From Sphingopyxis sp. (GTDB lineage: Bacteria; Pseudomonadota; Alphaproteobacteria; Sphingomonadales; Sphingomonadaceae): a stretch of 64,000 nucleotides of DNA. The first letter of the stretch is position 1, and each line of letters begins with the position of its first letter. A program made the position numbers and the translations under genes. The stretch is from assembly GCF_016463645.1 (NCBI RefSeq), contig NZ_JAEMQX010000010.1:1165-65164 (forward strand). Direction: 5' to 3'. The notes beneath the pieces were generated by a model that made no database searches, was not told where the DNA came from, and saw only the letters and a list, made by a program, of their open reading frames with translations. This document shows, in pieces, positions 1 through 64,000 of this stretch.

Positions 1-252
1 ATGCCCCATCGCGGCATGTTCCGGCGGGCAACTCGAAGGCTCGGGCGCCATGTCCATCCCTTGCATGCTGCCATGATCCATCGGCTCTTCGGCAGGCGCG
101 GTCGGCGGCGGCGACGCTACCGGTGCGGGCGTGGGGGCCGGCGTCGGCGCGGGCGCCGAGCCGTGCATCGAATGATCCATCGATTGCGCAGCGGCCGGAA
201 CCGCGAAAGCGAGCGGCGCGATGCCGGCGAGGAGGAACGCGATCCGGGTCAT
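1..252 (-). CDS. copB: Copper resistance protein B, N-terminal part (gene runs off the left edge)
   Basis: ATG at 252 overlaps the copA stop (ATGA). Translation MTRIAFLLAGIAPLAFAVPAAAQSMDHSMHG...MDHGSMQGMDM...CPPEHAAMGH gives a signal peptide plus a Met/His-rich N-terminus typical of CopB downstream of copA. Not in the ORF track because it is truncated. Confidence 0.8.
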   Translation of the reverse strand, partial: MTRIAFLLAGIAPLAFAVPAAAQSMDHSMHGSAPAPTPAPTPAPVASPPPTAPAEEPMDHGSMQGMDMAPEPSSCPPEHAAMGH

Positions 253-2096
253 TGCGCGTCCTCCTTCGGACGGACGCTGACGACGCGCATCATCCCGGCG
301 TGCATATGGTAGAGAAGGTGGCAGTGGAACGCCCAGTCGCCGAGCGCGTCGGCGGTGAAATCGAAACTCGCGGTTCCGCCCGGCTGGACGAGCACCGTAT
401 GCTTGCGCGGCGAGCGGTCGCCTTTGCCCGTCACCAGCTCGAAGAAATGGCCGTGCAGATGGATCGGATGGCTCATCATCGAATCGTTGATCAGGTTGAT
501 CCGCACCCGTTCGCCTTCGATGAAGGGGATCGGCTCATGATAGTCGGACATCTTGATGCCGTCGAACGACCACATGAAGCGCTCCATGTTGCCGGTCAGA
601 TGGATGTCGAGCGAGCGCGACGCCGCGCGCACGTCGGGATTGCGTTCAAGCGCGACCAGGTCGTGGTAGGTCAGCACTTTGTGCCCGACATCTTCGAGCC
701 CCTGCCCCGGCTCGCCCATACGATCCATCGGCATCGGCGATATCGTCTGGACGCTCGGATCGCGCTTGACCTGCGGCGCGACGCTGAAATCGCGCATGCT
801 GTGCTGCATGCCGCCGGACCCATGATCCATGCCCGCCATCGCGCCGCCTTCGCCGGCGGGTGTGCAGTGACCCATCTTGGCGTGTTCCGGGGGGCAGGAA
901 GGATTGGCCGCAGGCATGGGCATGGCGCCCATGTCACCGCCGCCCGAATGGTCCATGCCCGCCATGGAGCCGCCCGACATGTCCATGTCGCCCATGCCCA
1001 TGTCCTTCATCGTGGCAAGCGGGCGTTCGCGAAGCGGTGGCACCTCGGCGATCATGCCGGCGCGCGGCGCGAGCGTCGCGCGGCCCATGCCCGACCGGTC
1101 ATTGGCCTCGGCGACGAGCGCATAGGCGCGGTCCTCGACCGGGGTCACGATGACATCATAGGTTTCGGCGACGGCGATCTGGAATTCGTCGATTTCGGTC
1201 GGCACGACATTCAGCCCGTCGGCCTGCACCACCGTCATGCGAAGACCCGGGATACGCACGTTGAAGATGGTCATCGCCGAGGCGTTGACGATGCGCAGCC
1301 GCACGCGTTCGCCGGGATTGAAGAGCGCCGTCCAATTGTCGCGCGGCCCATGGCCGTTGACGAGAAATGTGTAGGTCGACCCGTTGACGTCGGCGACGTC
1401 GGTCGGGTCCATCCGCATCTTGCCCCAGTCGATTCGCTCCTTCAGCGGCTGGTCCTTGCCAGCGAGCAGTCCGGAAAGCGTCTGGCGCTGCATGTTGAAA
1501 TGGCCGGGATTGACCTTGAGCTTGCGAAAGATCGCCTCGGGCGACAGCTGGCTGTGGTCCGACAACACGACCACATGTTCGCGGTCGTAGCCGATCGGAT
1601 CGGGTCCGGCAGGATCGATCACGATCGGCCCATAATGGCCGAGTTGCTCCTGCAGTCCCGAATGGCTGTGATACCAATAGGTGCCCGACTGGACGACGGG
1701 AAATTCATAGACAAAGGTCGAGCGCGGCTTGATGCCGGGGAAGCTGACGCCGGGCACGCCGTCCATCTGGAACGGCAGAATCAGTCCGTGCCAGTGAATC
1801 GAGCTGTCCTCGTCGAGATCGTTGACGACGGTCAGGCGCGCTGTCTGCCCTTCCTTCAGCCGGACGAGCGGCGCGGGCACGGTGCCGTTAATCCCGATTG
1901 CACGGCTGACCTTGCCATCGATGCGCATCGTCTGGCGCGCGATGCGCAGCGTGATGTCGTTACCGGATACGGTCGGGAGGGGCGCGGTAATGCCGGACGA
2001 CACCGGCTGGGCCCAGGCCGGGAACCATGCGGCCATCGCCGCAGCCGCCCCTCCGCCTAAAGCTCCACTGACGAACCGACGCCTTTCCATCTGCAT
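249..2096 (-). CDS. copA: Copper resistance multicopper oxidase CopA (Tat-exported)
   Basis: Twin-arginine signal (ERRRFV); multicopper oxidase motifs HWHG, WYHSH, HPIHLHGH, HCHLLYHM; Met-rich loop. Confidence 0.95.
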   Translation of the reverse strand: MQMERRRFVSGALGGGAAAAMAAWFPAWAQPVSSGITAPLPTVSGNDITLRIARQTMRIDGKVSRAIGINGTVPAPLVRLKEGQTARLTVVNDLDEDSSIHWHGLILPFQMDGVPGVSFPGIKPRSTFVYEFPVVQSGTYWYHSHSGLQEQLGHYGPIVIDPAGPDPIGYDREHVVVLSDHSQLSPEAIFRKLKVNPGHFNMQRQTLSGLLAGKDQPLKERIDWGKMRMDPTDVADVNGSTYTFLVNGHGPRDNWTALFNPGERVRLRIVNASAMTIFNVRIPGLRMTVVQADGLNVVPTEIDEFQIAVAETYDVIVTPVEDRAYALVAEANDRSGMGRATLAPRAGMIAEVPPLRERPLATMKDMGMGDMDMSGGSMAGMDHSGGGDMGAMPMPAANPSCPPEHAKMGHCTPAGEGGAMAGMDHGSGGMQHSMRDFSVAPQVKRDPSVQTISPMPMDRMGEPGQGLEDVGHKVLTYHDLVALERNPDVRAASRSLDIHLTGNMERFMWSFDGIKMSDYHEPIPFIEGERVRINLINDSMMSHPIHLHGHFFELVTGKGDRSPRKHTVLVQPGGTASFDFTADALGDWAFHCHLLYHMHAGMMRVVSVRPKEDAQ

Positions 2097-2131
2097 ATTC
2101 TTTCCGACCGTTACTGACTGTTCCTAAAGCT

Positions 2132-2158
2132 ATACGCAGGCGGCACGGCTGCCCCTCA
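2132..2158 (-). promoter_or_regulatory. Putative ECF (CnrH-like) promoter of copAB
   Basis: Minus strand reads TGAGGGG-N13-TGCGTAT, about 35 bp upstream of the copA start; three further copies occur in the window. Confidence 0.65.
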
Positions 2159-2209
2159 ACAAAAATGCCGGACGATGAGGAGATGACGCCTGAACGAGCG
2201 GTCGAACCG

Positions 2210-2794
2210 TCAACCCTCCGCACTCGCGGACGTTCCCGCGAGTAATTCCCGGAGCCTGGTCCGCGCTCGGTAGAGGCGCGTTTCGACCGTCTTCTCGCTG
2301 ACGCGCAAAATGACCGCGGTTTCGGCCTGGCTGACCTCGTCGACACCGCGGAGGAGCAAGACTTCGCGCAAATTCTGCGGCAGCTGGTCGATCGCCCCGC
2401 GAACCTTGGCGAGTTCTCGCCTGTCGGTCGCCTCGGAATCGGGCGCCGGACCATCGCTTGCTACGTGATGCGCATTTTCGAGCGGGAGCGCGCGGGAGAA
2501 AAAGGCGCGCACCTTTCGCCGTCTTGCCCAGTCGCGACATTTGTTGAGCGCGATACGGGCGATCCACGTGCGGAAGGGGCGTTCGCCATCATAGCGGTCG
2601 AGCGCCGAAAAACCGGAGACGAACGTCTCCTGCGTCAAATCCATCGCCTCGTCGGCATCGCCGATCTGCTTTACGATGAGCCGGTAGACACCCGTTTTGT
2701 AGCGGCGCAGCAACTCGCGATAGGCATCGTCACGTTGCGCGCGGGCGAGAACCGCCAAATCCTGGTCGCTACATTGCGATAAGTCGGCGCTCAC
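2210..2794 (-). CDS. ECF RNA polymerase sigma-70 factor, CnrH-like
   Basis: Region 2 (DAEAMDLTQETF-like, WIARIALNKCRD) and region 4 (SQAETAVILRVSEKTVETRLYRAR); third gene of a cnrYXH-like triad. Confidence 0.9.
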   Translation of the reverse strand: MSADLSQCSDQDLAVLARAQRDDAYRELLRRYKTGVYRLIVKQIGDADEAMDLTQETFVSGFSALDRYDGERPFRTWIARIALNKCRDWARRRKVRAFFSRALPLENAHHVASDGPAPDSEATDRRELAKVRGAIDQLPQNLREVLLLRGVDEVSQAETAVILRVSEKTVETRLYRARTRLRELLAGTSASAEG

Positions 2795-3228
2795 CGCGCG
2801 TCGGCGGTCAGCGCCTTGACCACGCTCCTGTCGAACATTTCCGCCTGGTCGGGGTTGAGAACCCCGCGCATCGCGAAGAGATGCTGGAGCGTTTCCTTCT
2901 GCAACGTCCCCATCACCTCATGCGTCTCGTCGATCGCCTCCGTGACGCGCGGTCCATAGCCATGCTCGGCTTCGATCGCCTGCGCGAGCCGGACATTGGC
3001 GGCGCGCATCTCAAGCTCAAGCGCCTGCCGGCGACCGGCAAAGTCGGCTTCGATCCGCTCGAGTTTCGTTTCCTGCTCCGGGGTCAGATCGAGTTGACCG
3101 TGAAGAAGCGCATGAAGTTCGGTTTCGCTGGCTCTGGGCGCATCGGCCACCAGACGACCGACGAACACGCCGGCAATCGCCGCGGCGAAAGCAATGAGCC
3201 CCACGAGAAGAAGACGGCGCGACGGCAT
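2791..3228 (-). CDS. Periplasmic heavy-metal sensor, CnrX-like
   Basis: N-terminal TM helix; LHALLHGQLDL, ERIEADF and QHLFAM give the His/His/Glu/His/Met ligand pattern of CnrX-type sensors. Confidence 0.8.
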   Translation of the reverse strand: MPSRRLLLVGLIAFAAAIAGVFVGRLVADAPRASETELHALLHGQLDLTPEQETKLERIEADFAGRRQALELEMRAANVRLAQAIEAEHGYGPRVTEAIDETHEVMGTLQKETLQHLFAMRGVLNPDQAEMFDRSVVKALTADAR

Positions 3229-3230
3229 CG

Positions 3231-3497
3231 TTACTGCACGTCCAGCAAGGTGGAAGGCGCCAATGCGCTCGGCGGACCGAACGGGGTAAGGGGACTTGCC
3301 GCGACCGCTGGCTGGGAAATCGCGCTCCCCGCAAAAATACCGCCGCCAAGGGAGACAAAGGCCGCGAGCGCCATCAGGCGGCGCGTTGCTACCGCTTCGC
3401 GCCGGCGGATCGCCAATGCGCCCATGATGCGATCGTCGAGCGCGTCGAGCGCTGCGGGCAGATCGATCCTGTTCAAAATGCGAAGCTCCTCATCCAT
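3231..3497 (-). CDS. Small single-TM anti-sigma factor, CnrY-like
   Basis: About 88 aa with one hydrophobic segment (LMALAAFVSLGGGIFAG); first gene of the triad; start moved to MDEELR. Confidence 0.65.
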   Translation of the reverse strand: MDEELRILNRIDLPAALDALDDRIMGALAIRRREAVATRRLMALAAFVSLGGGIFAGSAISQPAVAASPLTPFGPPSALAPSTLLDVQ

Positions 3498-3530
3498 CGA
3501 TCGTCTCTTCAAACCTTTCCATCATTGTAC

Positions 3531-3557
3531 ATACGCGCCGAAGCGCTTCACCCCTCA
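3531..3557 (-). promoter_or_regulatory. Putative ECF promoter of the cnrYXH-like operon (autoregulation)
   Basis: Minus strand reads TGAGGGG-N13-CGCGTAT. Confidence 0.65.
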
Positions 3558-3582
3558 CACTGGAATATTATACCGGAATATT

Positions 3583-3609
3583 TGAGGGCCATGCCGATAT
3601 CCTGCGTAT
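3583..3609 (+). promoter_or_regulatory. Putative ECF promoter of copCD
   Basis: TGAGGGC-N13-TGCGTAT, 20 bp upstream of the copC ATG; GGAATATT direct repeats (3562-3569, 3575-3582) lie between the divergent promoters. Confidence 0.65.
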
Positions 3610-3628
3610 TAGCAGGACAGACACGCAT

Positions 3629-4024
3629 TTGGAGGTGTTCATGTTCAAGTCTCTTCTCCCCTCTGCAGTGGCGGCTTTCGCACTGCTTATCACGCCGGTC
3701 GCAGCGAGCGCGCACACCAAGCTCGTCAGCTCGACGCCGGCCGCCAATTCGACCGTTTCGAAGGTCACGTCGGTCAATCTGCAGTTCAACGAAAAGATCG
3801 TCGCCTCGACCCTCAAGACCGAGCTGGTCATGACCGGAATGCCCGGCATGGCCAATCATGCACCGATGAAGGTGCCCTACTCGTCGATGATGGGCAAAGA
3901 GGGCAAGTCGGCGATGCTGATGCTCAAGCGGCCGCTGACGCCCGGAACCTACAAGGTCACATGGTCCGCGGCCGGCGCCGATACCCATCGCATGGGTAGC
4001 GAATTCAGCTTCACCGTTAAGTAA
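3629..4024 (+). CDS. copC: Periplasmic copper-binding protein CopC
   Basis: Signal peptide then AHTKLVSSTPAANS; Met-rich MPGMANH; C-terminal WSAAGADTHRM. The true start may be the downstream MFKSL. Confidence 0.9.
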   Translation: MEVFMFKSLLPSAVAAFALLITPVAASAHTKLVSSTPAANSTVSKVTSVNLQFNEKIVASTLKTELVMTGMPGMANHAPMKVPYSSMMGKEGKSAMLMLKRPLTPGTYKVTWSAAGADTHRMGSEFSFTVK

Positions 4025-4028
4025 AGCG

Positions 4029-5000
4029 GTGGGGGACCCCGTCCTGATCGGCATCAGGTTCGCACTTTATGCGGACCTGATGCTCATCGCTGGCCTTGCT
4101 GCGTTCCCGCTCTATGCGCTGACACGAAGCGAACGCCTTGCGCCGCAGTCGATGATGGCCTCGATCTGGCGCGCAGAGCGATGGCTCTGCGCCGCCGGAC
4201 TGCTTCTCTCCATCTTGGGGATGGGCGTGCTCGCGGCTTCAATGCAGGGTGTGGGGCTCCTCTCCCTGGAACTCCAGCCTTTCTGGGACCTTGTTCGCGA
4301 GACCGAGGTCGGCACAGCCTGGGTCTACCGGAGCGCAGCGCTACTGCTCGCGCTGGCCGTCGCGATCTGGATGGTCCGCTGGCCGACAACGTCGGCCGCC
4401 GTACTCGCGGCCGCAGGCTCGGTGGCCGTCGCGAGTCTGGTCTGGTCCGGCCACGCCGGCGCGACCGAAGGCGCCGCAGGCACCGCGCACCGGATCAGCG
4501 ACATCTTGCACCTGATCGCAGCCGCGGTCTGGATCGGCGCGATCGGCGCCTTCCTGATCCTGATCTCACCACGTCGTGTCCGCGAATGGCCGGGCGGGCC
4601 CCAAATTGCGGCGCGGAGCCTCGAACAATTCTCGCGCGTCGGCACGATCTGCGTCCTCGTCATCGCCGCCACCGGCCTCATCAATAGCCAGATGATCGTC
4701 GGCGCCGAGAATCTCGGCCGGTCTCTCGGGTCGCCCTATGGACAATTGCTCCTTGCCAAGCTCGCTCTGTTTGGACTGATGCTTGCGCTCGCGGCCGCCA
4801 ATCGCTGGCGACTGACGCCTGCGCTCGCGGCGGCGACGGCGGCAAGCGACGATGCAGAAAGCGTCGATTCCGATCCAGATGCGGCGCTCGCGGCCATGCG
4901 CAGGAGCCTCATCATCGAAGCGTCGGCCGCGCTCGCCATACTCGCGCTGGTTGCCTGGTTCGGGACGCTCGAGCCGTTCGTCGCCGCCGATCCGGTTTGA
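4029..5000 (+). CDS. copD: Copper homeostasis membrane protein CopD
   Basis: Multi-TM; WSGHAGA, LHLIAAAVWIG, YGQLLLAKL and LAAANRWRLTP motifs; follows copC. Confidence 0.9.
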   Translation: MGDPVLIGIRFALYADLMLIAGLAAFPLYALTRSERLAPQSMMASIWRAERWLCAAGLLLSILGMGVLAASMQGVGLLSLELQPFWDLVRETEVGTAWVYRSAALLLALAVAIWMVRWPTTSAAVLAAAGSVAVASLVWSGHAGATEGAAGTAHRISDILHLIAAAVWIGAIGAFLILISPRRVREWPGGPQIAARSLEQFSRVGTICVLVIAATGLINSQMIVGAENLGRSLGSPYGQLLLAKLALFGLMLALAAANRWRLTPALAAATAASDDAESVDSDPDAALAAMRRSLIIEASAALAILALVAWFGTLEPFVAADPV

Positions 5001-5722
5001 CGCTCAACACCGTCTCCTGGTCCGGCTCGATCATGCTCGGGACCGGCTGGGCATTGATCGATGCGCGCATCGGGAACAGCCGTCCTCATGGCCATGTGGC
5101 GCATCAGGTCAGCCTCGCCGTCGAACGCGACCTCGAAATTTCCGGCGATGCCGACATGATAGTCCCTGCCGGACATGCGGTAGCCATTGCGTCGCAAGTC
5201 CGGCACCGCCTGGGGCCGCCAGGCGCCCTCGTGCGATCATTTTATCTCGACCCGCTTTTTCGCGCCGACGCGCGGCTGTCCGTCGGATCGGCGCCTGTCC
5301 TGTTGACACCGGTAGAGACAGCCGGACTATGCGATATCGCTAGCGGCGCAGACGCAAAGCGCTGGGCGTCCGGCTATCTCGACCGGTCGCAGGCGCGTCC
5401 GGTGGATGCACGCCTGTCCGAAGCGCTCGCGGCCCCCGATGATTTGTCGAGTGCCCGCGCCCTGGCCGACGTTGCCTGCCTCTCACCCTCGCGCCTGCGC
5501 GAAATCGTCAGCCGCGACTTCGGCGTGCCTCCGGCCAAATTGCTGCAATGGCTCCAGCTTCAACGCGCAGTGCGGGCGCTGGTCGGCGGCGGAAGCCTCG
5601 CCGCCGCCGCCGCCGCGGGCGGCTTTGCCGATCAGTCGCACTTCACGCGCCGCTGCGCCCAATGGCTCGGCGTCACGCCTTCGGCCGGCCTCAGCGCTTT
5701 CGCTTTCGAAATCGTGCCCTGA
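4997..5722 (+). CDS. AraC-family transcriptional regulator (copy 1)
   Basis: C-terminal LSPSRLR...GFADQSHFTR double HTH; N-terminal HGHVAHQ; TTG start overlaps the copD stop. Confidence 0.85.
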   Translation: MTLNTVSWSGSIMLGTGWALIDARIGNSRPHGHVAHQVSLAVERDLEISGDADMIVPAGHAVAIASQVRHRLGPPGALVRSFYLDPLFRADARLSVGSAPVLLTPVETAGLCDIASGADAKRWASGYLDRSQARPVDARLSEALAAPDDLSSARALADVACLSPSRLREIVSRDFGVPPAKLLQWLQLQRAVRALVGGGSLAAAAAAGGFADQSHFTRRCAQWLGVTPSAGLSAFAFEIVP

Positions 5723-5845
5723 GCCACACGCGCCTAGCTCCGGCGAAACATTCAAGACCGGCGCGCCAGCTCGCGCCTAAACGTCTCGTCGAGACTCGCG
5801 CAGCCGCAATCCAGCGGCAAGCCAAAGCGTCGAAAGGAGACGGCC

Positions 5846-6523
5846 ATGCCCGACCCGATACCCGTAGCGAGTTCCTACACGCCAGCGGCAGGATATCACT
5901 TCTTGACGCCCTTTTATGATTTCGGCGTCGCGGTGACGACGCGCGAGCGCGTGTGGCGCGACCGTCTCGTTCGCCATATGGCGCTCGGCGAGGGTGACGT
6001 TATTCTCGACATCGGTTCGGGTACGGGAAATCTCGCGCTGGCGATCGGCCGCCATAGCCGGGACGTCCGCTATCTCGGTATCGACCCCGACGAAGCTGCG
6101 ACGCGAATTGCCCGAACCAAGACCGCGCAGATTGTTCCGCCGCCGGAGTTTCGCGTTGGCTTTTTCGCGGCTTCGGCGATCGATGACTGGCCCTCGCCTG
6201 CCAGGATTGCGATCTGCCTCGTCCTTCATCAGGTCGGGCTTGAGGAAAAGGCACGTCTGCTACGCGAGGCCTGGCAGGTGCTCGCGCCGGGCGGCAAACT
6301 CTATGTCGCCGACTATGGGGAACAGCGCAGCCGCCTCATGCGGTTGTTGTTCCGCCTCACGATCCAGCAGCTCGATGGCGTCCAGGACACCCAGCCCAAC
6401 GCCGATGGATTGCTACCGGTGCTGATGAGAGAGGCTGGCTTTCGCGATATTTGCGAGCTTGAGACATTTCGCACGCTAACCGGTGCGATCGCCATCATCG
6501 AGGCCGGCAAGCCCCGGATCTGA
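5846..6523 (+). CDS. Class I SAM-dependent methyltransferase (copy 1)
   Basis: Motif I VILDIGSGTG; LAPGGKLYVADY; GGAG RBS. Confidence 0.9.
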   Translation: MPDPIPVASSYTPAAGYHFLTPFYDFGVAVTTRERVWRDRLVRHMALGEGDVILDIGSGTGNLALAIGRHSRDVRYLGIDPDEAATRIARTKTAQIVPPPEFRVGFFAASAIDDWPSPARIAICLVLHQVGLEEKARLLREAWQVLAPGGKLYVADYGEQRSRLMRLLFRLTIQQLDGVQDTQPNADGLLPVLMREAGFRDICELETFRTLTGAIAIIEAGKPRI

Positions 6524-6544
6524 TTGGACGGGGCAAAGAAAATC

Positions 6545-6571
6545 CGAGGGATAATCACCTTCCTTGCGTAT
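6545..6571 (+). promoter_or_regulatory. Putative ECF promoter of the Cu-ATPase
   Basis: CGAGGGA-N13-TGCGTAT, about 120 bp upstream of the ATPase start. Confidence 0.6.
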
Positions 6572-6689
6572 CGATAGGAGCGGCTCCATTCTGGAGCCGC
6601 CAGGAAAGCCACCAACGGCGAACACGGCCGGCGGCGTTCGGACGGCTCCGCCATAGGGTGGGCATCCGATATGGACGGGAGCGGCGACG

Positions 6690-9011
6690 ATGCACGATCA
6701 TCAAGGCGCGGAAAATGGCAGCGGGAGTACGACCGATCCGGTCTGCGGCATGATGGTCGACCCGGCCACCACGCCGTACATGGCGACGCACGGCGGCAAA
6801 CACCATCATTTTTGCAGCGCAGGTTGCCTCGCCAAATTCGAGGCCGATCCCGATCTTTATGCCGCAAAGCGCGAGCCGGCCATAGCCGATGCACCCGAGG
6901 GCGCCATCTGGACCTGCCCGATGCATCCCGAGATCCAGCGCCCCGGCCCTGGAAGCTGCCCGATCTGCGGCATGGCACTCGAGCCCGTCATGCCAGCCGC
7001 ATCCGACGGCCCGAGCGAAGAATATCGCGACATGCGGCAGCGCTTCTGGATCGGGCTCCTTCTCGCCCTCCCGGTGGTTGCGCTCGAAATGGGCGGTCAT
7101 CTGACGGGCCTCCACCAATATGTCGGCCGCCAGACGAACAACTGGATCCAGATGCTGCTTGCGACCCCCGTCGTGCTATGGGCGGGCTGGCCCTTCTTCG
7201 AGCGCGCGTGGCTCTCGATCCGCAACAAAAGCCTCAACATGTTCACTCTCATCGCGATGGGGACGGGGGTCGCGTGGGGCTACAGCATGATCGCGGCGAT
7301 AGCCCCGCAAATCTTCCCTGCCGCCTTCCGCGCCGCCGACGGCTCTGTCGCGGTATATTTCGAGGCCGCCGCGGTCATCACGGTGCTGGTGCTGCTCGGG
7401 CAGGTACTCGAACTCAGGGCGCGCGAGACGACGAGCGGCGCGATCCGCGCGCTTCTGGACCTCACGCCCAAGCTCGCCCGCCGCGTCCGCAGCGACGGAA
7501 GCGACGAGGAGGTCGCGCTCGAGGAAGTCGCGGTCGGCGACATGCTGCGCATTCGTCCGGGCGAAAAAGTCCCGGTCGATGGCATCGTCGTGGAAGGCCG
7601 CGGCTCGGTCGACGAATCGATGGTCACGGGCGAGTCGATGCCGGTGACCAAGGAGGCCGGCGCGGCGCTGATCGGCGGGACAATCAACCAGACCGGCGGC
7701 CTGCTCATGCGCAGCGAGAAGGTCGGGCGCGATACGATGCTCGCGCGGATCGTACAGATGGTCGCCGACGCGCAGCGCAGCCGCGCCCCGATCCAGCGCC
7801 TCGCCGATACGGTTTCGGGCTGGTTCGTGCCGGGCGTCATCGCCGTCGCCGTCGCGGCTTTCATCATCTGGTCGCTCGTCGGACCGGCGCCCGCAATGGC
7901 CTATGGCCTGATCGCCGCCGTCTCGGTGCTCATCATCGCCTGTCCCTGCGCGCTCGGCCTAGCGACGCCGATGTCGATCATGGTCGGCGTGGGGCGCGGC
8001 GCCGAAGCCGGCGTGCTGATCAAGAATGCCGAGGCGCTTGAACGGATGGAGAAGGTCGACACGCTCGTCGTCGACAAGACCGGGACGCTGACCGAAGGCA
8101 GACCCTCGGTCGTCGCGATCGAAGTCGCCGACGGCTTCGAAGAGCAGGATTTGCTGCGGATTGCCGCGAGCCTCGAGCGTAGCAGCGAACATCCATTGGC
8201 GGCGGCGATCGTCAAGGCCGCCGACGACCGGGGCCTCGCGCTGGTCGAGCCATCGGGGGTCGATCAGCCAGTCGGCAAGGGCATCGTCGGGGTCGTAGAC
8301 GACAAGGCGATTGTCCTCGGCAATGCGAACTTTCTCGAAGAATATGACGTCGATCTGGGCGCGCTCGCCGAGGCAGCCGACCGCCTTCGCACAGACGGCG
8401 CGACGGCGATCTACATCGCGGTCAACGGCAAGGCGGCCGGCGTCATCGCCATCGCCGATCCGGTCAAGGAGACGACAAGCGCAGCACTCGCGGCGCTGCG
8501 CGAAGCCGGAATCAAGGTCATCATGCTCACCGGCGACAATCGCGTCACCGCCGAGGCGATCGCACGGCGGCTCGGCATCGACAATGTCGAGGCCGACGTC
8601 CTCCCCGACCAGAAGAGCGCCGTCGTCCAGCGGCTGCGCGAAGAGGGCGGGATCGTCGCCATGGCCGGCGACGGGGTCAACGACGCCCCGGCGCTTGCCG
8701 CCGCCGATGTCGGCATCGCCATGGGTTCGGGAACCGACGTCGCCATCGAAAGCGCAGGCGTCACGCTGCTGCGCGGCGACCTTATGGGTATCGTCCGGGC
8801 GCGGCACCTCAGCCATGCGACGATGGGGAACATCCGGCAAAACCTTTTCTTCGCCTTCGCCTATAATGTCGCGGGCATTCCGGTCGCGGCGGGGGTGCTC
8901 TATCCGGTCTTCGGGCTGCTCTTGTCACCGATCATCGCCGCCGCCGCGATGGCGCTTTCGTCGGTGAGCGTCATCGCCAATTCGCTGCGGCTGCGGTTCG
9001 TGAAAATCTGA
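6690..9011 (+). CDS. Cu(I)/Ag(I)-translocating P1B-1 ATPase with YHS and CPMHP metal-binding domains
   Basis: DPVCGM...HFCSAGC (YHS); CPMHPEI...CPICGM; CPC; DKTGTLT; SEHP; GDGVNDAP; YN and MALSS in the last TMs. Confidence 0.95.
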
Positions 9012-9058
9012 TCGAAGCGTCGCCGCGCCGTTCGGCGGCGGGTATTGAAAAAGGGAGA

Positions 9059-9523
9059 ATGGGGATGAGAGGTTTCACTGCAGCGGCGATCGGGCTGGCG
9101 CTGGCCATGGCGGTTCCCGCCCACGCGGCCGCAACCCCGGATTATCAGGCGGCCGCCGCGACGCTGGCGCAATATAAGCAGGCGATCGAGAGCCGCGACC
9201 TGTCGGGCGTCGAAGCCTTGTTCGCGCCCGACGCCCAGATCTTCGAGTCGGGTGGCGTCGAAGGAAATTTCGCGCATTATCGCGACCATCATCTTGCCCC
9301 TGAATTGAAGGCGTTCAAATCCTTCGCGTTTAGCGACTATAAAATCTCGGTGCGCGGCGAAGGCGAGGTCGCGCTCGCCACCGAAACCTATAATTATACG
9401 ATCGTCCTCACCAATGGCGAGACGATCGTGCGCGCGGGCGTCGCGACCAGCGTGCTCAAAAGGACCGACGGCCAATGGCGGATCATCAGCTTGCACAGCT
9501 CCTCGCGTAAGCCGAAGGCGTGA
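9059..9523 (+). CDS. Secreted NTF2/SnoaL-like protein (DUF4440-like)
   Basis: Signal peptide; ...LFAPDAQIFE...YRDHHL...WRIISLHSS pattern of the NTF2-like fold. Confidence 0.7.
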   Translation: MGMRGFTAAAIGLALAMAVPAHAAATPDYQAAAATLAQYKQAIESRDLSGVEALFAPDAQIFESGGVEGNFAHYRDHHLAPELKAFKSFAFSDYKISVRGEGEVALATETYNYTIVLTNGETIVRAGVATSVLKRTDGQWRIISLHSSSRKPKA

Positions 9524-9703
9524 GCGGCGAGCGCGCGATAGGGTGCCTGTTCGCCGCGGCGCGATCAGCCCCGCTCGAAGACCGAAATAATCGGGCAGTG
9601 CGTCCGGTGGATCGTAACCGCGGCGGGGTCAGCCGCGAACTGCACATTTGACCCGCCCGAGTTTGGAATTGACGGCAAGTTGGACAAGGATCATGTGTCG
9701 ACC

Positions 9704-10072
9704 GTGAAGCGTTGGCTTTCCCTCTTGCTCCTTCTGGGAGCGATGCTGGGCCTTTTGGCCCAGGAAGCGGCGTTCGCATCGGCGCCTGCCATGCCCATGC
9801 CGGCGGACACCACCATTGCCGCATCGGCGATGAGCGATGAATGCGCGGAAATGATGGGGATCGACACGTCCCAAGATAAGGCGCCCTGCAAGGGCCTGAC
9901 ACTCGACTGCATCGCCAAGATGGGCTGCGCATTGCCGCCAACGGTCGTGACTCCTGCCACCTTGTTGGCGACGTCCGACCATAGCGCCGAGCCGACCGAC
10001 CAATTGCCGATCGCGCGTCTGCGCGGCCGCACCTTCGGACCCGAGCCCGACCCGCCCCTATTGCCCGGCTGA
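9704..10072 (+). CDS. Small secreted Cys/Met-rich leader protein ending GPEPDPP (DUF2946/CutF-like)
   Basis: Hydrophobic N-terminus; ECAEMM; CKGLTLDCIAKMGC; Pro-rich C-terminus; first gene of the cus cluster. GTG start is uncertain (track start 9680). Confidence 0.7.
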   Translation: MKRWLSLLLLLGAMLGLLAQEAAFASAPAMPMPADTTIAASAMSDECAEMMGIDTSQDKAPCKGLTLDCIAKMGCALPPTVVTPATLLATSDHSAEPTDQLPIARLRGRTFGPEPDPPLLPG

Positions 10073-10138
10073 AACGCGCGATGCGCGGTGACCGTCGTCG
10101 CCGCGCATCCTTCTGCTTTTCAACCGAGGATATTCGAC

Positions 10139-10402
10139 ATGAAGACGATCATTGCGATGGCCGCAGCGCTTGCGGCTTTCACCACCGTGCCCTCCTTCGC
10201 CCAGGAGGCGGGCGGCCATTATGAATGGCAATCGCGGCAGGTCCCGGGCCCGAACAAGTCGGGCGCCACCACGAGGGTTCGCGTGTGGGTCGCGGACAAG
10301 CCCGAGCAGATGGCGAACTGCGACTGCGCCATGATGAAGACCGACGCGGCCGGCTGCATGCAAGCCATGCCCGGGCAGCGCATGTCGCCCTCCAAGGGCT
10401 GA
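10139..10402 (+). CDS. Small secreted hypothetical protein with CDCAMM...CM motif
   Basis: GAGG RBS; signal peptide MKTIIAMAAALAAFTTVPSFA; Cys/Met-rich C-terminal half. Confidence 0.7.
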   Translation: MKTIIAMAAALAAFTTVPSFAQEAGGHYEWQSRQVPGPNKSGATTRVRVWVADKPEQMANCDCAMMKTDAAGCMQAMPGQRMSPSKG

Positions 10403-10466
10403 CGGCTTCCGTCCCCCGGCCGCCCGGCCGGGGGACATTCCCGCCTGTCTCGAAAGAGGGGGACAT

Positions 10467-11696
10467 ATGCGCATATATCTTGCGGCAATTTTGCTGATCC
10501 CGATGCCCGCGGCGCTGCGTGCCGAGCCGATGACGCTCGATGCGGCGCTCGTCCGCGCGGCATCGGAGGCGCCCGAATTGCAGGGCCGCGAAGCCGGCAT
10601 CGATGCCGCCCAATCGGCGGCGATCGCCGCCGATCGGCTGCCCGACCCGAAACTCAATATCGTCCTGCAGGATTTCCCGGTGACGGGTCCCGATGCAGGC
10701 CGGTTCAATCGTGACAACTTCACGATGCAGGTCGTCGGTATCAGCCAGGATTTTCCGAACCCCGCCAAGCGGCGCGCGCGTGCAACGCGCGCGCAGGCCG
10801 ACATCGGCATCGCCCGCGCCGACGAAGCGGTCACCGCGCAGGACATCCGGCTCTCGACCGCTCTCGCCTGGGTCGATCTCTATTATGCCAAGAAGCGGCT
10901 GAAGGAACTCGACCTGCTCGATGACGGCCTCGAGGATCTTCAATCGACGGTGACGGCACGGCTCGCGAGCGGCGCCGCGCGCCCGGCGCAGGCGCTCGAA
11001 CCCGACCAGCTTCGCGCCGCGATCAACGATCGCCGCAGCGCGCTCGCGGCCGAGATTGCCCGCGCCCGCGCGCAGCTCGCGCGCTTTACCGGCGACGCGG
11101 CCGCCGACACGCTGGGCGATTTGCCGCCGCAGGCGATCGACGAGCAAGGATTGCGCGCCGGGATTGATGCCTTGCCAAGGCTGCGGGCGCTCGACGCCCG
11201 CGCCATCGCCGCCGACGCCGAAACCGGCCTCGCGCGCGCCGACAAGCGCCCCGACTGGAGCGTCAACGCGGCCTATGGGCGGCGCGAGCCCAATTATGGC
11301 GACCTCGTCACGGTCGGGGTTACCGTCGACCTACCCTTCTTCTCGAAAAAGCGGCAGGACCCGAAGATCGCCGCACGCGCCAGCGAAGCGACGCGCGCCC
11401 GGCTCGACCGCGAGGCCGCGAAGCGCGACATCGCCGCGGCGCTCGACGCTGATCTCGCCGACCATCGCATGCATCATGAGCAGCTTGGCAATGCACGGTC
11501 ACGGCTGGTGCCGCTCGCCAAGAAGCGCGCCGAACTCGATCTTGCAAGTTACGCCGCCGGAAAGCTCGACCTCGGGACTGCGCTCCTGTCGACTCTCGCG
11601 CTCGCAGAGGCCGAAGTCGATGCGCTCGCACGCGAAGCCGAGGTCGCGCGCGACGCGATCCGGATCAACTATATTTATGGGGAGGCAGGTCGATGA
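10467..11696 (+). CDS. cusC: TolC-family outer membrane factor (CusC/SilC-like)
   Basis: OEP repeats (RLPDPKL, KRPDWSV, VDLPFF); first gene of the RND triad. Confidence 0.85.
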   Translation: MRIYLAAILLIPMPAALRAEPMTLDAALVRAASEAPELQGREAGIDAAQSAAIAADRLPDPKLNIVLQDFPVTGPDAGRFNRDNFTMQVVGISQDFPNPAKRRARATRAQADIGIARADEAVTAQDIRLSTALAWVDLYYAKKRLKELDLLDDGLEDLQSTVTARLASGAARPAQALEPDQLRAAINDRRSALAAEIARARAQLARFTGDAAADTLGDLPPQAIDEQGLRAGIDALPRLRALDARAIAADAETGLARADKRPDWSVNAAYGRREPNYGDLVTVGVTVDLPFFSKKRQDPKIAARASEATRARLDREAAKRDIAAALDADLADHRMHHEQLGNARSRLVPLAKKRAELDLASYAAGKLDLGTALLSTLALAEAEVDALAREAEVARDAIRINYIYGEAGR

Positions 11697-12919
11697 CCGA
11701 TGCAACATCAGCGGCGCGTTGGCGCGCCGGAATCCTGACCGCGGTACTGATCGCGGGCGGCGGCGGCTATTGGCTCGGACAGAGCGGTCAGAGCGACGCA
11801 CCAACCGAGGCCGGAAGCGGCGGGCGGAAGATCCTCTATTATTATGACCCGATGTTCCCGAACCAGAAGTTCGACAAGCCCGGCAAGTCGCCCTTCATGG
11901 ACATGCAGCTCGAGCCCAAATATGCCGACGAGGGCAGCGGTGCGGCGCCAGGCGTGTCGGTCGACCCGGCGGCGCGGCAAAGCCTTGGCATAAGGGTGGT
12001 CGCCGCAGAAATGGGCAGCCTTGCCGCGACCTTCGACGTCAACGGCAGCATCGATTTCAACCAGCGCGACGTCGCGATCGTCCAGGCGCGCTCGGGCGGT
12101 TTCGTCGAGCGCGTCTATCGCCTCGCGCCCGGCGATGTGATTGGCGTCGGCACACCGATCGCCGACCTGCAATTGCCCGAATGGGGCAGCGCGCAGACCG
12201 AATATCTGAGCGTCAAAAAGCTCGGAAAACCCGACCTCACCGCGGCGGCGCGGCAGCGGCTGCGGTTGATGGGCATGCCCGAAGGCGTGATCGCCGAGGT
12301 CGACCGGACCGGGCGCACCGGCGGCAAGCTGACGGTGCGCGCGCCAATCGGCGGGGTCGTCCAGACACTCAATGCGCGCGCAGGCGTGACACTCGCCACA
12401 GGCCAGACGCTCACCGAAATCTCCGGGCTCGAAACGGTGTGGCTCAACGCCGCTCTTCCCGAAGCGCAGGCCGACTTGGTGAAGATCGGCCAGCGGGCGA
12501 GCGCGACCCTCACCGCTTTCCCCGGCGAAATCTTCACCGGCCGGGTCATTGCCATCCTGCCGACCGCATCGGCGGACAGCCGGACGCTGACAGTGCGCGT
12601 TGAGCTCGCCAATCGCGGCGGGCGCCTGCGCCCCGGCATGTTCGCGGTGGTGGCGCTCGGCGGCGACACGAAACCGGCGCTGCTGGTTCCGAGCGAAGCG
12701 GTGATCCGCACCGGTACGCGCAGTATCGTGATGCTCGAGAAGGGCGACGGACGCTACCATCCTGCCGAAGTGGTTGCCGGACGCGAAGGCGGTGGCAAGA
12801 CCGAGATATTGCAGGGGCTCGCCCCCGGCGAGAAGGTCGTCGCGTCGGGCCAGTTCCTGCTCGATTCCGAAGCAAGCCTGACCGGCCTCACCGTCCGCCC
12901 GCTGGAGGCGGCGCAATGA
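11693..12919 (+). CDS. cusB: RND periplasmic adaptor CusB
   Basis: YYYDPMFP...[14 protein letters not shown] heavy-metal-binding domain; LRPGMF; [17 protein letters not shown]. Confidence 0.9.
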
Positions 12920-15900
12920 TCGCGAAGATCATTCATGCCTCGGTCGCGGCACGCGGGCTCGTCGTTGCGGCGGCGCTGATCCTGACATTGCTCGGGATCG
13001 TCGCGGTGCGCACGACGCCGGTCGATGCCCTACCTGACCTGTCGGATGTCCAGGTCATCATCCGCACCACCTATGCGGGCCAGGCGCCGCGGATCGTCGA
13101 GGACCAGGTCACCTATCCGATCACGACAACGATGCTCTCGGTGCCGGGCGCGCGCGTGGTGCGCGGCTATAGCTTCGTCGGCGACAGCTTCGTCTATGTC
13201 CTGTTCGACGACGGCACCGATCCCTATTGGGCGCGCAGCCGCGTGCTCGAATATCTAAGCCAGGTGCAAAGCCGGCTTCCCGAGAGCGCACGCGCAAGCC
13301 TCGGCCCCGACGCGACCGGGGTCGGCTGGATCTATGAATATGCGCTCGTCGACAAGAGCGGCCGCCACGATCTCGCCGAGCTGCGCAGCCTTCAGGACTG
13401 GTTCCTCCGCTTCGAGCTCAAGTCGGTTCCCGGCGTCGCCGAGGTCGCGAGTATCGGCGGCATGGTGCGCCAATATCAGATCATCGTAGATCCACAGAAG
13501 CTCGCCGCCTTCGGCGTGACCGCATCCGAAGTGGCAGACGCCCTCAAGCGCGCCAACCAGGAAAGCGGCGGCGGCTCCCTCGAGCTCGCAGAGGCCGAAT
13601 ATATCGTCCGCGCGAGCGGCTATCTGAAATCGCTCGACGACTTCCGCGCGGTGCCCGTTCGCACCGCCGCCGGCGGCGTCTCGGTAACGGTCGGCGATGT
13701 CGCGACGGTCCAGATCGGCCCCGACACAAGGCGCGGCATCGCCGAACTCAACGGCAAGGGCGAAGTCGCGGGCGGCGTGATCGTGATGCGCGAAGGCAAG
13801 AATGCCCGCGAGGTCATCGACGGCGTCCGCACCAAGCTCGCCGAGCTCAAACGCAGCCTGCCGCCCGGCGTCGAGATCGTCACCACCTATGACCGTTCGG
13901 GGCTGATCGACCGCGCGGTCGACAATCTTACCTCGAAGCTCGTCGAAGAGTTCATCATCGTCGGGCTCGTCTGCGCGCTCTTCCTCTGGCACGCGCGCTC
14001 GGCACTGGTCGCGATCCTGACGCTGCCGCTCGGCATCCTCATCGCCTTCATCGTGATGCGGCTGCAGGGACTCAACGCCAATATATTGTCGCTCGGCGGC
14101 ATCGCCATCGCGGTCGGTGCGATGGTCGACGCTGCGGTGGTGATGATCGAAAATGCCCATAAGCATCTCGAACATTGGGAGCGCGATCATCCGGGCGAGG
14201 AACTGAAAGGCGCCGAACGCTGGCGCGTCATCACCGACGCCGCCGCCGAGGTTGGGCCCGCCCTCTTCCTCAGCCTCCTCATCATCACCTTCTCCTTCCT
14301 CCCCATCTTCACGCTCGAAGGCCAGGAGGGACGGCTCTTCTCGCCGCTCGCCTTCACCAAAACCTATGCGATGGCGGCCGCCGCGATCCTCTCGATCACG
14401 CTCATCCCGGTGCTGATGGGCTGGCTGATCCGCGGTAAGATACCCGCCGAACAGAGTAATCCGGTCAACCGCTGGCTGACCCGCATCTATCGCCCGGCAC
14501 TCGACTGGGTGCTCGAACGGCCGAAAAAAGCGCTCGTGATCGCCGGCCTCGTCTTCGCCACCAGCCTGTGGCCGATGACCCAGATCGGCGGCGAGTTCAT
14601 GCCGCAGATGCACGAAGGCGACCTCCTTTACATGCCCTCGGCGCTACCCGGCATCTCGGCCGCAAGGGCATCGAGCCTGCTCCAGCAGACGGACCGACTG
14701 ATCAAGACCGTGCCCGAGGTCGAGAGCGTGTTCGGCAAGGCGGGGCGGGCCGACAGCGCGACCGACCCCGCGCCGCTCGAGATGTTCGAGACGACGATCC
14801 GCTTCAAGCCGAAGGACCGTTGGCGCCCCGGCATGACCGAGGAGAAATTGATCGAGGAGCTCGACGCGCGGGTCCGGGTTCCGGGGCTCGCCAATTTCTG
14901 GATTCCCCCGATCCGCAATCGCATCGACATGCTTGCGACCGGGATCAAGAGCCCGGTCGGCATCAAGGTCGCGGGCTCGGATCTTGCCGGGATCGATCGC
15001 ACCGCCAAGCGCATCGAAGCGGTCGTCAAGACCGTACCCGGCGTAGCGTCGGCGCTGGCCGAGCGGCTGACTGGTGGGCGCTATATCGATGTCGACATCG
15101 ATCGCGCCGCCGCAGCACGCTACGGCCTCAATGTCGCCGACGTGCAAGCGATCGTCTCGGGCGCGATCGGCGGCGAGACGATCGGCCAGACGGTCGAGGG
15201 GCTCGCCCGCTATCCGATCAGCGTCCGCTACCCGCGCGAGCTGCGCGACAGTATCGGCGAGCTCGCGAGCCTTCCGGTCCTGACGCCGTCGCGCCAGCAG
15301 ATCACGCTCGGCACGGTGGCCAGAGTCAAGGTCAGCGACGGGCCGCCAATGCTGCGCAGCGAGAATGGCCGCCCGGTGACCTGGATCTACGTCGACAGCC
15401 GCGGCCGCGATTTGCAGGGCCTCGTGCAGGACATCCAGCGGGCGATCGCGCGCGATGTCGATCTGCCGCCCGGCGTCAGCGTTTCCTACACCGGGCAGTT
15501 CGAGTTCCTCGTTCGTGCGACCGAGCGGATGAAGGTCGTCGTGCCGGTCACGCTCGCGATCATCTTCCTGCTGCTCTACCTGACCTTCCGCCGCTGGGAC
15601 GAGGCGCTGCTCATCATGGCGACCCTGCCCTTTGCGCTCACCGGCGGGCTCTGGCTCCTCTATCTGCTTGGCTATAACCAGTCGGTCGCGAGCGCGGTCG
15701 GGTTCATCGCGCTTGCGGGCGTTGCCGCCGAGTTCGGGGTCGTCATGCTCATCTATCTCAAGCATGCGCTCGCCGATCGCAGCGACGGCCACATATTGGC
15801 CGCGGTTCGCGAAGGCGCGCTGCTCCGCGTCCGCCCGAAGGCGATGACCGTTGCGGTTATCCTCGCGGGCCTGTTCCCGATCCTCGTCGGGACCGGCACC

Positions 15901-16050
15901 GGCTCCGAAGTGATGAGCCGCATCGCCGCGCCGATGATCGGCGGCATGCTCACCGCGCCGCTGCTGTCGATGCTTATCATTCCCGCCGCCTATCTGCTGA
16001 TGCGAAGGCGTGCGGCTCATCCCGTCCAACCCGAAGGAGAAACGACATGA
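12916..16050 (+). CDS. cusA: CusA/SilA Cu/Ag RND permease
   Basis: [11 protein letters not shown]; [13 protein letters not shown]; [18 protein letters not shown]; [14 protein letters not shown]; MLATGIK. Confidence 0.95.
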
Positions 16051-16415
16051 ATAAACTCACTGCGATTACGCTCAGCCTTGCGCTCGGCGCTGGACTTGTC
16101 GCCTGCGGCAAGCAAGGCGAAGCACCGAAGACGGAAGAAAAGGCCGCGATGGCCGATGACACAGGGACCATGGCGGCCCCGGCCGAAACGAAGCATGGCA
16201 AGGGCACGGCGACCGTGACCGCGATCGATACGGCAAAAGGCCAGGTCACGCTCGATCATGGCGCGATCGCCGAACTCGAATGGCCGCCGATGACGATGGG
16301 TTTTGCGGCGAAACCCGAGCTGCTGAAGGACATCAAGGTCGGCGACAAGGTCGCGTTCGAGCTCAATTGGGACGGCAAGGCCGGGACGATCACCAAGCTC
16401 GACAAGGCGCCGTAA
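16047..16415 (+). CDS. cusF: Periplasmic copper chaperone CusF-like lipoprotein
   Basis: Lipobox-like LVAC; [18 protein letters not shown] (CusF H-W-M-M site). Confidence 0.9.
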
Positions 16416-16421
16416 CGCGCC

Positions 16422-16466
16422 GCCATTGCGCGCGGTGGCCCTAGTTGCCGCGCGCAATGGCTGCTT
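16422..16466 (+). terminator. Probable intrinsic terminator after cusF
   Basis: Perfect 14-bp inverted repeat GCCATTGCGCGCGG / CCGCGCGCAATGGC followed by TGCTTT, between convergent genes. Confidence 0.65.
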
Positions 16467-16499
16467 TGGGGCGCTGGCGGAAGACGGCTGTACTCGAAC

Positions 16500-16901
16500 C
16501 TAGTCGGACAGCGCCTCCAGAAGCGGGCAGCCCCCGGCATCGCCGGCGCCGCACGCCTCGACAAGATCGCCCAAGACAGCGGCCATCCGGTCGAGGTCGG
16601 CGCGCTTGGCGAGGACGTCGGCAAGCTGGCTCTCGGCCATATGGCGCGCCTGATCGCAGCTATGGCCGCCGCCTTCGGCAAGAAGGAGCAAAGTCCGGAC
16701 CGTATCGAGGGGAAACCCCAGTTCGCGCGCGCGGCGCACAAATGCAAGGCGCCGCACACCAGCTGAATCATAACGGCGAAATCGCCCGTACCGGACCGGC
16801 GCGGGCAGAATGCCGATGCGCTCATAATAGCGGATCGTCTCGATATTGCAGCCGGTAAGCCGAGAAAGCTCGCCGATGGGGATGGTGCTTGAGGGGGCCA
16901 T
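16500..16901 (-). CDS. MerR-family metalloregulator (three conserved Cys)
   Basis: IGELSRLTGCNIETIRYYERIG HTH; HSC, EAC and GCP Cys triad; start taken at MAPSS. Confidence 0.9.
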   Translation of the reverse strand: MAPSSTIPIGELSRLTGCNIETIRYYERIGILPAPVRYGRFRRYDSAGVRRLAFVRRARELGFPLDTVRTLLLLAEGGGHSCDQARHMAESQLADVLAKRADLDRMAAVLGDLVEACGAGDAGGCPLLEALSD

Positions 16902-16912
16902 TGCGATTCCGC

Positions 16913-16943
16913 TTGCATCTGTAGTCACTACAGATGGTAGACT
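16913..16943 (+). promoter_or_regulatory. MerR-type promoter/operator for merT-like and GDCCVxC genes
   Basis: TTGCAT-19 nt-TAGACT with a perfect dyad CATCTGTAGT-C-ACTACAGATG (16916-16936). Confidence 0.85.
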
Positions 16944-16967
16944 TGCCGCTACCGCGAAACAAGGAGT

Positions 16968-17333
16968 TTGAATTTGGCTGGAGATGCAAGGCGTCCAAAA
17001 GGATTTGGGGCCATTTCGCTGGCGCTTGGCGGGATCGCATCGGGCTTTCTCGCAGCCACCTGCTGCGCCCTCCCCATGCTGCTGGCCTCGGCGGGGCTCG
17101 GGTCCGCCTGGCTCGTCGGCATAGCGGTCCCGGCCGCGCCCTACCGGCTCTGGTTCGTCGCATTCGGCGCAATTTCGCTCGTCGCCGGTGGCGTCCTGCT
17201 GGCGCGCCAGCAGATGCGCGCGGCGCGCTGCGGCGCCGATGGCCTGTGCGTGCCCGCGTCGCTGCGCTTTGTGACCCTGATCGGACTGCTCCTCGCCGCC
17301 GTCCTCCTCTGGCTCGGCTATCGCTATGCTTGA
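16968..17333 (+). CDS. merT: MerT-like mercury/metal transporter
   Basis: Three TMs; ATCCALP Cys pair; second Cys pair RCGADGLC; TTG start after AAGGAG (16968 or 16974). Confidence 0.75.
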   Translation: MNLAGDARRPKGFGAISLALGGIASGFLAATCCALPMLLASAGLGSAWLVGIAVPAAPYRLWFVAFGAISLVAGGVLLARQQMRAARCGADGLCVPASLRFVTLIGLLLAAVLLWLGYRYA

Positions 17334-17553
17334 TCCCTCGCCGGTCCTGCAATCGACGCTGACGTGTCCGCTCTGCGGTCAAATCGCCGACGAAATCATG
17401 CCCACCGATGCGTGTCAGTATTTCTACGACTGCAAGGGATGCGGCGCGCTGCTCAAGCCGCTGCCAGGAGACTGCTGTGTCTTCTGTTCCTATGGCACGG
17501 TACCCTGCCCGCCAATACAGGTTGACGGCGGCAAGGGCAGTTGCTGCGGCTGA
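17326..17553 (+). CDS. GDCCVxC-motif Cys-rich small protein
   Basis: 11 Cys in 75 aa: CPLC, CKGC, GDCCVFCSYG, PCPP, terminal CCG. Confidence 0.85.
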   Translation: MLDPSPVLQSTLTCPLCGQIADEIMPTDACQYFYDCKGCGALLKPLPGDCCVFCSYGTVPCPPIQVDGGKGSCCG

Positions 17554-17588
17554 GCCGCAAGCCGCCGACAGTCCCGATAGCGCGGCGG

Positions 17589-18002
17589 CTAGGCATTTCC
17601 GGCGGCGATGGCCTCGATGACCCGGCAATCCGACACCGGCCCGCCATCGCAGAGCTGGACGATACGGGCAAGTTCAGCACGGAGCCGCGCCATCCGTTCC
17701 AGCTTTTCATCGACATCGAGCAGGTGACGCGCCGCAACTGCGCGGATTTCGGCGCAGTCCTGCCCCGGCCCCAAGGCCAGCGCCGTCAACGACCGGATTT
17801 CATCGATCGAAAAGCCGAGGCCGCGGGCATTGCGGATGAATGCGAGGCGCCCGACATCCTCATCCCCGTAGGTGCGCCGGCCAGAGGCTGTGCGCGCTGC
17901 GCAAGGCAGCAATCCGATATCCTCATAGAAGCGGATCGTGTTTACCTTGGTGCCGGTGCGTTTCGCCAGGCCGCCGATCGGCAGCCGCGTGTCGCGCGCC
18001 AT
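17589..18002 (-). CDS. MerR-family metalloregulator (Zn/Cd/Pb-type)
   Basis: IGGLAKRTGTKVNTIRFYEDIG HTH; QDC, QLC and SDC Cys triad. Confidence 0.9.
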   Translation of the reverse strand: MARDTRLPIGGLAKRTGTKVNTIRFYEDIGLLPCAARTASGRRTYGDEDVGRLAFIRNARGLGFSIDEIRSLTALALGPGQDCAEIRAVAARHLLDVDEKLERMARLRAELARIVQLCDGGPVSDCRVIEAIAAGNA

Positions 18003-18035
18003 CTCCCTTCCTCTCAGTCTCGTTTCGATTTCAGC

Positions 18036-18066
18036 TTGCTTCTACAGTTACTGTAGAATGTAGAAC
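18036..18066 (+). promoter_or_regulatory. MerR-type promoter/operator for CDF and FTR1 genes
   Basis: TTGCTT-19 nt-TAGAAC with dyad TTCTACAGT-T-ACTGTAGAA (18040-18058). Confidence 0.85.
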
Positions 18067-18072
18067 AGGGGA

Positions 18073-18714
18073 ATGAGCAACGACAGCAATTGCGGCTGCA
18101 CGGGCGACACCGTCAGGGCCGAACGCGATCCCGCCTATCGAAGGGCCTTGTGGATCGTCGTAATTCTCAATCTCGGCTTCGGCGCGATCGAGATCGTCGG
18201 CGGGTTCATCGCCAACAGCCAGGCGCTGAAAGCCGACTCGCTCGACTTTATCGGCGACGGCACGATCACGTTGGCCGGCCTCGTCGCGATAGGCTGGACT
18301 GCGCTCGCCCGCACGCGTATCGCCTTGGCCCAAGGCCTGTTCCTGCTGTCGCTTGGCATAGGGGTCATCGGCGTCGCGCTGTGGCGTGCCCTGACCGCGG
18401 TTCCGCCCGAAGCCGAGCTGATGGGCGGCATCGGCGCCGCCGCCCTCCTCGTCAACCTCACCTCGGCCGCGGTCCTCTCGCGGTTCCGCGAAGGCGACGC
18501 CAATGTCCGGGCGGTGTGGCTGTTCAGCCGCAACGACGCGATCGCCAATGTGGCGGTGATCATCGCCGCCGGCCTCGTCGCATGGACCGGGCAAGCCTGG
18601 CCCGACCTTGCAGTCGCCGCCATCATTGCCACGCTTTTCCTGCATTCGGCCTATGAGATTCTACGCAGCGCGCGGACCGAATTGCGCGAACTGTCGACTG
18701 TGCCCGGACAATAG
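18073..18714 (+). CDS. Short cation diffusion facilitator (CDF) family transporter
   Basis: SQALKADSLDF; WLFSRNDAIANVAV; WPDLAVA; N-terminal CGC; no long C-terminal domain. Confidence 0.85.
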   Translation: MSNDSNCGCTGDTVRAERDPAYRRALWIVVILNLGFGAIEIVGGFIANSQALKADSLDFIGDGTITLAGLVAIGWTALARTRIALAQGLFLLSLGIGVIGVALWRALTAVPPEAELMGGIGAAALLVNLTSAAVLSRFREGDANVRAVWLFSRNDAIANVAVIIAAGLVAWTGQAWPDLAVAAIIATLFLHSAYEILRSARTELRELSTVPGQ

Positions 18715-18719
18715 GGCCA

Positions 18720-20666
18720 ATGCCCCCCGCCCGCCGCTTTCTCTCTCTGCTGATCGCGCTCGCTGCAATCTGCGGCCTCGTCGTGCCGACGGCACAGGCC
18801 CGCACTGATGCCGGCGAAGTCCAGACCATCTGGCGCCTGCTGGACTATGTTGCGGTCGACTATGGTGGAGCGGTCTCGAATGGCGCGGTGACGAGCACGG
18901 TCGAATATGCCGAGATGACCGAGTTTTCCGCCACCGTTCGCAAGGGGATCGAAGCGCTTCCGGTATCCCCGGCGCGGGCTCGCCTTGTCAGTGAAGCGGG
19001 ACAACTCCAGACGGCGATCGCATCGAAGGCGGACCCCGGCAAGGTGGCTGGCCAGGCGCGCGGACTCGCGGCGGACCTCCTCGCCGCCTACCCTGTGCCC
19101 CTCGCGCCGCGCAACGCTCCAGATCCCCGGCGCGGAGCCCAAGTCTATCTGGAAAATTGCGCCAGCTGTCACGGCGCGCGCGGCGATGGCAATGGACCTC
19201 AGGCCAAGGGGCTCGACCCGGCACCTATCGATTTCACCGACGCCGGACGCGCTCGCAAGCGCAGTCTGTTCGCGCTCTATCAGGTGATAGGACAGGGGCT
19301 CGAAGGCACGTCCATGCCCAGTTTTGCCCATTTGCCCTCCGACGACCGCTGGGCGGTAGCAGCCTATGCCGGTGGATTTGCCTTTCGCGACGTCGCAGCC
19401 GGCCGGCGTGTCTGGAACCAGACCCCTGCGGCGCGCGAACTGGTCCCCGACCTGCAAGCCTTCACGAGTCTCAGCCCGGAAGTGCTTGGTCGTGGGCTGG
19501 GATCGGAGCAGGCCGACGCGCTTACCGCCTATTTGCGCTCAGATCCCCAAGCATTGACAACCGCTTCGCCCGCGACGCTTGCGGTTGCCCGTGACAAATT
19601 GGCGCAAAGCCTTGCCGCGTACCGCAAGGGAAATCGGAGCGAGGCAGAGCGTCTCGCGCTGTCCGCCTATCTCGACGGTTTCGAACCGATTGAGCCGATC
19701 CTGACGACGCGCGATTCCGCCCTTATGGCGCAAATCGAATCCGCGATGTCCGATTATCGCGTGTCCATCGCGCGAGGTGTGCCGGTCGATGCGGTCGCGG
19801 GTAAAGCCGCCGCAGTCGAAACCCTTTTCGCCGATGCCGAAGCTGCACTGTCTCCCGATGCAGCCAGCGACGCATCGACCTTTGTCGGGGCGCTTACCAT
19901 CTTGCTGCGCGAGGGTCTCGAAGCGCTTCTGATCATCGTGGCGATGATCGCCTTCTTGCGAAAGGCCGAACGGCCTGAGGTCCTACCCTATGTCCATGGC
20001 GGCTGGATCGCAGCCCTGGCAGCCGGCGGCGCAACCTGGGCAGTCGCGACCTATGCAATCTCGATCAGCGGAGCGAACCGCGAGTTGACAGAGGGATTTG
20101 GCTCGCTTTTCGCCGCAGTCGTTCTCGTCTGGGTCGGCATCTGGATGCACGGAAAGTCACATGCGGAGAGCTGGCAGCGCTATATTCGCGAAGCGATGGG
20201 CAAAGCGCTTTCACGTCGCTCGGCCTGGTTCCTGTTCGGGCTCGCTTTCCTCGTGGTCTATCGGGAAGTCTTTGAGACCATCCTGTTTTTCGCAGCTCTC
20301 GCCGCGCAAGGAAGCCGCAGCGCGATCGCCGCCGGAGCCGGAACCGCAGTGGTGATCCTGGCAGCAATCGCATGGGTCATGCTTCGTTACAGCCGGGTCC
20401 TGCCGATCGGAAGATTTTTCGCTTACAGCTCTTCGCTCATCGCTATCCTCGCGGTTGTCCTGGCCGGCAAGGGCGCGGGCGCGCTACAGGAAGCCGGCCT
20501 CCTCGGCATCACCCCGCTAGCTCATTTTCCCCGCTTCCCGGCGATGGGGATATTTCCTTCGCTCGAACCGTTGTTGCTCCAGCTTCTCGCGCTTGCAATC
20601 CTCTGGATCGGCTATCGTTACAACAGTCGGCAACATCGCCGCATCGAGACAGCGCCCGGTCGATGA
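18720..20666 (+). CDS. Cytochrome c / FTR1 permease fusion (PbrT-like)
   Basis: CASCH heme motif; ILLREGLEA and VYREVFET FTR1 REGxE motifs. Confidence 0.9.
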   Translation: MPPARRFLSLLIALAAICGLVVPTAQARTDAGEVQTIWRLLDYVAVDYGGAVSNGAVTSTVEYAEMTEFSATVRKGIEALPVSPARARLVSEAGQLQTAIASKADPGKVAGQARGLAADLLAAYPVPLAPRNAPDPRRGAQVYLENCASCHGARGDGNGPQAKGLDPAPIDFTDAGRARKRSLFALYQVIGQGLEGTSMPSFAHLPSDDRWAVAAYAGGFAFRDVAAGRRVWNQTPAARELVPDLQAFTSLSPEVLGRGLGSEQADALTAYLRSDPQALTTASPATLAVARDKLAQSLAAYRKGNRSEAERLALSAYLDGFEPIEPILTTRDSALMAQIESAMSDYRVSIARGVPVDAVAGKAAAVETLFADAEAALSPDAASDASTFVGALTILLREGLEALLIIVAMIAFLRKAERPEVLPYVHGGWIAALAAGGATWAVATYAISISGANRELTEGFGSLFAAVVLVWVGIWMHGKSHAESWQRYIREAMGKALSRRSAWFLFGLAFLVVYREVFETILFFAALAAQGSRSAIAAGAGTAVVILAAIAWVMLRYSRVLPIGRFFAYSSSLIAILAVVLAGKGAGALQEAGLLGITPLAHFPRFPAMGIFPSLEPLLLQLLALAILWIGYRYNSRQHRRIETAPGR

Positions 20667-20792
20667 GGGGAATCATCACGGGGTCGGCGCACTCCTCCTT
20701 GGCCGTAAGACGGCTTCCGAAAAGAGCCTCCGAGCCAGAGTGCTTACCCGGCGCCCGTTACGCACACGAGTTAGGCCTGCTATTGCGACCCG

Positions 20793-21482
20793 ATGCCCGA
20801 AACGTCCAACTGGAACGGCCGACTTAGCCTCGGCGACTATCATGCTCTCTGGTCGGGTTCGGTTGGCGATGCCGCCGCGCACCGCCATTTTGCGGCGCAG
20901 GCAGTGTTTTGTGCCGAGCCGCTTACCGTGGTCGATGCTGATGGCGCGCGCCTGTCGGGGCGTTGCTTGCTCATCGAACCCGATACCGTGCACCGGCTGC
21001 TCCCCGCGCCCACGGCTGAATTATGGTTCGTCGAGCCGACAGTGGTCTTCGGTCCGCCGGTAGATCTGAAAGACCGGCTGATCTGCTCCGATCCGATTCA
21101 TGTCGCGCTGCCGGGACAGCGGTCCTTCTGGAAAAACTGGCTCACGCGAGGCGCCCGACCCCCGCTCGATCCGCGCATCACCCGCGCCGCCGCCTCGATT
21201 GACCGCCTGATCCCCATGGGCTCTGTCCGTCTCGCGGCTGTGGCGGAGGAGAGCCGCCTTTCGCTCGGCCGCTTCCGGCATCTCTTTGCCGCCGAGATCG
21301 GCATGCCCTTCCAGCGCTTTGTGCTCTGGCGAAGGTTGATTATCGCCTTCGACGAATTGGGAATGCGCCGCAGCGCGACCGAGGCCGCACACATGGCAGG
21401 GTTCAGCGACAGCGCGCATTTCGCCCGCACGATCAAGGCGATGTTCGGTATCCGGGCAAGCGACCTTTTCATCGAATCATAG
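20793..21482 (+). CDS. AraC-family transcriptional regulator (copy 2)
   Basis: LSLGRFRHLF...GFSDSAHFART double HTH; N-terminal HRHFAAQ. Confidence 0.85.
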   Translation: MPETSNWNGRLSLGDYHALWSGSVGDAAAHRHFAAQAVFCAEPLTVVDADGARLSGRCLLIEPDTVHRLLPAPTAELWFVEPTVVFGPPVDLKDRLICSDPIHVALPGQRSFWKNWLTRGARPPLDPRITRAAASIDRLIPMGSVRLAAVAEESRLSLGRFRHLFAAEIGMPFQRFVLWRRLIIAFDELGMRRSATEAAHMAGFSDSAHFARTIKAMFGIRASDLFIES

Positions 21483-21529
21483 CCTCTCCGTTCAAGCCGG
21501 TGCGTGATCGCGCCTGGTAGAGGCGCATC

Positions 21530-22189
21530 ATGTCAGACGCACACAGAGACTTCGTCCCGGCACTCGGCAAGAGCGGATCGCTCGACCGCTACGATGCCGC
21601 CATAGCCCTCATGACCAGAGAGAAAAGATGGCGAAGCGACTTGCTGCGCTTCGCCGAACCGCGGCCGGGCGAGCGGATCGTCGATATCGGGTGCGGCACG
21701 GGAACCTTTGCGATCGCCCTCAAGCAGGCGGCGCCGGAGAGCATCGTTCTGGCGGTCGATCCCGACCCCGCCGTGCTGGAAATCGCGCGCGCCAAGGCTG
21801 AGGTTGCCGATGCCGAGATTCGATGGTTCGAGGCTATGGGCGACGAGCTGGACGGCATCGACGCACTCCGGCAATGCGACAAGATCGTATCGAGCCTGGT
21901 CCTTCACCAGTGCCCGATGGCCGTTAAGGAAGCGATTGCCGCGCAGATGTTCAGGCTCCTGAGGCCGGGCGGGACCCTTTTCATAGCCGACTATGGCGAG
22001 CAGCGCTCGCTGCTGATGCGCATGCTTTTTCGACAGATCCAGCTGCTCGACGGGTTCGAATATACCGAACCCAACGCTAAGGGCTGCGTCCCGGTGATCC
22101 TTAAAGCCGCGGGTTTCGAGGCGGTCGAAGAGATGAGAGTCATCCCGACGCCGACCGGCTCGATTTCAATCTATGGGGCGAAGCGGTAG
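21530..22189 (+). CDS. Class I SAM-dependent methyltransferase (copy 2)
   Basis: Motif I IVDIGCGTG; LRPGGTLFIADYGEQRS; clear paralog of 5846-6523. Confidence 0.9.
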   Translation: MSDAHRDFVPALGKSGSLDRYDAAIALMTREKRWRSDLLRFAEPRPGERIVDIGCGTGTFAIALKQAAPESIVLAVDPDPAVLEIARAKAEVADAEIRWFEAMGDELDGIDALRQCDKIVSSLVLHQCPMAVKEAIAAQMFRLLRPGGTLFIADYGEQRSLLMRMLFRQIQLLDGFEYTEPNAKGCVPVILKAAGFEAVEEMRVIPTPTGSISIYGAKR

Positions 22190-22216
22190 TTTCTCGCCCG
22201 GCCCGCGCGGTCGCGG

Positions 22217-22522
22217 CTAGCCGCGCCAGTGACGCCCGCGGTGATGGTGGTGCATCCGGCGCTTCTGATAGCGCCGCTCGTAGCGGTCCCGCCGTTCATA
22301 GCGGCGATCATGGCCGCGGTAGTAGGGATCGTAGCCACGATAGCCACGATCATAGCCATAATTGGGCACGCCGTGGCGTGAGGAACGATAGTCGCGGTCA
22401 TGACCACGTGGCGCGTCATGTCCGCGGCTATATCCCCCGCGATCGCCATGGTGCTGGGCAAGCGCTGTTCCGGGGAGCGCGAAGGCGAGCATCGCGGCCG
22501 CGATCGTCATCAGTTTTCGCAT
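22217..22522 (-). CDS. Secreted low-complexity Arg/Gly/Tyr/Asp/His-rich protein
   Basis: Signal peptide ending ALA; repeated RGHD/RGYD/RYERR units; HHHH near the C-terminus; GGAG RBS. Confidence 0.7.
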   Translation of the reverse strand: MRKLMTIAAAMLAFALPGTALAQHHGDRGGYSRGHDAPRGHDRDYRSSRHGVPNYGYDRGYRGYDPYYRGHDRRYERRDRYERRYQKRRMHHHHRGRHWRG

Positions 22523-22713
22523 GTCAGTCTCTCCTTTTCGTGGCGTTCAAAATCCCCCTTCATGTTTGAATGCGCTGTGAATATTGGCTCCGATGCTGCC
22601 GATCGGACGGTGACCCGGCGTCTCCATGCGACAGGCCGATGGCGGGAGAGACAGTATCGCGCCGCATGGTGGGCACCCGTCCCGCGTGGACGAAGCGGGA
22701 CGGGTGCGGGCCC

Positions 22714-23358
22714 TCATTTGCCCTTTGCCGCTACCGCGGCCTGGACTCGGGCCTCGACCTGTTCGGGGCTCGGCTGGACGAGCATCTCGCCATTGACGAA
22801 GAAGGTCGGCGTGCCCCGGACGCCGACCGCACGCGCGTCGGCGATGTCCTGCTCCATCCAGGCCATCGCATCGGTTGTCGGCATCGCGCGCGCCTTCGCG
22901 ACATTGAGGCCGGCCTTCTCGGCGGCCGCCCAGGCACCGTCCATCTTGCCGTCGTGCCATTCGGGCTGCGCTTCGAGCAGGGCGGCCGTCACCGGCTCGA
23001 GCTTGCCCTGGACGCGGGCGGCTTCGAGGATCACGATCGCCTCGGCCGAGCCGGGGTGCAGCGGCAGGTAGCGCATAACGAGACGCACATCCTTGGGATA
23101 TTTGGCAACGATGCCCTTCACCGTGGGATAGAAGGCGCGGCAGGCCTCGCACGACGGGTCGAAAAATTCGACGATGGTGACCGGGGCATTTTTCGGTCCG
23201 ATGATCGGCGAATGCGGGCGAATGAGGCTGTCGACGGGCCCCGCCACGACCTTCTTCGTGGGTTCGCCCTCGGCGGTTCCGCTGTAGAGCATCGCGCCGC
23301 CGGTGAAAGCGAGTGCGGAAACGACAAGCGTGGCCACCACTCCGATGCGTTTGTTCAT
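22714..23358 (-). CDS. dsbA: DsbA-family thiol:disulfide oxidoreductase (BdbD-like)
   Basis: VTIVEFFDPSCEAC; GVRGTPTFFVNG; start corrected to MNKRIG, overlapping the dsbB stop. Confidence 0.85.
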   Translation of the reverse strand: MNKRIGVVATLVVSALAFTGGAMLYSGTAEGEPTKKVVAGPVDSLIRPHSPIIGPKNAPVTIVEFFDPSCEACRAFYPTVKGIVAKYPKDVRLVMRYLPLHPGSAEAIVILEAARVQGKLEPVTAALLEAQPEWHDGKMDGAWAAAEKAGLNVAKARAMPTTDAMAWMEQDIADARAVGVRGTPTFFVNGEMLVQPSPEQVEARVQAAVAAKGK

Positions 23359-23789
23359 GATTTCAGTCTCCTTTGGAAGTTGAGCAAGAGGGTGAGGATG
23401 AGCGCGAACGCGGTCAGCGACGGGAGGGGCAGCGGCACGCCTCCGATTGCCATGCTCTCTCCCGAGCATGATGGACCGCCGGTGCAGGGGACGATCGGGG
23501 CCGGAATGACGCCGACGTAGAGCAGGCTATGATAGAAAGCGACGAGACCACCGCCCGCAGCCAGCGCCAGCCCATAAGGAACGATGGCGCGGTCCGACCT
23601 GAACGCCGCGATGCCGAGAATGATCGCAAGCGGGAACATGAAGCTACGCTGGAACCAGCAGAGGTCGCACGGCGCCTGGCCCATGACCTCGCCGACGAAG
23701 AGGACGGCCAGGCTCGACAGGAGGGCGATTGCCCAGGCCGCGCCGAGCGGACGCCATTTGTGCGGCGCGAGCAGCGGAAAGCTCGTCAT
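23355..23789 (-). CDS. dsbB: Disulfide bond formation protein B (BdbC-like)
   Basis: PCDLCWFQR; second pair PCTGGPSC; four TMs; start corrected to MTSFPL. Confidence 0.88.
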   Translation of the reverse strand: MTSFPLLAPHKWRPLGAAWAIALLSSLAVLFVGEVMGQAPCDLCWFQRSFMFPLAIILGIAAFRSDRAIVPYGLALAAGGGLVAFYHSLLYVGVIPAPIVPCTGGPSCSGESMAIGGVPLPLPSLTAFALILTLLLNFQRRLKS

Positions 23790-24271
23790 CGCCGGCCACC
23801 TTTGAACTTGGACTTGGGCCGTCGCGGCGGCGGTGGCGGCTTGCTGTATTTGGACTTGAGGTAGCTGAGCAGGATGCCGTCGATCGACGCGATCATTCGC
23901 TGGAAGCTGGTCTTGATGCCGGGAAGCCGGAGCCAGGCAAAGGGCCCGCGGCAACGATAGCGGTGAACGAACTTCGTCCCGCTCGCCGTCGGCGTCAGGA
24001 TATAACTCTCCTCGAACTGGAGGATGAAGCTCGGCTTGACGTCGAGTATCAGCTCCTCGCCCGGGCGCGCGGAGAGCACCGCCGCGGAGACTTCGAGAAA
24101 CTTGGGCTTGTGCGGATCCATGCGCATCGAATAGCGGATCGCGATCGGGTCCTCGGCAAGCTGCTCGATCCGGACATAGGGATTCCAGATCCGGTGGTTC
24201 TCGAAATCGCCGAGGACCGCCCATATCTGCTCCGGACTATAGGGGAGGTCATGCTCCCGCTCGAACTCCAT
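23786..24271 (-). CDS. SRPBCC/START-like protein (copy 1)
   Basis: YSPEQIWAVLGDFENHRIWNPY; FEESYILTP...TKFVHRYRC; basic Pro-rich tail. Confidence 0.75.
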   Translation of the reverse strand: MEFEREHDLPYSPEQIWAVLGDFENHRIWNPYVRIEQLAEDPIAIRYSMRMDPHKPKFLEVSAAVLSARPGEELILDVKPSFILQFEESYILTPTASGTKFVHRYRCRGPFAWLRLPGIKTSFQRMIASIDGILLSYLKSKYSKPPPPPRRPKSKFKGGRR

Positions 24272-24284
24272 CAGCTTAACTCCT

Positions 24285-27200
24285 CTATCGATCGGCCGCC
24301 GGGCTTTGCCCCGCGCCGATGTCGGTGACGCCCGCAGGCGATGGGTCGGCGTGCGCGCCGCCCGTCGTGAACCAGCGGCGCAAGCGCGGGACCATCCGGC
24401 GTTCGAAGCCCGCCGCGAGGCTGAAGGACGCCGGCACGATCAGCAGTGTCAGCATCGTCGACAGGATGAGCCCGCCGATCACCGTGACCGCCATCGGCGC
24501 GCGCCATGCGCCGTCGCCGGTGAGCGACAGCGCGGTCGGGATCATGCCCGCGACCATCGCGACCGTGGTCATCAGGATCGGCTGCGCGCGCTTGTGTCCG
24601 GCGTCGACAATCGCCTCGTCGCGCGGCACCCCCGACGCCATTTCCTCGATCGCGAAGTCGACGAGAAGGATGCTGTTCTTGCCGACGATACCGAGCAGCA
24701 TCAGCACGCCGATGAACACGGGAAGCGAGAGCGGATAGCCCGTCAGCAGCAACGCGACCGCCCCGCCGAGCGGGGCGAGCAGAAGCGAGCCCATGTTGAC
24801 GAAGGGCGGGATGATCTTGCGATAGAGTAGGATCAGCACAGCGAGCACGAGAAAAATCCCCGATACGACCGCGATCGCGAAGTTGCGCAGCATCTCGGCC
24901 TGCCACTTGGCGCTCCCGAGTACCAGCCGCGTGACCCCGGCGGGCAGCGCCTTGAGCGCCGGCAGCGCCTCGACCTTGTCCATCGCCTGACCGGTCACGA
25001 GACCCGGAGCCAGGTCGGCCCCGATGGTGAGCTGGCGCACCTGGTTGGTCCGATTGATCTGGGTCGGGCCGGCGCCGAAGCCGATCTCGGCCACAACCGA
25101 GAGCGGCACCGTTCCCCCGTTCCGGGTCGGAACAGGCATATTGCGCAGCGTATCGAGCCGCTCGCGCGCGGTTTCCGCAAGCGCGACGCGCACCGGTATC
25201 TGCCGGTCGGACAGCGAGAATTTCGCGCTATTCTGGTCGATCTCGCCCAATGTCGCGACGCGGATCGACTGGCTGAGCGCCTGCGTCGTCACGCCGAGCT
25301 GCGCCGCGAGCGCGAAGCGCGGGCGAATGACGATCTCGGGGCGCTGAAGATTGCCCTCGACACGCGGCGACCGGATTTCCTTCACGCGGGCCATCTCGGC
25401 AAGCAGCCGGTTGCCGACATCTTCGAGCTTCTTCGGGTCGTCGCTGCCGAGCGTGATCGAGATGTCGCGGCTGCTGCCGCCGCCGCCGCCATGCTGCGAC
25501 TGGAAGTTGATTCGGGCATCGGGAACCTGCGCTAGCCGCGGCGCGCGGTCCTTTTCGAACTCGGTCGAGGTCAGCTCGCGGTCCTTGCGCAATTTCAGAT
25601 AGACCGTCGCCGTGCCGACATCGATCCGCGACAGGGCGGATTCGACGAGCGGGTCGCGCTTCATGAGATCGGTCACCTCGTCGGCCACTGCCTCGGTCTG
25701 TTCGAGCGTTGCGCCCGGGGCGAGCTGGATGGCCACGCGGCTCGTGTCGGAATCGATCGACGGCTGGAAGGTCATCGGGAGCAGCGAGAAGCTGAAAATG
25801 GTCGCAAAGAGCGCCAGCACACCGATGCCGACCACCCAGACGCGATGGTCCTTGATGTAACCGAGCCATTTCCAGCGCCCGCCGCGCGCACGCGCGGCAG
25901 CGGCCCCGCTGGTGTCGAGGCTCCAGCGCAAGATGCGCATATAGGTGTCGATCAGCGGGCCCTCGCCATGCTTTTGCGGACCCTGCGCAGAGAGAAAATA
26001 GGCGGCGAGCATGGGTGTGATCATGCGCGCGACCGCGAGGCTCATCAGCACCGCGGCCACGACCGTCAGTCCGAAATTCTTGAAATATTGCCCGGCGACG
26101 CCCGGCATCAGCCCGACCGGCAGGAACACCGCGACGATCGTCATGGTTGTCGCGAGCACCGCGAGGCCGATCTCGTCGGCCGCATCGATCGAGGCCTGAT
26201 AGGCCGATTTGCCCATCCGCATGTGGCGCACGATATTCTCGATCTCGACGATCGCATCGTCGACCAGCACGCCGGCAACGAGGCTGAGCGCGAGCAAGGT
26301 CATCATGTTGAGCGAGAAGCCCATGAGGTCCATGAACAGGAAGGTCGGGACCGCCGACAGCGGGATGGCGAGCGCCGAGATCAACGTCGCCCGCCAGTCG
26401 CGCAAGAAAAGGAAGACGACGACGACCGCGAGGATCGCGCCCTCGACCATCGCATTGATCGCCGAATGATATTGGCCTTTGGTATATTCGATATCGCTGA
26501 ACAGCTCGGTGAATTTGACCTTGGGGTTTTCCTTCTCGAGTTTTCGCAGCTCCTCGACCGCAGCGTCATAGACGGTCACATCCGAGGCGCCCTTGGCGCG
26601 CTCGAAGCCGAAGGTCAGCACCTGCCGCCCGTCCTGCTTCGAGACCGAGCGCTGCTCGGCGTAGAGATCCTTGACCTCGGCGATATCGGCGAGGCGCACG
26701 GTCCGGTTCGTCCCGACCGAGATTAGCGTTTCGCCGAGCGCGTTGGCGCTGCTCGCGTTCCCGAGGATACGCACCGCCTGCTCGGAGCCCGCGACCTCCA
26801 TCCGGCCGCCGGCCGCATTGACATTGAGCTGGACGAGCTGGGTGTTCACCGCGGCGGCGGTAAGGCCGTAGGCGCGCATGCGTTCGGGGTTGAGGATGAC
26901 GCGGATTTCGCGGCTGACGCCGCCCCGGCGATAGGCGTCGCCCATGCCGGGGACCGCGATCAGCCGCTTCGCGACGACATTGTCGACATACCAGCTCAAT
27001 TCCTCGAGCGTCATATCGGTGGCCGAAGCCGACCAATAGGCAAGCGTGTTGCCCGAGGTAGAGAGGCGGATAACCTGCGGTTCGAGGATGCCGTTCGGCA
27101 GGTTGCTGCGGATCTGGGTGATCTTGTCGCGAATGTCAGTCACCGCCCGGTCGATCGGCGTGCCGATCGCGAACTGGACGAAGGTCTGCGACTGGCCTTC

Positions 27201-27464
27201 GGTAACCGTCGAATTGAGCTCGTCGATCCCCTCGATCGTCCGCACCGCCGCCTCGACACGCTGCGTGACCTGCGTTTCGAGTTCGGTGGGCGCGGCGCCC
27301 GGCTGGGCGATGATGACGATGGCGCCCGGAAAATCGATGTCGGGATCGCTCTGGACCCCCATCATGAGGAAGGAGACGATGCCCGCCACCGTCAGACCGA
27401 AGAACATGACGAGCGGCGGGATCGGGTTCCGGATGGACCAGGCCGAGATATTCTTGAAGTTCAT
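24285..27464 (-). CDS. AcrB/AcrD/AcrF-type RND permease (not HME type), with no adjacent adaptor gene
   Basis: PDIDFP; GVLVDDAIVEIENI; GIVGKNSILLVDF; RAQPILMTT. Confidence 0.92.
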   Translation of the reverse strand: MNFKNISAWSIRNPIPPLVMFFGLTVAGIVSFLMMGVQSDPDIDFPGAIVIIAQPGAAPTELETQVTQRVEAAVRTIEGIDELNSTVTEGQSQTFVQFAIGTPIDRAVTDIRDKITQIRSNLPNGILEPQVIRLSTSGNTLAYWSASATDMTLEELSWYVDNVVAKRLIAVPGMGDAYRRGGVSREIRVILNPERMRAYGLTAAAVNTQLVQLNVNAAGGRMEVAGSEQAVRILGNASSANALGETLISVGTNRTVRLADIAEVKDLYAEQRSVSKQDGRQVLTFGFERAKGASDVTVYDAAVEELRKLEKENPKVKFTELFSDIEYTKGQYHSAINAMVEGAILAVVVVFLFLRDWRATLISALAIPLSAVPTFLFMDLMGFSLNMMTLLALSLVAGVLVDDAIVEIENIVRHMRMGKSAYQASIDAADEIGLAVLATTMTIVAVFLPVGLMPGVAGQYFKNFGLTVVAAVLMSLAVARMITPMLAAYFLSAQGPQKHGEGPLIDTYMRILRWSLDTSGAAAARARGGRWKWLGYIKDHRVWVVGIGVLALFATIFSFSLLPMTFQPSIDSDTSRVAIQLAPGATLEQTEAVADEVTDLMKRDPLVESALSRIDVGTATVYLKLRKDRELTSTEFEKDRAPRLAQVPDARINFQSQHGGGGGSSRDISITLGSDDPKKLEDVGNRLLAEMARVKEIRSPRVEGNLQRPEIVIRPRFALAAQLGVTTQALSQSIRVATLGEIDQNSAKFSLSDRQIPVRVALAETARERLDTLRNMPVPTRNGGTVPLSVVAEIGFGAGPTQINRTNQVRQLTIGADLAPGLVTGQAMDKVEALPALKALPAGVTRLVLGSAKWQAEMLRNFAIAVVSGIFLVLAVLILLYRKIIPPFVNMGSLLLAPLGGAVALLLTGYPLSLPVFIGVLMLLGIVGKNSILLVDFAIEEMASGVPRDEAIVDAGHKRAQPILMTTVAMVAGMIPTALSLTGDGAWRAPMAVTVIGGLILSTMLTLLIVPASFSLAAGFERRMVPRLRRWFTTGGAHADPSPAGVTDIGAGQSPAADR

Positions 27465-27508
27465 CCTCTCTCCCCCTTCCGGTTCGATCCCACCGCGACT
27501 GTGCGCCC

Positions 27509-30049
27509 TCAGCCCATGCTGCGATCGCGATAGGCGAGCAGGCGAAGCGCGTTGGCGACGACGACGAGGGTCGAGCCTTCGTGCGCCGCGACCGCCGCAC
27601 CGATTCCGAGTCCGAAGATCGTCGCCGGCACGAGGACCACGACGACGCCGAGGCTGACCACCAGATTCTGGCGGATGATGCGGCGCGTCTGGCGGCTAAG
27701 TCCGATCGCGAACGGCAGATGAGCGAGGTCATCGGCCATCAGCGCGACGTCGGCGGTTTCGAGGGCAACATCGGACCCCGCGGCGCCCATCGCGATCCCG
27801 ACGGTGGCGCTCGCCATCGCCGGTGCGTCATTGACGCCGTCACCGACCATGGCGACCGGCTGCTGCGCCTTGAGGTCGCGAATGGCGTCGACCTTCTGAT
27901 CGGGCATCAGGTCGCCCCAGGCCTCGTCGATCCCGACCTCGGCGGCAATCGATTCCGCGACCTTCTGGTGATCGCCCGAAATCATGATCATCCGGCCGAT
28001 GCCGAGCTCGCGCAGTTTGGCGATCGCGGTGCGCGCCGCTTCGCGCGGCGTGTCCATCAGACCGATCGCGCCAAGATCGCGGTCGCCCATACGAACGACC
28101 ATCGTCGTGCGGCCCTGCTCGCGGAGGCCGGCGATCGCAGCCGCCACTTCGCCGCCGATCGGCGCGATGCCGTCGGCACCGAACATTTCGGCCTTGCCGA
28201 TCAGGACGGTTTCGCCCTCGACCTTTGCCGTGACGCCGCGACCCGTCAGGCTGTTAAGGTCGTCCGCCACCGGTACGCGCGTCGACGTCAGCATGGCCTC
28301 GCCATCGCGCGCGATGGCAGCGGCAAGCGGATGATCGCTCAGCCGCTCGACCGCCACCGCGATCCGCAGCAGTTCCTCCTTCGGCACGCCGCTGGCCGGC
28401 AGGACGTCGGTGATGCGCGGCTTTCCTTCGGTGAGCGTTCCCGTCTTGTCGAACGCCAGCGCGGTCAGCGAGCCGAGATTTTCGAGCGGGCCACCGCCTT
28501 TGACCAGCACGCCGCCGCGCGCCGCACGCGCAACGCCCGACAGGACGGCACTCGGCGTCGCGATCGCGAGCGCGCACGGGCTTGCCGCGACAAGGACCGC
28601 CATGGCGCGATAGAAGCTGTCGCGGAACGGCTCGTCGACAACGACCCAGGCGAAGAGCAGGACGAACACAAGCGCGAGCACGCTCGGCACGAAGATGCGC
28701 TCGAACTTGTCGGTGAAGCGCTGGGTCGGCGATTTCTGCGTTTCCGCCTCGCTCACCATCTTCACGACCTTAGCGAGCGTGGTATCGGCCGCAAGACGGG
28801 TTACCGCGATCTCGATCGCGCCATAGCCGTTGATGGTGCCCGCGAAGACGCGATATTTTGCGTCGAGTGCATCGGGCTTTGCCGCGGCCTGCGCACGATC
28901 GGCCACCGGTTCCTTGTCGACGGGGACGCTCTCGCCGGTCACCGGAGCCTGATCTATCGCCGTGCGGCCAACGACGACGAAGCCGTCGGCGGCAAGACGC
29001 TCGTTGGGCTTGACGATGACGGTGTCGCCAATCGCCAGCTGCTCGACCGGGACTTCGCGAGCCGTCCCGTCGGCATCCTTCACCGTCGCGGTCTGCGGCG
29101 CCAGCTCCGCAAGCGCCTCGATTGCGCGCTTGGCGCGGCCCATGGCATAATGTTCGAGCGCATGGCCGAGGCTGAAGAGGAAGAGGAGCAGCGCGCCTTC
29201 GGCCCACGCACCAAGCGCGGCAGCGCCGGCCGCGGCGACGAGCATCAGCGTGTCGATCTCGAAGCGCTTGAGCTTCAGATTCTCGATGGCCTCGCGGACA
29301 GTGAACCAGCCACCGAAGCCATAAGCGGCAATATAGAATGCGAGCGGCACCCACTCCGGCGCCGCGGCGAGCTTCTCGATCGCAAAGCCGATGCCGAGGA
29401 CGAGACCGCACAGCAGCGCGAAGATCAGCTCGGTCCGCTCGCCGAAGATGCCGCCATGATCATGGCCATGGTCGTGGCTATCCTCGCCCGTATGGCCATG
29501 TTTGTGATCTGGCCCATGCGCGTGATCCGGACCATGGTCATGGCCATCATCGCCATGTTGGTGGGCGGCTTGTGCCGGGGCAGCCGCGGCGACGGCAGTC
29601 GATTTCTGAGTGACGCCCATATCCGAGAGTGTCTTTCTGATCATTTCGATGGAGGTCTCCGAGCGCTGGAACTCGGCGCGCAGCGTACCGGCGGCGCCGA
29701 CTTCGGCCTCGATCACGCCCGGCATTTCGCGAAGCTTCAGTCCGATCGTCCGCGCGCGACGGGCGTGGCCGACGCCTTCGAGGTCATCCCAGAAGAGATG
29801 CTGATACTGGCCGGTGAGCTCGGCACCGGCGCTGCGCGCGAGCTGCCGCACGCGTTCGAGCGGGAGAATATCCGGACGGTAATGGATGCAGAGCTGTGGC
29901 GGCGAACCGTCGCTTGAGCGGACAACATGGACCTTGTCGACGCCTTCGCGTCCTTCGAGTTCGCTCGTCAGGCGCGCGACGCAGCGGTCGGCGGTATCGG
30001 CGACTTCGGGGAGGAGAAGCGGAATATCGAGCCGCAACTGGTCACTCAT
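27509..30049 (-). CDS. czcP: P1B-4 Zn/Cd/Co ATPase, CzcP-like, with His-rich N-terminal extension
   Basis: SPC in the TM site; HEGST in the last TM; DKTGTLT; SDHP; His-rich linker HQHGDDGHDHGPDHAHGPDHKHGH. Confidence 0.85.
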   Translation of the reverse strand: MSDQLRLDIPLLLPEVADTADRCVARLTSELEGREGVDKVHVVRSSDGSPPQLCIHYRPDILPLERVRQLARSAGAELTGQYQHLFWDDLEGVGHARRARTIGLKLREMPGVIEAEVGAAGTLRAEFQRSETSIEMIRKTLSDMGVTQKSTAVAAAAPAQAAHQHGDDGHDHGPDHAHGPDHKHGHTGEDSHDHGHDHGGIFGERTELIFALLCGLVLGIGFAIEKLAAAPEWVPLAFYIAAYGFGGWFTVREAIENLKLKRFEIDTLMLVAAAGAAALGAWAEGALLLFLFSLGHALEHYAMGRAKRAIEALAELAPQTATVKDADGTAREVPVEQLAIGDTVIVKPNERLAADGFVVVGRTAIDQAPVTGESVPVDKEPVADRAQAAAKPDALDAKYRVFAGTINGYGAIEIAVTRLAADTTLAKVVKMVSEAETQKSPTQRFTDKFERIFVPSVLALVFVLLFAWVVVDEPFRDSFYRAMAVLVAASPCALAIATPSAVLSGVARAARGGVLVKGGGPLENLGSLTALAFDKTGTLTEGKPRITDVLPASGVPKEELLRIAVAVERLSDHPLAAAIARDGEAMLTSTRVPVADDLNSLTGRGVTAKVEGETVLIGKAEMFGADGIAPIGGEVAAAIAGLREQGRTTMVVRMGDRDLGAIGLMDTPREAARTAIAKLRELGIGRMIMISGDHQKVAESIAAEVGIDEAWGDLMPDQKVDAIRDLKAQQPVAMVGDGVNDAPAMASATVGIAMGAAGSDVALETADVALMADDLAHLPFAIGLSRQTRRIIRQNLVVSLGVVVVLVPATIFGLGIGAAVAAHEGSTLVVVANALRLLAYRDRSMG

Positions 30050-30239
30050 GATGCCATCCTTTTCTGTTGGCGGTCGGCAATGCGATCCGGGCGCATGTTA
30101 AACGCGCGGCAGGATGAGGTGCGGGAGCCATTGCGGGATGCGACCCGGCTCCCGCACCTCCCTGACAGCCGGAAATCCCTGCCCGTGGTGAGGGGGGCGA
30201 TTGAGAGGGGCCTCCGACGGCCAGGTTTCGAATTCAAGA

Positions 30240-30710
30240 TCATGCGCGGCGCCCGCTTGGCCGCGCGTAGCGGGACTGAACTGTCGTGCGACGGAGTTGC
30301 TGTTCGAGCGCCATGTTCGAGCGCTTGAGAAAAACGCTGCAAACCCGCCGCAGAATGGGATAGCCGAGCCATGAGAAGAGACCCGCGCATTCCAGGCGAT
30401 GGGTAACCTCCACCCCTTGGCCGAGCTTTTCGAGCCGGTAGCTCTCCTCGATGACGAGCAGCCCGCGCGTGCCTGTCCGCCAGGAGAAGCCCGTCAGCCA
30501 GTCGAGGCCGGTTATCCGCCCCTCGGATGCAAATTCCGGACCCCGCTTCCCGCGCGGAGAATAGACATAGCCTACGCGCTCATCATCTCCCGGACGATCG
30601 GTGAAACGGAGCGTCGGATGCCAGTCGTCGTACCGCTCGATATCGACGAGCAGTCGCCAGACCCGCCCGATCGGGACCGGCAAGCGGAGCGAGGTGCCTA
30701 CCGAGAACAT
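30240..30710 (-). CDS. SRPBCC/START-like protein (copy 2)
   Basis: PIGRVWRLLVDIERYDDWHP; IEESYRLE...VEVTHRLEC; paralog of 23786-24271. Confidence 0.7.
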   Translation of the reverse strand: MFSVGTSLRLPVPIGRVWRLLVDIERYDDWHPTLRFTDRPGDDERVGYVYSPRGKRGPEFASEGRITGLDWLTGFSWRTGTRGLLVIEESYRLEKLGQGVEVTHRLECAGLFSWLGYPILRRVCSVFLKRSNMALEQQLRRTTVQSRYARPSGRRA

Positions 30711-30791
30711 CGGAGACCTCCTCGCTCGCACGAGCTGGTCCGCGACGCAGGCCGGGGACCTGCGCCGCGGTGTAGACCGGCAAGATGCCGG

Positions 30792-31136
30792 TCAGCTCTG
30801 AACATCGGGGGGCTCCGCGGCGGATTTCCCGCCGAGGATTTCGACCGCTTCGAGCGTGATGAGCCCGATGTCCGGTATTTCGGTCAGCTGCGCCGCAAAG
30901 TCGCGGAGCCGCTGCTCCTCGTCGATGATCTCGATCACGACCGCCCGGTCATTCTCCAGCGCATGCTTGCGGTGGAGATGCGCCGAGCGACCGAAACCGA
31001 GAACCGCTTCGAGCACCGTAACGCCTGCCAGCTTTTGCTGGCGAGCGAGTTCGGAAATGAACTCGAAGACCCGCTGATCACCGAAGAAGGCGGATTCATC
31101 GGTGTAGATGCGCAAGAGCTTGGATGCTTTTGTCAT
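30792..31136 (-). CDS. DUF190-domain (PII-like) protein
   Basis: LLRIYTDE; AGVTVLEAVLGFG; VVIEIID; GLITLEAVE. Confidence 0.85.
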   Translation of the reverse strand: MTKASKLLRIYTDESAFFGDQRVFEFISELARQQKLAGVTVLEAVLGFGRSAHLHRKHALENDRAVVIEIIDEEQRLRDFAAQLTEIPDIGLITLEAVEILGGKSAAEPPDVQS

Positions 31137-31148
31137 GACAGTCTCTCC

Positions 31149-34100
31149 CTATTCCGTGACCGGCTGGACCGCCGACTCCGCTTTTCGCTTGAGGAACTTC
31201 GGCTGCCAGTTCGCCCCGAGGACGACTTTTGCGATCGCGGGGAGAACGAGCAGCGTCAGGATGGTCGCCGCGATGAGACCGCCGATGACGGTCGTCGCGA
31301 GAGGCTTCTGCACCTCGGCACCCGTGCCGGTCGCGATCGCCATCGGCACGAAGCCGATCGCGGGCACGAAGCCGGTCATGATCACCGCACGCATCTTCTC
31401 GGTCATGCCCTCGCGGATTGCCTCCGTGAGCGGGACATCATTCTCGAGCCGTTCGCGGATCGCCGTCATGACGACGAGACCGTTGAGCACCGCGACGCCG
31501 GCAAGGCAGATGAAGCCCACCGCCGCCGACACCGAGAAGTTGATGCCCGTAAGCGCGAGAGTGAACACCCCGCCCGCGAGCCCAAGCGGCACGGCGAGGA
31601 ACACGGCGGTCGCGCGCCCGAACGTGCCGAGCGCCATGTAAAGCAGGATGAAGATGCCCGCGAAGCAGAGCGGCACCACGATCGAGAGCCGCTGCGATGC
31701 GGCCTGCAGACTTTCGAACTGCCCGCCCCATTCGAGGTAATAGCCCGCCGGAAGCTTCACATTGGCGATCTTCGCCTGCGCTTCGGCCACGAAGGATCCC
31801 GCATCGCGGCCTTCGAGGTTCACCTGCACGACGACGCGCCGCTTGCCATTTTCGCGGCTGATCTGGTTGAGCCCTTCGGTCAGCCGGATCTGCGCCACCT
31901 GGGCGAGCGGTATCTGTCCGCGATTGCCGCCCTCGGAGGGCAGCAACACGGGCAGCGCGCGGATGTCGTCGAGATTGACCCGGGTCGCGTCGGGGACGCG
32001 AACCGTGATGTCGAAGCGCCTGTCGCCCTCATAGAGCAGGCCGGATTCCCGCCCGCCGAGCGCCGCCGACACCGTATCGGCAACCTCCTGTACCGAGAGA
32101 CCGTAGCGCGCGATCGCATTGCGATCGAGCTTCACGTCGAGCGTCGGAGCGCCGCCCACTTGGTCGGCCTTGACGCTGCCCGCACCCGGTATGCCCTGGA
32201 GCACGCGCACCATCTCGTTCGCCGCGAGCGACATCTTGTCGAGGTCGTCCCCGTAGAGCTTGATGGCCACGTCGCCGCGAACGCCCGCGATCAGTTCGTT
32301 GAAACGAAGCTGGATCGGCTGGCTGACTTCATAAAGCTGGCCGAGCTGGCCGCCAGCGGCTTTCTCGATACGCTCGACGACATCGGCCTTCGAATCGACA
32401 CCTGCCGGCCACTGATCCTGGGGTTTCAGGATCACGAAACCGTCGGAGATGTTCGGCGGCATCGGGTCGGTCGCCACCTCGGCCGTACCCGTCTTCGAAA
32501 ACATCAGCTCGACTTCGGGCAGGCTCGAGATCGCCGTCTCGACGTTGCGCTGCATGACCAGAGACTGTTCGAGGCTCACCGAAGGCACGCGCGTCGAGGC
32601 AAGCGCCATATTCTTCTCGTCGAGCTGCGGAATGAATTCCGAGCCGAGCAGTCCGAACGCCGGGATCGCAAGGACGAAGAAGGCAAAGCCGCCGGCGATG
32701 AAAGCCCACGGCTTGGCGAGCGCCTTGTCGAGCAAGGGCAGGTAGCGCTCCTTCGACTTGCGGATCGCCCAGACTTCCTTCTCGGCAACCTTGCCGCGAA
32801 TCATCAGCGCGACAAGCGCCGGAACCAGGGTGATCGCGAGAATGAAGGCCGCAACGAGCGCGAGCATGATGGTGATGGCCATCGGCGAGAAGGTCTTCCC
32901 CTCGACGCCCGTAAACATCAGCAACGGCGCGAAGGCCAGTAGGATGATCGCCTGGCCGAAGACGGTCGGTTTGATCATCTCCTGGCTCGCGCGCATCGTC
33001 TCCTCGAGACGTTCGCGAAGGTTGAGCAATCTCCCTTCATGCTCCTGCCGGTGCGCCAGTCTGGCGAGGCAGTTTTCGATGATGATCACCGCCCCGTCGA
33101 CGATCAGACCGAAGTCGAGCGCGCCGAGGCTCATCAGGTTACCGGGGACCCGGAAGGCGTTCATGCCCATCGCCATCATCAGGAAGGAGAAGGGAATGAC
33201 GAGCACCGCGATGATCGCGGCGCGCCAGTTGCCGAGCAGGAAGAAGAGCGCGGCCGCTACGAGCAGCGCGCCTTCGGTGAGGTTCTTTTCAACCGTGCCG
33301 ACGGTTGCGTTCACGAGCTTGGCGCGGTCGAGTACCACCTTCACTTCGACGCCGGGCGGCAGGGTCTTCGACACCTGCGCGATCTTCGCCGAAACATCCT
33401 CCGCAACAGTGCGGCTGTTCTGCCCGATCAGCATGAGCACGGTCCCGATGACCGCCTCCTTGCCGTTCATGCTGCCCGCACCGGTTCTGAGGTCGCCGCC
33501 GATCTTCACATTGGCGAGCTGTCCAACCGTCACGGGCACGCCGCCGCGCGTCGCGACGACGGCGTTGCGGATTTCGTCGACCGAGCGGACGCGTGCATCG
33601 ACGCGCACGAGATAGGCCTCGCCTGCCCGGTTATAGTAGTTGGCACCGACCGCGAGGTTGGCGCGTTCAAGGGCTTCGCCCAGTTCGCTATAGGAAATGC
33701 CGTAGCTGGTGAGGCGGGTCGGATCGGGTTCGACCACGAAGGTCTTGGCATAGCCGCCGATCGAGTCGACGCCGGCGACGCCGCCGACCGACTTCAATTG
33801 CGGGCTGACGATCCAGTCCTGGACCGTGCGAAGATAGCCCGATTTGGCGATCTCGTCGGTGAGGATATCGCCCTCGGGGGTCAGATAGCTGCCGTCGGGT
33901 TGCCAACCTGGTTGGCCCGCGACCTTCTTGGCGCCCTTCCCGTCGGGATTTTTGTAGCCGACGGTGTACATGACGACCTCGCCGAGACCCGTCGTGACGG
34001 GACCGATCTGCGGCTGGGCCCCGTCGGGAAGATTCTCGCCCGCCTGGAGAAGCCGTTCGCCCACCTGCTGGCGCGCGAAATAGAGGTCGGTTTCATCGGT

Positions 34101-34391
34101 GAAGATTGCCGTCACCTGGCTGAAGCCGTTGCGCGAGATCGAGCGTGTCGTCTCGAGCCCCGGAATGCCGGCGAGCGAGATTTCGATCGGATAGGTTACG
34201 AGCTTCTCGATTTCGACCGGCGAGAGACGCGGATCGATCGTGTTGATTTGCACCTGCTTGTTGGTGATGTCGGGAACCGCGTCGATCGGCAGCTTGGTGA
34301 GCTGCCATACGCCGAGTCCCGCGATCACGAGGAAGAGAAAGAGTACCGCCCAGCGCGCGCGGACGGATAGCGCCATCAGTTTCGCGATCAC
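31149..34391 (-). CDS. czcA: CzcA/NccA-type heavy-metal RND permease (system 1)
   Basis: [14 protein letters not shown]; [23 protein letters not shown]; EFIPQLDE; KPLATTVIGG; periplasmic insertion YKNPDG...GDIL. Confidence 0.93.
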   Translation of the reverse strand: MIAKLMALSVRARWAVLFLFLVIAGLGVWQLTKLPIDAVPDITNKQVQINTIDPRLSPVEIEKLVTYPIEISLAGIPGLETTRSISRNGFSQVTAIFTDETDLYFARQQVGERLLQAGENLPDGAQPQIGPVTTGLGEVVMYTVGYKNPDGKGAKKVAGQPGWQPDGSYLTPEGDILTDEIAKSGYLRTVQDWIVSPQLKSVGGVAGVDSIGGYAKTFVVEPDPTRLTSYGISYSELGEALERANLAVGANYYNRAGEAYLVRVDARVRSVDEIRNAVVATRGGVPVTVGQLANVKIGGDLRTGAGSMNGKEAVIGTVLMLIGQNSRTVAEDVSAKIAQVSKTLPPGVEVKVVLDRAKLVNATVGTVEKNLTEGALLVAAALFFLLGNWRAAIIAVLVIPFSFLMMAMGMNAFRVPGNLMSLGALDFGLIVDGAVIIIENCLARLAHRQEHEGRLLNLRERLEETMRASQEMIKPTVFGQAIILLAFAPLLMFTGVEGKTFSPMAITIMLALVAAFILAITLVPALVALMIRGKVAEKEVWAIRKSKERYLPLLDKALAKPWAFIAGGFAFFVLAIPAFGLLGSEFIPQLDEKNMALASTRVPSVSLEQSLVMQRNVETAISSLPEVELMFSKTGTAEVATDPMPPNISDGFVILKPQDQWPAGVDSKADVVERIEKAAGGQLGQLYEVSQPIQLRFNELIAGVRGDVAIKLYGDDLDKMSLAANEMVRVLQGIPGAGSVKADQVGGAPTLDVKLDRNAIARYGLSVQEVADTVSAALGGRESGLLYEGDRRFDITVRVPDATRVNLDDIRALPVLLPSEGGNRGQIPLAQVAQIRLTEGLNQISRENGKRRVVVQVNLEGRDAGSFVAEAQAKIANVKLPAGYYLEWGGQFESLQAASQRLSIVVPLCFAGIFILLYMALGTFGRATAVFLAVPLGLAGGVFTLALTGINFSVSAAVGFICLAGVAVLNGLVVMTAIRERLENDVPLTEAIREGMTEKMRAVIMTGFVPAIGFVPMAIATGTGAEVQKPLATTVIGGLIAATILTLLVLPAIAKVVLGANWQPKFLKRKAESAVQPVTE

Positions 34392-34394
34392 GGT

Positions 34395-35564
34395 TTATTC
34401 CTCCTCGCCCGCGCCCTTGCCGAGTTCGGCCTTGAGCAGGAATGCGTTCTTGGTCGCGACGATCTGGCCCGGCTTCAGCCCGGCGAGGATTTCGACACGG
34501 CCCGCGCTGCGCTGGCCGACGGTCACCTGCTGCGCGCGGAAGCCGTCCTTCGTGCGGACGAACACCACGTCGCGGCCTTCGAGCGTCTGGAGGGCTTCGT
34601 CCGCGATCACGATCCGGGCCGGCCCACCGGTTTCGGCGCCGCGGCTCGGAAGCAGCCGCACCCGGACCGCCAAGCCCGGCTGGAGCGCCCCGGGCACATC
34701 GAGCACGGCGGTTGCCGAGCGCGTGTCGCCCGACAGGCCGGGCGTGACGGCGCGCACGCGGGCATCGATCGTCCGTCCGTCGGGAAGTTCGATGATCGCA
34801 CGGTCTCCGGGCGAGAGCCGCTGGGCATCGGCCGGACCGACGGCGGCCTCGATCTGCACCTTGCTGGGATCGGCAACGCGGAACAATTCGGTTTCGGGCT
34901 GAACGAAGGCGCCAAGGCTGGCGTTCTCGGCCGTGATCCGTCCCGAGATCGGGCTTGCCACGATGACGCTGCTGCCATCGCGCGTGACCTGCGCGGCGCT
35001 CGCTGCGGCACGCGCGCGCTGCGCTTCGGCCGCGGCGGCCGCGGCTTCGGCTTGCGCCTGCTCATAGTCGACGCGCGCCGACACCTTCTGGTCGAACAGG
35101 GTCTTCTCGCGGTGGAGATTTTTCTGCGCGAGCGTCGAGCGCGCATCGGCGGCAATCCGTTCGGCCGCAATCTGGGCGGCGTCGCGGCTTTGCACGATCG
35201 CGATCGTCTCACCGGCGCTGACCGGATCGCCGAGCCGCTTGAAGAGACGGGTGACCGCGCCGCCCGCGCGGGCGGTGACGATCGCCTCGCCGCTCGGCGC
35301 GGCGGTAACGGTCGCTTGCGAGATGATTTCCGAACCGAGTCCGCCGGCGCCGATCGTCTCGACGCCGATCTCGGCGGCCTTGATCGCTTCGGGCGTGATG
35401 GCGAGGCTGCTCGGAAGGGCTTCGCTCGCCGCTTCCTTTTCGCCTTCGGCAGCCGGCGCGGCGGCCGGGTCGGCGGTGCAGCGTGCAACGCCGAAGCCCG
35501 TGACGGCAGCGAGTATCATGGCGCCCGCGACAGTGCCGAGGAGACGCTTGTCCTTGGTGATCAT
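34395..35564 (-). CDS. czcB: CzcB-type RND periplasmic adaptor (system 1)
   Basis: N-terminal TM; SPISGRI; ELFRVAD; GRVEILAGLKPG..VAT.NAFLLKAEL. Confidence 0.9.
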   Translation of the reverse strand: MITKDKRLLGTVAGAMILAAVTGFGVARCTADPAAAPAAEGEKEAASEALPSSLAITPEAIKAAEIGVETIGAGGLGSEIISQATVTAAPSGEAIVTARAGGAVTRLFKRLGDPVSAGETIAIVQSRDAAQIAAERIAADARSTLAQKNLHREKTLFDQKVSARVDYEQAQAEAAAAAAEAQRARAAASAAQVTRDGSSVIVASPISGRITAENASLGAFVQPETELFRVADPSKVQIEAAVGPADAQRLSPGDRAIIELPDGRTIDARVRAVTPGLSGDTRSATAVLDVPGALQPGLAVRVRLLPSRGAETGGPARIVIADEALQTLEGRDVVFVRTKDGFRAQQVTVGQRSAGRVEILAGLKPGQIVATKNAFLLKAELGKGAGEEE

Positions 35565-35673
35565 ATTCTATCTCCGCTGTTGATGCGGTTCGCGCGCCGA
35601 CCGGCGGCGCACCCCTGTTGACTTGGAAGGACGATGGCGAAGGCGCCTCCGTCCACTGGAAGGCTCGGCGCGC

Positions 35674-36981
35674 TCATGGCTGATGATCCGCATCGCCGTC
35701 GGCGGCTGCCTGGCGCGATAGGATGGCGCGGGCTTCGGCCCGGGCCTGGCGCGCCGCGATCAGTTCGGCCTGCGTTGCCGCATAGGCCTGCTGCGCGTCG
35801 ATATATTCGACGAGCGAGGACTTGCCGGCGCGGTAGCTGAGTTCGGCGAGCCGGACACCTTCGCGCGCCTGCTCGATGCCGCTACCCTCAAGCGCCGCGA
35901 GGCGGGCCTCTGCGGCTTCGAGTTCGGCCTGCGCATTGGCGATCTCCGCCTGAGCATTGACCACTGCATTCTCGCGCCGCGCAATGGCGGCGGCGACATC
36001 GGATTTGGCTGCCGAGATGTTGCCGCGGTTGCGGTCGAAGACGGGGAGCGGCACGGAAACATTGGCGATCAATGCGCGATCGCCGGTGTCGCGAAGCTGA
36101 CGCACCCCGAAGCCGACCGACGGATCGAGCCGGCCATCGGCGCGCTGCCCCTGGAGCCGCGCTTCAGCAATCAGCTTCTCGGTTTCTGCCAAGCGAACGT
36201 CGAGCGTCGCGAGCGAGTCCACCGTCTCCGGTGCCACCCACATATCGCCTTCCATCAACTCGGCAGGCGGGACCGAGCTTCCAAGGAGCGCCGCGAGCGA
36301 ACGCCGGGCGGTCCTTTCTTCGGCCTCGGCCGTGCGTAGCTCGGCGGTGGCCTGAACGAGAGCCGCATTGGCGCGGAACGCACGGAGCGGCGGCTCGTTG
36401 CCGGTATCGACCATGGCCTGTGCCACGCGGACGAGTTCGCGGGCACGCGCTTCATTTTCGCGTGCGAGCGCGAGGCTATCGCGGGCCGCGAGAGCGGTCG
36501 CGAACTGGTTGCGGACATCGAGCGCAAGATCTGCGCGTGCAATCTCCAACTTGTACTTCGCGGCCAGAAACTCGGCGTCGGCGAGCGTCATGCGCGACCG
36601 GCGCCGGCCCCCGATATCGAGACGCTGATTGACCGACACGGTCGTTTCGAGACCGTTCAGGCCCGAGTAGGGGCCGGTGCCTGCGAAATTCTCGACATCG
36701 ACATTGAGCGTCGGATTGTAGCGATAGCCCGCCTGACGCTGGCGACCGCGAGCGGCCTCCACTTCGGCTTCGGCGGCAACCACGCGCGGCGAGCGCGCGT
36801 CGGCTTCCTCCATCGCCTGCGCGAGGGACAATCGAGCGGGAAGCGGGCCGGTACGCACGGCCTCGCCTGCGGAAGAAGGCGGTCCCACCAGCTCCGTCGC
36901 TGCCGACTGGGCAGCGGCGGGCGCGGAATTTGAGCCTGCAACGAGCGCCACGAGACTCGCGGCGACAACTATGGATTTCAT
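35674..36981 (-). CDS. czcC: CzcC-type TolC-family outer membrane factor (system 1)
   Basis: YRYNPTL; VSVPLPVFDRNRGNI; YRAGKSSLVEYIDAQ. Confidence 0.9.
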   Translation of the reverse strand: MKSIVVAASLVALVAGSNSAPAAAQSAATELVGPPSSAGEAVRTGPLPARLSLAQAMEEADARSPRVVAAEAEVEAARGRQRQAGYRYNPTLNVDVENFAGTGPYSGLNGLETTVSVNQRLDIGGRRRSRMTLADAEFLAAKYKLEIARADLALDVRNQFATALAARDSLALARENEARARELVRVAQAMVDTGNEPPLRAFRANAALVQATAELRTAEAEERTARRSLAALLGSSVPPAELMEGDMWVAPETVDSLATLDVRLAETEKLIAEARLQGQRADGRLDPSVGFGVRQLRDTGDRALIANVSVPLPVFDRNRGNISAAKSDVAAAIARRENAVVNAQAEIANAQAELEAAEARLAALEGSGIEQAREGVRLAELSYRAGKSSLVEYIDAQQAYAATQAELIAARQARAEARAILSRQAAADGDADHQP

Positions 36982-37046
36982 GAAAAGGAGACTCCTGACG
37001 TTTCCAGGGAGAAGCGCACGCGAAGGGCACGCGCAGACCTAGAGCG

Positions 37047-37409
37047 TCAGGCGATTGGAGGGCGGAACGTCCCGATATAGGCGACGGGCGGCAAGGCGGC
37101 CGTCAGGATGCGCGTATGCGCTTCAGGGGCAGGCGTTTCGGTCGCTGCCGACAGCGATTCCGCCGGGACGCCCGAATGGTGACCGTGGCAGCCATGAGCG
37201 GCGGCAGGCACCTGCTGCTTTTCGCCGGGAGAGGATTTTTTCTTGTCGACTTCGGCGCCTTCGATCGCCGGTGCGGGAACGCAGCCGGCTTCGATCACAG
37301 CAACGAAAAGGCTCGCCTCGGCCCGATCCTCGGTCGCATGTGCGAGCGACCCCGCAACCGTTCCGGATGCAAGGAGAAGGGTCAGGAGGAAGAGGATCAC
37401 CCGTCGCAT
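37047..37409 (-). CDS. Small secreted His/Cys leader protein ending FRPPIA (DUF2946/CzcI-like)
   Basis: Signal peptide; HGCHGHH; immediately upstream of czcC1. Confidence 0.7.
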   Translation of the reverse strand: MRRVILFLLTLLLASGTVAGSLAHATEDRAEASLFVAVIEAGCVPAPAIEGAEVDKKKSSPGEKQQVPAAAHGCHGHHSGVPAESLSAATETPAPEAHTRILTAALPPVAYIGTFRPPIA

Positions 37410-37764
37410 TGAAACCGGCCCCTAGCATCGAAACGGCGCGGTGAAAAGTAGAAGATTTTCAATCAACTTCGGCGGCACTCTTCGAACCCCCGAACCGGCT
37501 CCGTAATTTTATCTCATGGAGGTAAGAGAGCAGTGCACCTTGCCCCTCTATAGTTGCAGATGCGCCTCAAGAAACAGGATATCGGCCGAACAATCACGCG
37601 TTAAGCACAATAATTCTACAATTGTCTTTCACTCTTATTTCTATCGCTTCGCTATTGGCTCCCGCCTCCTTTGTTCGGGACGACATTCGAGCGATATGCT
37701 TCCCGTGAGACGAGGGGGTAAATCGGACGCAGAGCGGCACAGCGTCCTGCCGGAACATCAGGGC

Positions 37765-37795
37765 TTGACCCTGTATCTACTACAGGGTGCAAGAG
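37765..37795 (+). promoter_or_regulatory. MerR-type promoter/operator upstream of DUF3703 and czc system 2
   Basis: TTGACC-19 nt-CAAGAG with dyad ACCCTGTA-N5-TACAGGGT (37768-37788). Confidence 0.75.
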
Positions 37796-37825
37796 CCTGC
37801 CCTGCACAAAAAAGGGGGAAAGAGG

Positions 37826-38230
37826 ATGGTGCCGCCGACAGTAAATCCCGTGAGCATGGCCGTCATCGAGCCGCTGCTGCGCGAGCAATATCGCCTGTTT
37901 TGCGAATCACGCCGAATCGGAGATGAAGCCGCTGCGTGGCAGGCGCTGGAATGGGAACATATATTGAGCCAGCCCTATATGGGCGCGCATCTCGCCTCCC
38001 ACTGGCACATGTTTCGCTATGCGATCGAGCTCGGCGATGCCCGTGAAGCTACCGGTCAGGCAATGCGGTTCCTGCTCGTCCCGCTCGGTTCGCTGACCGG
38101 CCGCCTCCCCGCAGGGAATAATGGTCGCGCGCGGGTGAGCGCCTTCGAGCCGATGCCGATGCCGCAGGCCCTCGAAGCGCTGATCGAAACGGCCCGGTCG
38201 ACGGAGAGCCGCGCTGCGCGAACCGATTGA
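37826..38230 (+). CDS. DUF3703-like protein
   Basis: AWQALEWEHILSQPY...HLASHWHM...GRLPAGNNGRARVSAF.PMP pattern; GAGG RBS. Confidence 0.8.
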   Translation: MVPPTVNPVSMAVIEPLLREQYRLFCESRRIGDEAAAWQALEWEHILSQPYMGAHLASHWHMFRYAIELGDAREATGQAMRFLLVPLGSLTGRLPAGNNGRARVSAFEPMPMPQALEALIETARSTESRAARTD

Positions 38231-38279
38231 TCCGGTTTTGGACTTCCGGAACGGGTCATTCGCTGTTAGGGGCGCGACC

Positions 38280-38618
38280 ATGTCCGGCGCTACCCTTCGC
38301 CTGTTGCTTGTGTTCATCCTGCTGCTCAGCGGGCTCCACAATGCTGCGCCGGCGATGGCGGGCATGACGCACCATGCGACGGATTCGCATCTTTCGCACC
38401 ATGTCGAGCCGGGCCATGCGTCGGACAAGGACACGCAAAAAGGTCAGCAGGACGCCGACCTCCACGGCAGTCACCATAATTGCCCGGTCGCATCCGATCA
38501 GGCCCTTTCGGGTCATGACGATCTGTCCTGTTTTTCCGGCGGCCTGCACTTTGCGTTGCCCGCGACGCGCCTCGCTTCGCGCGCGCTCGCACCGCCCCTG
38601 AACCCTCCCCTCGCCTGA
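38280..38618 (+). CDS. Small secreted His-rich leader protein ending LNPPLA (DUF2946/CzcI-like)
   Basis: Signal peptide; MTHH, HLSHH, HGSHHNCP; immediately upstream of czcC2. Confidence 0.7.
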   Translation: MSGATLRLLLVFILLLSGLHNAAPAMAGMTHHATDSHLSHHVEPGHASDKDTQKGQQDADLHGSHHNCPVASDQALSGHDDLSCFSGGLHFALPATRLASRALAPPLNPPLA

Positions 38619-38683
38619 ACGCCGCCTGCCGCGCGGCCCCTTTTCGGCCTGCGCTCAGTCGAATCGTTCAGGAGTGATCATTC

Positions 38684-39915
38684 ATGCATATCCATATGCG
38701 CGCCGCCCTGTTGGCCGGGGCTGCGCTGCTGGCGGGGTCCGTTTGGGCCCAGCCGCTAACGCTCGACCAGGCGGTCGAGCGGGCCATCGCTGCATCGCCC
38801 GAGCTTAGAGCGGGCGAAGCGGGGGTCGACGCCGCGCGCGCCGACCAGCTGCAAGCCCGCGTCCGTCCCAATCCGACCGTGTCGGTCGACATGGACAATG
38901 GCGTCGGGACGGGCGGCTATGGCCTGTTCCGGCAATCGGAACTCACCGTCACCTATTCGCAGCCGCTCGAACGCGGGGGCAAGCGCGAGGCGCGAATGGC
39001 GCTTGCCGAGCGCGGTGTCGTTCTCGCCGAGGCGCAGTGGCGGCTCGTCCGGCTCGACATCGCCCAGGAAGTGCAGCGCGCCTATATCGACGTCCAGATC
39101 GCCGAGCAGATGGTCTGGATCGCAGAGGATCGCGTCAAACTTGAAAAGGAGATGCGGACCGAAGCGATCAGGCGCGTGCGCGGCTACAAGGATCCGCTCT
39201 TCGTCGAGACGCGCGCCGATGCCCGCATTCTCGAAGCCGAACTGGCCCTGAAGGAAGCCCAGGCGAAGCGGCAGTCCGCACGCGCATTGCTCACCTCCTT
39301 CTGGGGCGGCACGCCTGACAGCCTCGTTATCGCCGAGGGGATCGAGAAACCCGATCCGCGCGATCCGCCGCTCGCCGAAGCCGACGCGGCGGTCTTCGAC
39401 GCCGCCGTCGACCGGGCCCGCGCGCAGGTCGTCGTCGAGCAGAGCCGTGCGCACCAGGACTATACGGTCTCGGGCGGCACGCGCTTTCTTCGCGAGACCA
39501 ATGATGTCGCCGTTCTTGGCGGCATCTCGATCCCGCTCGGACGGTTCGACCGCAACCAGGGCAATATCGCCCGGGCGCAGGCCGAACGGCGGCAGCTCGA
39601 GTTCCAATCCGAAGCGAGCCGGCTCGAGCGGCTGCGGCGCCTCGCGTCGCTGCGCGCCGATGCCGACGCCGCACGCGTCCGGGCCGAGGGCATCATGAAC
39701 GACGTCTATCCCAAGGCGGTGAAGACGCTCGGCCAGGTGCGCGAAGGCTATGCCCGCGGCGGGTTCCTGTTCGCCGACGTACAGGATGCCGCCGACGTCA
39801 TCATCCAGATCCAGGGTCAGTGGGCCGAGGCCATGACACGCTACCGCGATTTGCTCGCGGAGATCGATCGCCTGACCGGCCGCTTCGATGCGGCTCCCCT
39901 TGCGGAGAATATTCC

Positions 39916-39919
<4 letters not shown>
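38684..39919 (+). CDS. czcC: CzcC-type TolC-family outer membrane factor (system 2)
   Basis: RPNPTVS; YSQPLERGGKREAR; SIPLGRFDRNQGNI. Confidence 0.9.
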
Positions 39920-44357
<4,438 letters not shown>

Positions 44358-44415
44358 GACACTCCCGGATGGCCGCCATTCCCCCCTGTCGGCGGCAACC
44401 GAGAGTGCTGACTGG

Positions 44416-44446
44416 GGCGGAACCCAAGCGGGTTCCGCCTCCTTTT
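44416..44446 (+). terminator. Intrinsic terminator after czcA2
   Basis: GGCGGAACCC-AAGC-GGGTTCCGCC followed by TCCTTTT. Confidence 0.75.
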
Positions 44447-44474
44447 AGGGATGGTGAGGATTGAGGAGCTTGCA

Positions 44475-45071
44475 ATGAATGAAAAAGCATCCGGGAGCGA
44501 ACGCGAAAAGCGAACGCTCCAGATCGTTCTCGTCCTGAACTCGGCTATCGCGATCGCCTTCCTCGTAACCGGCGGGCTCGGCGATTCGAGCGCGCTCATC
44601 GCCAATGGGCTCGACAATCTGTCCGACGCCGCGGTCTATGCCTTGAGCCTCGTTGCGCTCAGCCACGGCCTGAAATGGAAAACCCGTGCTGCCACGGCAT
44701 CGGGTGTCATGCTGCTGGTCTTCGCGGCCGGCGTCCTGTTCGATGTAGGACGGCGCTATTTCGAAGGCAGCGAACCGATCGGTCCGACAATGATGATCAT
44801 GTCGGCCGTCGCTGCGGTGGTGAACTATGCTTGTCTGAAGCTCTTGCAGCGCATTCAGGATCCGGACGTCAACCTCAGAGCCGCGACAACCTTCAGCTAC
44901 AACGACTTCATCTCGAACGGCGGCATCCTGATCGCGGGTGTCCTCGTCTGGTGGCTCGGTACGAACTGGCCGGACCTTCTGGTTGGATTTGCGACTGCGC
45001 TGATCGCGATCAAGGGCGGCATCGAAATCCTTCGCGACGCCCGCCAAGAGGCCAAACAGCAGAAAGATTAG
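44475..45071 (+). CDS. Short CDF-family cation transporter (copy 2)
   Basis: SSALIANGLDNLSDA; FSYNDFISN; WPDLLVG; no C-terminal domain. Confidence 0.85.
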   Translation: MNEKASGSEREKRTLQIVLVLNSAIAIAFLVTGGLGDSSALIANGLDNLSDAAVYALSLVALSHGLKWKTRAATASGVMLLVFAAGVLFDVGRRYFEGSEPIGPTMMIMSAVAAVVNYACLKLLQRIQDPDVNLRAATTFSYNDFISNGGILIAGVLVWWLGTNWPDLLVGFATALIAIKGGIEILRDARQEAKQQKD

Positions 45072-45266
45072 AGCATGTGAGGCGTGTCGGATCGGCGGAA
45101 GAATGTTCGGACCTCTGCGAACAACGTCGCCGATCCTGCCCTAGAGGCACCCGACAGCTCGCTCCCATCATATTACGTCCTTATTACGCGAGGCAAAAAT
45201 CGAGCCCACGTAACGACGCGTATTACGCCGCCATTCGGCGTAAGTGTCTGAAATTGTTAGGAAAAC

Positions 45267-45341
45267 TGGAGCGGGCGAAGGGATTCGAACCCTCGACCCC
45301 AACCTTGGCAAGGTTGTGCTCTACCCCTGAGCTACGCCCGC
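45267..45341 (-). tRNA. tRNA-Gly (GCC)
   Basis: Minus strand GCGGGCGTAGCTCAGGGGTAGAGCACAACCTTGCCAAGGTTGGGGTCGAGGGTTCGAATCCCTTCGCCCGCTCCA: cloverleaf, anticodon GCC, TTCGAA T-loop, encoded CCA. Confidence 0.98.
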
Positions 45342-45613
45342 TCTGGCGGCTGGAAACGAGTGGTTCCCAGCGGGTGAGGCGGGCGATTAGCACCGGCTTT
45401 TGGACTCGGCAAGCCCTGATTGCGCATTTTCTGCGAAGGGTTGGCATATCGGCGACAAATCCCACATAAGCGGGACAAGAGTCCTTTCCGTTTATGCGGA
45501 AGCGGCGCCGGTCCGCTCCCCACCAGGGCTTCCCATACGACAGTCGCCTTTGGGAGGCGGGCGGGAGAGCGGACCGGCGCCGGACTCGCAGATAAAACAA
45601 GGAGCATGTTTTC

Positions 45614-46525
45614 GTGGCCACTCTCGGTCTGAACCCTCAGGAAAAGGAAGCCGTCGAAGCCTTCCGCCGCGATGTCGTCGAACCGTCGATGACCAACCTC
45701 GTCATCCTCGATTTCTGGGCCGAATGGTGCGGACCGTGCAAACAGCTTGGCCCCGTGCTCGAAAAGGTCGCCGAGGATTATGCCGACAAGGGCGTTGTGC
45801 TGGTCAAGGTCGATGTTGATGCGAATCGCTTCATCGCCGGCCAGTTTCAGGTCCAGTCGATCCCGACCGTCTACGCGATATTTCAGGGCCAGCCGGTGGC
45901 GAACCTGACGAACGCCCGGACCGAAAGCCAGCTCAAGGCGATTCTCGATCAGCTGCTCGCGCAGCTCCCCATCGAAAGCGAAGCGTCGGCGCGCGCGGTC
46001 GAGATCGCACCGCTCATTGAAATGGGCGAGGGCGTGCTCGCCGAAGGCGACGGCGCGCGCGCCATGAGCATCTTTGCGCAGATCCTCGACATGGCACCCG
46101 ACAATGCCGCCGCACATGCGGGCCTGATTCGCGCGCTGGTCCTCGCGGGCGATATCGAGGGCGCACAAGCGTCGCTCGACACCCTGCCCGCCGATATTGC
46201 CGCGGACCCCGCTATCGCCCAGGCCAAAAGCGCGCTCGCGCTCGCTGCCGATGCCCCCGACGCCAATGAACTCGCGGCCTTTGAAGCCGCTGTTGCCGCG
46301 AATCCCGAGGATCATCAGGCACGCTTCGACCTCGCCGCGGCGCAGATCGGCGCGGGGCAGCGCGATGCCGCCGCCGACAATCTGCTCCACATCGTCGCCG
46401 CCGACCGCGAATGGCAGGACGGGGCGGCGCGCGCGAAGCTGCTCGCGCTGTTCGAAGCCGTCGGGCTTGAGGACGCATGGGTTGCGGCGCAGCGCCGCCG
46501 CCTGTCGCTGATCCTGTTCGGCTAG
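45614..46525 (+). CDS. Thioredoxin-TPR chaperedoxin (CnoX/YbbN-like)
   Basis: DFWAEWCGPCKQL thioredoxin domain plus C-terminal TPR (ARFDLA...RRRLSLILF). Confidence 0.9.
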   Translation: MATLGLNPQEKEAVEAFRRDVVEPSMTNLVILDFWAEWCGPCKQLGPVLEKVAEDYADKGVVLVKVDVDANRFIAGQFQVQSIPTVYAIFQGQPVANLTNARTESQLKAILDQLLAQLPIESEASARAVEIAPLIEMGEGVLAEGDGARAMSIFAQILDMAPDNAAAHAGLIRALVLAGDIEGAQASLDTLPADIAADPAIAQAKSALALAADAPDANELAAFEAAVAANPEDHQARFDLAAAQIGAGQRDAAADNLLHIVAADREWQDGAARAKLLALFEAVGLEDAWVAAQRRRLSLILFG

Positions 46526-46533
46526 GGCGGACC

Positions 46534-47184
46534 ATGGGCGAAACCGCGCCTTTGACCATCCAGCGGATCGCGATCTTTCCGCTTACCGGCGCGGTGCTGT
46601 TTCCCGGGCTGCACCTGCCGCTGCATATCTTCGAACCGCGCTATTCGGCGATGGTACAGGAGGTGCTCGCGCGCGATCGCCAGATCGGGATGATCCAGCC
46701 ACGTCATATTCCCGGCGAAGAGGACCGCGAGCCGCCGGCGCTCTACGACATCGGCTGCGTCGGACGCATCGTCGATGTCGAGGCACTCGACGAGGGGCGT
46801 TTCAATCTCGTCCTCGAAGGCGTCGCACGTTTTCGCGTCCGCCGCGAACTCGACGTCACGACGCCGTTCCGGCAAGTCGAGGCCGAAATCGAGATCGAAG
46901 CCGAGGGTGACGCCGTGCTGGCGAGCATCGAGCGCGCGAGCCTGGAACGCGAAGCCAAGCGCTTTGCGCAGCGCCAGGGCTATGTCGTCGACTGGGATTC
47001 GGTCGGCCAGCTCGACGACGCGACGCTCGTCAACGGCATCGCGCAGGTCGCGCCGTTCGACGCGGCGGCGAAACAGGCGCTGCTCGAAGCCTCGCCGATC
47101 GACGCGCGCGCCGAACTGGTCGTCCAGATGATGCAGTTCTTCGGTCGTTTCGACGGCGACGACGGGCGCGCGACGCTCCAGTAA
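46534..47184 (+). CDS. LON peptidase substrate-binding domain protein
   Basis: IFPLTGAVLFPG..LPLHIFEPRY; DGRFNLVLEG..RF; KQALLEA. Confidence 0.9.
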   Translation: MGETAPLTIQRIAIFPLTGAVLFPGLHLPLHIFEPRYSAMVQEVLARDRQIGMIQPRHIPGEEDREPPALYDIGCVGRIVDVEALDEGRFNLVLEGVARFRVRRELDVTTPFRQVEAEIEIEAEGDAVLASIERASLEREAKRFAQRQGYVVDWDSVGQLDDATLVNGIAQVAPFDAAAKQALLEASPIDARAELVVQMMQFFGRFDGDDGRATLQ

Positions 47185-47190
47185 TCGCGA

Positions 47191-47889
47191 TCAGTGGCGT
47201 TTGCGGACCGGCGCGTGATGGACGATGTCGGCGAGCGCGCGGCGCACGATATGGCGGTCGCTTTCGCGCAGCCGTTCGGCGGTCCCGCTCACCATCAGAT
47301 GATGACGAACGAGCTTTGCCTCGACCGCGATGCGCGCTTCCTGCCGCGCGCCATCGCCGCGCGATGTACCGAGCCTTGTCCGGCGACGATCCGCCCATTC
47401 CTCGACCAGACGGTCCGCAAGAAGCGCGGCGAGATTGTCGGCCGCAGCGCGCTCGGTTTCCTCTTCCGCCGCCGGGTCGACCAGCCATTCGTCGTCGCCC
47501 TCCTCCTGCAAGGCATCGAGCGAGAAGATGGCCGCGACCTCGCGCCGTCCGGCGCAACGCTGGTCGCCGTGAAGCCGGAGCCGCAGCGCCTGCAGTTCGG
47601 CGCGGAATTGCCAGTTCACATAGGTCGTGAAGCGCGCACGTGCCGGATCATAGCGCTCGGCGGCGCGATGAAGCGCGATCGCGCAGACCTGCGCGGCGTC
47701 CTCGGCGACGTCGCTCAGCCCGTAGCTGCGCGTGAAATAGCGGATGCGGGGCGCCGCCAGCGCCGCGAGACGCGCAAAGGCGCGATCGGCGAGCAGCCGT
47801 GCGCGCGCGTCCGGCGCAGCCTCGAGTGCGGTTCGCGCCTGGATATAATCTGTGACCGCCGTTTCGAGCGCATCGCTTTTTGCCGACAT
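47191..47889 (-). CDS. Sigma-70 region-2-like hypothetical protein
   Basis: AEDAAQ...ALHRAAERYDPARARFTTYVNWQFRAEL resembles sigma region 2; region 4 not recognisable. Confidence 0.6.
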   Translation of the reverse strand: MSAKSDALETAVTDYIQARTALEAAPDARARLLADRAFARLAALAAPRIRYFTRSYGLSDVAEDAAQVCAIALHRAAERYDPARARFTTYVNWQFRAELQALRLRLHGDQRCAGRREVAAIFSLDALQEEGDDEWLVDPAAEEETERAAADNLAALLADRLVEEWADRRRTRLGTSRGDGARQEARIAVEAKLVRHHLMVSGTAERLRESDRHIVRRALADIVHHAPVRKRH

Positions 47890-47985
47890 GGTCCTGCCCC
47901 AATCCTGCCGCGGCATGGTTGCCGCGCTCGCAGGGATAGGACATCATGATTAGCGACGGGCTGCCGGCCATTTAGGTGATAACAC

Positions 47986-49227
47986 CTAGATTTCCGCTCC
48001 CGCGAGCAGGCGCGGCAGGTCGCCCGCCTCGCCGCGCGCCTCGTCCATGAAGAAACGCTTGAGCATCGGCATGCGCTGCACCGCGCCGAGCCCGGTACGT
48101 CGCACCGCGGCGGCAGTGCGCCCGGGAATGCCGAACAACCGCGTCAGCCCGTCGGTTGCAAGGCTGACCATCATATTGTCGAGCCCGCGCCAGCGCTGAT
48201 AGCGGGCGAGGAGCGCGGCGTCGCCAAGGTCGAGCCCGAGCCGCGCTCCCTCGACGAGCACTTCGGTCAGCGCCGCGACGTCGCGGAGGCCGAGGTTGAG
48301 TCCCTGCCCCGCGATCGGATGGATGCCGTGCGCAGCATCGCCGACAAGCGCGATACGGTCGGCAACGATCGACGCGCTGTGATGGAAACCGAGCGGATAG
48401 GTCATGCGCGGTGCGACCAGTTCCATGGCGCCGAGTACGCCGCCCGCGCGTTTCTGCAATTCGGCGATGAAGCCACGCTCGCCAAGCTTGGCAAAACCGG
48501 GACCGTCCTTTTCCGAAACGGTCCATACGAAGGCCGAACGGTGGCGCCCCCGATCGTCGTCGACGAGCGGCAGCAGCGCGAAAGGCCCCGACGGATAGAA
48601 GATTTCGTGTGCGACATTGCCATGCGGCTTTTCGTGCGCGACCGCGCCGATCATCGCATGATGGTGATACGACCAGTTGGCGATGCTGAACCCTGCGGCG
48701 TCGCGCGTCGGCGAACGTCGCCCCTCGGCGACGATCAGGAGCGGCGCTGCAAGCCGCGTACCGTCGGCGAGCGCCAGCGTGACGCCATGGCGGTCGATCT
48801 CGCGCGACAAGACCGTGGCGGGCATCGAAAGCCGCGCCAGCGGCGCGTCGGCAAGCGCCGCTGCGAGCGCAAGGCGCAGCTGGCGATTCTCGACCATCGT
48901 ACCGAGCGGCGGATCGCCGTCGGCAGTGACGAAGTCGAGTTCGCCGCCGCGGCCGCTGTCGGGCGCGCCGTCGCCCACCCTGATGGCGCGGATAGGGCAG
49001 CCGTGACCCGCAAGACGCTCGGCGATTCCCAGCACCTCGAACATCTGCCAGGTCGCGCTGGCGATCGCCGAGGCGCGGCCATCGAAGCCCGGGGCGATCG
49101 TCGCCACCGGATCGGCCGGATCGACGATCCGGACCGACAGGCCATGGCGGGCAAGGGCAAGGGCGAGCGCCTGGCCGACCAGACCACCACCCGAAATCAG
49201 GACATCGCTGCGCAGCGTTTCGCTCAT
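47986..49227 (-). CDS. UbiH/UbiF/VisC/COQ6-family FAD-dependent ubiquinone hydroxylase
   Basis: GGGLVG FAD motif; AEGRRS; ALVGDAAHGIHPIAGQGLNLGLRD. Confidence 0.92.
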   Translation of the reverse strand: MSETLRSDVLISGGGLVGQALALALARHGLSVRIVDPADPVATIAPGFDGRASAIASATWQMFEVLGIAERLAGHGCPIRAIRVGDGAPDSGRGGELDFVTADGDPPLGTMVENRQLRLALAAALADAPLARLSMPATVLSREIDRHGVTLALADGTRLAAPLLIVAEGRRSPTRDAAGFSIANWSYHHHAMIGAVAHEKPHGNVAHEIFYPSGPFALLPLVDDDRGRHRSAFVWTVSEKDGPGFAKLGERGFIAELQKRAGGVLGAMELVAPRMTYPLGFHHSASIVADRIALVGDAAHGIHPIAGQGLNLGLRDVAALTEVLVEGARLGLDLGDAALLARYQRWRGLDNMMVSLATDGLTRLFGIPGRTAAAVRRTGLGAVQRMPMLKRFFMDEARGEAGDLPRLLAGAEI

Positions 49228-49352
49228 CGCTTCGCCCTAGCGTGCGACAGGACGGTTGGAAAGGCTGTGGGCGAGCGCGGGGCCGCGCTTGACGGCGAGT
49301 CCGGCGCATGCGCATATCGCCGGGGTTAACTGACAGGGACCGGAAAAAGAGC

Positions 49353-51668
49353 ATGGCTAGCCGCAAGGCCGCACCCGCAAAGGCCGATTGGCGCACGGTT
49401 TTCCGCCAAAGTATCGCGCGATCGCTCGTTATCGCGGCGGCGGTGGCGCTCGGCCTGTTCACCCTGTTCCTGACCCTCGCGCTCGTCACCTACGACAGCA
49501 CCGACGCGGCGCTGAATACGGCTGCCGACGGGGTTGCCGCCAACTGGATGGGCAGCGCGGGTGCATGGTTCGCCGACCTTGGCCTGTCGATCGGCGGCGT
49601 CGGCGTCGCGCTGCTGCTGCCGCTGCTCGGCATCATCGCCTGGCGGCTCTGGGCCGGCGAAGCGCAACCCTATTGGCCGCGCCAGCTCGCCTACAGCTTT
49701 ATCGGCATCCTGCTCGTCGGGCTGGGCGCCGAGCTCTGGTCGCCCGCGACCAATTCGCCCATGCCCGCGGGCTGGGGCGGGATCATCGCGTTGCTCGTCG
49801 GCGGCGCGATCGCGCCGCTCTTTGCGAGCGCGGGCGAGCCCGCTGCGGCGCTGATCCGCTTTGCGACCATCCTCCTGCTGGTCGGCATCGGCCTCACGCT
49901 CGCGTGGCGCGCGCTGCGGCTCGAAAAGGGCTGGGCGTCGCGCCTGAAGCTGCCGGCGGCCGAGAGCAGCCGCGTCGTCGAACCCGCACGCGCGGCGCCG
50001 GCCGACGCCGCGAAGGCGCCCAATCTGATGGAACGCGTCGTGCGGCCGCGCGCCGTCGCCGAACCCGTAGACCGCGCCCCGCCCGAGATTGCCGATCCGG
50101 CGCAGCGCAGCGCGCCATCGAAGCCCAAACCCAAGCCGCAGACCGAGTTGTTCACCAATTATCAGCTGCCGTCGATCGATCTGCTCGCCCCTGCGCCCGA
50201 CCGCCCCGCGGGGCAGATCGACAAGGCGGCGCTCGAACGCAACGCGCGCCTGCTGGAATCGGTGCTCGAGGATTTCCAGGTCAAGGGCGTCGTCACCGCG
50301 GTGCGCCCCGGGCCGGTCGTCACCATGTACGAGCTCGAACCCGCGCCCGGTACCAAGGCGAGCCGCGTATCGAATCTCGCCGACGATATCGCGCGCAACA
50401 TGTCGGCGCTGTCGGCACGCATCGCCCCGATCCCCGGCCGCACCGTCATCGGCATCGAACTGCCCAACGCGCATCGCGAATCGGTGGTGCTGCACGAGAT
50501 CATCGGAAGCGCGCTGTTTCAGGATCACAACGGATCGCTGCCGATCATCCTCGGCAAGAATATCAGCGGCGACGCGATGATCGCCGACCTCGCCCCGATG
50601 CCGCACCTGCTGATCGCGGGCACGACGGGCTCGGGTAAATCGGTCGGCCTCAATGCAATGATCCTCTCGCTCCTCTATCGCCTCGGTCCCGACCAGGTGA
50701 AGATGATCATGATCGACCCCAAGATGCTGGAACTCAGCGTCTATGACGACATCCCGCATCTGCTCGCCCCGGTGGTGACCGAACCCAAGAAGGCGATCCG
50801 CGCCCTCAAATGGGCGGTCGAGCAGATGGAGGACCGCTACCGGATGATGTCGTCGCTGTCGGTGCGCAACCTAGCGAGCTACAACGACAAGGTCCGCGGC
50901 GCGCTGTCCAAGGGCAAGTCGCTCGGGCGCCGTGTCCAGACGGGCTATGATCCCGACACCGGCCAGCCGGTTTATGAGGAAGAGACACTCGACTATCAGC
51001 CGCTGCCGCAGATCGTCGTCGTCGTCGACGAACTCGCCGACCTGATGATGACCGCGGGCAAGGAAGTCGAATTCCTGATCCAGCGCCTCGCGCAAAAGGC
51101 GCGCGCGGCGGGCATCCACCTGATCCTCGCGACGCAGCGTCCTTCGGTCGACGTCATCACCGGCGTGATCAAGGCGAACCTGCCGACGCGCATCAGCTTC
51201 AACGTGACGTCGAAAATCGACAGCCGCACGATCCTTGGCGAAGCGGGCGCCGAACAATTGCTCGGCAAGGGCGACATGCTCTACGTCCCCGGCGGCAAGC
51301 AGATCACGCGCATCCACGGCCCCTTCGTCTCCGACGACGAGGTGCGTGCGGTCGCCGACCACTGGAAGGGACAGGGCCGTCCCGACTATGTCGAAAGCGT
51401 CACCGAGGACCCCGAGGATGGCGGCTTCGCGATGGAAGGCGCCCCCGCGGGCGGCGACAGCGCCGAAGACCGCATGTATGCCAAGGCCTGCCAGATCGTC
51501 GCCGAAAGCCAGAAGGCCTCGACCAGCTGGCTGCAACGCCAGCTCCGCATCGGCTATAACAGCGCGGCGCGCCTCATCGAGCGGATGGAGGAGGAAGGCA
51601 TCGTCAGCCCCCCGAACCATGTCGGCCGCCGCGACGTGCTCACCGATCAATATGGCCAGCCGCGCTGA
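49353..51668 (+). CDS. ftsK: DNA translocase FtsK
   Basis: N-terminal 4TM; HLLIAGTTGSGKS; DELADLMM; LATQRPSVDV; gamma domain SWLQRQLRIGYNSAARLIE. Confidence 0.97.
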   Translation: MASRKAAPAKADWRTVFRQSIARSLVIAAAVALGLFTLFLTLALVTYDSTDAALNTAADGVAANWMGSAGAWFADLGLSIGGVGVALLLPLLGIIAWRLWAGEAQPYWPRQLAYSFIGILLVGLGAELWSPATNSPMPAGWGGIIALLVGGAIAPLFASAGEPAAALIRFATILLLVGIGLTLAWRALRLEKGWASRLKLPAAESSRVVEPARAAPADAAKAPNLMERVVRPRAVAEPVDRAPPEIADPAQRSAPSKPKPKPQTELFTNYQLPSIDLLAPAPDRPAGQIDKAALERNARLLESVLEDFQVKGVVTAVRPGPVVTMYELEPAPGTKASRVSNLADDIARNMSALSARIAPIPGRTVIGIELPNAHRESVVLHEIIGSALFQDHNGSLPIILGKNISGDAMIADLAPMPHLLIAGTTGSGKSVGLNAMILSLLYRLGPDQVKMIMIDPKMLELSVYDDIPHLLAPVVTEPKKAIRALKWAVEQMEDRYRMMSSLSVRNLASYNDKVRGALSKGKSLGRRVQTGYDPDTGQPVYEEETLDYQPLPQIVVVVDELADLMMTAGKEVEFLIQRLAQKARAAGIHLILATQRPSVDVITGVIKANLPTRISFNVTSKIDSRTILGEAGAEQLLGKGDMLYVPGGKQITRIHGPFVSDDEVRAVADHWKGQGRPDYVESVTEDPEDGGFAMEGAPAGGDSAEDRMYAKACQIVAESQKASTSWLQRQLRIGYNSAARLIERMEEEGIVSPPNHVGRRDVLTDQYGQPR

Positions 51669-51775
51669 ACCTTCGCCGGCCTCGCGACTTGAACAGCCTC
51701 TGACGGCGGGGTTCAGGGCGGGTTCAATGCGTGGCCGCCATGACCCGGCCGACTATCGGAAAAGATGAGAAGCAG

Positions 51776-52417
51776 ATGATCAAAACCAAACTGACCCGCC
51801 TCGCCGCCTGGACGCTGGCCCCCGTTGCCGCCGCGAGCCTCGCCGTCGGCGTTCCCGCGATCGCCCAGTCGGCGAATGCGCTGGCGTCGGTGCAGTCGCA
51901 TCTCAAATCGACGAACTCGATGACCGCAAGTTTCGTGCAGACAGACCGCAACGGCCAACGGCTGAGCGGGCAGCTGACGCTCAAGCGCCCGGGCAAGATC
52001 CGCTTCCAGTATCAGAAGGACGTGCCCCTGCTGATCGTCGGCGACGGCAGCCGGCTGACCATGATCGACTATCAGGTGAAACAGGTGCAGAGCTGGCCGG
52101 TGAAGAATTCGCCGCTCGGCGCCTTGCTCGACCCCGACCGCGACCTGTCGAAATATGCCAAGGTGTTGCCGACCGGGAACAACGACGTGCTGAGCATCGA
52201 GGTCAAGGATCCGAAGCGCCCCGAATATGGCACGATCACGATGGTGTTCGTCCGCGACGGCGCGGCGCCGGGCGGCCTGCGCCTGCGCGGCTGGGTCGCG
52301 CTCGATTCGCAGAACAACCGCACGCGGATCGACCTGTCGAACCAGAAATTCAACGTCGCGGTCGCCGATTCGGCGTTCCGATGGACCGATCCGCGCCCGG
52401 GCCGCCGCGGCCGTTAA
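51776..52417 (+). CDS. lolA: Outer-membrane lipoprotein carrier LolA
   Basis: TASFVQTD; LKRPGKIRFQY; LIVGDG; follows ftsK. Confidence 0.9.
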   Translation: MIKTKLTRLAAWTLAPVAAASLAVGVPAIAQSANALASVQSHLKSTNSMTASFVQTDRNGQRLSGQLTLKRPGKIRFQYQKDVPLLIVGDGSRLTMIDYQVKQVQSWPVKNSPLGALLDPDRDLSKYAKVLPTGNNDVLSIEVKDPKRPEYGTITMVFVRDGAAPGGLRLRGWVALDSQNNRTRIDLSNQKFNVAVADSAFRWTDPRPGRRGR

Positions 52418-52853
52418 GCTTCGCCCCGGGGGTGATGGCGCCGATCCCGACAGGAAAGGCGCCGATTTCCGGACCAACGGACGTCTCGTATCGACGAACT
52501 GCAAAAGGGCCCCCGGAGCGCGACTTTTCGTTCAGCTTGGCGACAGGGAAGAGCCGCTATTCCAGCACTCGAAGGCGCCAACACGGCCCCCGGATTTGGG
52601 TTTCCCCCTGTTGCCCCGCCCGGGCTGCCAGGCACCTTCATTCAAGAGCGTGACGAACGCTGACCTTGAACCCCCGTTCCACCGCCCCTGGGACGGGGGT
52701 TTAATTTGCCCGGCGCCATTTTCTGCCGCTGATACGGCATGCGACGCCGGCCCACTCTCCCACCGGGCCTCCCATTTCAGGATACACCGTGGGGGAGTCG
52801 GCTGGTGCCGCAACGCATTGCGAACGACGCCACGCGCCGATAGAGCCGACCCC

Positions 52854-53648
52854 ATGACTCGCACCAGCATCGCATCGTGGAACATCAACAGCGTTCGCGC
52901 CCGCATCGGCATCGTCGAGAAATTCCTGCGCGAAGAAGCCCCCGACATCCTTTGTCTTCAGGAGACGAAGGTCGAATGCGGCCTGTTTCCGCCCGAGATG
53001 TTCAAACGTCTTGGCTACGAGCATATCGTCACCCACGGCCAGCGGATGCATCACGGCGTCGCGATCGTCAGCAGGATACCGCTCGCCGAGGTGCGCAAAT
53101 ATGACTGGCAGGCGAACGGCGAGGCGCGCCACGTCGGCGTGACGCTGCCGTCGGGCGTGCGGCTCGACAATGTCTATATCCCCGCGGGGGGCGATATTCC
53201 CGACCGCGACCTCAACCCCAAATTCGGGCAGAAGCTCGATTTCTTCGGCCGCATGACCGAATGGTCGGGTGCGCTTGTCGATACGCCGACCGTGCTCACC
53301 GGCGACTTCAACGTTGCGCCGCTCGAAAGCGATGTGTGGAATCACAAGGCGCTGCTCGATGTCGTCAGCCACACGCCGATCGAGGTCGAAACGCTGGCGA
53401 AGCTGCAGGCGGCTTCGAACTGGGTCGACCTCGGACGCCACTTCATCGAGGCGCCGGCCCCGCTTTACACCTGGTGGAGCTACCGCGCGAAGGACTGGGA
53501 GGCGTCGAACCGCGGACGCCGGCTCGACCATATGTGGGTAACGCCCGACCTGATGGCGAAAGCGGTATCGCACCGCATCGTCCAGCCCGCGCGGAGCTGG
53601 GAGCGGCCGTCGGACCATATCCCGCTGATCACCGAGTTCGACTTTTGA
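52854..53648 (+). CDS. xth: Exodeoxyribonuclease III
   Basis: SWNINSVRAR; LCLQETK; TGDFNVAP; RRLDHMW; PSDHIP. Confidence 0.95.
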   Translation: MTRTSIASWNINSVRARIGIVEKFLREEAPDILCLQETKVECGLFPPEMFKRLGYEHIVTHGQRMHHGVAIVSRIPLAEVRKYDWQANGEARHVGVTLPSGVRLDNVYIPAGGDIPDRDLNPKFGQKLDFFGRMTEWSGALVDTPTVLTGDFNVAPLESDVWNHKALLDVVSHTPIEVETLAKLQAASNWVDLGRHFIEAPAPLYTWWSYRAKDWEASNRGRRLDHMWVTPDLMAKAVSHRIVQPARSWERPSDHIPLITEFDF

Positions 53649-54712
53649 GCGACCCCGCCGACCCCGGGGGTGCCAAGAGGGCGGCGCGCGCGATCGATGC
53701 GCTGCGCCGTGGATGGCCGTTCCGCATCGAAGGAAGCGACGGCGCGCTCGACCTGATCGCGGTCGAAAGCGCGCGCGACGCGGCGCTCGCAGACTTCGCC
53801 AGCCGCGATGTGCTGCTCTCGGGCGAACGCGCGATGACGCTTAAGCTCACCAACCAGCGCGCCGCCGCGACACCCGGCCCGGTGCGGCTGGCGAATGCTG
53901 CCGACAGCGTCGCCGCCGCGCTCGCGATCGCCGACCCCGCCCTCGACCTCGCGAATCCGCTCAAGGGCCCGTTTCGGACCATGGCAACCGGCGGCGAAAC
54001 CGCGGCCGCCGCGGCGATGACGATGGCCCGCCACGCGGGGCTGCTGCCCGCCTTCCTCGTGCGCGAGGCGACCGGCGATGCCGAGACAACCTGCTCGGTC
54101 GACGACGTTGCCACGCTGCTCGATCCGGCGCGGCTCGAAGTCGCGGCGCGCGCGCGCCTGCCGGTCGAAGCGAGCGAAACGGCCGAGATCGTCGCCTTCC
54201 GTTCGCCCGAGGAGGCGTCGGACCATGTCGCGCTGGTCATCGGCAGGCGCGATGCGAACCCGCCCGTCGTGCGGCTGCACAGCGAATGCCTGACCGGCGA
54301 CGTGCTCGGCAGTCTCAAATGCGATTGCGGGCCGCAACTCCACGCCGCGCTCCACGCGATGGCGGATGCCCCGTGGGGCGTGCTGCTCTATCTTCGGCAG
54401 GAAGGCCGCGGGATCGGCCTCGTCAACAAGCTGCGCGCCTATGCGCTGCAAGATCAGGGCTATGACACGGTCGACGCCAACCTCCGGCTCGGCTTCCCGG
54501 TCGAGGCGCGCGATTTTGCGATCGCGGGGCGGATGCTCGAACTGCTGAACATCCCACGCATCCGGTTGATGACGAACAATCCCGAAAAGGTCGCACGGCT
54601 CGAGAAGGAAGGCGTCGAAGTCGTCGAGCGCATCCCGCTCGCGCTGCCCACGAACAAATATAACGAGCAATATCTCGCGACGAAGCGCGACCGGACGGGG
54701 CACCAGCTCTGA
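53645..54712 (+). CDS. ribA: GTP cyclohydrolase II with degenerate RibB-like N-terminal domain
   Basis: VRLHSECLTGD..GSLKCDCG; QEGRGIGL.NK.RAY; MTNNP.K; probable TTG start overlapping the xth stop. Confidence 0.92.
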   Translation: MSDPADPGGAKRAARAIDALRRGWPFRIEGSDGALDLIAVESARDAALADFASRDVLLSGERAMTLKLTNQRAAATPGPVRLANAADSVAAALAIADPALDLANPLKGPFRTMATGGETAAAAAMTMARHAGLLPAFLVREATGDAETTCSVDDVATLLDPARLEVAARARLPVEASETAEIVAFRSPEEASDHVALVIGRRDANPPVVRLHSECLTGDVLGSLKCDCGPQLHAALHAMADAPWGVLLYLRQEGRGIGLVNKLRAYALQDQGYDTVDANLRLGFPVEARDFAIAGRMLELLNIPRIRLMTNNPEKVARLEKEGVEVVERIPLALPTNKYNEQYLATKRDRTGHQL

Positions 54713-54715
54713 ACG

Positions 54716-54742
54716 AAAAAGGCGCCGGACGATACCGGCGCC
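54716..54742 (-). terminator. Intrinsic terminator of the HK-LytTR operon (possibly bidirectional)
   Basis: AAAAA then GGCGCCGG-N6-CCGGCGCC between convergent genes. Confidence 0.65.
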
Positions 54743-54751
54743 TCCATCAAA

Positions 54752-55558
54752 TCAGTGCACGAAGCGCGCAACAACGTCGCGATAACTTCGGCTGACCTTC
54801 ACCTGCGCGCCCGATCCGAGCACGAGGAAACATTCGCCGTTGGTATGCGGCTTGACCTGTTTCACCTGCGACAGATTGACGATCGTCGAACGGTGAACGC
54901 GCTGGAAGTTGCGCGGATCAAGCCGCTTTTCCAGGTCCTTCATCGTCTCGCGCAGGATCAGGCTGTTGTCGGCGGTATAGATACACATATAGTCGCCCGC
55001 CGCGTCGATGCGTTCGATACTGTCGACATCGACGCGGAAAATCTGGCCGCGATCCTTGATGTTGATCATCTTTTCATAGCGGTCGGCAGCGTGCGCGTCG
55101 GGCTGGGTCTCGGCGTCATAATCCTCGACCGCCTCGGGCGCGACCTCGGCCAGCACGTTCTTGAGCCGTTCGACCTCCGCGGCGCCGCGCTTTTCGGCGA
55201 GGCGCTGGCGTACGCGGTCGAGCGCGTCGGCGAGCCGCTCGGGCTCGACCGGTTTCACCAGATAATCGACCGCCTGCGCCTCGAAGGCGCGGATGGCGTG
55301 ATCCGAATAGGCGGTGACGAAGACGACGAGCGGCGGCTCGACCTCCATCAGCCCCTGGATCACCGAAAAACCGTCGAACCCCGGCATCTGGATGTCGAGG
55401 AACACAAGGTCGGGTTTGTGCGTCTTGATCTTGCGGATGGCCTCGCGGCCATTCTGGGCGGTGTCGACGACTTCGACATCCGCGTGCGGCTCGAGCCGCA
55501 GTTGAAGGCCTTGGGTGGCCAGTTTTTCATCATCCACCAGGATGGTTCTGATCGTCAT
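54752..55558 (-). CDS. LytTR-family response regulator
   Basis: ILVDDE; LDIQMP; FVTAY; LVKP; LytTR domain FQRVHRSTIVN...VSRSY. Confidence 0.95.
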   Translation of the reverse strand: MTIRTILVDDEKLATQGLQLRLEPHADVEVVDTAQNGREAIRKIKTHKPDLVFLDIQMPGFDGFSVIQGLMEVEPPLVVFVTAYSDHAIRAFEAQAVDYLVKPVEPERLADALDRVRQRLAEKRGAAEVERLKNVLAEVAPEAVEDYDAETQPDAHAADRYEKMINIKDRGQIFRVDVDSIERIDAAGDYMCIYTADNSLILRETMKDLEKRLDPRNFQRVHRSTIVNLSQVKQVKPHTNGECFLVLGSGAQVKVSRSYRDVVARFVH

Positions 55559-56679
55559 GTTCTCTCGGTTCCAATCGTCATTTGCCCATCGGGCTGGAAC
55601 GGAAACTCGATTACCACCGTGAACCCGCCATCAGCGCCCACATGGACGTCGAACCGGTGCTGGTCGCCAAAAGCCTGCGCCAGCCGGTCCCTGATGTTGG
55701 CTAAACCCACACCGGTCGATTCCGTTGCAAGGCCAGTGGTGGGGTCGGTCGTTTCCGCTGACAATCCCGCGCCGGTGTCGGACACGGTGATGCGAACATT
55801 TTGACCGGCCAGCTGTGCGGAAATCGTGATATCGGCGCCATCTTCCTGCGGCGTCACCGCATATTTGATCGCATTTTCGATGAGCGGCTGGAGCAGGAGC
55901 GAGGGCAATCGCGCACGCGACACCGCGGGATCGATCGCAAAATGAGGCCGCAGCCGCTCCTCGAAACGCATCTTTTCGATGTCGAGATAGAGCTTCAGCG
56001 TCTCGATCTCCTGCGCCAGCGTCACCTGCGCGGTCGGCTCGTTCGCGAGCGTGTAGCGAAGAAAGGCCGACAGGCGCGACAGCATCGCATTGGCGGGCTC
56101 GGCCTGTTTCAGCAGCACGAGCGTCGAAATGCTGTTCAATGTGTTGAACAGGAAATGCGGGTTGAGCTGATAGCGCAGCATCGCGAGCTGCGCCGATGCC
56201 GCCTGCGCCTCCAGCCGGATGACGCGGTCATTCTGCTCCTCCAACTGGAGGAAATAGTTGATCGCGAAATAGAGCGCCGACCACGCCGCGAGCGAGGTCG
56301 CATCGATATACATGGCGCCGAGCAGCAGGCTGGTGAAGCCCGCCTCGCTCGCCGGGTTCTGGATTTGCGCGACCCAGGCATCGATAAAGGCCCAGAGCGC
56401 CGTCGCAACACCCGCGAGACCGAAGCTGACGCCCCACATCAGGAGCGGCCGGCGATTGATCAGCGAACGGTAGCAGACCGACAGGATCAGCGAGAGCGAG
56501 AAGCCGGTGATCGCCGAAATCGTCTGCGGGATCAGGAAGGTGAAGGACTGGCCGTTGGCCAGCCCCGATATCCCGCGCAGCCCGAGCCACGCGGCCCAGC
56601 CCAATATCTGCAGATTCCAGAAGGCCCGGACCTTGTTGTCGAAAAACGGGCCGGGCGAAGTCAGGCGAAACAGCGGCAT
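55555..56679 (-). CDS. LytS/YehU-type membrane sensor histidine kinase
   Basis: N-terminal TMs; LRYQLNPHFLFNTLN; LQPLIENAIKY; GVGLANIRDRL. Confidence 0.95.
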   Translation of the reverse strand: MPLFRLTSPGPFFDNKVRAFWNLQILGWAAWLGLRGISGLANGQSFTFLIPQTISAITGFSLSLILSVCYRSLINRRPLLMWGVSFGLAGVATALWAFIDAWVAQIQNPASEAGFTSLLLGAMYIDATSLAAWSALYFAINYFLQLEEQNDRVIRLEAQAASAQLAMLRYQLNPHFLFNTLNSISTLVLLKQAEPANAMLSRLSAFLRYTLANEPTAQVTLAQEIETLKLYLDIEKMRFEERLRPHFAIDPAVSRARLPSLLLQPLIENAIKYAVTPQEDGADITISAQLAGQNVRITVSDTGAGLSAETTDPTTGLATESTGVGLANIRDRLAQAFGDQHRFDVHVGADGGFTVVIEFPFQPDGQMTIGTERT

Positions 56680-56741
56680 GAAGGTCCGTATTGTCGAAAG
56701 TCAGCAGCCGCGCGCGCGGGATCGAAAAGCCGGGCGGCCGA

Positions 56742-57260
56742 TCATTCCGCCGCGACCGCCGCGGGATTGTCGCTACGCACGCGCGCCTGTCCCAGCGGCT
56801 GCAATTCGGAGCGGTGCTTCCACAGCAGTTCCTTGTAGCCGATCACCCGGCCGTCGTGCGCGGTCAGCGTGACGGGACCGATCGGCTGTTCGTCGCGGGC
56901 ATCGACGAGCACTGGTGTCGAGGGCACGCCGGCGCCCCATTTTTCGCCCCACTGGCGAAGCGCGATCATCGCGGGGAGGAGCTCGATACCCTTTTCGGTG
57001 AGCTGGTAGCGCACCTTGCGCCGGTCCTCTGCCATCACCTCGCGCGCCATGATGCCATGATCGACCAGCCGCGACAGCCGGTTCGACAGGATGTTGCGCG
57101 CGATATTCAGTTCCTGCTGGAACTCTTCGAAATGATGGACGCCGTTGAACGCCGCGCGAAGGATCATGAAGGACCATCGCTCGCCCATCGCTTCGAGAGC
57201 CAATGGCAGGGCACAATTGCCGCCGTCGAGATCATTCAGAAGTTCGCGTAATTTTCCCAT
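56742..57260 (-). CDS. HxlR-family winged-helix regulator
   Basis: CALPLALEAMGERWSFMILR; ILSNRL..LVD.GI; YQLTEKG. Confidence 0.9.
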   Translation of the reverse strand: MGKLRELLNDLDGGNCALPLALEAMGERWSFMILRAAFNGVHHFEEFQQELNIARNILSNRLSRLVDHGIMAREVMAEDRRKVRYQLTEKGIELLPAMIALRQWGEKWGAGVPSTPVLVDARDEQPIGPVTLTAHDGRVIGYKELLWKHRSELQPLGQARVRSDNPAAVAAE

Positions 57261-57385
57261 GACCAATGCCCTAACGTAAAATCGCCCCATGCGCCAAAAA
57301 AATATAGAGCCTCCGTTGCATTTCGCAACTCAAACGCTAGGTGGCGTTTCGCGACCTCGCGGTCGCGCAAAAACAGGAGGTCAAA

Positions 57386-57715
57386 ATGCCCGAGTTCAAG
57401 CTTTCTCCCCTCGTCCAGTCCCTCACGCTTGCCGGTGCCGCGCTGGCCGGCGCCCTTGCTCCCGCCTCGGCCACGGCGGCAGGCGGCGCCTTTTATAGCG
57501 CCGAGCTCGCCAGCCCGGCGCCCGAAGCGCGCTTTGTCGCACGCGACATCGTCTGGGCGTGCAAGGGAACGAGCTGCCTCGCCGGACAGGGAACAAGCCG
57601 TCCGCTGATCATGTGTTCGGCGCTCGTCAAGAAGGCCGGTCCGGTGACGCGTTTCACTGCGGGCGGAAAGGCGCTCGAAGCCGAAGAGCTCGCGCGCTGC
57701 AACGGCGCGAAGTAA
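57386..57715 (+). CDS. Small secreted protein, CC_3452-like family
   Basis: GGAGG RBS; signal peptide; VWACKGTSC...MCSALVKKAG.V..F...ELARCN with four Cys. Confidence 0.75.
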   Translation: MPEFKLSPLVQSLTLAGAALAGALAPASATAAGGAFYSAELASPAPEARFVARDIVWACKGTSCLAGQGTSRPLIMCSALVKKAGPVTRFTAGGKALEAEELARCNGAK

Positions 57716-57870
57716 CGCGCCGACGACTCTGGGCGGTCGCACTCCGACCGGCGCGGCCGCCCCCACGAACGAAGCTTCCAATCGGTCTTATCAAAATTGC
57801 CGATCTCCGGCGGTTCGACGCAAGCAAATTTCGCATTGCAATATTGCCGACATGAACGACATTGGGCGGG

Positions 57871-59964
57871 ATGCTGAGGCAATATGAACTTGTCGAGCGC
57901 GTGCGCGCTTATGATCCCGACGTCGACGAGGCGCTGCTCAACCGCGCCTATGTGTTCACCGTGCAGAAGCACGGCAGTCAGAAGCGCGCCTCGGGTGACC
58001 CCTATTTCAGCCATCCCGTCGAGGTGGCGGGCATTTTGACCGACCTTCATCTCGACAGCGAGACGATCGTCACCGCGCTGCTCCACGACACGCTGGAGGA
58101 CACGCTGACGACGCCCGAGGAGATCGAGCGGCTGTTCGGCAGCGACGTCGGCCGCCTCGTCGACGGGGTGACGAAGCTTTCGAAGATCGAGGCGCAGACC
58201 GAAAATGAGCGCGCCGCCGAGAATCTGCGCAAATTCCTGCTCGCCATGTCGGACGATATCCGCGTGCTGCTCGTCAAGCTCGCCGACCGGCTGCACAATA
58301 TGCGCACGCTGCATTTCATCACGAATCCCGACAAGCGCCGCCGCATCGCCAAGGAGACGATGGACATCTATGCCCCGCTCGCCGAGCGGATCGGCATGTA
58401 TGAATATATGCGCGAGATGCAGTTGCTTGCCTTCCGCGAGCTCGAGCCCGAGGCCTATGCCACGATCACCGGCCGCCTCGCCAAACTGACCGCGGGGGGC
58501 AAGGACAAGGTCGCGGCGATCAGCCGCGAGTTCAAGGATCTGCTGGCCGCCGCGGGGATCGAGGCCGAGGTTTCAGGGCGCGAGAAGCATCCCTATTCGA
58601 TCTGGCGCAAGATGCAGGAGCGCCACGTCAGCTTCGAGCAGGTGACCGACATCATCGCCTTTCGCATCGTCACCCCGACCGATGCCGACTGCTACGCCGC
58701 ATTGGGCCTGATCCATCGCAAATGGAAAATGGTCCCGGGGCGCTTCAAGGACTATATCTCGACCCCCAAACGCAACGGCTACAAGTCGCTGCACACGACG
58801 ATCATGCACCAGCAGAACATGCGGATCGAGATCCAGATCCGCAGCCTCGGCATGCATCAGCAGTCCGAATTCGGTCTCGCCGCGCACTGGGCGTACAAGC
58901 AAGGCGGCGCGGCGCCCGACGGGCAGGCCGGGTGGATTCGCGATTTGCTCGAAATCCTCGAGCAGACGCACGATCCCGAAGAGTTCCTCGAAAACACGCG
59001 CATCGCGATGTATCAGGACCGCATCTTCGCCTTCACCCCGAAAGGCAGCCTGCACCAGTTGCCCAAGGGCGCGACCCCGGTCGATTTCGCCTATGCCGTG
59101 CATACCGGGCTTGGCGACCGCACCGTGGGCGCCAAGGTCAACGGCCGGCTGGTGCCCCTGCGCACGCAGCTGGCCAACGGCGATACGGTCGAAATCCTCT
59201 CGTCCGACAAACAGACGCCTCAGCCCGCATGGCTCGGCTTTGCGGTGACCGGCAAGGCGCGCGCCGCGATCCGCCGCCATGTCCGCTCGAAGGAAAAGGT
59301 CGAACTCGCCGCGCTTGGCCGCAAGATGTACGACGAGATCGTCGCGCGGCTGCCCAACAAGGTCGGCGACAAGGCGCGCGCCGCGGCGCTGACCCGGCTC
59401 AAGCTCGACGACGATGCCGCGCTCTATGTCGCGATCGCCAAGCAGAGGCTGACCGACAATGCGGTACTCGAGGCGCTCGTCCCCGGTATCACCGCCGAAA
59501 TGAAGACCAAACCCGGCAAGCTCGTGCAGGGCGCCGCGGTGTCGATCGCGGGGCTGACTCCGGGCGTCGCCTATCAGCTCGCCGATTGCTGCCATCCGGT
59601 TCCGGGCGACCGTATCGTCGGCCTGTCGCGCCCCGGCGAGGGGATCGAGGTCCATGTCATCGACTGCCCGAAGCTCGCCGACGGGATCGACGCCGACTGG
59701 ATCGACCTGCGCTGGCAGGAGGACAGCGAGGGCGGCAATGCGCGGCTGTGCATCGTCATTCTCAACGAGCCCGGCACGCTCGCCGAAATGTCGGGCATCC
59801 TCGCCGCCAATTCGGCGAACATCACCAATTTGCGCCTGTCGAACCGCGAGGGCGGCTTCCATACCTATGACGTCGTCGTCGAGGTGCGCGATGTGCAGCA
59901 TGTGATGCGCATCCTGTCGGCGCTGCGTGCGTCGGACAGCGTGGTGCAGGCCGAGCGGCTTTAG
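57871..59964 (+). CDS. spoT: Bifunctional (p)ppGpp synthetase/hydrolase RelA/SpoT (Rsh)
   Basis: HD domain (ALLHDTLED); GREKHPYS; NGYKSLHT; TGS (TPVDFAYAVHT); CC.P.PGD; ACT. Confidence 0.97.
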   Translation: MLRQYELVERVRAYDPDVDEALLNRAYVFTVQKHGSQKRASGDPYFSHPVEVAGILTDLHLDSETIVTALLHDTLEDTLTTPEEIERLFGSDVGRLVDGVTKLSKIEAQTENERAAENLRKFLLAMSDDIRVLLVKLADRLHNMRTLHFITNPDKRRRIAKETMDIYAPLAERIGMYEYMREMQLLAFRELEPEAYATITGRLAKLTAGGKDKVAAISREFKDLLAAAGIEAEVSGREKHPYSIWRKMQERHVSFEQVTDIIAFRIVTPTDADCYAALGLIHRKWKMVPGRFKDYISTPKRNGYKSLHTTIMHQQNMRIEIQIRSLGMHQQSEFGLAAHWAYKQGGAAPDGQAGWIRDLLEILEQTHDPEEFLENTRIAMYQDRIFAFTPKGSLHQLPKGATPVDFAYAVHTGLGDRTVGAKVNGRLVPLRTQLANGDTVEILSSDKQTPQPAWLGFAVTGKARAAIRRHVRSKEKVELAALGRKMYDEIVARLPNKVGDKARAAALTRLKLDDDAALYVAIAKQRLTDNAVLEALVPGITAEMKTKPGKLVQGAAVSIAGLTPGVAYQLADCCHPVPGDRIVGLSRPGEGIEVHVIDCPKLADGIDADWIDLRWQEDSEGGNARLCIVILNEPGTLAEMSGILAANSANITNLRLSNREGGFHTYDVVVEVRDVQHVMRILSALRASDSVVQAERL

Positions 59965-62900
59965 TTCGCGTACAGCAAAGGCGGCCGCCAGGCATTCTGG
60001 TCGACCTCGTCGCTGACCTTGTAGACCATGCCCTTGCTGTTCAGGAACAGCTTCTCCATTTCGGGCCGCGTGAACGGCCGCGAGCCGACACGCCCGAAGA
60101 CCGCCATCTGGCCGCCCGTTTCGTCAACCGCGCGGTCGCGGTCGAGGCCCTTCGAGAGCGCGAGCGCAGGTGAGGGCGTCTTCGCCCAAGCAATCAGCTC
60201 GGGGGTCGGCTTCGGCGAGAAGCCGTAGAGGCCGGGATTGTCGGGGCTGGTCAGCTGCAGCACCTTGATGCCGTTCCGCCCGTCGGCGACGTAACCGAAG
60301 AGCGACGCGTTGGTCGATGCGACGATCACATCCTCGGCATCGTTGAGCGCGCCGCCGAACGTCAGCCCCGGCCACACGATCGGCGCCGCGGGGCGCGTCA
60401 CATCGACGATGACGAGCCCGTCGGCCTTCGCCGCGACATACATATAGGTGCGCGCGAGATAGATTTTCCGCGCATTGGCGAGCCGCACCGTGCCCGCGGG
60501 CACGGCGACCGGCTGCGCAAGATTGGTGACGTCGAACAGCTTCACCCCCTCGGCATCGGTGACCCAGAGATAGCGGAACTGGAGGGCACTCGCGCGCGCG
60601 TCGGTCAGCGGTAGCTGCGCCGTGACCTTCGGCTGGAGCGGGGTCGAGAGGTCGAGCACGACGAGCCCTGCATCGGTCGTGACATAGGCCATGCTGCCCG
60701 CGAGCGTCACATGCCGCGCGCCCGCGAGAACATTGCCCTCGTTCCATGTCAGCGCACGCTTGAACCTGTTGTTGCGGAATTCGCCGTCGGCCAGCGTGTC
60801 GATGTCGACGAGGACCAGCCCTTCGACGCTGTCGGTGATCACGGCGTAACGATAGATGTCGTGCATCACCTGTTCGTGATTCTCGGGGAAATTCTTTACG
60901 ATATTCTCGTTGCGGCTGACGCTGACCGGCTGCGTCGTCGCGATCGCCATGCAGGTTGCGTTGCTCGTTTTGACATGCGTGTTCTGGCCGAGCGGCGAGA
61001 AGGGCGCGCGGACGATGCGTTCGGAGAAGCCCTTGTTGCCGATCGACGCGATGTCATAAACGCGGAAACCGCCCTTGCCCTCGGCAACGAACATATATTC
61101 GCCGCGCTGCTGCAGGCAGTTCACCCGGCCGCTCGTGCCCTGAACGATATTGGCGAATTCCTCGAGCGCGTGCGTTTCGCCGGAGCCTTGTCTGTCGAAG
61201 GTCTTGCCGCGCACCCAGTTCTTGAGCTCGCGGCCGTTCTGTTCGACGTGCAGCTTCCAATAATCGGGATAGGCATATTTCTGCAGATAGCTGCCGATCA
61301 CCGCCTGCGGCTCGTCCCATTCGGTGACGCGCGTCGCCTGAAAGCCGCTATCGAGTCCCGACCAGACGTTCAAACCGACGAAGTTGACGAAATTGGTGCC
61401 GAGCAGATTGAGCTGCGCCATGATCGCATTATTGTCGTCGGCGGCCGACAAATGGCAATCGCTGCACTGCTTGGTTTCGGAGCGGCGTACCGTGTGCGGG
61501 AAATGCGGCGCGAAGGCCTGGCTCGAATAGCCCGCCGACGAGATCGGCGGCTGCTGCACATAGATGCGTTCGCGATTGATGTTGGTCGACGACAGCACGA
61601 GCGCCGAGGTCGAGCGCACCGGGGTGATGATACCGCGTGCTTCGCCATTCGGGCCCGGCTCACCGGGCTTGGTAAGCTGGTGCCGGCCGAGCTGGAACAT
61701 CTCGTCGCGCGCCACCTGCGGGTTGTAGGTCGCGAAGTTGCGCGTCTCCTCACCCTCGAAATGGTGCATCTTGGTCTTCCAGTTCGCCTCGATCGGCAAA
61801 TGGCAGCCGCCGCAGCTCGTGGTCCAACTTAGGTGACAGGTGAAACAGGTCATCTTGTCGTCGCCGTGCGCGCGATCCTCCTTGGCGACGCCCGGCCCCC
61901 ATTCGAACTTGCCGTCTTCCGACCCCGCGCGCGCCATCAACTTGGCGCGCGCCGCCTTGGCGTTGAAATGCGGCCCCGGCGTAACCGCCTGCTTGACGAG
62001 GCTGACCTGCCATTCGAGCTTCGGATCGACGATCGAACGCTGGATCAGCCCGATCACCTCGGCATCGTCATTATACTGGAATTCGAAACGTCGCCGCCCG
62101 TCGGGATTGCGCAGCAACGCGAGATTATTGCCCTGCGGCCGCGCCGCGACGTTCGAGGTCAAGAGGTTCGGGAAGGCGTCGGCGGTGCCGTGGCAATCCT
62201 TGCAGCTGATCTCGACCGCGTTCGCGACTTCGCCCTGGATATAGCCGTTGCCGTGGCTGTCCTGCGCGAAGTGACAGTCGGCGCATTGCATGCCCTTTTC
62301 GGCATGGATGTCCATCATATGGACGGCCTTGCCGGGATTGATCCCGGGCGGCACGAACTTGCCCTCGATCCCCGGCTGGCCCGGATCGGCGCTCGACAGG
62401 CAGAGGTCGCGCTCCTTGGGATCGGTATAATGGCTGCAGCTCTTGCGCCACTTTTCGGGGTCCTTCGGGTCGATGATGTTCGCGGTGTCGGTGCCATAGG
62501 TCGACATATTGCCGTCGGCGGTCAGCAGATTGCCGCTGCGGTCGCGCTTGAAGATGCCGCGGAAGTTCCAGCCGTGGCCATGATAATCGGCGAACTGCGT
62601 GTCCTTGTTGCTGTCGTTGACGTCATAGACGTCGCGCAGGAACTCGACGTCGGCCCAGAGGCCGCGCGCCGCCGCCGCCTCGGGATTGCGTTCGAGCACC
62701 TGATGCACCTCGGCAGCGGTGGGATAGCGCTGCTGTTTGTATTTCTTTCGATATTCCTCGTCGCCCATCCCCGGCGGACGCGGCGCGGTGTTGTCGGGAC
62801 CCGGCCACATCTGCGGCGCGTCGGACTCATAGTCCCACATCGTGTAGCCGAGATACGAGTTCAGGAAGATGTTCGGCTGGTGCATGTGGCACGACATGCA

Positions 62901-64000
62901 CTGCGATGTCGGGATCGCGCGGGTGAACGCATGACTGATCGGGTGACCCGATTCGCCGCGTGCCGGTGATCCGGGACGTGCCGGAACGTCGGGATCGGCA
63001 GGATCGATCAGCGCGCCATGGCCGCCACCGGCATCATGGCCGTCACCTGCACCATGCGCGTCACCGCCGTGCCCGCCTTCGGGCTTCCATTTCTTCCCCG
63101 GGATCGTTGGATCGACCGTCGCCGTCTCGCCGTCGCGGCCGAACTTCGCATAAGTCAGGCTGTGCCGTGGCTCGCGGTCGTTGGCGTAGATGACGTGGCA
63201 GCCCGAACAGCCCGAATGGCGATAGTCGCCGGGCTGGTCGTTCGTCCCCATGAACCATGACAGCGGATCGTTGAGGCGCGTCTTGTGGATGTTGAGCACC
63301 GGGATCGAGACGCGGAGACCGGTGCCGGGGCCGCGGTTCGATTGCTTGAGATCGGGGCGTCCCGGTTCCTCGAGCCGCTGGATGCTGCCGGTGGGGTTGG
63401 GCAGACCGATTTCGGGGAATTGCGTGTTGATGTTGCGCCCGCCGCGTTCGAACACGCGGAACACGTCGCCCGGCGGCAGCACGCTCCAGCGCGGCAGCGG
63501 ATACATTTTGGCGAGCGCGCCGCGTTTTTTCTCTTCGTCGGTCAGGATCTTGTCGAAACCGAAGCCCGGCTTGCACGCTTCCTTATATTCCTCGGCGGTC
63601 AGCCGCGACGAAGGCGAGAGGATGCAGGCGGGCTCGCCGGTGCGCGTATAGGCTTCGCCGAAGATATAATTTTTATAGGGGACGATGCCGTTGTTGTACG
63701 CGGCGCCGCCCCATAGCATCGCGCCCGTCGACATCATCGAACGCTCGGTCGCCTCGATCACCTCGAGGTGGCACGCACCGCACGCCTCGCGCGCGACGCG
63801 ATAGTCACCGGGGTTCACGAAGCGGATGAATTCGGGCGATTCCTTGTTGAGCAGCGTATAGCTGCGCTGCGGATTCGCCGAGCTGTCGTGCCACGCGCCG
63901 GGCAGCGTCGGCTGCGGATGCGCGAGTTTCATCACCGCCTTGTTCGTCGGGTGCTGGTAGCCGAGGCCGGGGGTGCCGTGCTGGCTCGCGTCGCCGCCGT
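59961..64000 (-). CDS. Very large multiheme c-type cytochrome with C-terminal LVIVD-repeat propeller (5'-truncated)
   Basis: Eight CxxCH motifs visible; about six LVIVD-like repeats; the frame stays open to the window edge (xAC-GGDASQH, probably the end of a further CxxCH). Confidence 0.88.
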   Translation of the reverse strand, partial: GGDASQHGTPGLGYQHPTNKAVMKLAHPQPTLPGAWHDSSANPQRSYTLLNKESPEFIRFVNPGDYRVAREACGACHLEVIEATERSMMSTGAMLWGGAAYNNGIVPYKNYIFGEAYTRTGEPACILSPSSRLTAEEYKEACKPGFGFDKILTDEEKKRGALAKMYPLPRWSVLPPGDVFRVFERGGRNINTQFPEIGLPNPTGSIQRLEEPGRPDLKQSNRGPGTGLRVSIPVLNIHKTRLNDPLSWFMGTNDQPGDYRHSGCSGCHVIYANDREPRHSLTYAKFGRDGETATVDPTIPGKKWKPEGGHGGDAHGAGDGHDAGGGHGALIDPADPDVPARPGSPARGESGHPISHAFTRAIPTSQCMSCHMHQPNIFLNSYLGYTMWDYESDAPQMWPGPDNTAPRPPGMGDEEYRKKYKQQRYPTAAEVHQVLERNPEAAAARGLWADVEFLRDVYDVNDSNKDTQFADYHGHGWNFRGIFKRDRSGNLLTADGNMSTYGTDTANIIDPKDPEKWRKSCSHYTDPKERDLCLSSADPGQPGIEGKFVPPGINPGKAVHMMDIHAEKGMQCADCHFAQDSHGNGYIQGEVANAVEISCKDCHGTADAFPNLLTSNVAARPQGNNLALLRNPDGRRRFEFQYNDDAEVIGLIQRSIVDPKLEWQVSLVKQAVTPGPHFNAKAARAKLMARAGSEDGKFEWGPGVAKEDRAHGDDKMTCFTCHLSWTTSCGGCHLPIEANWKTKMHHFEGEETRNFATYNPQVARDEMFQLGRHQLTKPGEPGPNGEARGIITPVRSTSALVLSSTNINRERIYVQQPPISSAGYSSQAFAPHFPHTVRRSETKQCSDCHLSAADDNNAIMAQLNLLGTNFVNFVGLNVWSGLDSGFQATRVTEWDEPQAVIGSYLQKYAYPDYWKLHVEQNGRELKNWVRGKTFDRQGSGETHALEEFANIVQGTSGRVNCLQQRGEYMFVAEGKGGFRVYDIASIGNKGFSERIVRAPFSPLGQNTHVKTSNATCMAIATTQPVSVSRNENIVKNFPENHEQVMHDIYRYAVITDSVEGLVLVDIDTLADGEFRNNRFKRALTWNEGNVLAGARHVTLAGSMAYVTTDAGLVVLDLSTPLQPKVTAQLPLTDARASALQFRYLWVTDAEGVKLFDVTNLAQPVAVPAGTVRLANARKIYLARTYMYVAAKADGLVIVDVTRPAAPIVWPGLTFGGALNDAEDVIVASTNASLFGYVADGRNGIKVLQLTSPDNPGLYGFSPKPTPELIAWAKTPSPALALSKGLDRDRAVDETGGQMAVFGRVGSRPFTRPEMEKLFLNSKGMVYKVSDEVDQNAWRPPLLYAN

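What the first reader, a model, noticed from the sequence alone, without database searches (positions are those of the whole stretch)
38280..38686. His-rich Pro-Pro leader ORF whose stop region can sequester the czcC2 Shine-Dalgarno
Seen: a 112-aa secreted His-rich ORF ends CCT CCC CTC GCC TGA (PPLA*). CCTGAAC spanning its stop (38614-38620) is the exact complement of GTTCAGG (38666-38672), which overlaps the czcC SD AGGAG (38670-38674). An inner GC hairpin (GCGCGGCC...GGCCTGCGC) lies between them, and a second CCTGAAC sits at 38597-38603. Established: DUF2946-like leaders CutF (Rhodobacter capsulatus) and CruR (Bordetella pertussis) control downstream copper genes through a C-terminal Pro-rich, ribosome-stalling mechanism. 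Inference: a related metal-sensing leader gates translation of a Zn/Co/Cd RND pump, a role I do not know to be shown for czc-type leaders.
Basis: partly seen in the sequence, partly recalled or inferred. Interest (0 to 1): 0.78.

Follow-up and report, generated by a model that had tools for sequence, protein, structure and literature searches.

The report
Proline-ended metal-sensing leader before czc pump
A small secreted His-rich protein gene ends in Pro-Pro-x-x-stop, and its last codons base-pair with the ribosome-binding site of a zinc/cobalt/cadmium-type efflux pump operon. It is a well-supported but untested relative of the copper-sensing CutF leader.

Summary
The 112-aa ORF (38280-38618) ends PPLA-UGA. 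CCUGAACG (38614-38621) pairs with CGUUCAGG (38665-38672), which overlaps the czcC SD, and the helix encloses a GC hairpin.

On its own the helix is only mildly better than chance (z -2.4). Comparative evidence makes it convincing:
- A divergent paralogue 1.2 kb away (37047-37409, minus strand, ends RPPIA-UGA) has the same stop/SD helix.
- The bases after the stop covary with the bases before UCAGG across 28 junctions.
- The spacer is as conserved as the flanking genes, or more.
- 52 of 80 czcC-like loci found through CzcC alone carry an upstream ORF ending PPxx-stop.
- The His/Cys motif sits 39-42 residues before the terminal PP in every relative checked.

This is the CutF design: exported nascent sensor, Pro stall and SD-shielding stem-loop, here placed before divalent-cation HME-RND pumps. 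Öztürk et al. 2023 already listed RND outer-membrane genes as the commonest neighbours of CutF-like ORFs. It is therefore a new member of a known, bioinformatically predicted kind, not a new principle. It is not a Pfam DUF2946, CzcI or CopL member by score. Metal sensing, stalling and gating remain inferred.

The parts
38280..38618 (+). Leader ORF 2: 112 aa, 12 His, ends LAPPLNPPLA-UGA
   Evidence: Third-codon-position changes dominate among orthologues (for example 3/2/21 and 29/17/55), so it is translated. AlphaFold finds only the signal helix, with the rest unstructured (pLDDT 57.6, pTM 0.19).
38280..38360 (+). Predicted Sec signal peptide (residues 1-27: R7, LLLVFILLLSGL core, A-M-A | G)
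   Evidence: Read from the sequence. AlphaFold helix at residues 4-17. No dedicated signal-peptide predictor was available.
38463..38483 (+). Conserved His/Cys motif HGSHHNC (residues 62-68), 41 residues before the terminal PP
   Evidence: Invariant H62, G63 and H65 in orthologues. Ruler measurements.
38604..38609 (+). Terminal Pro-Pro codons CCU CCC. CCU is a rare codon here, and CCUCC mimics the anti-SD sequence.
   Evidence: CCT is 3.4% of Pro codons in 12 window genes.
38597..38603 (+). Upstream second copy of CCUGAAC, inside the P-L-N codons. It is a possible back-up partner of GUUCAGG.
   Evidence: It is absent in L023, so it is probably dispensable. It re-pairs with the SD in the occupancy simulation when the ribosome sits on the stop.
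38614..38621 (+). 5' arm of the SD-sequestering helix, CCUGAACG. It spans the last two bases of the Ala codon, the UGA stop and 3 further nt.
38623..38661 (+). Inner structure: short middle helices and the GC hairpin GCGCGGCC (38631-38638) / GGCCUGCGC (38646-38654)
   Evidence: Compensatory G-C to A-U change in L021 and a bulge shift in L017, L020 and L023.
38665..38672 (+). 3' arm of the helix, CGUUCAGG. It overlaps the first three bases of the SD AGGAG (38670-38674).
38684..39919 (+). czcC2, the outer-membrane factor gene (OEP family). It starts 9 nt after the SD.
   Evidence: Pfam OEP 1.9e-32.
39913..44357 (+). czcB2 (39913-41178, overlaps the end of czcC2) and czcA2 (41190-44357, HME-RND with [15 protein letters not shown])
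   Evidence: (TIGR00914: 1556 bits against a 701 cut-off).
37047..37409 (-). Paralogous leader ORF 1: 120 aa, signal peptide, HGCHGHH (37176-37196), ends GTFRPPIA-UGA
36992..37051 (-). Leader-1 junction RNA. CCUGACG (37051-37045, over the stop) pairs with CGUCAGG (37000-36994), which overlaps the SD AGGAG (36996-36992). It has an inner GC hairpin, and czcC1 starts at 36981.
31149..36981 (-). czcC1 (35674-36981), czcB1 (34395-35564) and czcA1 (31149-34391, DFG..DGA..IEN in the position of the VEN motif)

Best explanation
Each of the two divergent czcCBA-type operons is headed by a cis-acting sensor leader of the CutF type. The proposed steps are as follows.
1. The leader is translated and targeted to the Sec translocon by its signal peptide.
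2. About 40 residues after the His/Cys motif (HGSHHNC or HGCHGHH) has been made, the ribosome reaches a Pro-Pro pair placed exactly two codons before a UGA stop.
3. In the free mRNA, the last bases of the ORF, the stop codon and the next 2-3 nt are paired with the bases just before and inside the czcC Shine-Dalgarno. A stable GC hairpin clamps this helix, so czcC initiation is blocked.
4. A ribosome sitting on the PP codons has this 5' arm in its mRNA entry channel, so the Shine-Dalgarno is free only while the ribosome dwells there.
5. Binding of a divalent metal (Zn, Co, Cd or Ni is the likely set) to the emerging His/Cys motif is proposed to lengthen the Pro-Pro pause, as copper does for CutF.
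6. A second ribosome can then start czcC. czcB and czcA would follow by translational coupling, inferred from the czcC2/czcB2 overlap and short spacers.

Shown here: the ORFs, their coding-type conservation, the helix and its covariation, the PPxx-stop rule, the 39-42-residue ruler and the pump type.

Inferred: stalling, metal binding, the direction of the response and the role of export.
For: - The fold matches the proposal. The paralogue 1.2 kb away has the same stop/SD helix with different bases (CCUGACG/CGUCAGG).
- The motif occurs only at these two junctions in 64 kb (2 hits against 0.09 expected).
- RNAalifold gives a conserved structure in both families, with 6 and 2 pairs showing double changes.
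- A structure-blind alignment anchored on the stop codon and on UCAGGA, covering 28 distinct junctions, has 89% of cells paired. Its covariation score is 0.373, against 0.092 for shuffles (0 of 500 reach it) and at most 0.095 for slid partners. The first two bases after the stop take AU, CG, GU, UA, GC and UG pairs with the two bases before UCAGG.
- The spacer is 80-92% identical in nine of the ten comparisons where the leader coding sequence is 66-93% (the tenth: 71% vs 64%).
- In an unbiased set of loci found through CzcC, 52 of 80 have an upstream frame of at least 60 codons ending PPxx-stop. In most, the MFE fold pairs the last codons with the RBS region. The duplex is better than own-locus windows at p < 0.05 in 10 of 29 loci.
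- In 42 of 43 cluster representatives the tail after PP is exactly 2 residues.
- The distance from motif to PP is 40.3 +/- 1.2 residues (range 39-42). The segment between signal peptide and motif varies more (47 +/- 5.5).
- The rest of the protein is poorly conserved (22% mean column identity) and is predicted unstructured.
- Rare Pro codons (CCU, CCA) make up 13 of 27 first and 10 of 27 second terminal Pro codons, against about 7% in window genes.
- With the footprint of a ribosome on the PP codons forced single-stranded, the unpaired probability of the czcC2 SD rises from 0.22 to 0.68.
- The mechanism has experimental precedent in CutF (PMC9973294; bioRxiv 10.1101/2025.02.05.636593). The same paper reports OEP genes as the commonest neighbours of CutF-like ORFs.
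- In Caulobacter crescentus the Cd/Zn-induced czrCBA operon has no nearby regulator. It is transcribed from upstream of a hypothetical ORF that lies 57 bp before czrC (PMC3637150).
Against: - There are no experimental data for this family. The RNA runs that hold the region are available only as contigs and say nothing about transcripts or pausing.
- A single Pro-Pro is a weak staller. Even CutF's PPP did not stall on its own in a reporter (PMC9973294).
- The helix energy at this locus is not exceptional on its own (z -2.4 and -1.8; own-locus fractions 0.077 and 0.20).
- For leader 1 the occupancy simulation did not free the SD. A small alternative hairpin, CCUGG/UCAGG, can take over.
- For leader 2, a ribosome on the stop codon may let the upstream CCUGAAC copy re-pair with the SD.
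- In Caulobacterales the helix ends 2-3 nt before the most likely SD (AGGA), so strict SD occlusion is not universal.
- Five of the eight outer pairs are fixed by the stop codon and the SD themselves, and so are uninformative.
- C. metallidurans CzcI is reported to act as a mature periplasmic protein that quenches the pump (PMC10127602).
Confidence: 0.55

Rival explanations
1. Plain translational coupling to a functional periplasmic protein. In this reading the ORF encodes a mature CzcI-like metal-binding protein that modulates or feeds the pump. The stop/SD helix only ensures that czcC is translated when, and as often as, the upstream gene is. There is no metal-dependent pause.
For: - CzcI of C. 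metallidurans is described as a periplasmic protein that quenches CzcCBA for Zn and Co (PMC10127602).
- There are weak CzcI and CopL profile hits (E about 0.01).
- SD-occluding helices opened by an upstream terminating ribosome are a common coupling device (general knowledge).
- The helix includes the stop codon, so any terminating ribosome opens it.
Against: - A folded protein would not be expected to keep only a signal peptide, a 7-residue motif, an exact 39-42-residue spacer and PPxx-stop while the rest drifts to about 22% identity.
- The mature part is predicted unstructured.
- The invariant two-residue tail after PP and the rare Pro codons have no obvious role in a mature protein.
- The two readings are not mutually exclusive.
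Confidence: 0.2
2. CruR/TnaC-like transcriptional control. In this reading the ribosome paused at the leader's end blocks Rho loading or action in the spacer, and the metal changes the pause. The output would then be transcription of czcCBA rather than initiation at czcC.
For: - CruR (DUF2946) works this way through a C-terminal RAPP motif with a fixed 45-residue spacing to its metal motif (PMC9426467).
- Leader 1 ends RPPIA.
- Related leaders in Methylotenera end PRAPPQL.
- The spacer is C-rich.
Against: - The spacer is only 65 nt and almost fully base-paired. This makes it a poor Rho loading site, and CruR has 162 nt (PMC9973294).
- The covarying pairs are precisely those that abut the SD.
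- In CruR the metal switches expression off, which is the wrong sign for an efflux pump.
Confidence: 0.12
3. The hairpin is only an intercistronic mRNA-stability or processing element, and the complementarity of stop and SD is incidental to a GC-rich genome.
For: - Fold z-scores are modest, and so are the own-locus duplex ranks.
- GC hairpins between cistrons are common.
- czcI/czcICBA transcripts in C. metallidurans show processing (PMC10127602).
Against: - The outer pairs next to the stop and the SD covary.
- The same design is present in two paralogues and in distant orders.
- The spacer is conserved as strongly as coding sequence.
- The motif count is 2 against 0.09 expected.
Confidence: 0.05

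Closest known systems
CutF / cutFOG of Rhodobacter capsulatus (PMC9973294; bioRxiv 10.1101/2025.02.05.636593)
   Same: Both are small ORFs under 150 aa with a Sec signal peptide and a metal-binding motif about 40-45 residues before a C-terminal proline motif. Both have a short spacer with a stem-loop that shields the SD of the next gene. Both are placed at the head of a metal-detoxification operon. The window leaders satisfy that paper's rule-based filters.
   Different: - The metal motif is His-rich with one Cys (HGSHHNC, HGCHGHH), not CxxxC.
- The proline motif is PP followed by exactly two residues and the stop, not PPP.
- The stop codon itself lies in the anti-SD arm.
- The output is the outer-membrane gene of a divalent-cation HME-RND pump, not a multicopper oxidase.
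- There is no detectable Pfam DUF2946 score.
- Nothing has been tested experimentally.
CruR (Bp2923, DUF2946) of Bordetella pertussis (PMC9426467)
   Same: Both are upstream ORFs with a metal motif at a fixed distance from a C-terminal arrest-like motif close to the stop (RAPP, three residues before the end). The ruler is conserved across the family. Both head the operon.
   Different: CruR has CXXC and RAPP, a 45-residue spacing and a long spacer (162 nt per PMC9973294). It acts through Rho-dependent termination, copper turns expression off, and the signal peptide is dispensable. Here the spacing is 39-42 residues, the ending is PPxx-stop, the spacer is a structured 65 nt that overlaps the SD, and an efflux pump logically needs metal-ON control.
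CzcI / CzcI2 of Cupriavidus metallidurans (PMC10127602; discussed in PMC9973294)
   Same: Both are small secreted His/Cys-containing ORFs directly upstream of czcC and co-transcribed with czcCBA. There is a weak profile similarity (E 0.016).
   Different: CzcI lacks the C-terminal proline motif (PMC9973294) and is described as a mature periplasmic quencher of the pump. The window leaders score 15.9 bits against a 100-bit cut-off. The true CzcI-like ORFs found upstream of beta- and gammaproteobacterial czcC genes end without PPxx-stop.
SecM, VemP and MifM secretion-monitoring arrest peptides (as reviewed in PMC9973294)
   Same: Each is an exported nascent chain whose arrest near the C terminus keeps a ribosome on the mRNA. 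This melts a stem-loop that hides the SD of the downstream gene.
   Different: Those peptides sense translocon activity through pulling force, not a metal, and have long specific arrest sequences. The window leaders conserve only PPxx-stop and a short preceding consensus.
CopL of Xanthomonas and Stenotrophomonas (as cited in PMC9973294)
   Same: Both are cis-acting small ORFs needed for metal-regulated expression of the downstream resistance gene. The weak NCBIfam CopL_fam similarity is E 0.011.
   Different: CopL is copper-specific and Cys/His-rich, and it lies upstream of a multicopper oxidase. The window leaders score below the family cut-off (16.3 against 40 bits).

Membership tests
CutF-like proteins (rule-based definition of PMC9973294) | Protein shorter than 150 aa | tested here: met
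   112 aa and 120 aa.
CutF-like proteins (rule-based definition of PMC9973294) | [quoted passage not shown] | tested here: met
   The endings are ...APPLNPPLA* and ...FRPPIA*.
CutF-like proteins (rule-based definition of PMC9973294) | N-terminal signal peptide | tested here: met
   By inspection only. Each has a basic n-region, a hydrophobic core of at least 10 residues and an AxA-type site (AMA|G; AHA|T). AlphaFold helix at residues 4-17. No SignalP-type tool was available.
CutF-like proteins (rule-based definition of PMC9973294) | [quoted passage not shown] | tested here: met
   65 nt in both cases.
CutF-like proteins (rule-based definition of PMC9973294) | Reachable by iterative profile search from CutF seeds (lists B-D) | not tested
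   No CutF seed sequences were held, and the paper's lists are not among its text supplements.
CutF mechanism | Stem-loop that shields the SD of the downstream gene | tested here: met
CutF mechanism | Metal-dependent ribosome stalling at the Pro motif; acts only in cis; needs export | not testable with these tools
   This needs toeprinting, pulse labelling, reporter fusions and complementation.
Pfam DUF2946 (PF11162) / CruR | Profile score above the gathering threshold | tested here: not met
   Neither window leader gives a DUF2946 hit at E <= 0.1. Only 6 of the 25 sequences scanned (upstream leader ORFs plus three CzcI-like ORFs) give weak hits, the best at 3.4e-4.
Pfam DUF2946 (PF11162) / CruR | Conserved CXXC motif | tested here: not met
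   The motifs are HGSHHNC and HGCHGHH, with no CXXC.
Pfam DUF2946 (PF11162) / CruR | [quoted passage not shown] | tested here: not met
   The endings are NPPLA* and RPPIA*, with PP two residues before the end. The spacing is 39-42 residues, not 45. An equally strict ruler does exist.
CzcI family (NCBIfam NF045614) | Profile score above the 100-bit cut-off | tested here: not met
   15.9 bits, E 0.016.
CopL family (NCBIfam NF033807) | Profile score above the 40-bit cut-off | tested here: not met
   16.3 bits for leader 2 and 10.5 bits for leader 1.
HME-RND CzcCBA-type pump (the regulated genes) | CusA/CzcA family RND protein with the DFG..DGA..VEN signature of divalent-cation exporters, plus an MFP and an OMF | tested here: met
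   TIGR00914 scores 1556.6 bits against a 701 cut-off; OEP and HlyD_D23 domains are present. czcA2 has [15 protein letters not shown] and czcA1 has [15 protein letters not shown], while the cus-like pump at 12916 has [15 protein letters not shown]. The meaning of the motif comes from the literature (PMC3637150 and my own knowledge of Nies's classification). Substrates were not tested.
Rfam RNA families | Match to any curated RNA family | tested here: not met
   No match at E <= 1 in 36900-38750.

The most novel reading that the evidence does not exclude
The His/Cys motif, the ~40-residue spacer and the PP-x-x-stop ending, with the ORF's last codons paired to the RBS of the outer-membrane gene, define a distinct clade-wide class of divalent-metal-sensing arrest leaders. 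This class could be the main, regulator-free induction switch of czc-type HME-RND pumps in Sphingomonadales, Caulobacterales and Acetobacteraceae. The invariant two-codon tail would set the stalled ribosome's entry channel exactly on the anti-SD arm. That would explain how operons such as Caulobacter czrCBA respond to Cd and Zn without any nearby regulator.
Probability: 0.4. Interest if true: 0.7.

Novelty: new member of a known kind. Interest (0 to 1): 0.5.

Why it matters
Czc-type pumps are the main defence of many environmental bacteria against zinc, cobalt, cadmium and nickel. In many alphaproteobacteria no regulator is encoded nearby; PMC3637150 notes this for Caulobacter.

If these leaders work as proposed, sensing of periplasmic or nascent-chain metal by a translating ribosome would not be a copper curiosity limited to CutF and CruR. 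It would be a general way to switch on envelope efflux, with the ligand set of the leader tuned to the pump.

This window fits that idea. It pairs His-rich leaders with the two DFG-DGA-(V/I)EN pumps and a Cys-rich leader with the cus-like pump.

The strict geometry found here (39-42 residues, PP, two codons, stop inside the helix) gives precise, cheap mutational tests. It also gives a simple signature for annotating such leaders, which are now labelled 'hypothetical protein'.

Tried and rejected
- RNA-seq evidence. 20 runs hold the region, but they are served only as Logan contigs of 3.6-7.4 kb with flat depth. They give no transcript ends, operon structure or pausing.
- Plasmid origin. There is no megablast match in PLSDB.
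- Rfam. There is no family match.
- The supplements of PMC9973294 do not hold the CutF-like lists as text, so I could not check whether these proteins are in list D.
- Duplex energy per locus is a weak statistic in these GC-rich genomes. The window junctions rank only 0.077 and 0.20 against own-locus windows. I therefore rely on covariation, not energy. The Fisher combination (8.5e-10) uses related, non-independent loci and should not be read as a probability.
- A MAFFT alignment of both families together mis-registers the arms. I replaced it with an ungapped alignment anchored on the stop codon and on UCAGGA, joined by an artificial AAAA linker.
- The thermodynamic 'ribosome footprint' simulation supports SD opening for leader 2 but not for leader 1.
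- I considered and rejected an intrinsic terminator in the spacer. There is no U tract, and the scan finds none on the + strand in the leader-2/czcC2 spacer; on the - strand its one site in the leader-1/czcC1 spacer (CCTGGAAACGTCAGG, 37008-36994) is weak and has only an interrupted T run.
- The profile search of 1.84 billion representatives found only 67 relatives at E <= 0.001. The family is small or evolves too fast for sequence searches. The CzcC-anchored locus search was far more productive.
Full report
**1. Observation**

- The ORF 38280-38618 encodes 112 residues with 12 His. It has an N-terminal signal-like segment (R7, LLLVFILLLSGL, AMA|G) and ends CCT CCC CTC GCC TGA (PPLA*).
- CCTGAAC lies at 38614-38620 and again at 38597-38603.
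- GTTCAGG is at 38666-38672, AGGAG at 38670-38674, and the czcC ATG at 38684.
- The minimum-free-energy fold of 38585-38700 is the proposed structure with one extra pair (CCUGAACG/CGUUCAGG). It encloses short helices and the hairpin GCGCGGCC/GGCCUGCGC, at -36.6 kcal/mol and z = -2.43.

Taken alone this is modest. Against other 30-nt windows of the same locus, the stop/SD duplex ranks only 0.077.

**2. Context**

The window is a heavy-metal island. It holds four RND pumps, a P-type ATPase and a CDF.
- The ORF is followed by an OMF gene (38684-39919), an MFP gene (39913-41178, overlapping the OMF stop) and a CusA/CzcA-family RND gene (41190-44357).
- This RND gene carries [15 protein letters not shown], the signature of divalent-cation HME pumps. 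The cus-like pump at 12916 has [15 protein letters not shown] instead.
- A DUF3703 gene lies just upstream (37787-38230).

**3. A paralogue gives the first real support**

A second small ORF lies on the minus strand (37047-37409). It encodes 120 aa, has a signal peptide and the motif HGCHGHH, and ends GTFRPPIA*. It precedes a second czcCBA operon by the same 65 nt.

Its junction folds in the same way. CCUGACG spans the Ala codon and UGA, and it pairs with CGUCAGG, which overlaps the SD AGGAG around a GC hairpin.

The motif CCTGA-N35-65-TCAGGAG occurs only at these two junctions in the 64 kb. That is 2 hits against 0.09 expected, and 0 of 100 shuffles reach 2.

**4. Orthologues**

23 loci hold leader 2 and 31 hold leader 1, mostly from Sphingopyxis. 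Key findings:
- Both C termini are almost invariant: LAPPLNPPLA* and GTFRPPIA*.
- Differences between orthologues concentrate at third codon positions (for example 3/2/21 and 29/17/55). The ORFs are therefore translated and under purifying selection.
- RNAalifold recovers the same structure in each family, with compensatory changes. These include G-C to A-U in the outer helix of L049 and L051-53, G-U in L050, and G-C to A-U in the inner hairpin of L021. One sequence, L044, breaks one pair.
- The spacer is 80-92% identical in nine of the ten comparisons where the leader coding sequence is only 66-93% (the tenth: 71% vs 64%). That matches or exceeds the czcC coding sequence in seven of the ten comparisons.

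**5. An unbiased wider sample**

I searched genomes with an alignment of the two CzcC paralogues, not with the leader or the RNA. This gave 80 loci from Sphingomonadales, Caulobacterales, Acetobacteraceae and other phyla.
- 52 of 80 have an upstream frame of at least 60 codons ending PPxx-stop. Examples are APPIEPPLA, APPLNPPKA, GPDRPPRG, EPPARPPRA, LLRPPRG, ALRPPIV and PRAPPQL.
- Beta- and gammaproteobacterial loci instead carry true CzcI-like ORFs without this ending.
- Folding the junctions shows that in most of them the last codons of the leader pair with the RBS region of the OMF gene around a GC hairpin.
- The pairing uses two registers. In one, the stop codon pairs with UCA in front of GGAG (Sphingomonadales type). 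In the other, the Pro-Pro codons CCUCCC pair with a GGGA/GGAG tract.
- In Caulobacterales the helix ends 2-3 nt before the most probable SD, so occlusion there is less direct.

**6. Covariation test**

I made an ungapped alignment for 28 distinct junctions of the first register. It is anchored only on the stop codon (CC-UGA plus 6 nt) and on the SD (6 nt plus UCAGGA).
- 89% of cells are paired for nine pairs.
- The covariation score is 0.373, against 0.092 +/- 0.020 in shuffles (0 of 500 reach it) and at most 0.095 when partners are slid by 1-3 columns.
- The first base after the stop pairs with the base before UCAGG as AU, CG, GU or UA in 27 of 28 sequences. The second does so in 26 of 28.
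- The five pairs formed by CCUGA/UCAGG never vary apart from one broken pair (L044, CAUGA), and so say nothing either way.

**7. The peptide ruler**

I measured the spacing in 22 leaders from loci and in 43 representatives from a profile search of 1.84 billion clusters.
- The last His/Cys of the metal motif lies 39-42 residues before the terminal PP (mean 40.3, sd 1.2).
- The segment between the signal peptide and the motif varies more (47 +/- 5.5).
- The tail after PP is exactly two residues in 42 of 43 representatives.
- Everything else drifts; mean column identity across the families is 22%.
- AlphaFold predicts only the signal helix, with pLDDT 57.6 and pTM 0.19.
- The terminal Pro codons are enriched in the rare CCU and CCA. 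They make up 13 of 27 and 10 of 27 codons, against about 7% in window genes. Both window leaders use CCU first. The stop is UGA in 25 of 27.

This pattern fits a nascent-chain device, not a folded protein. It parallels the ruler of 45 intervening residues reported for DUF2946/CruR and the 45 residues discussed for CutF (PMC9426467; PMC9973294).

**8. Mechanism**

With Pro-Pro in the P and A sites, the stop codon lies 9-12 nt downstream. The anti-SD arm then sits in the ribosome's entry channel. This follows from the usual ~+11 to +15 nt reach of the ribosome, which is my own knowledge, not a tool result.
- Forcing that footprint single-stranded raises the unpaired probability of the czcC2 SD from 0.22 to 0.68.
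- The same simulation is not convincing for leader 1, where a small CCUGG/UCAGG hairpin can replace the helix.
- For leader 2, a ribosome on the stop may allow the upstream CCUGAAC copy to re-pair with the SD.

I therefore propose the CutF logic. Metal bound to the emerging His/Cys motif prolongs the Pro-Pro pause of the exporting ribosome. The SD stays open longer, czcC is initiated, and czcB and czcA would follow by coupling.

**9. Comparison with known systems**

- PMC9973294 lists 5,334 CutF-like proteins and names OEP genes of RND systems (CusC/CzcC/SilC) as their most frequent downstream neighbours. It notes that not all are copper-specific and discusses CzcI. The class is therefore already predicted.
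- I found no paper that tests a czc-type leader.
- By score the window leaders are not members of DUF2946, CzcI or CopL. They do meet the rule-based CutF-like definition.
- In Caulobacter crescentus, czrCBA (Cd/Zn) has no nearby regulator. It is transcribed from upstream of a hypothetical ORF 57 bp before czrC (PMC3637150). A Caulobacter locus in my set has a PPRV* leader with a 57-nt spacer. That the two are the same gene is an inference.

**10. Verdict**

It is a new member of a known, computationally predicted kind. The useful new details are:
- the PPxx-stop rule;
- the 39-42-residue ruler;
- the stop codon or the PP codons lying inside the anti-SD arm;
- covariation evidence for the helix;
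- His-rich leaders paired with divalent-cation pumps.

Noticed in passing
window 9680-10072 (+), junction to 10136: A third leader-like ORF of 130 aa. It has an N-terminal hydrophobic segment and is Cys-rich (four Cys between residues 55 and 83). It ends GPEPDPPLLPG*. It lies upstream of an 88-aa secreted ORF (10136-10402) and the cus-like RND operon (OMF 10467, MFP with an HMBD domain, RND with [15 protein letters not shown]). Its stop region (CCCGGCUGAAA) also pairs with UUUCA..CCGAGG at the next SD around a GC hairpin, with z = -3.87. So a Cys-rich leader sits with the Cu-type pump and His-rich leaders sit with the Zn/Co/Cd-type pumps.
   Followed up: partly
window 10385-10472 (+): A strong GC hairpin (UCCCCCGGCCG...CGGCCGGGGGA) lies between the 88-aa ORF and the cus-like OMF gene. 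An SD-like GAGGGGGA follows. The fold gives -45.9 kcal/mol and z = -2.57. Its role is unknown.
   Followed up: no
window 37787-38230 (+): A DUF3703 gene (Pfam 3e-33) sits between the two divergent leaders, 49 nt upstream of leader 2. It may be co-transcribed with the leader2-czcCBA operon. Its function is unknown.
   Followed up: no
window 1-64000: The window is a dense metal-resistance island. It has four RND pumps (12916-16050, 24285-27464, 31149-34391 and 41190-44357), a P-type ATPase (27509-30049), a CDF (44451-45071) and an FTR1/cytochrome c fusion (18720-20666). I noticed no two-component or MerR-type regulator next to the czc operons, but I did not scan for one systematically.
   Followed up: partly
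window 35500-41500; loci L014, L040 and L060: The region is 97-100% identical in many Sphingopyxis genomes, in a MAG labelled Brevundimonas, and in soil, wastewater and marine-sediment runs. This suggests a widely spread or mobile island, a common contaminant, or a binning error. There is no match in PLSDB plasmids.
   Followed up: partly
loci L087, L100, L106, L113, L116 and L119 (upstream of the czcC-like gene): In non-alphaproteobacterial phyla (Calditrichota, Verrucomicrobia, Balneolales, Ignavibacteriales, Hyphomicrobium, Methyloglobulus), the czcC-like gene is preceded by a different small ORF. It has an N-terminal hydrophobic segment and a hydrophobic C terminus (...VVLLI*...TVLRL*...STLLI*) instead of PPxx*. 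It may be another family of upstream small proteins.
   Followed up: no
window 36994-37008 (-): A small hairpin, CCUGG-AAACG-UCAGG, lies just before the czcC1 start. It can sequester the SD on its own once the outer helix is opened. It is conserved in most leader-1 loci. It could make the leader-1 switch a three-state one.
   Followed up: partly
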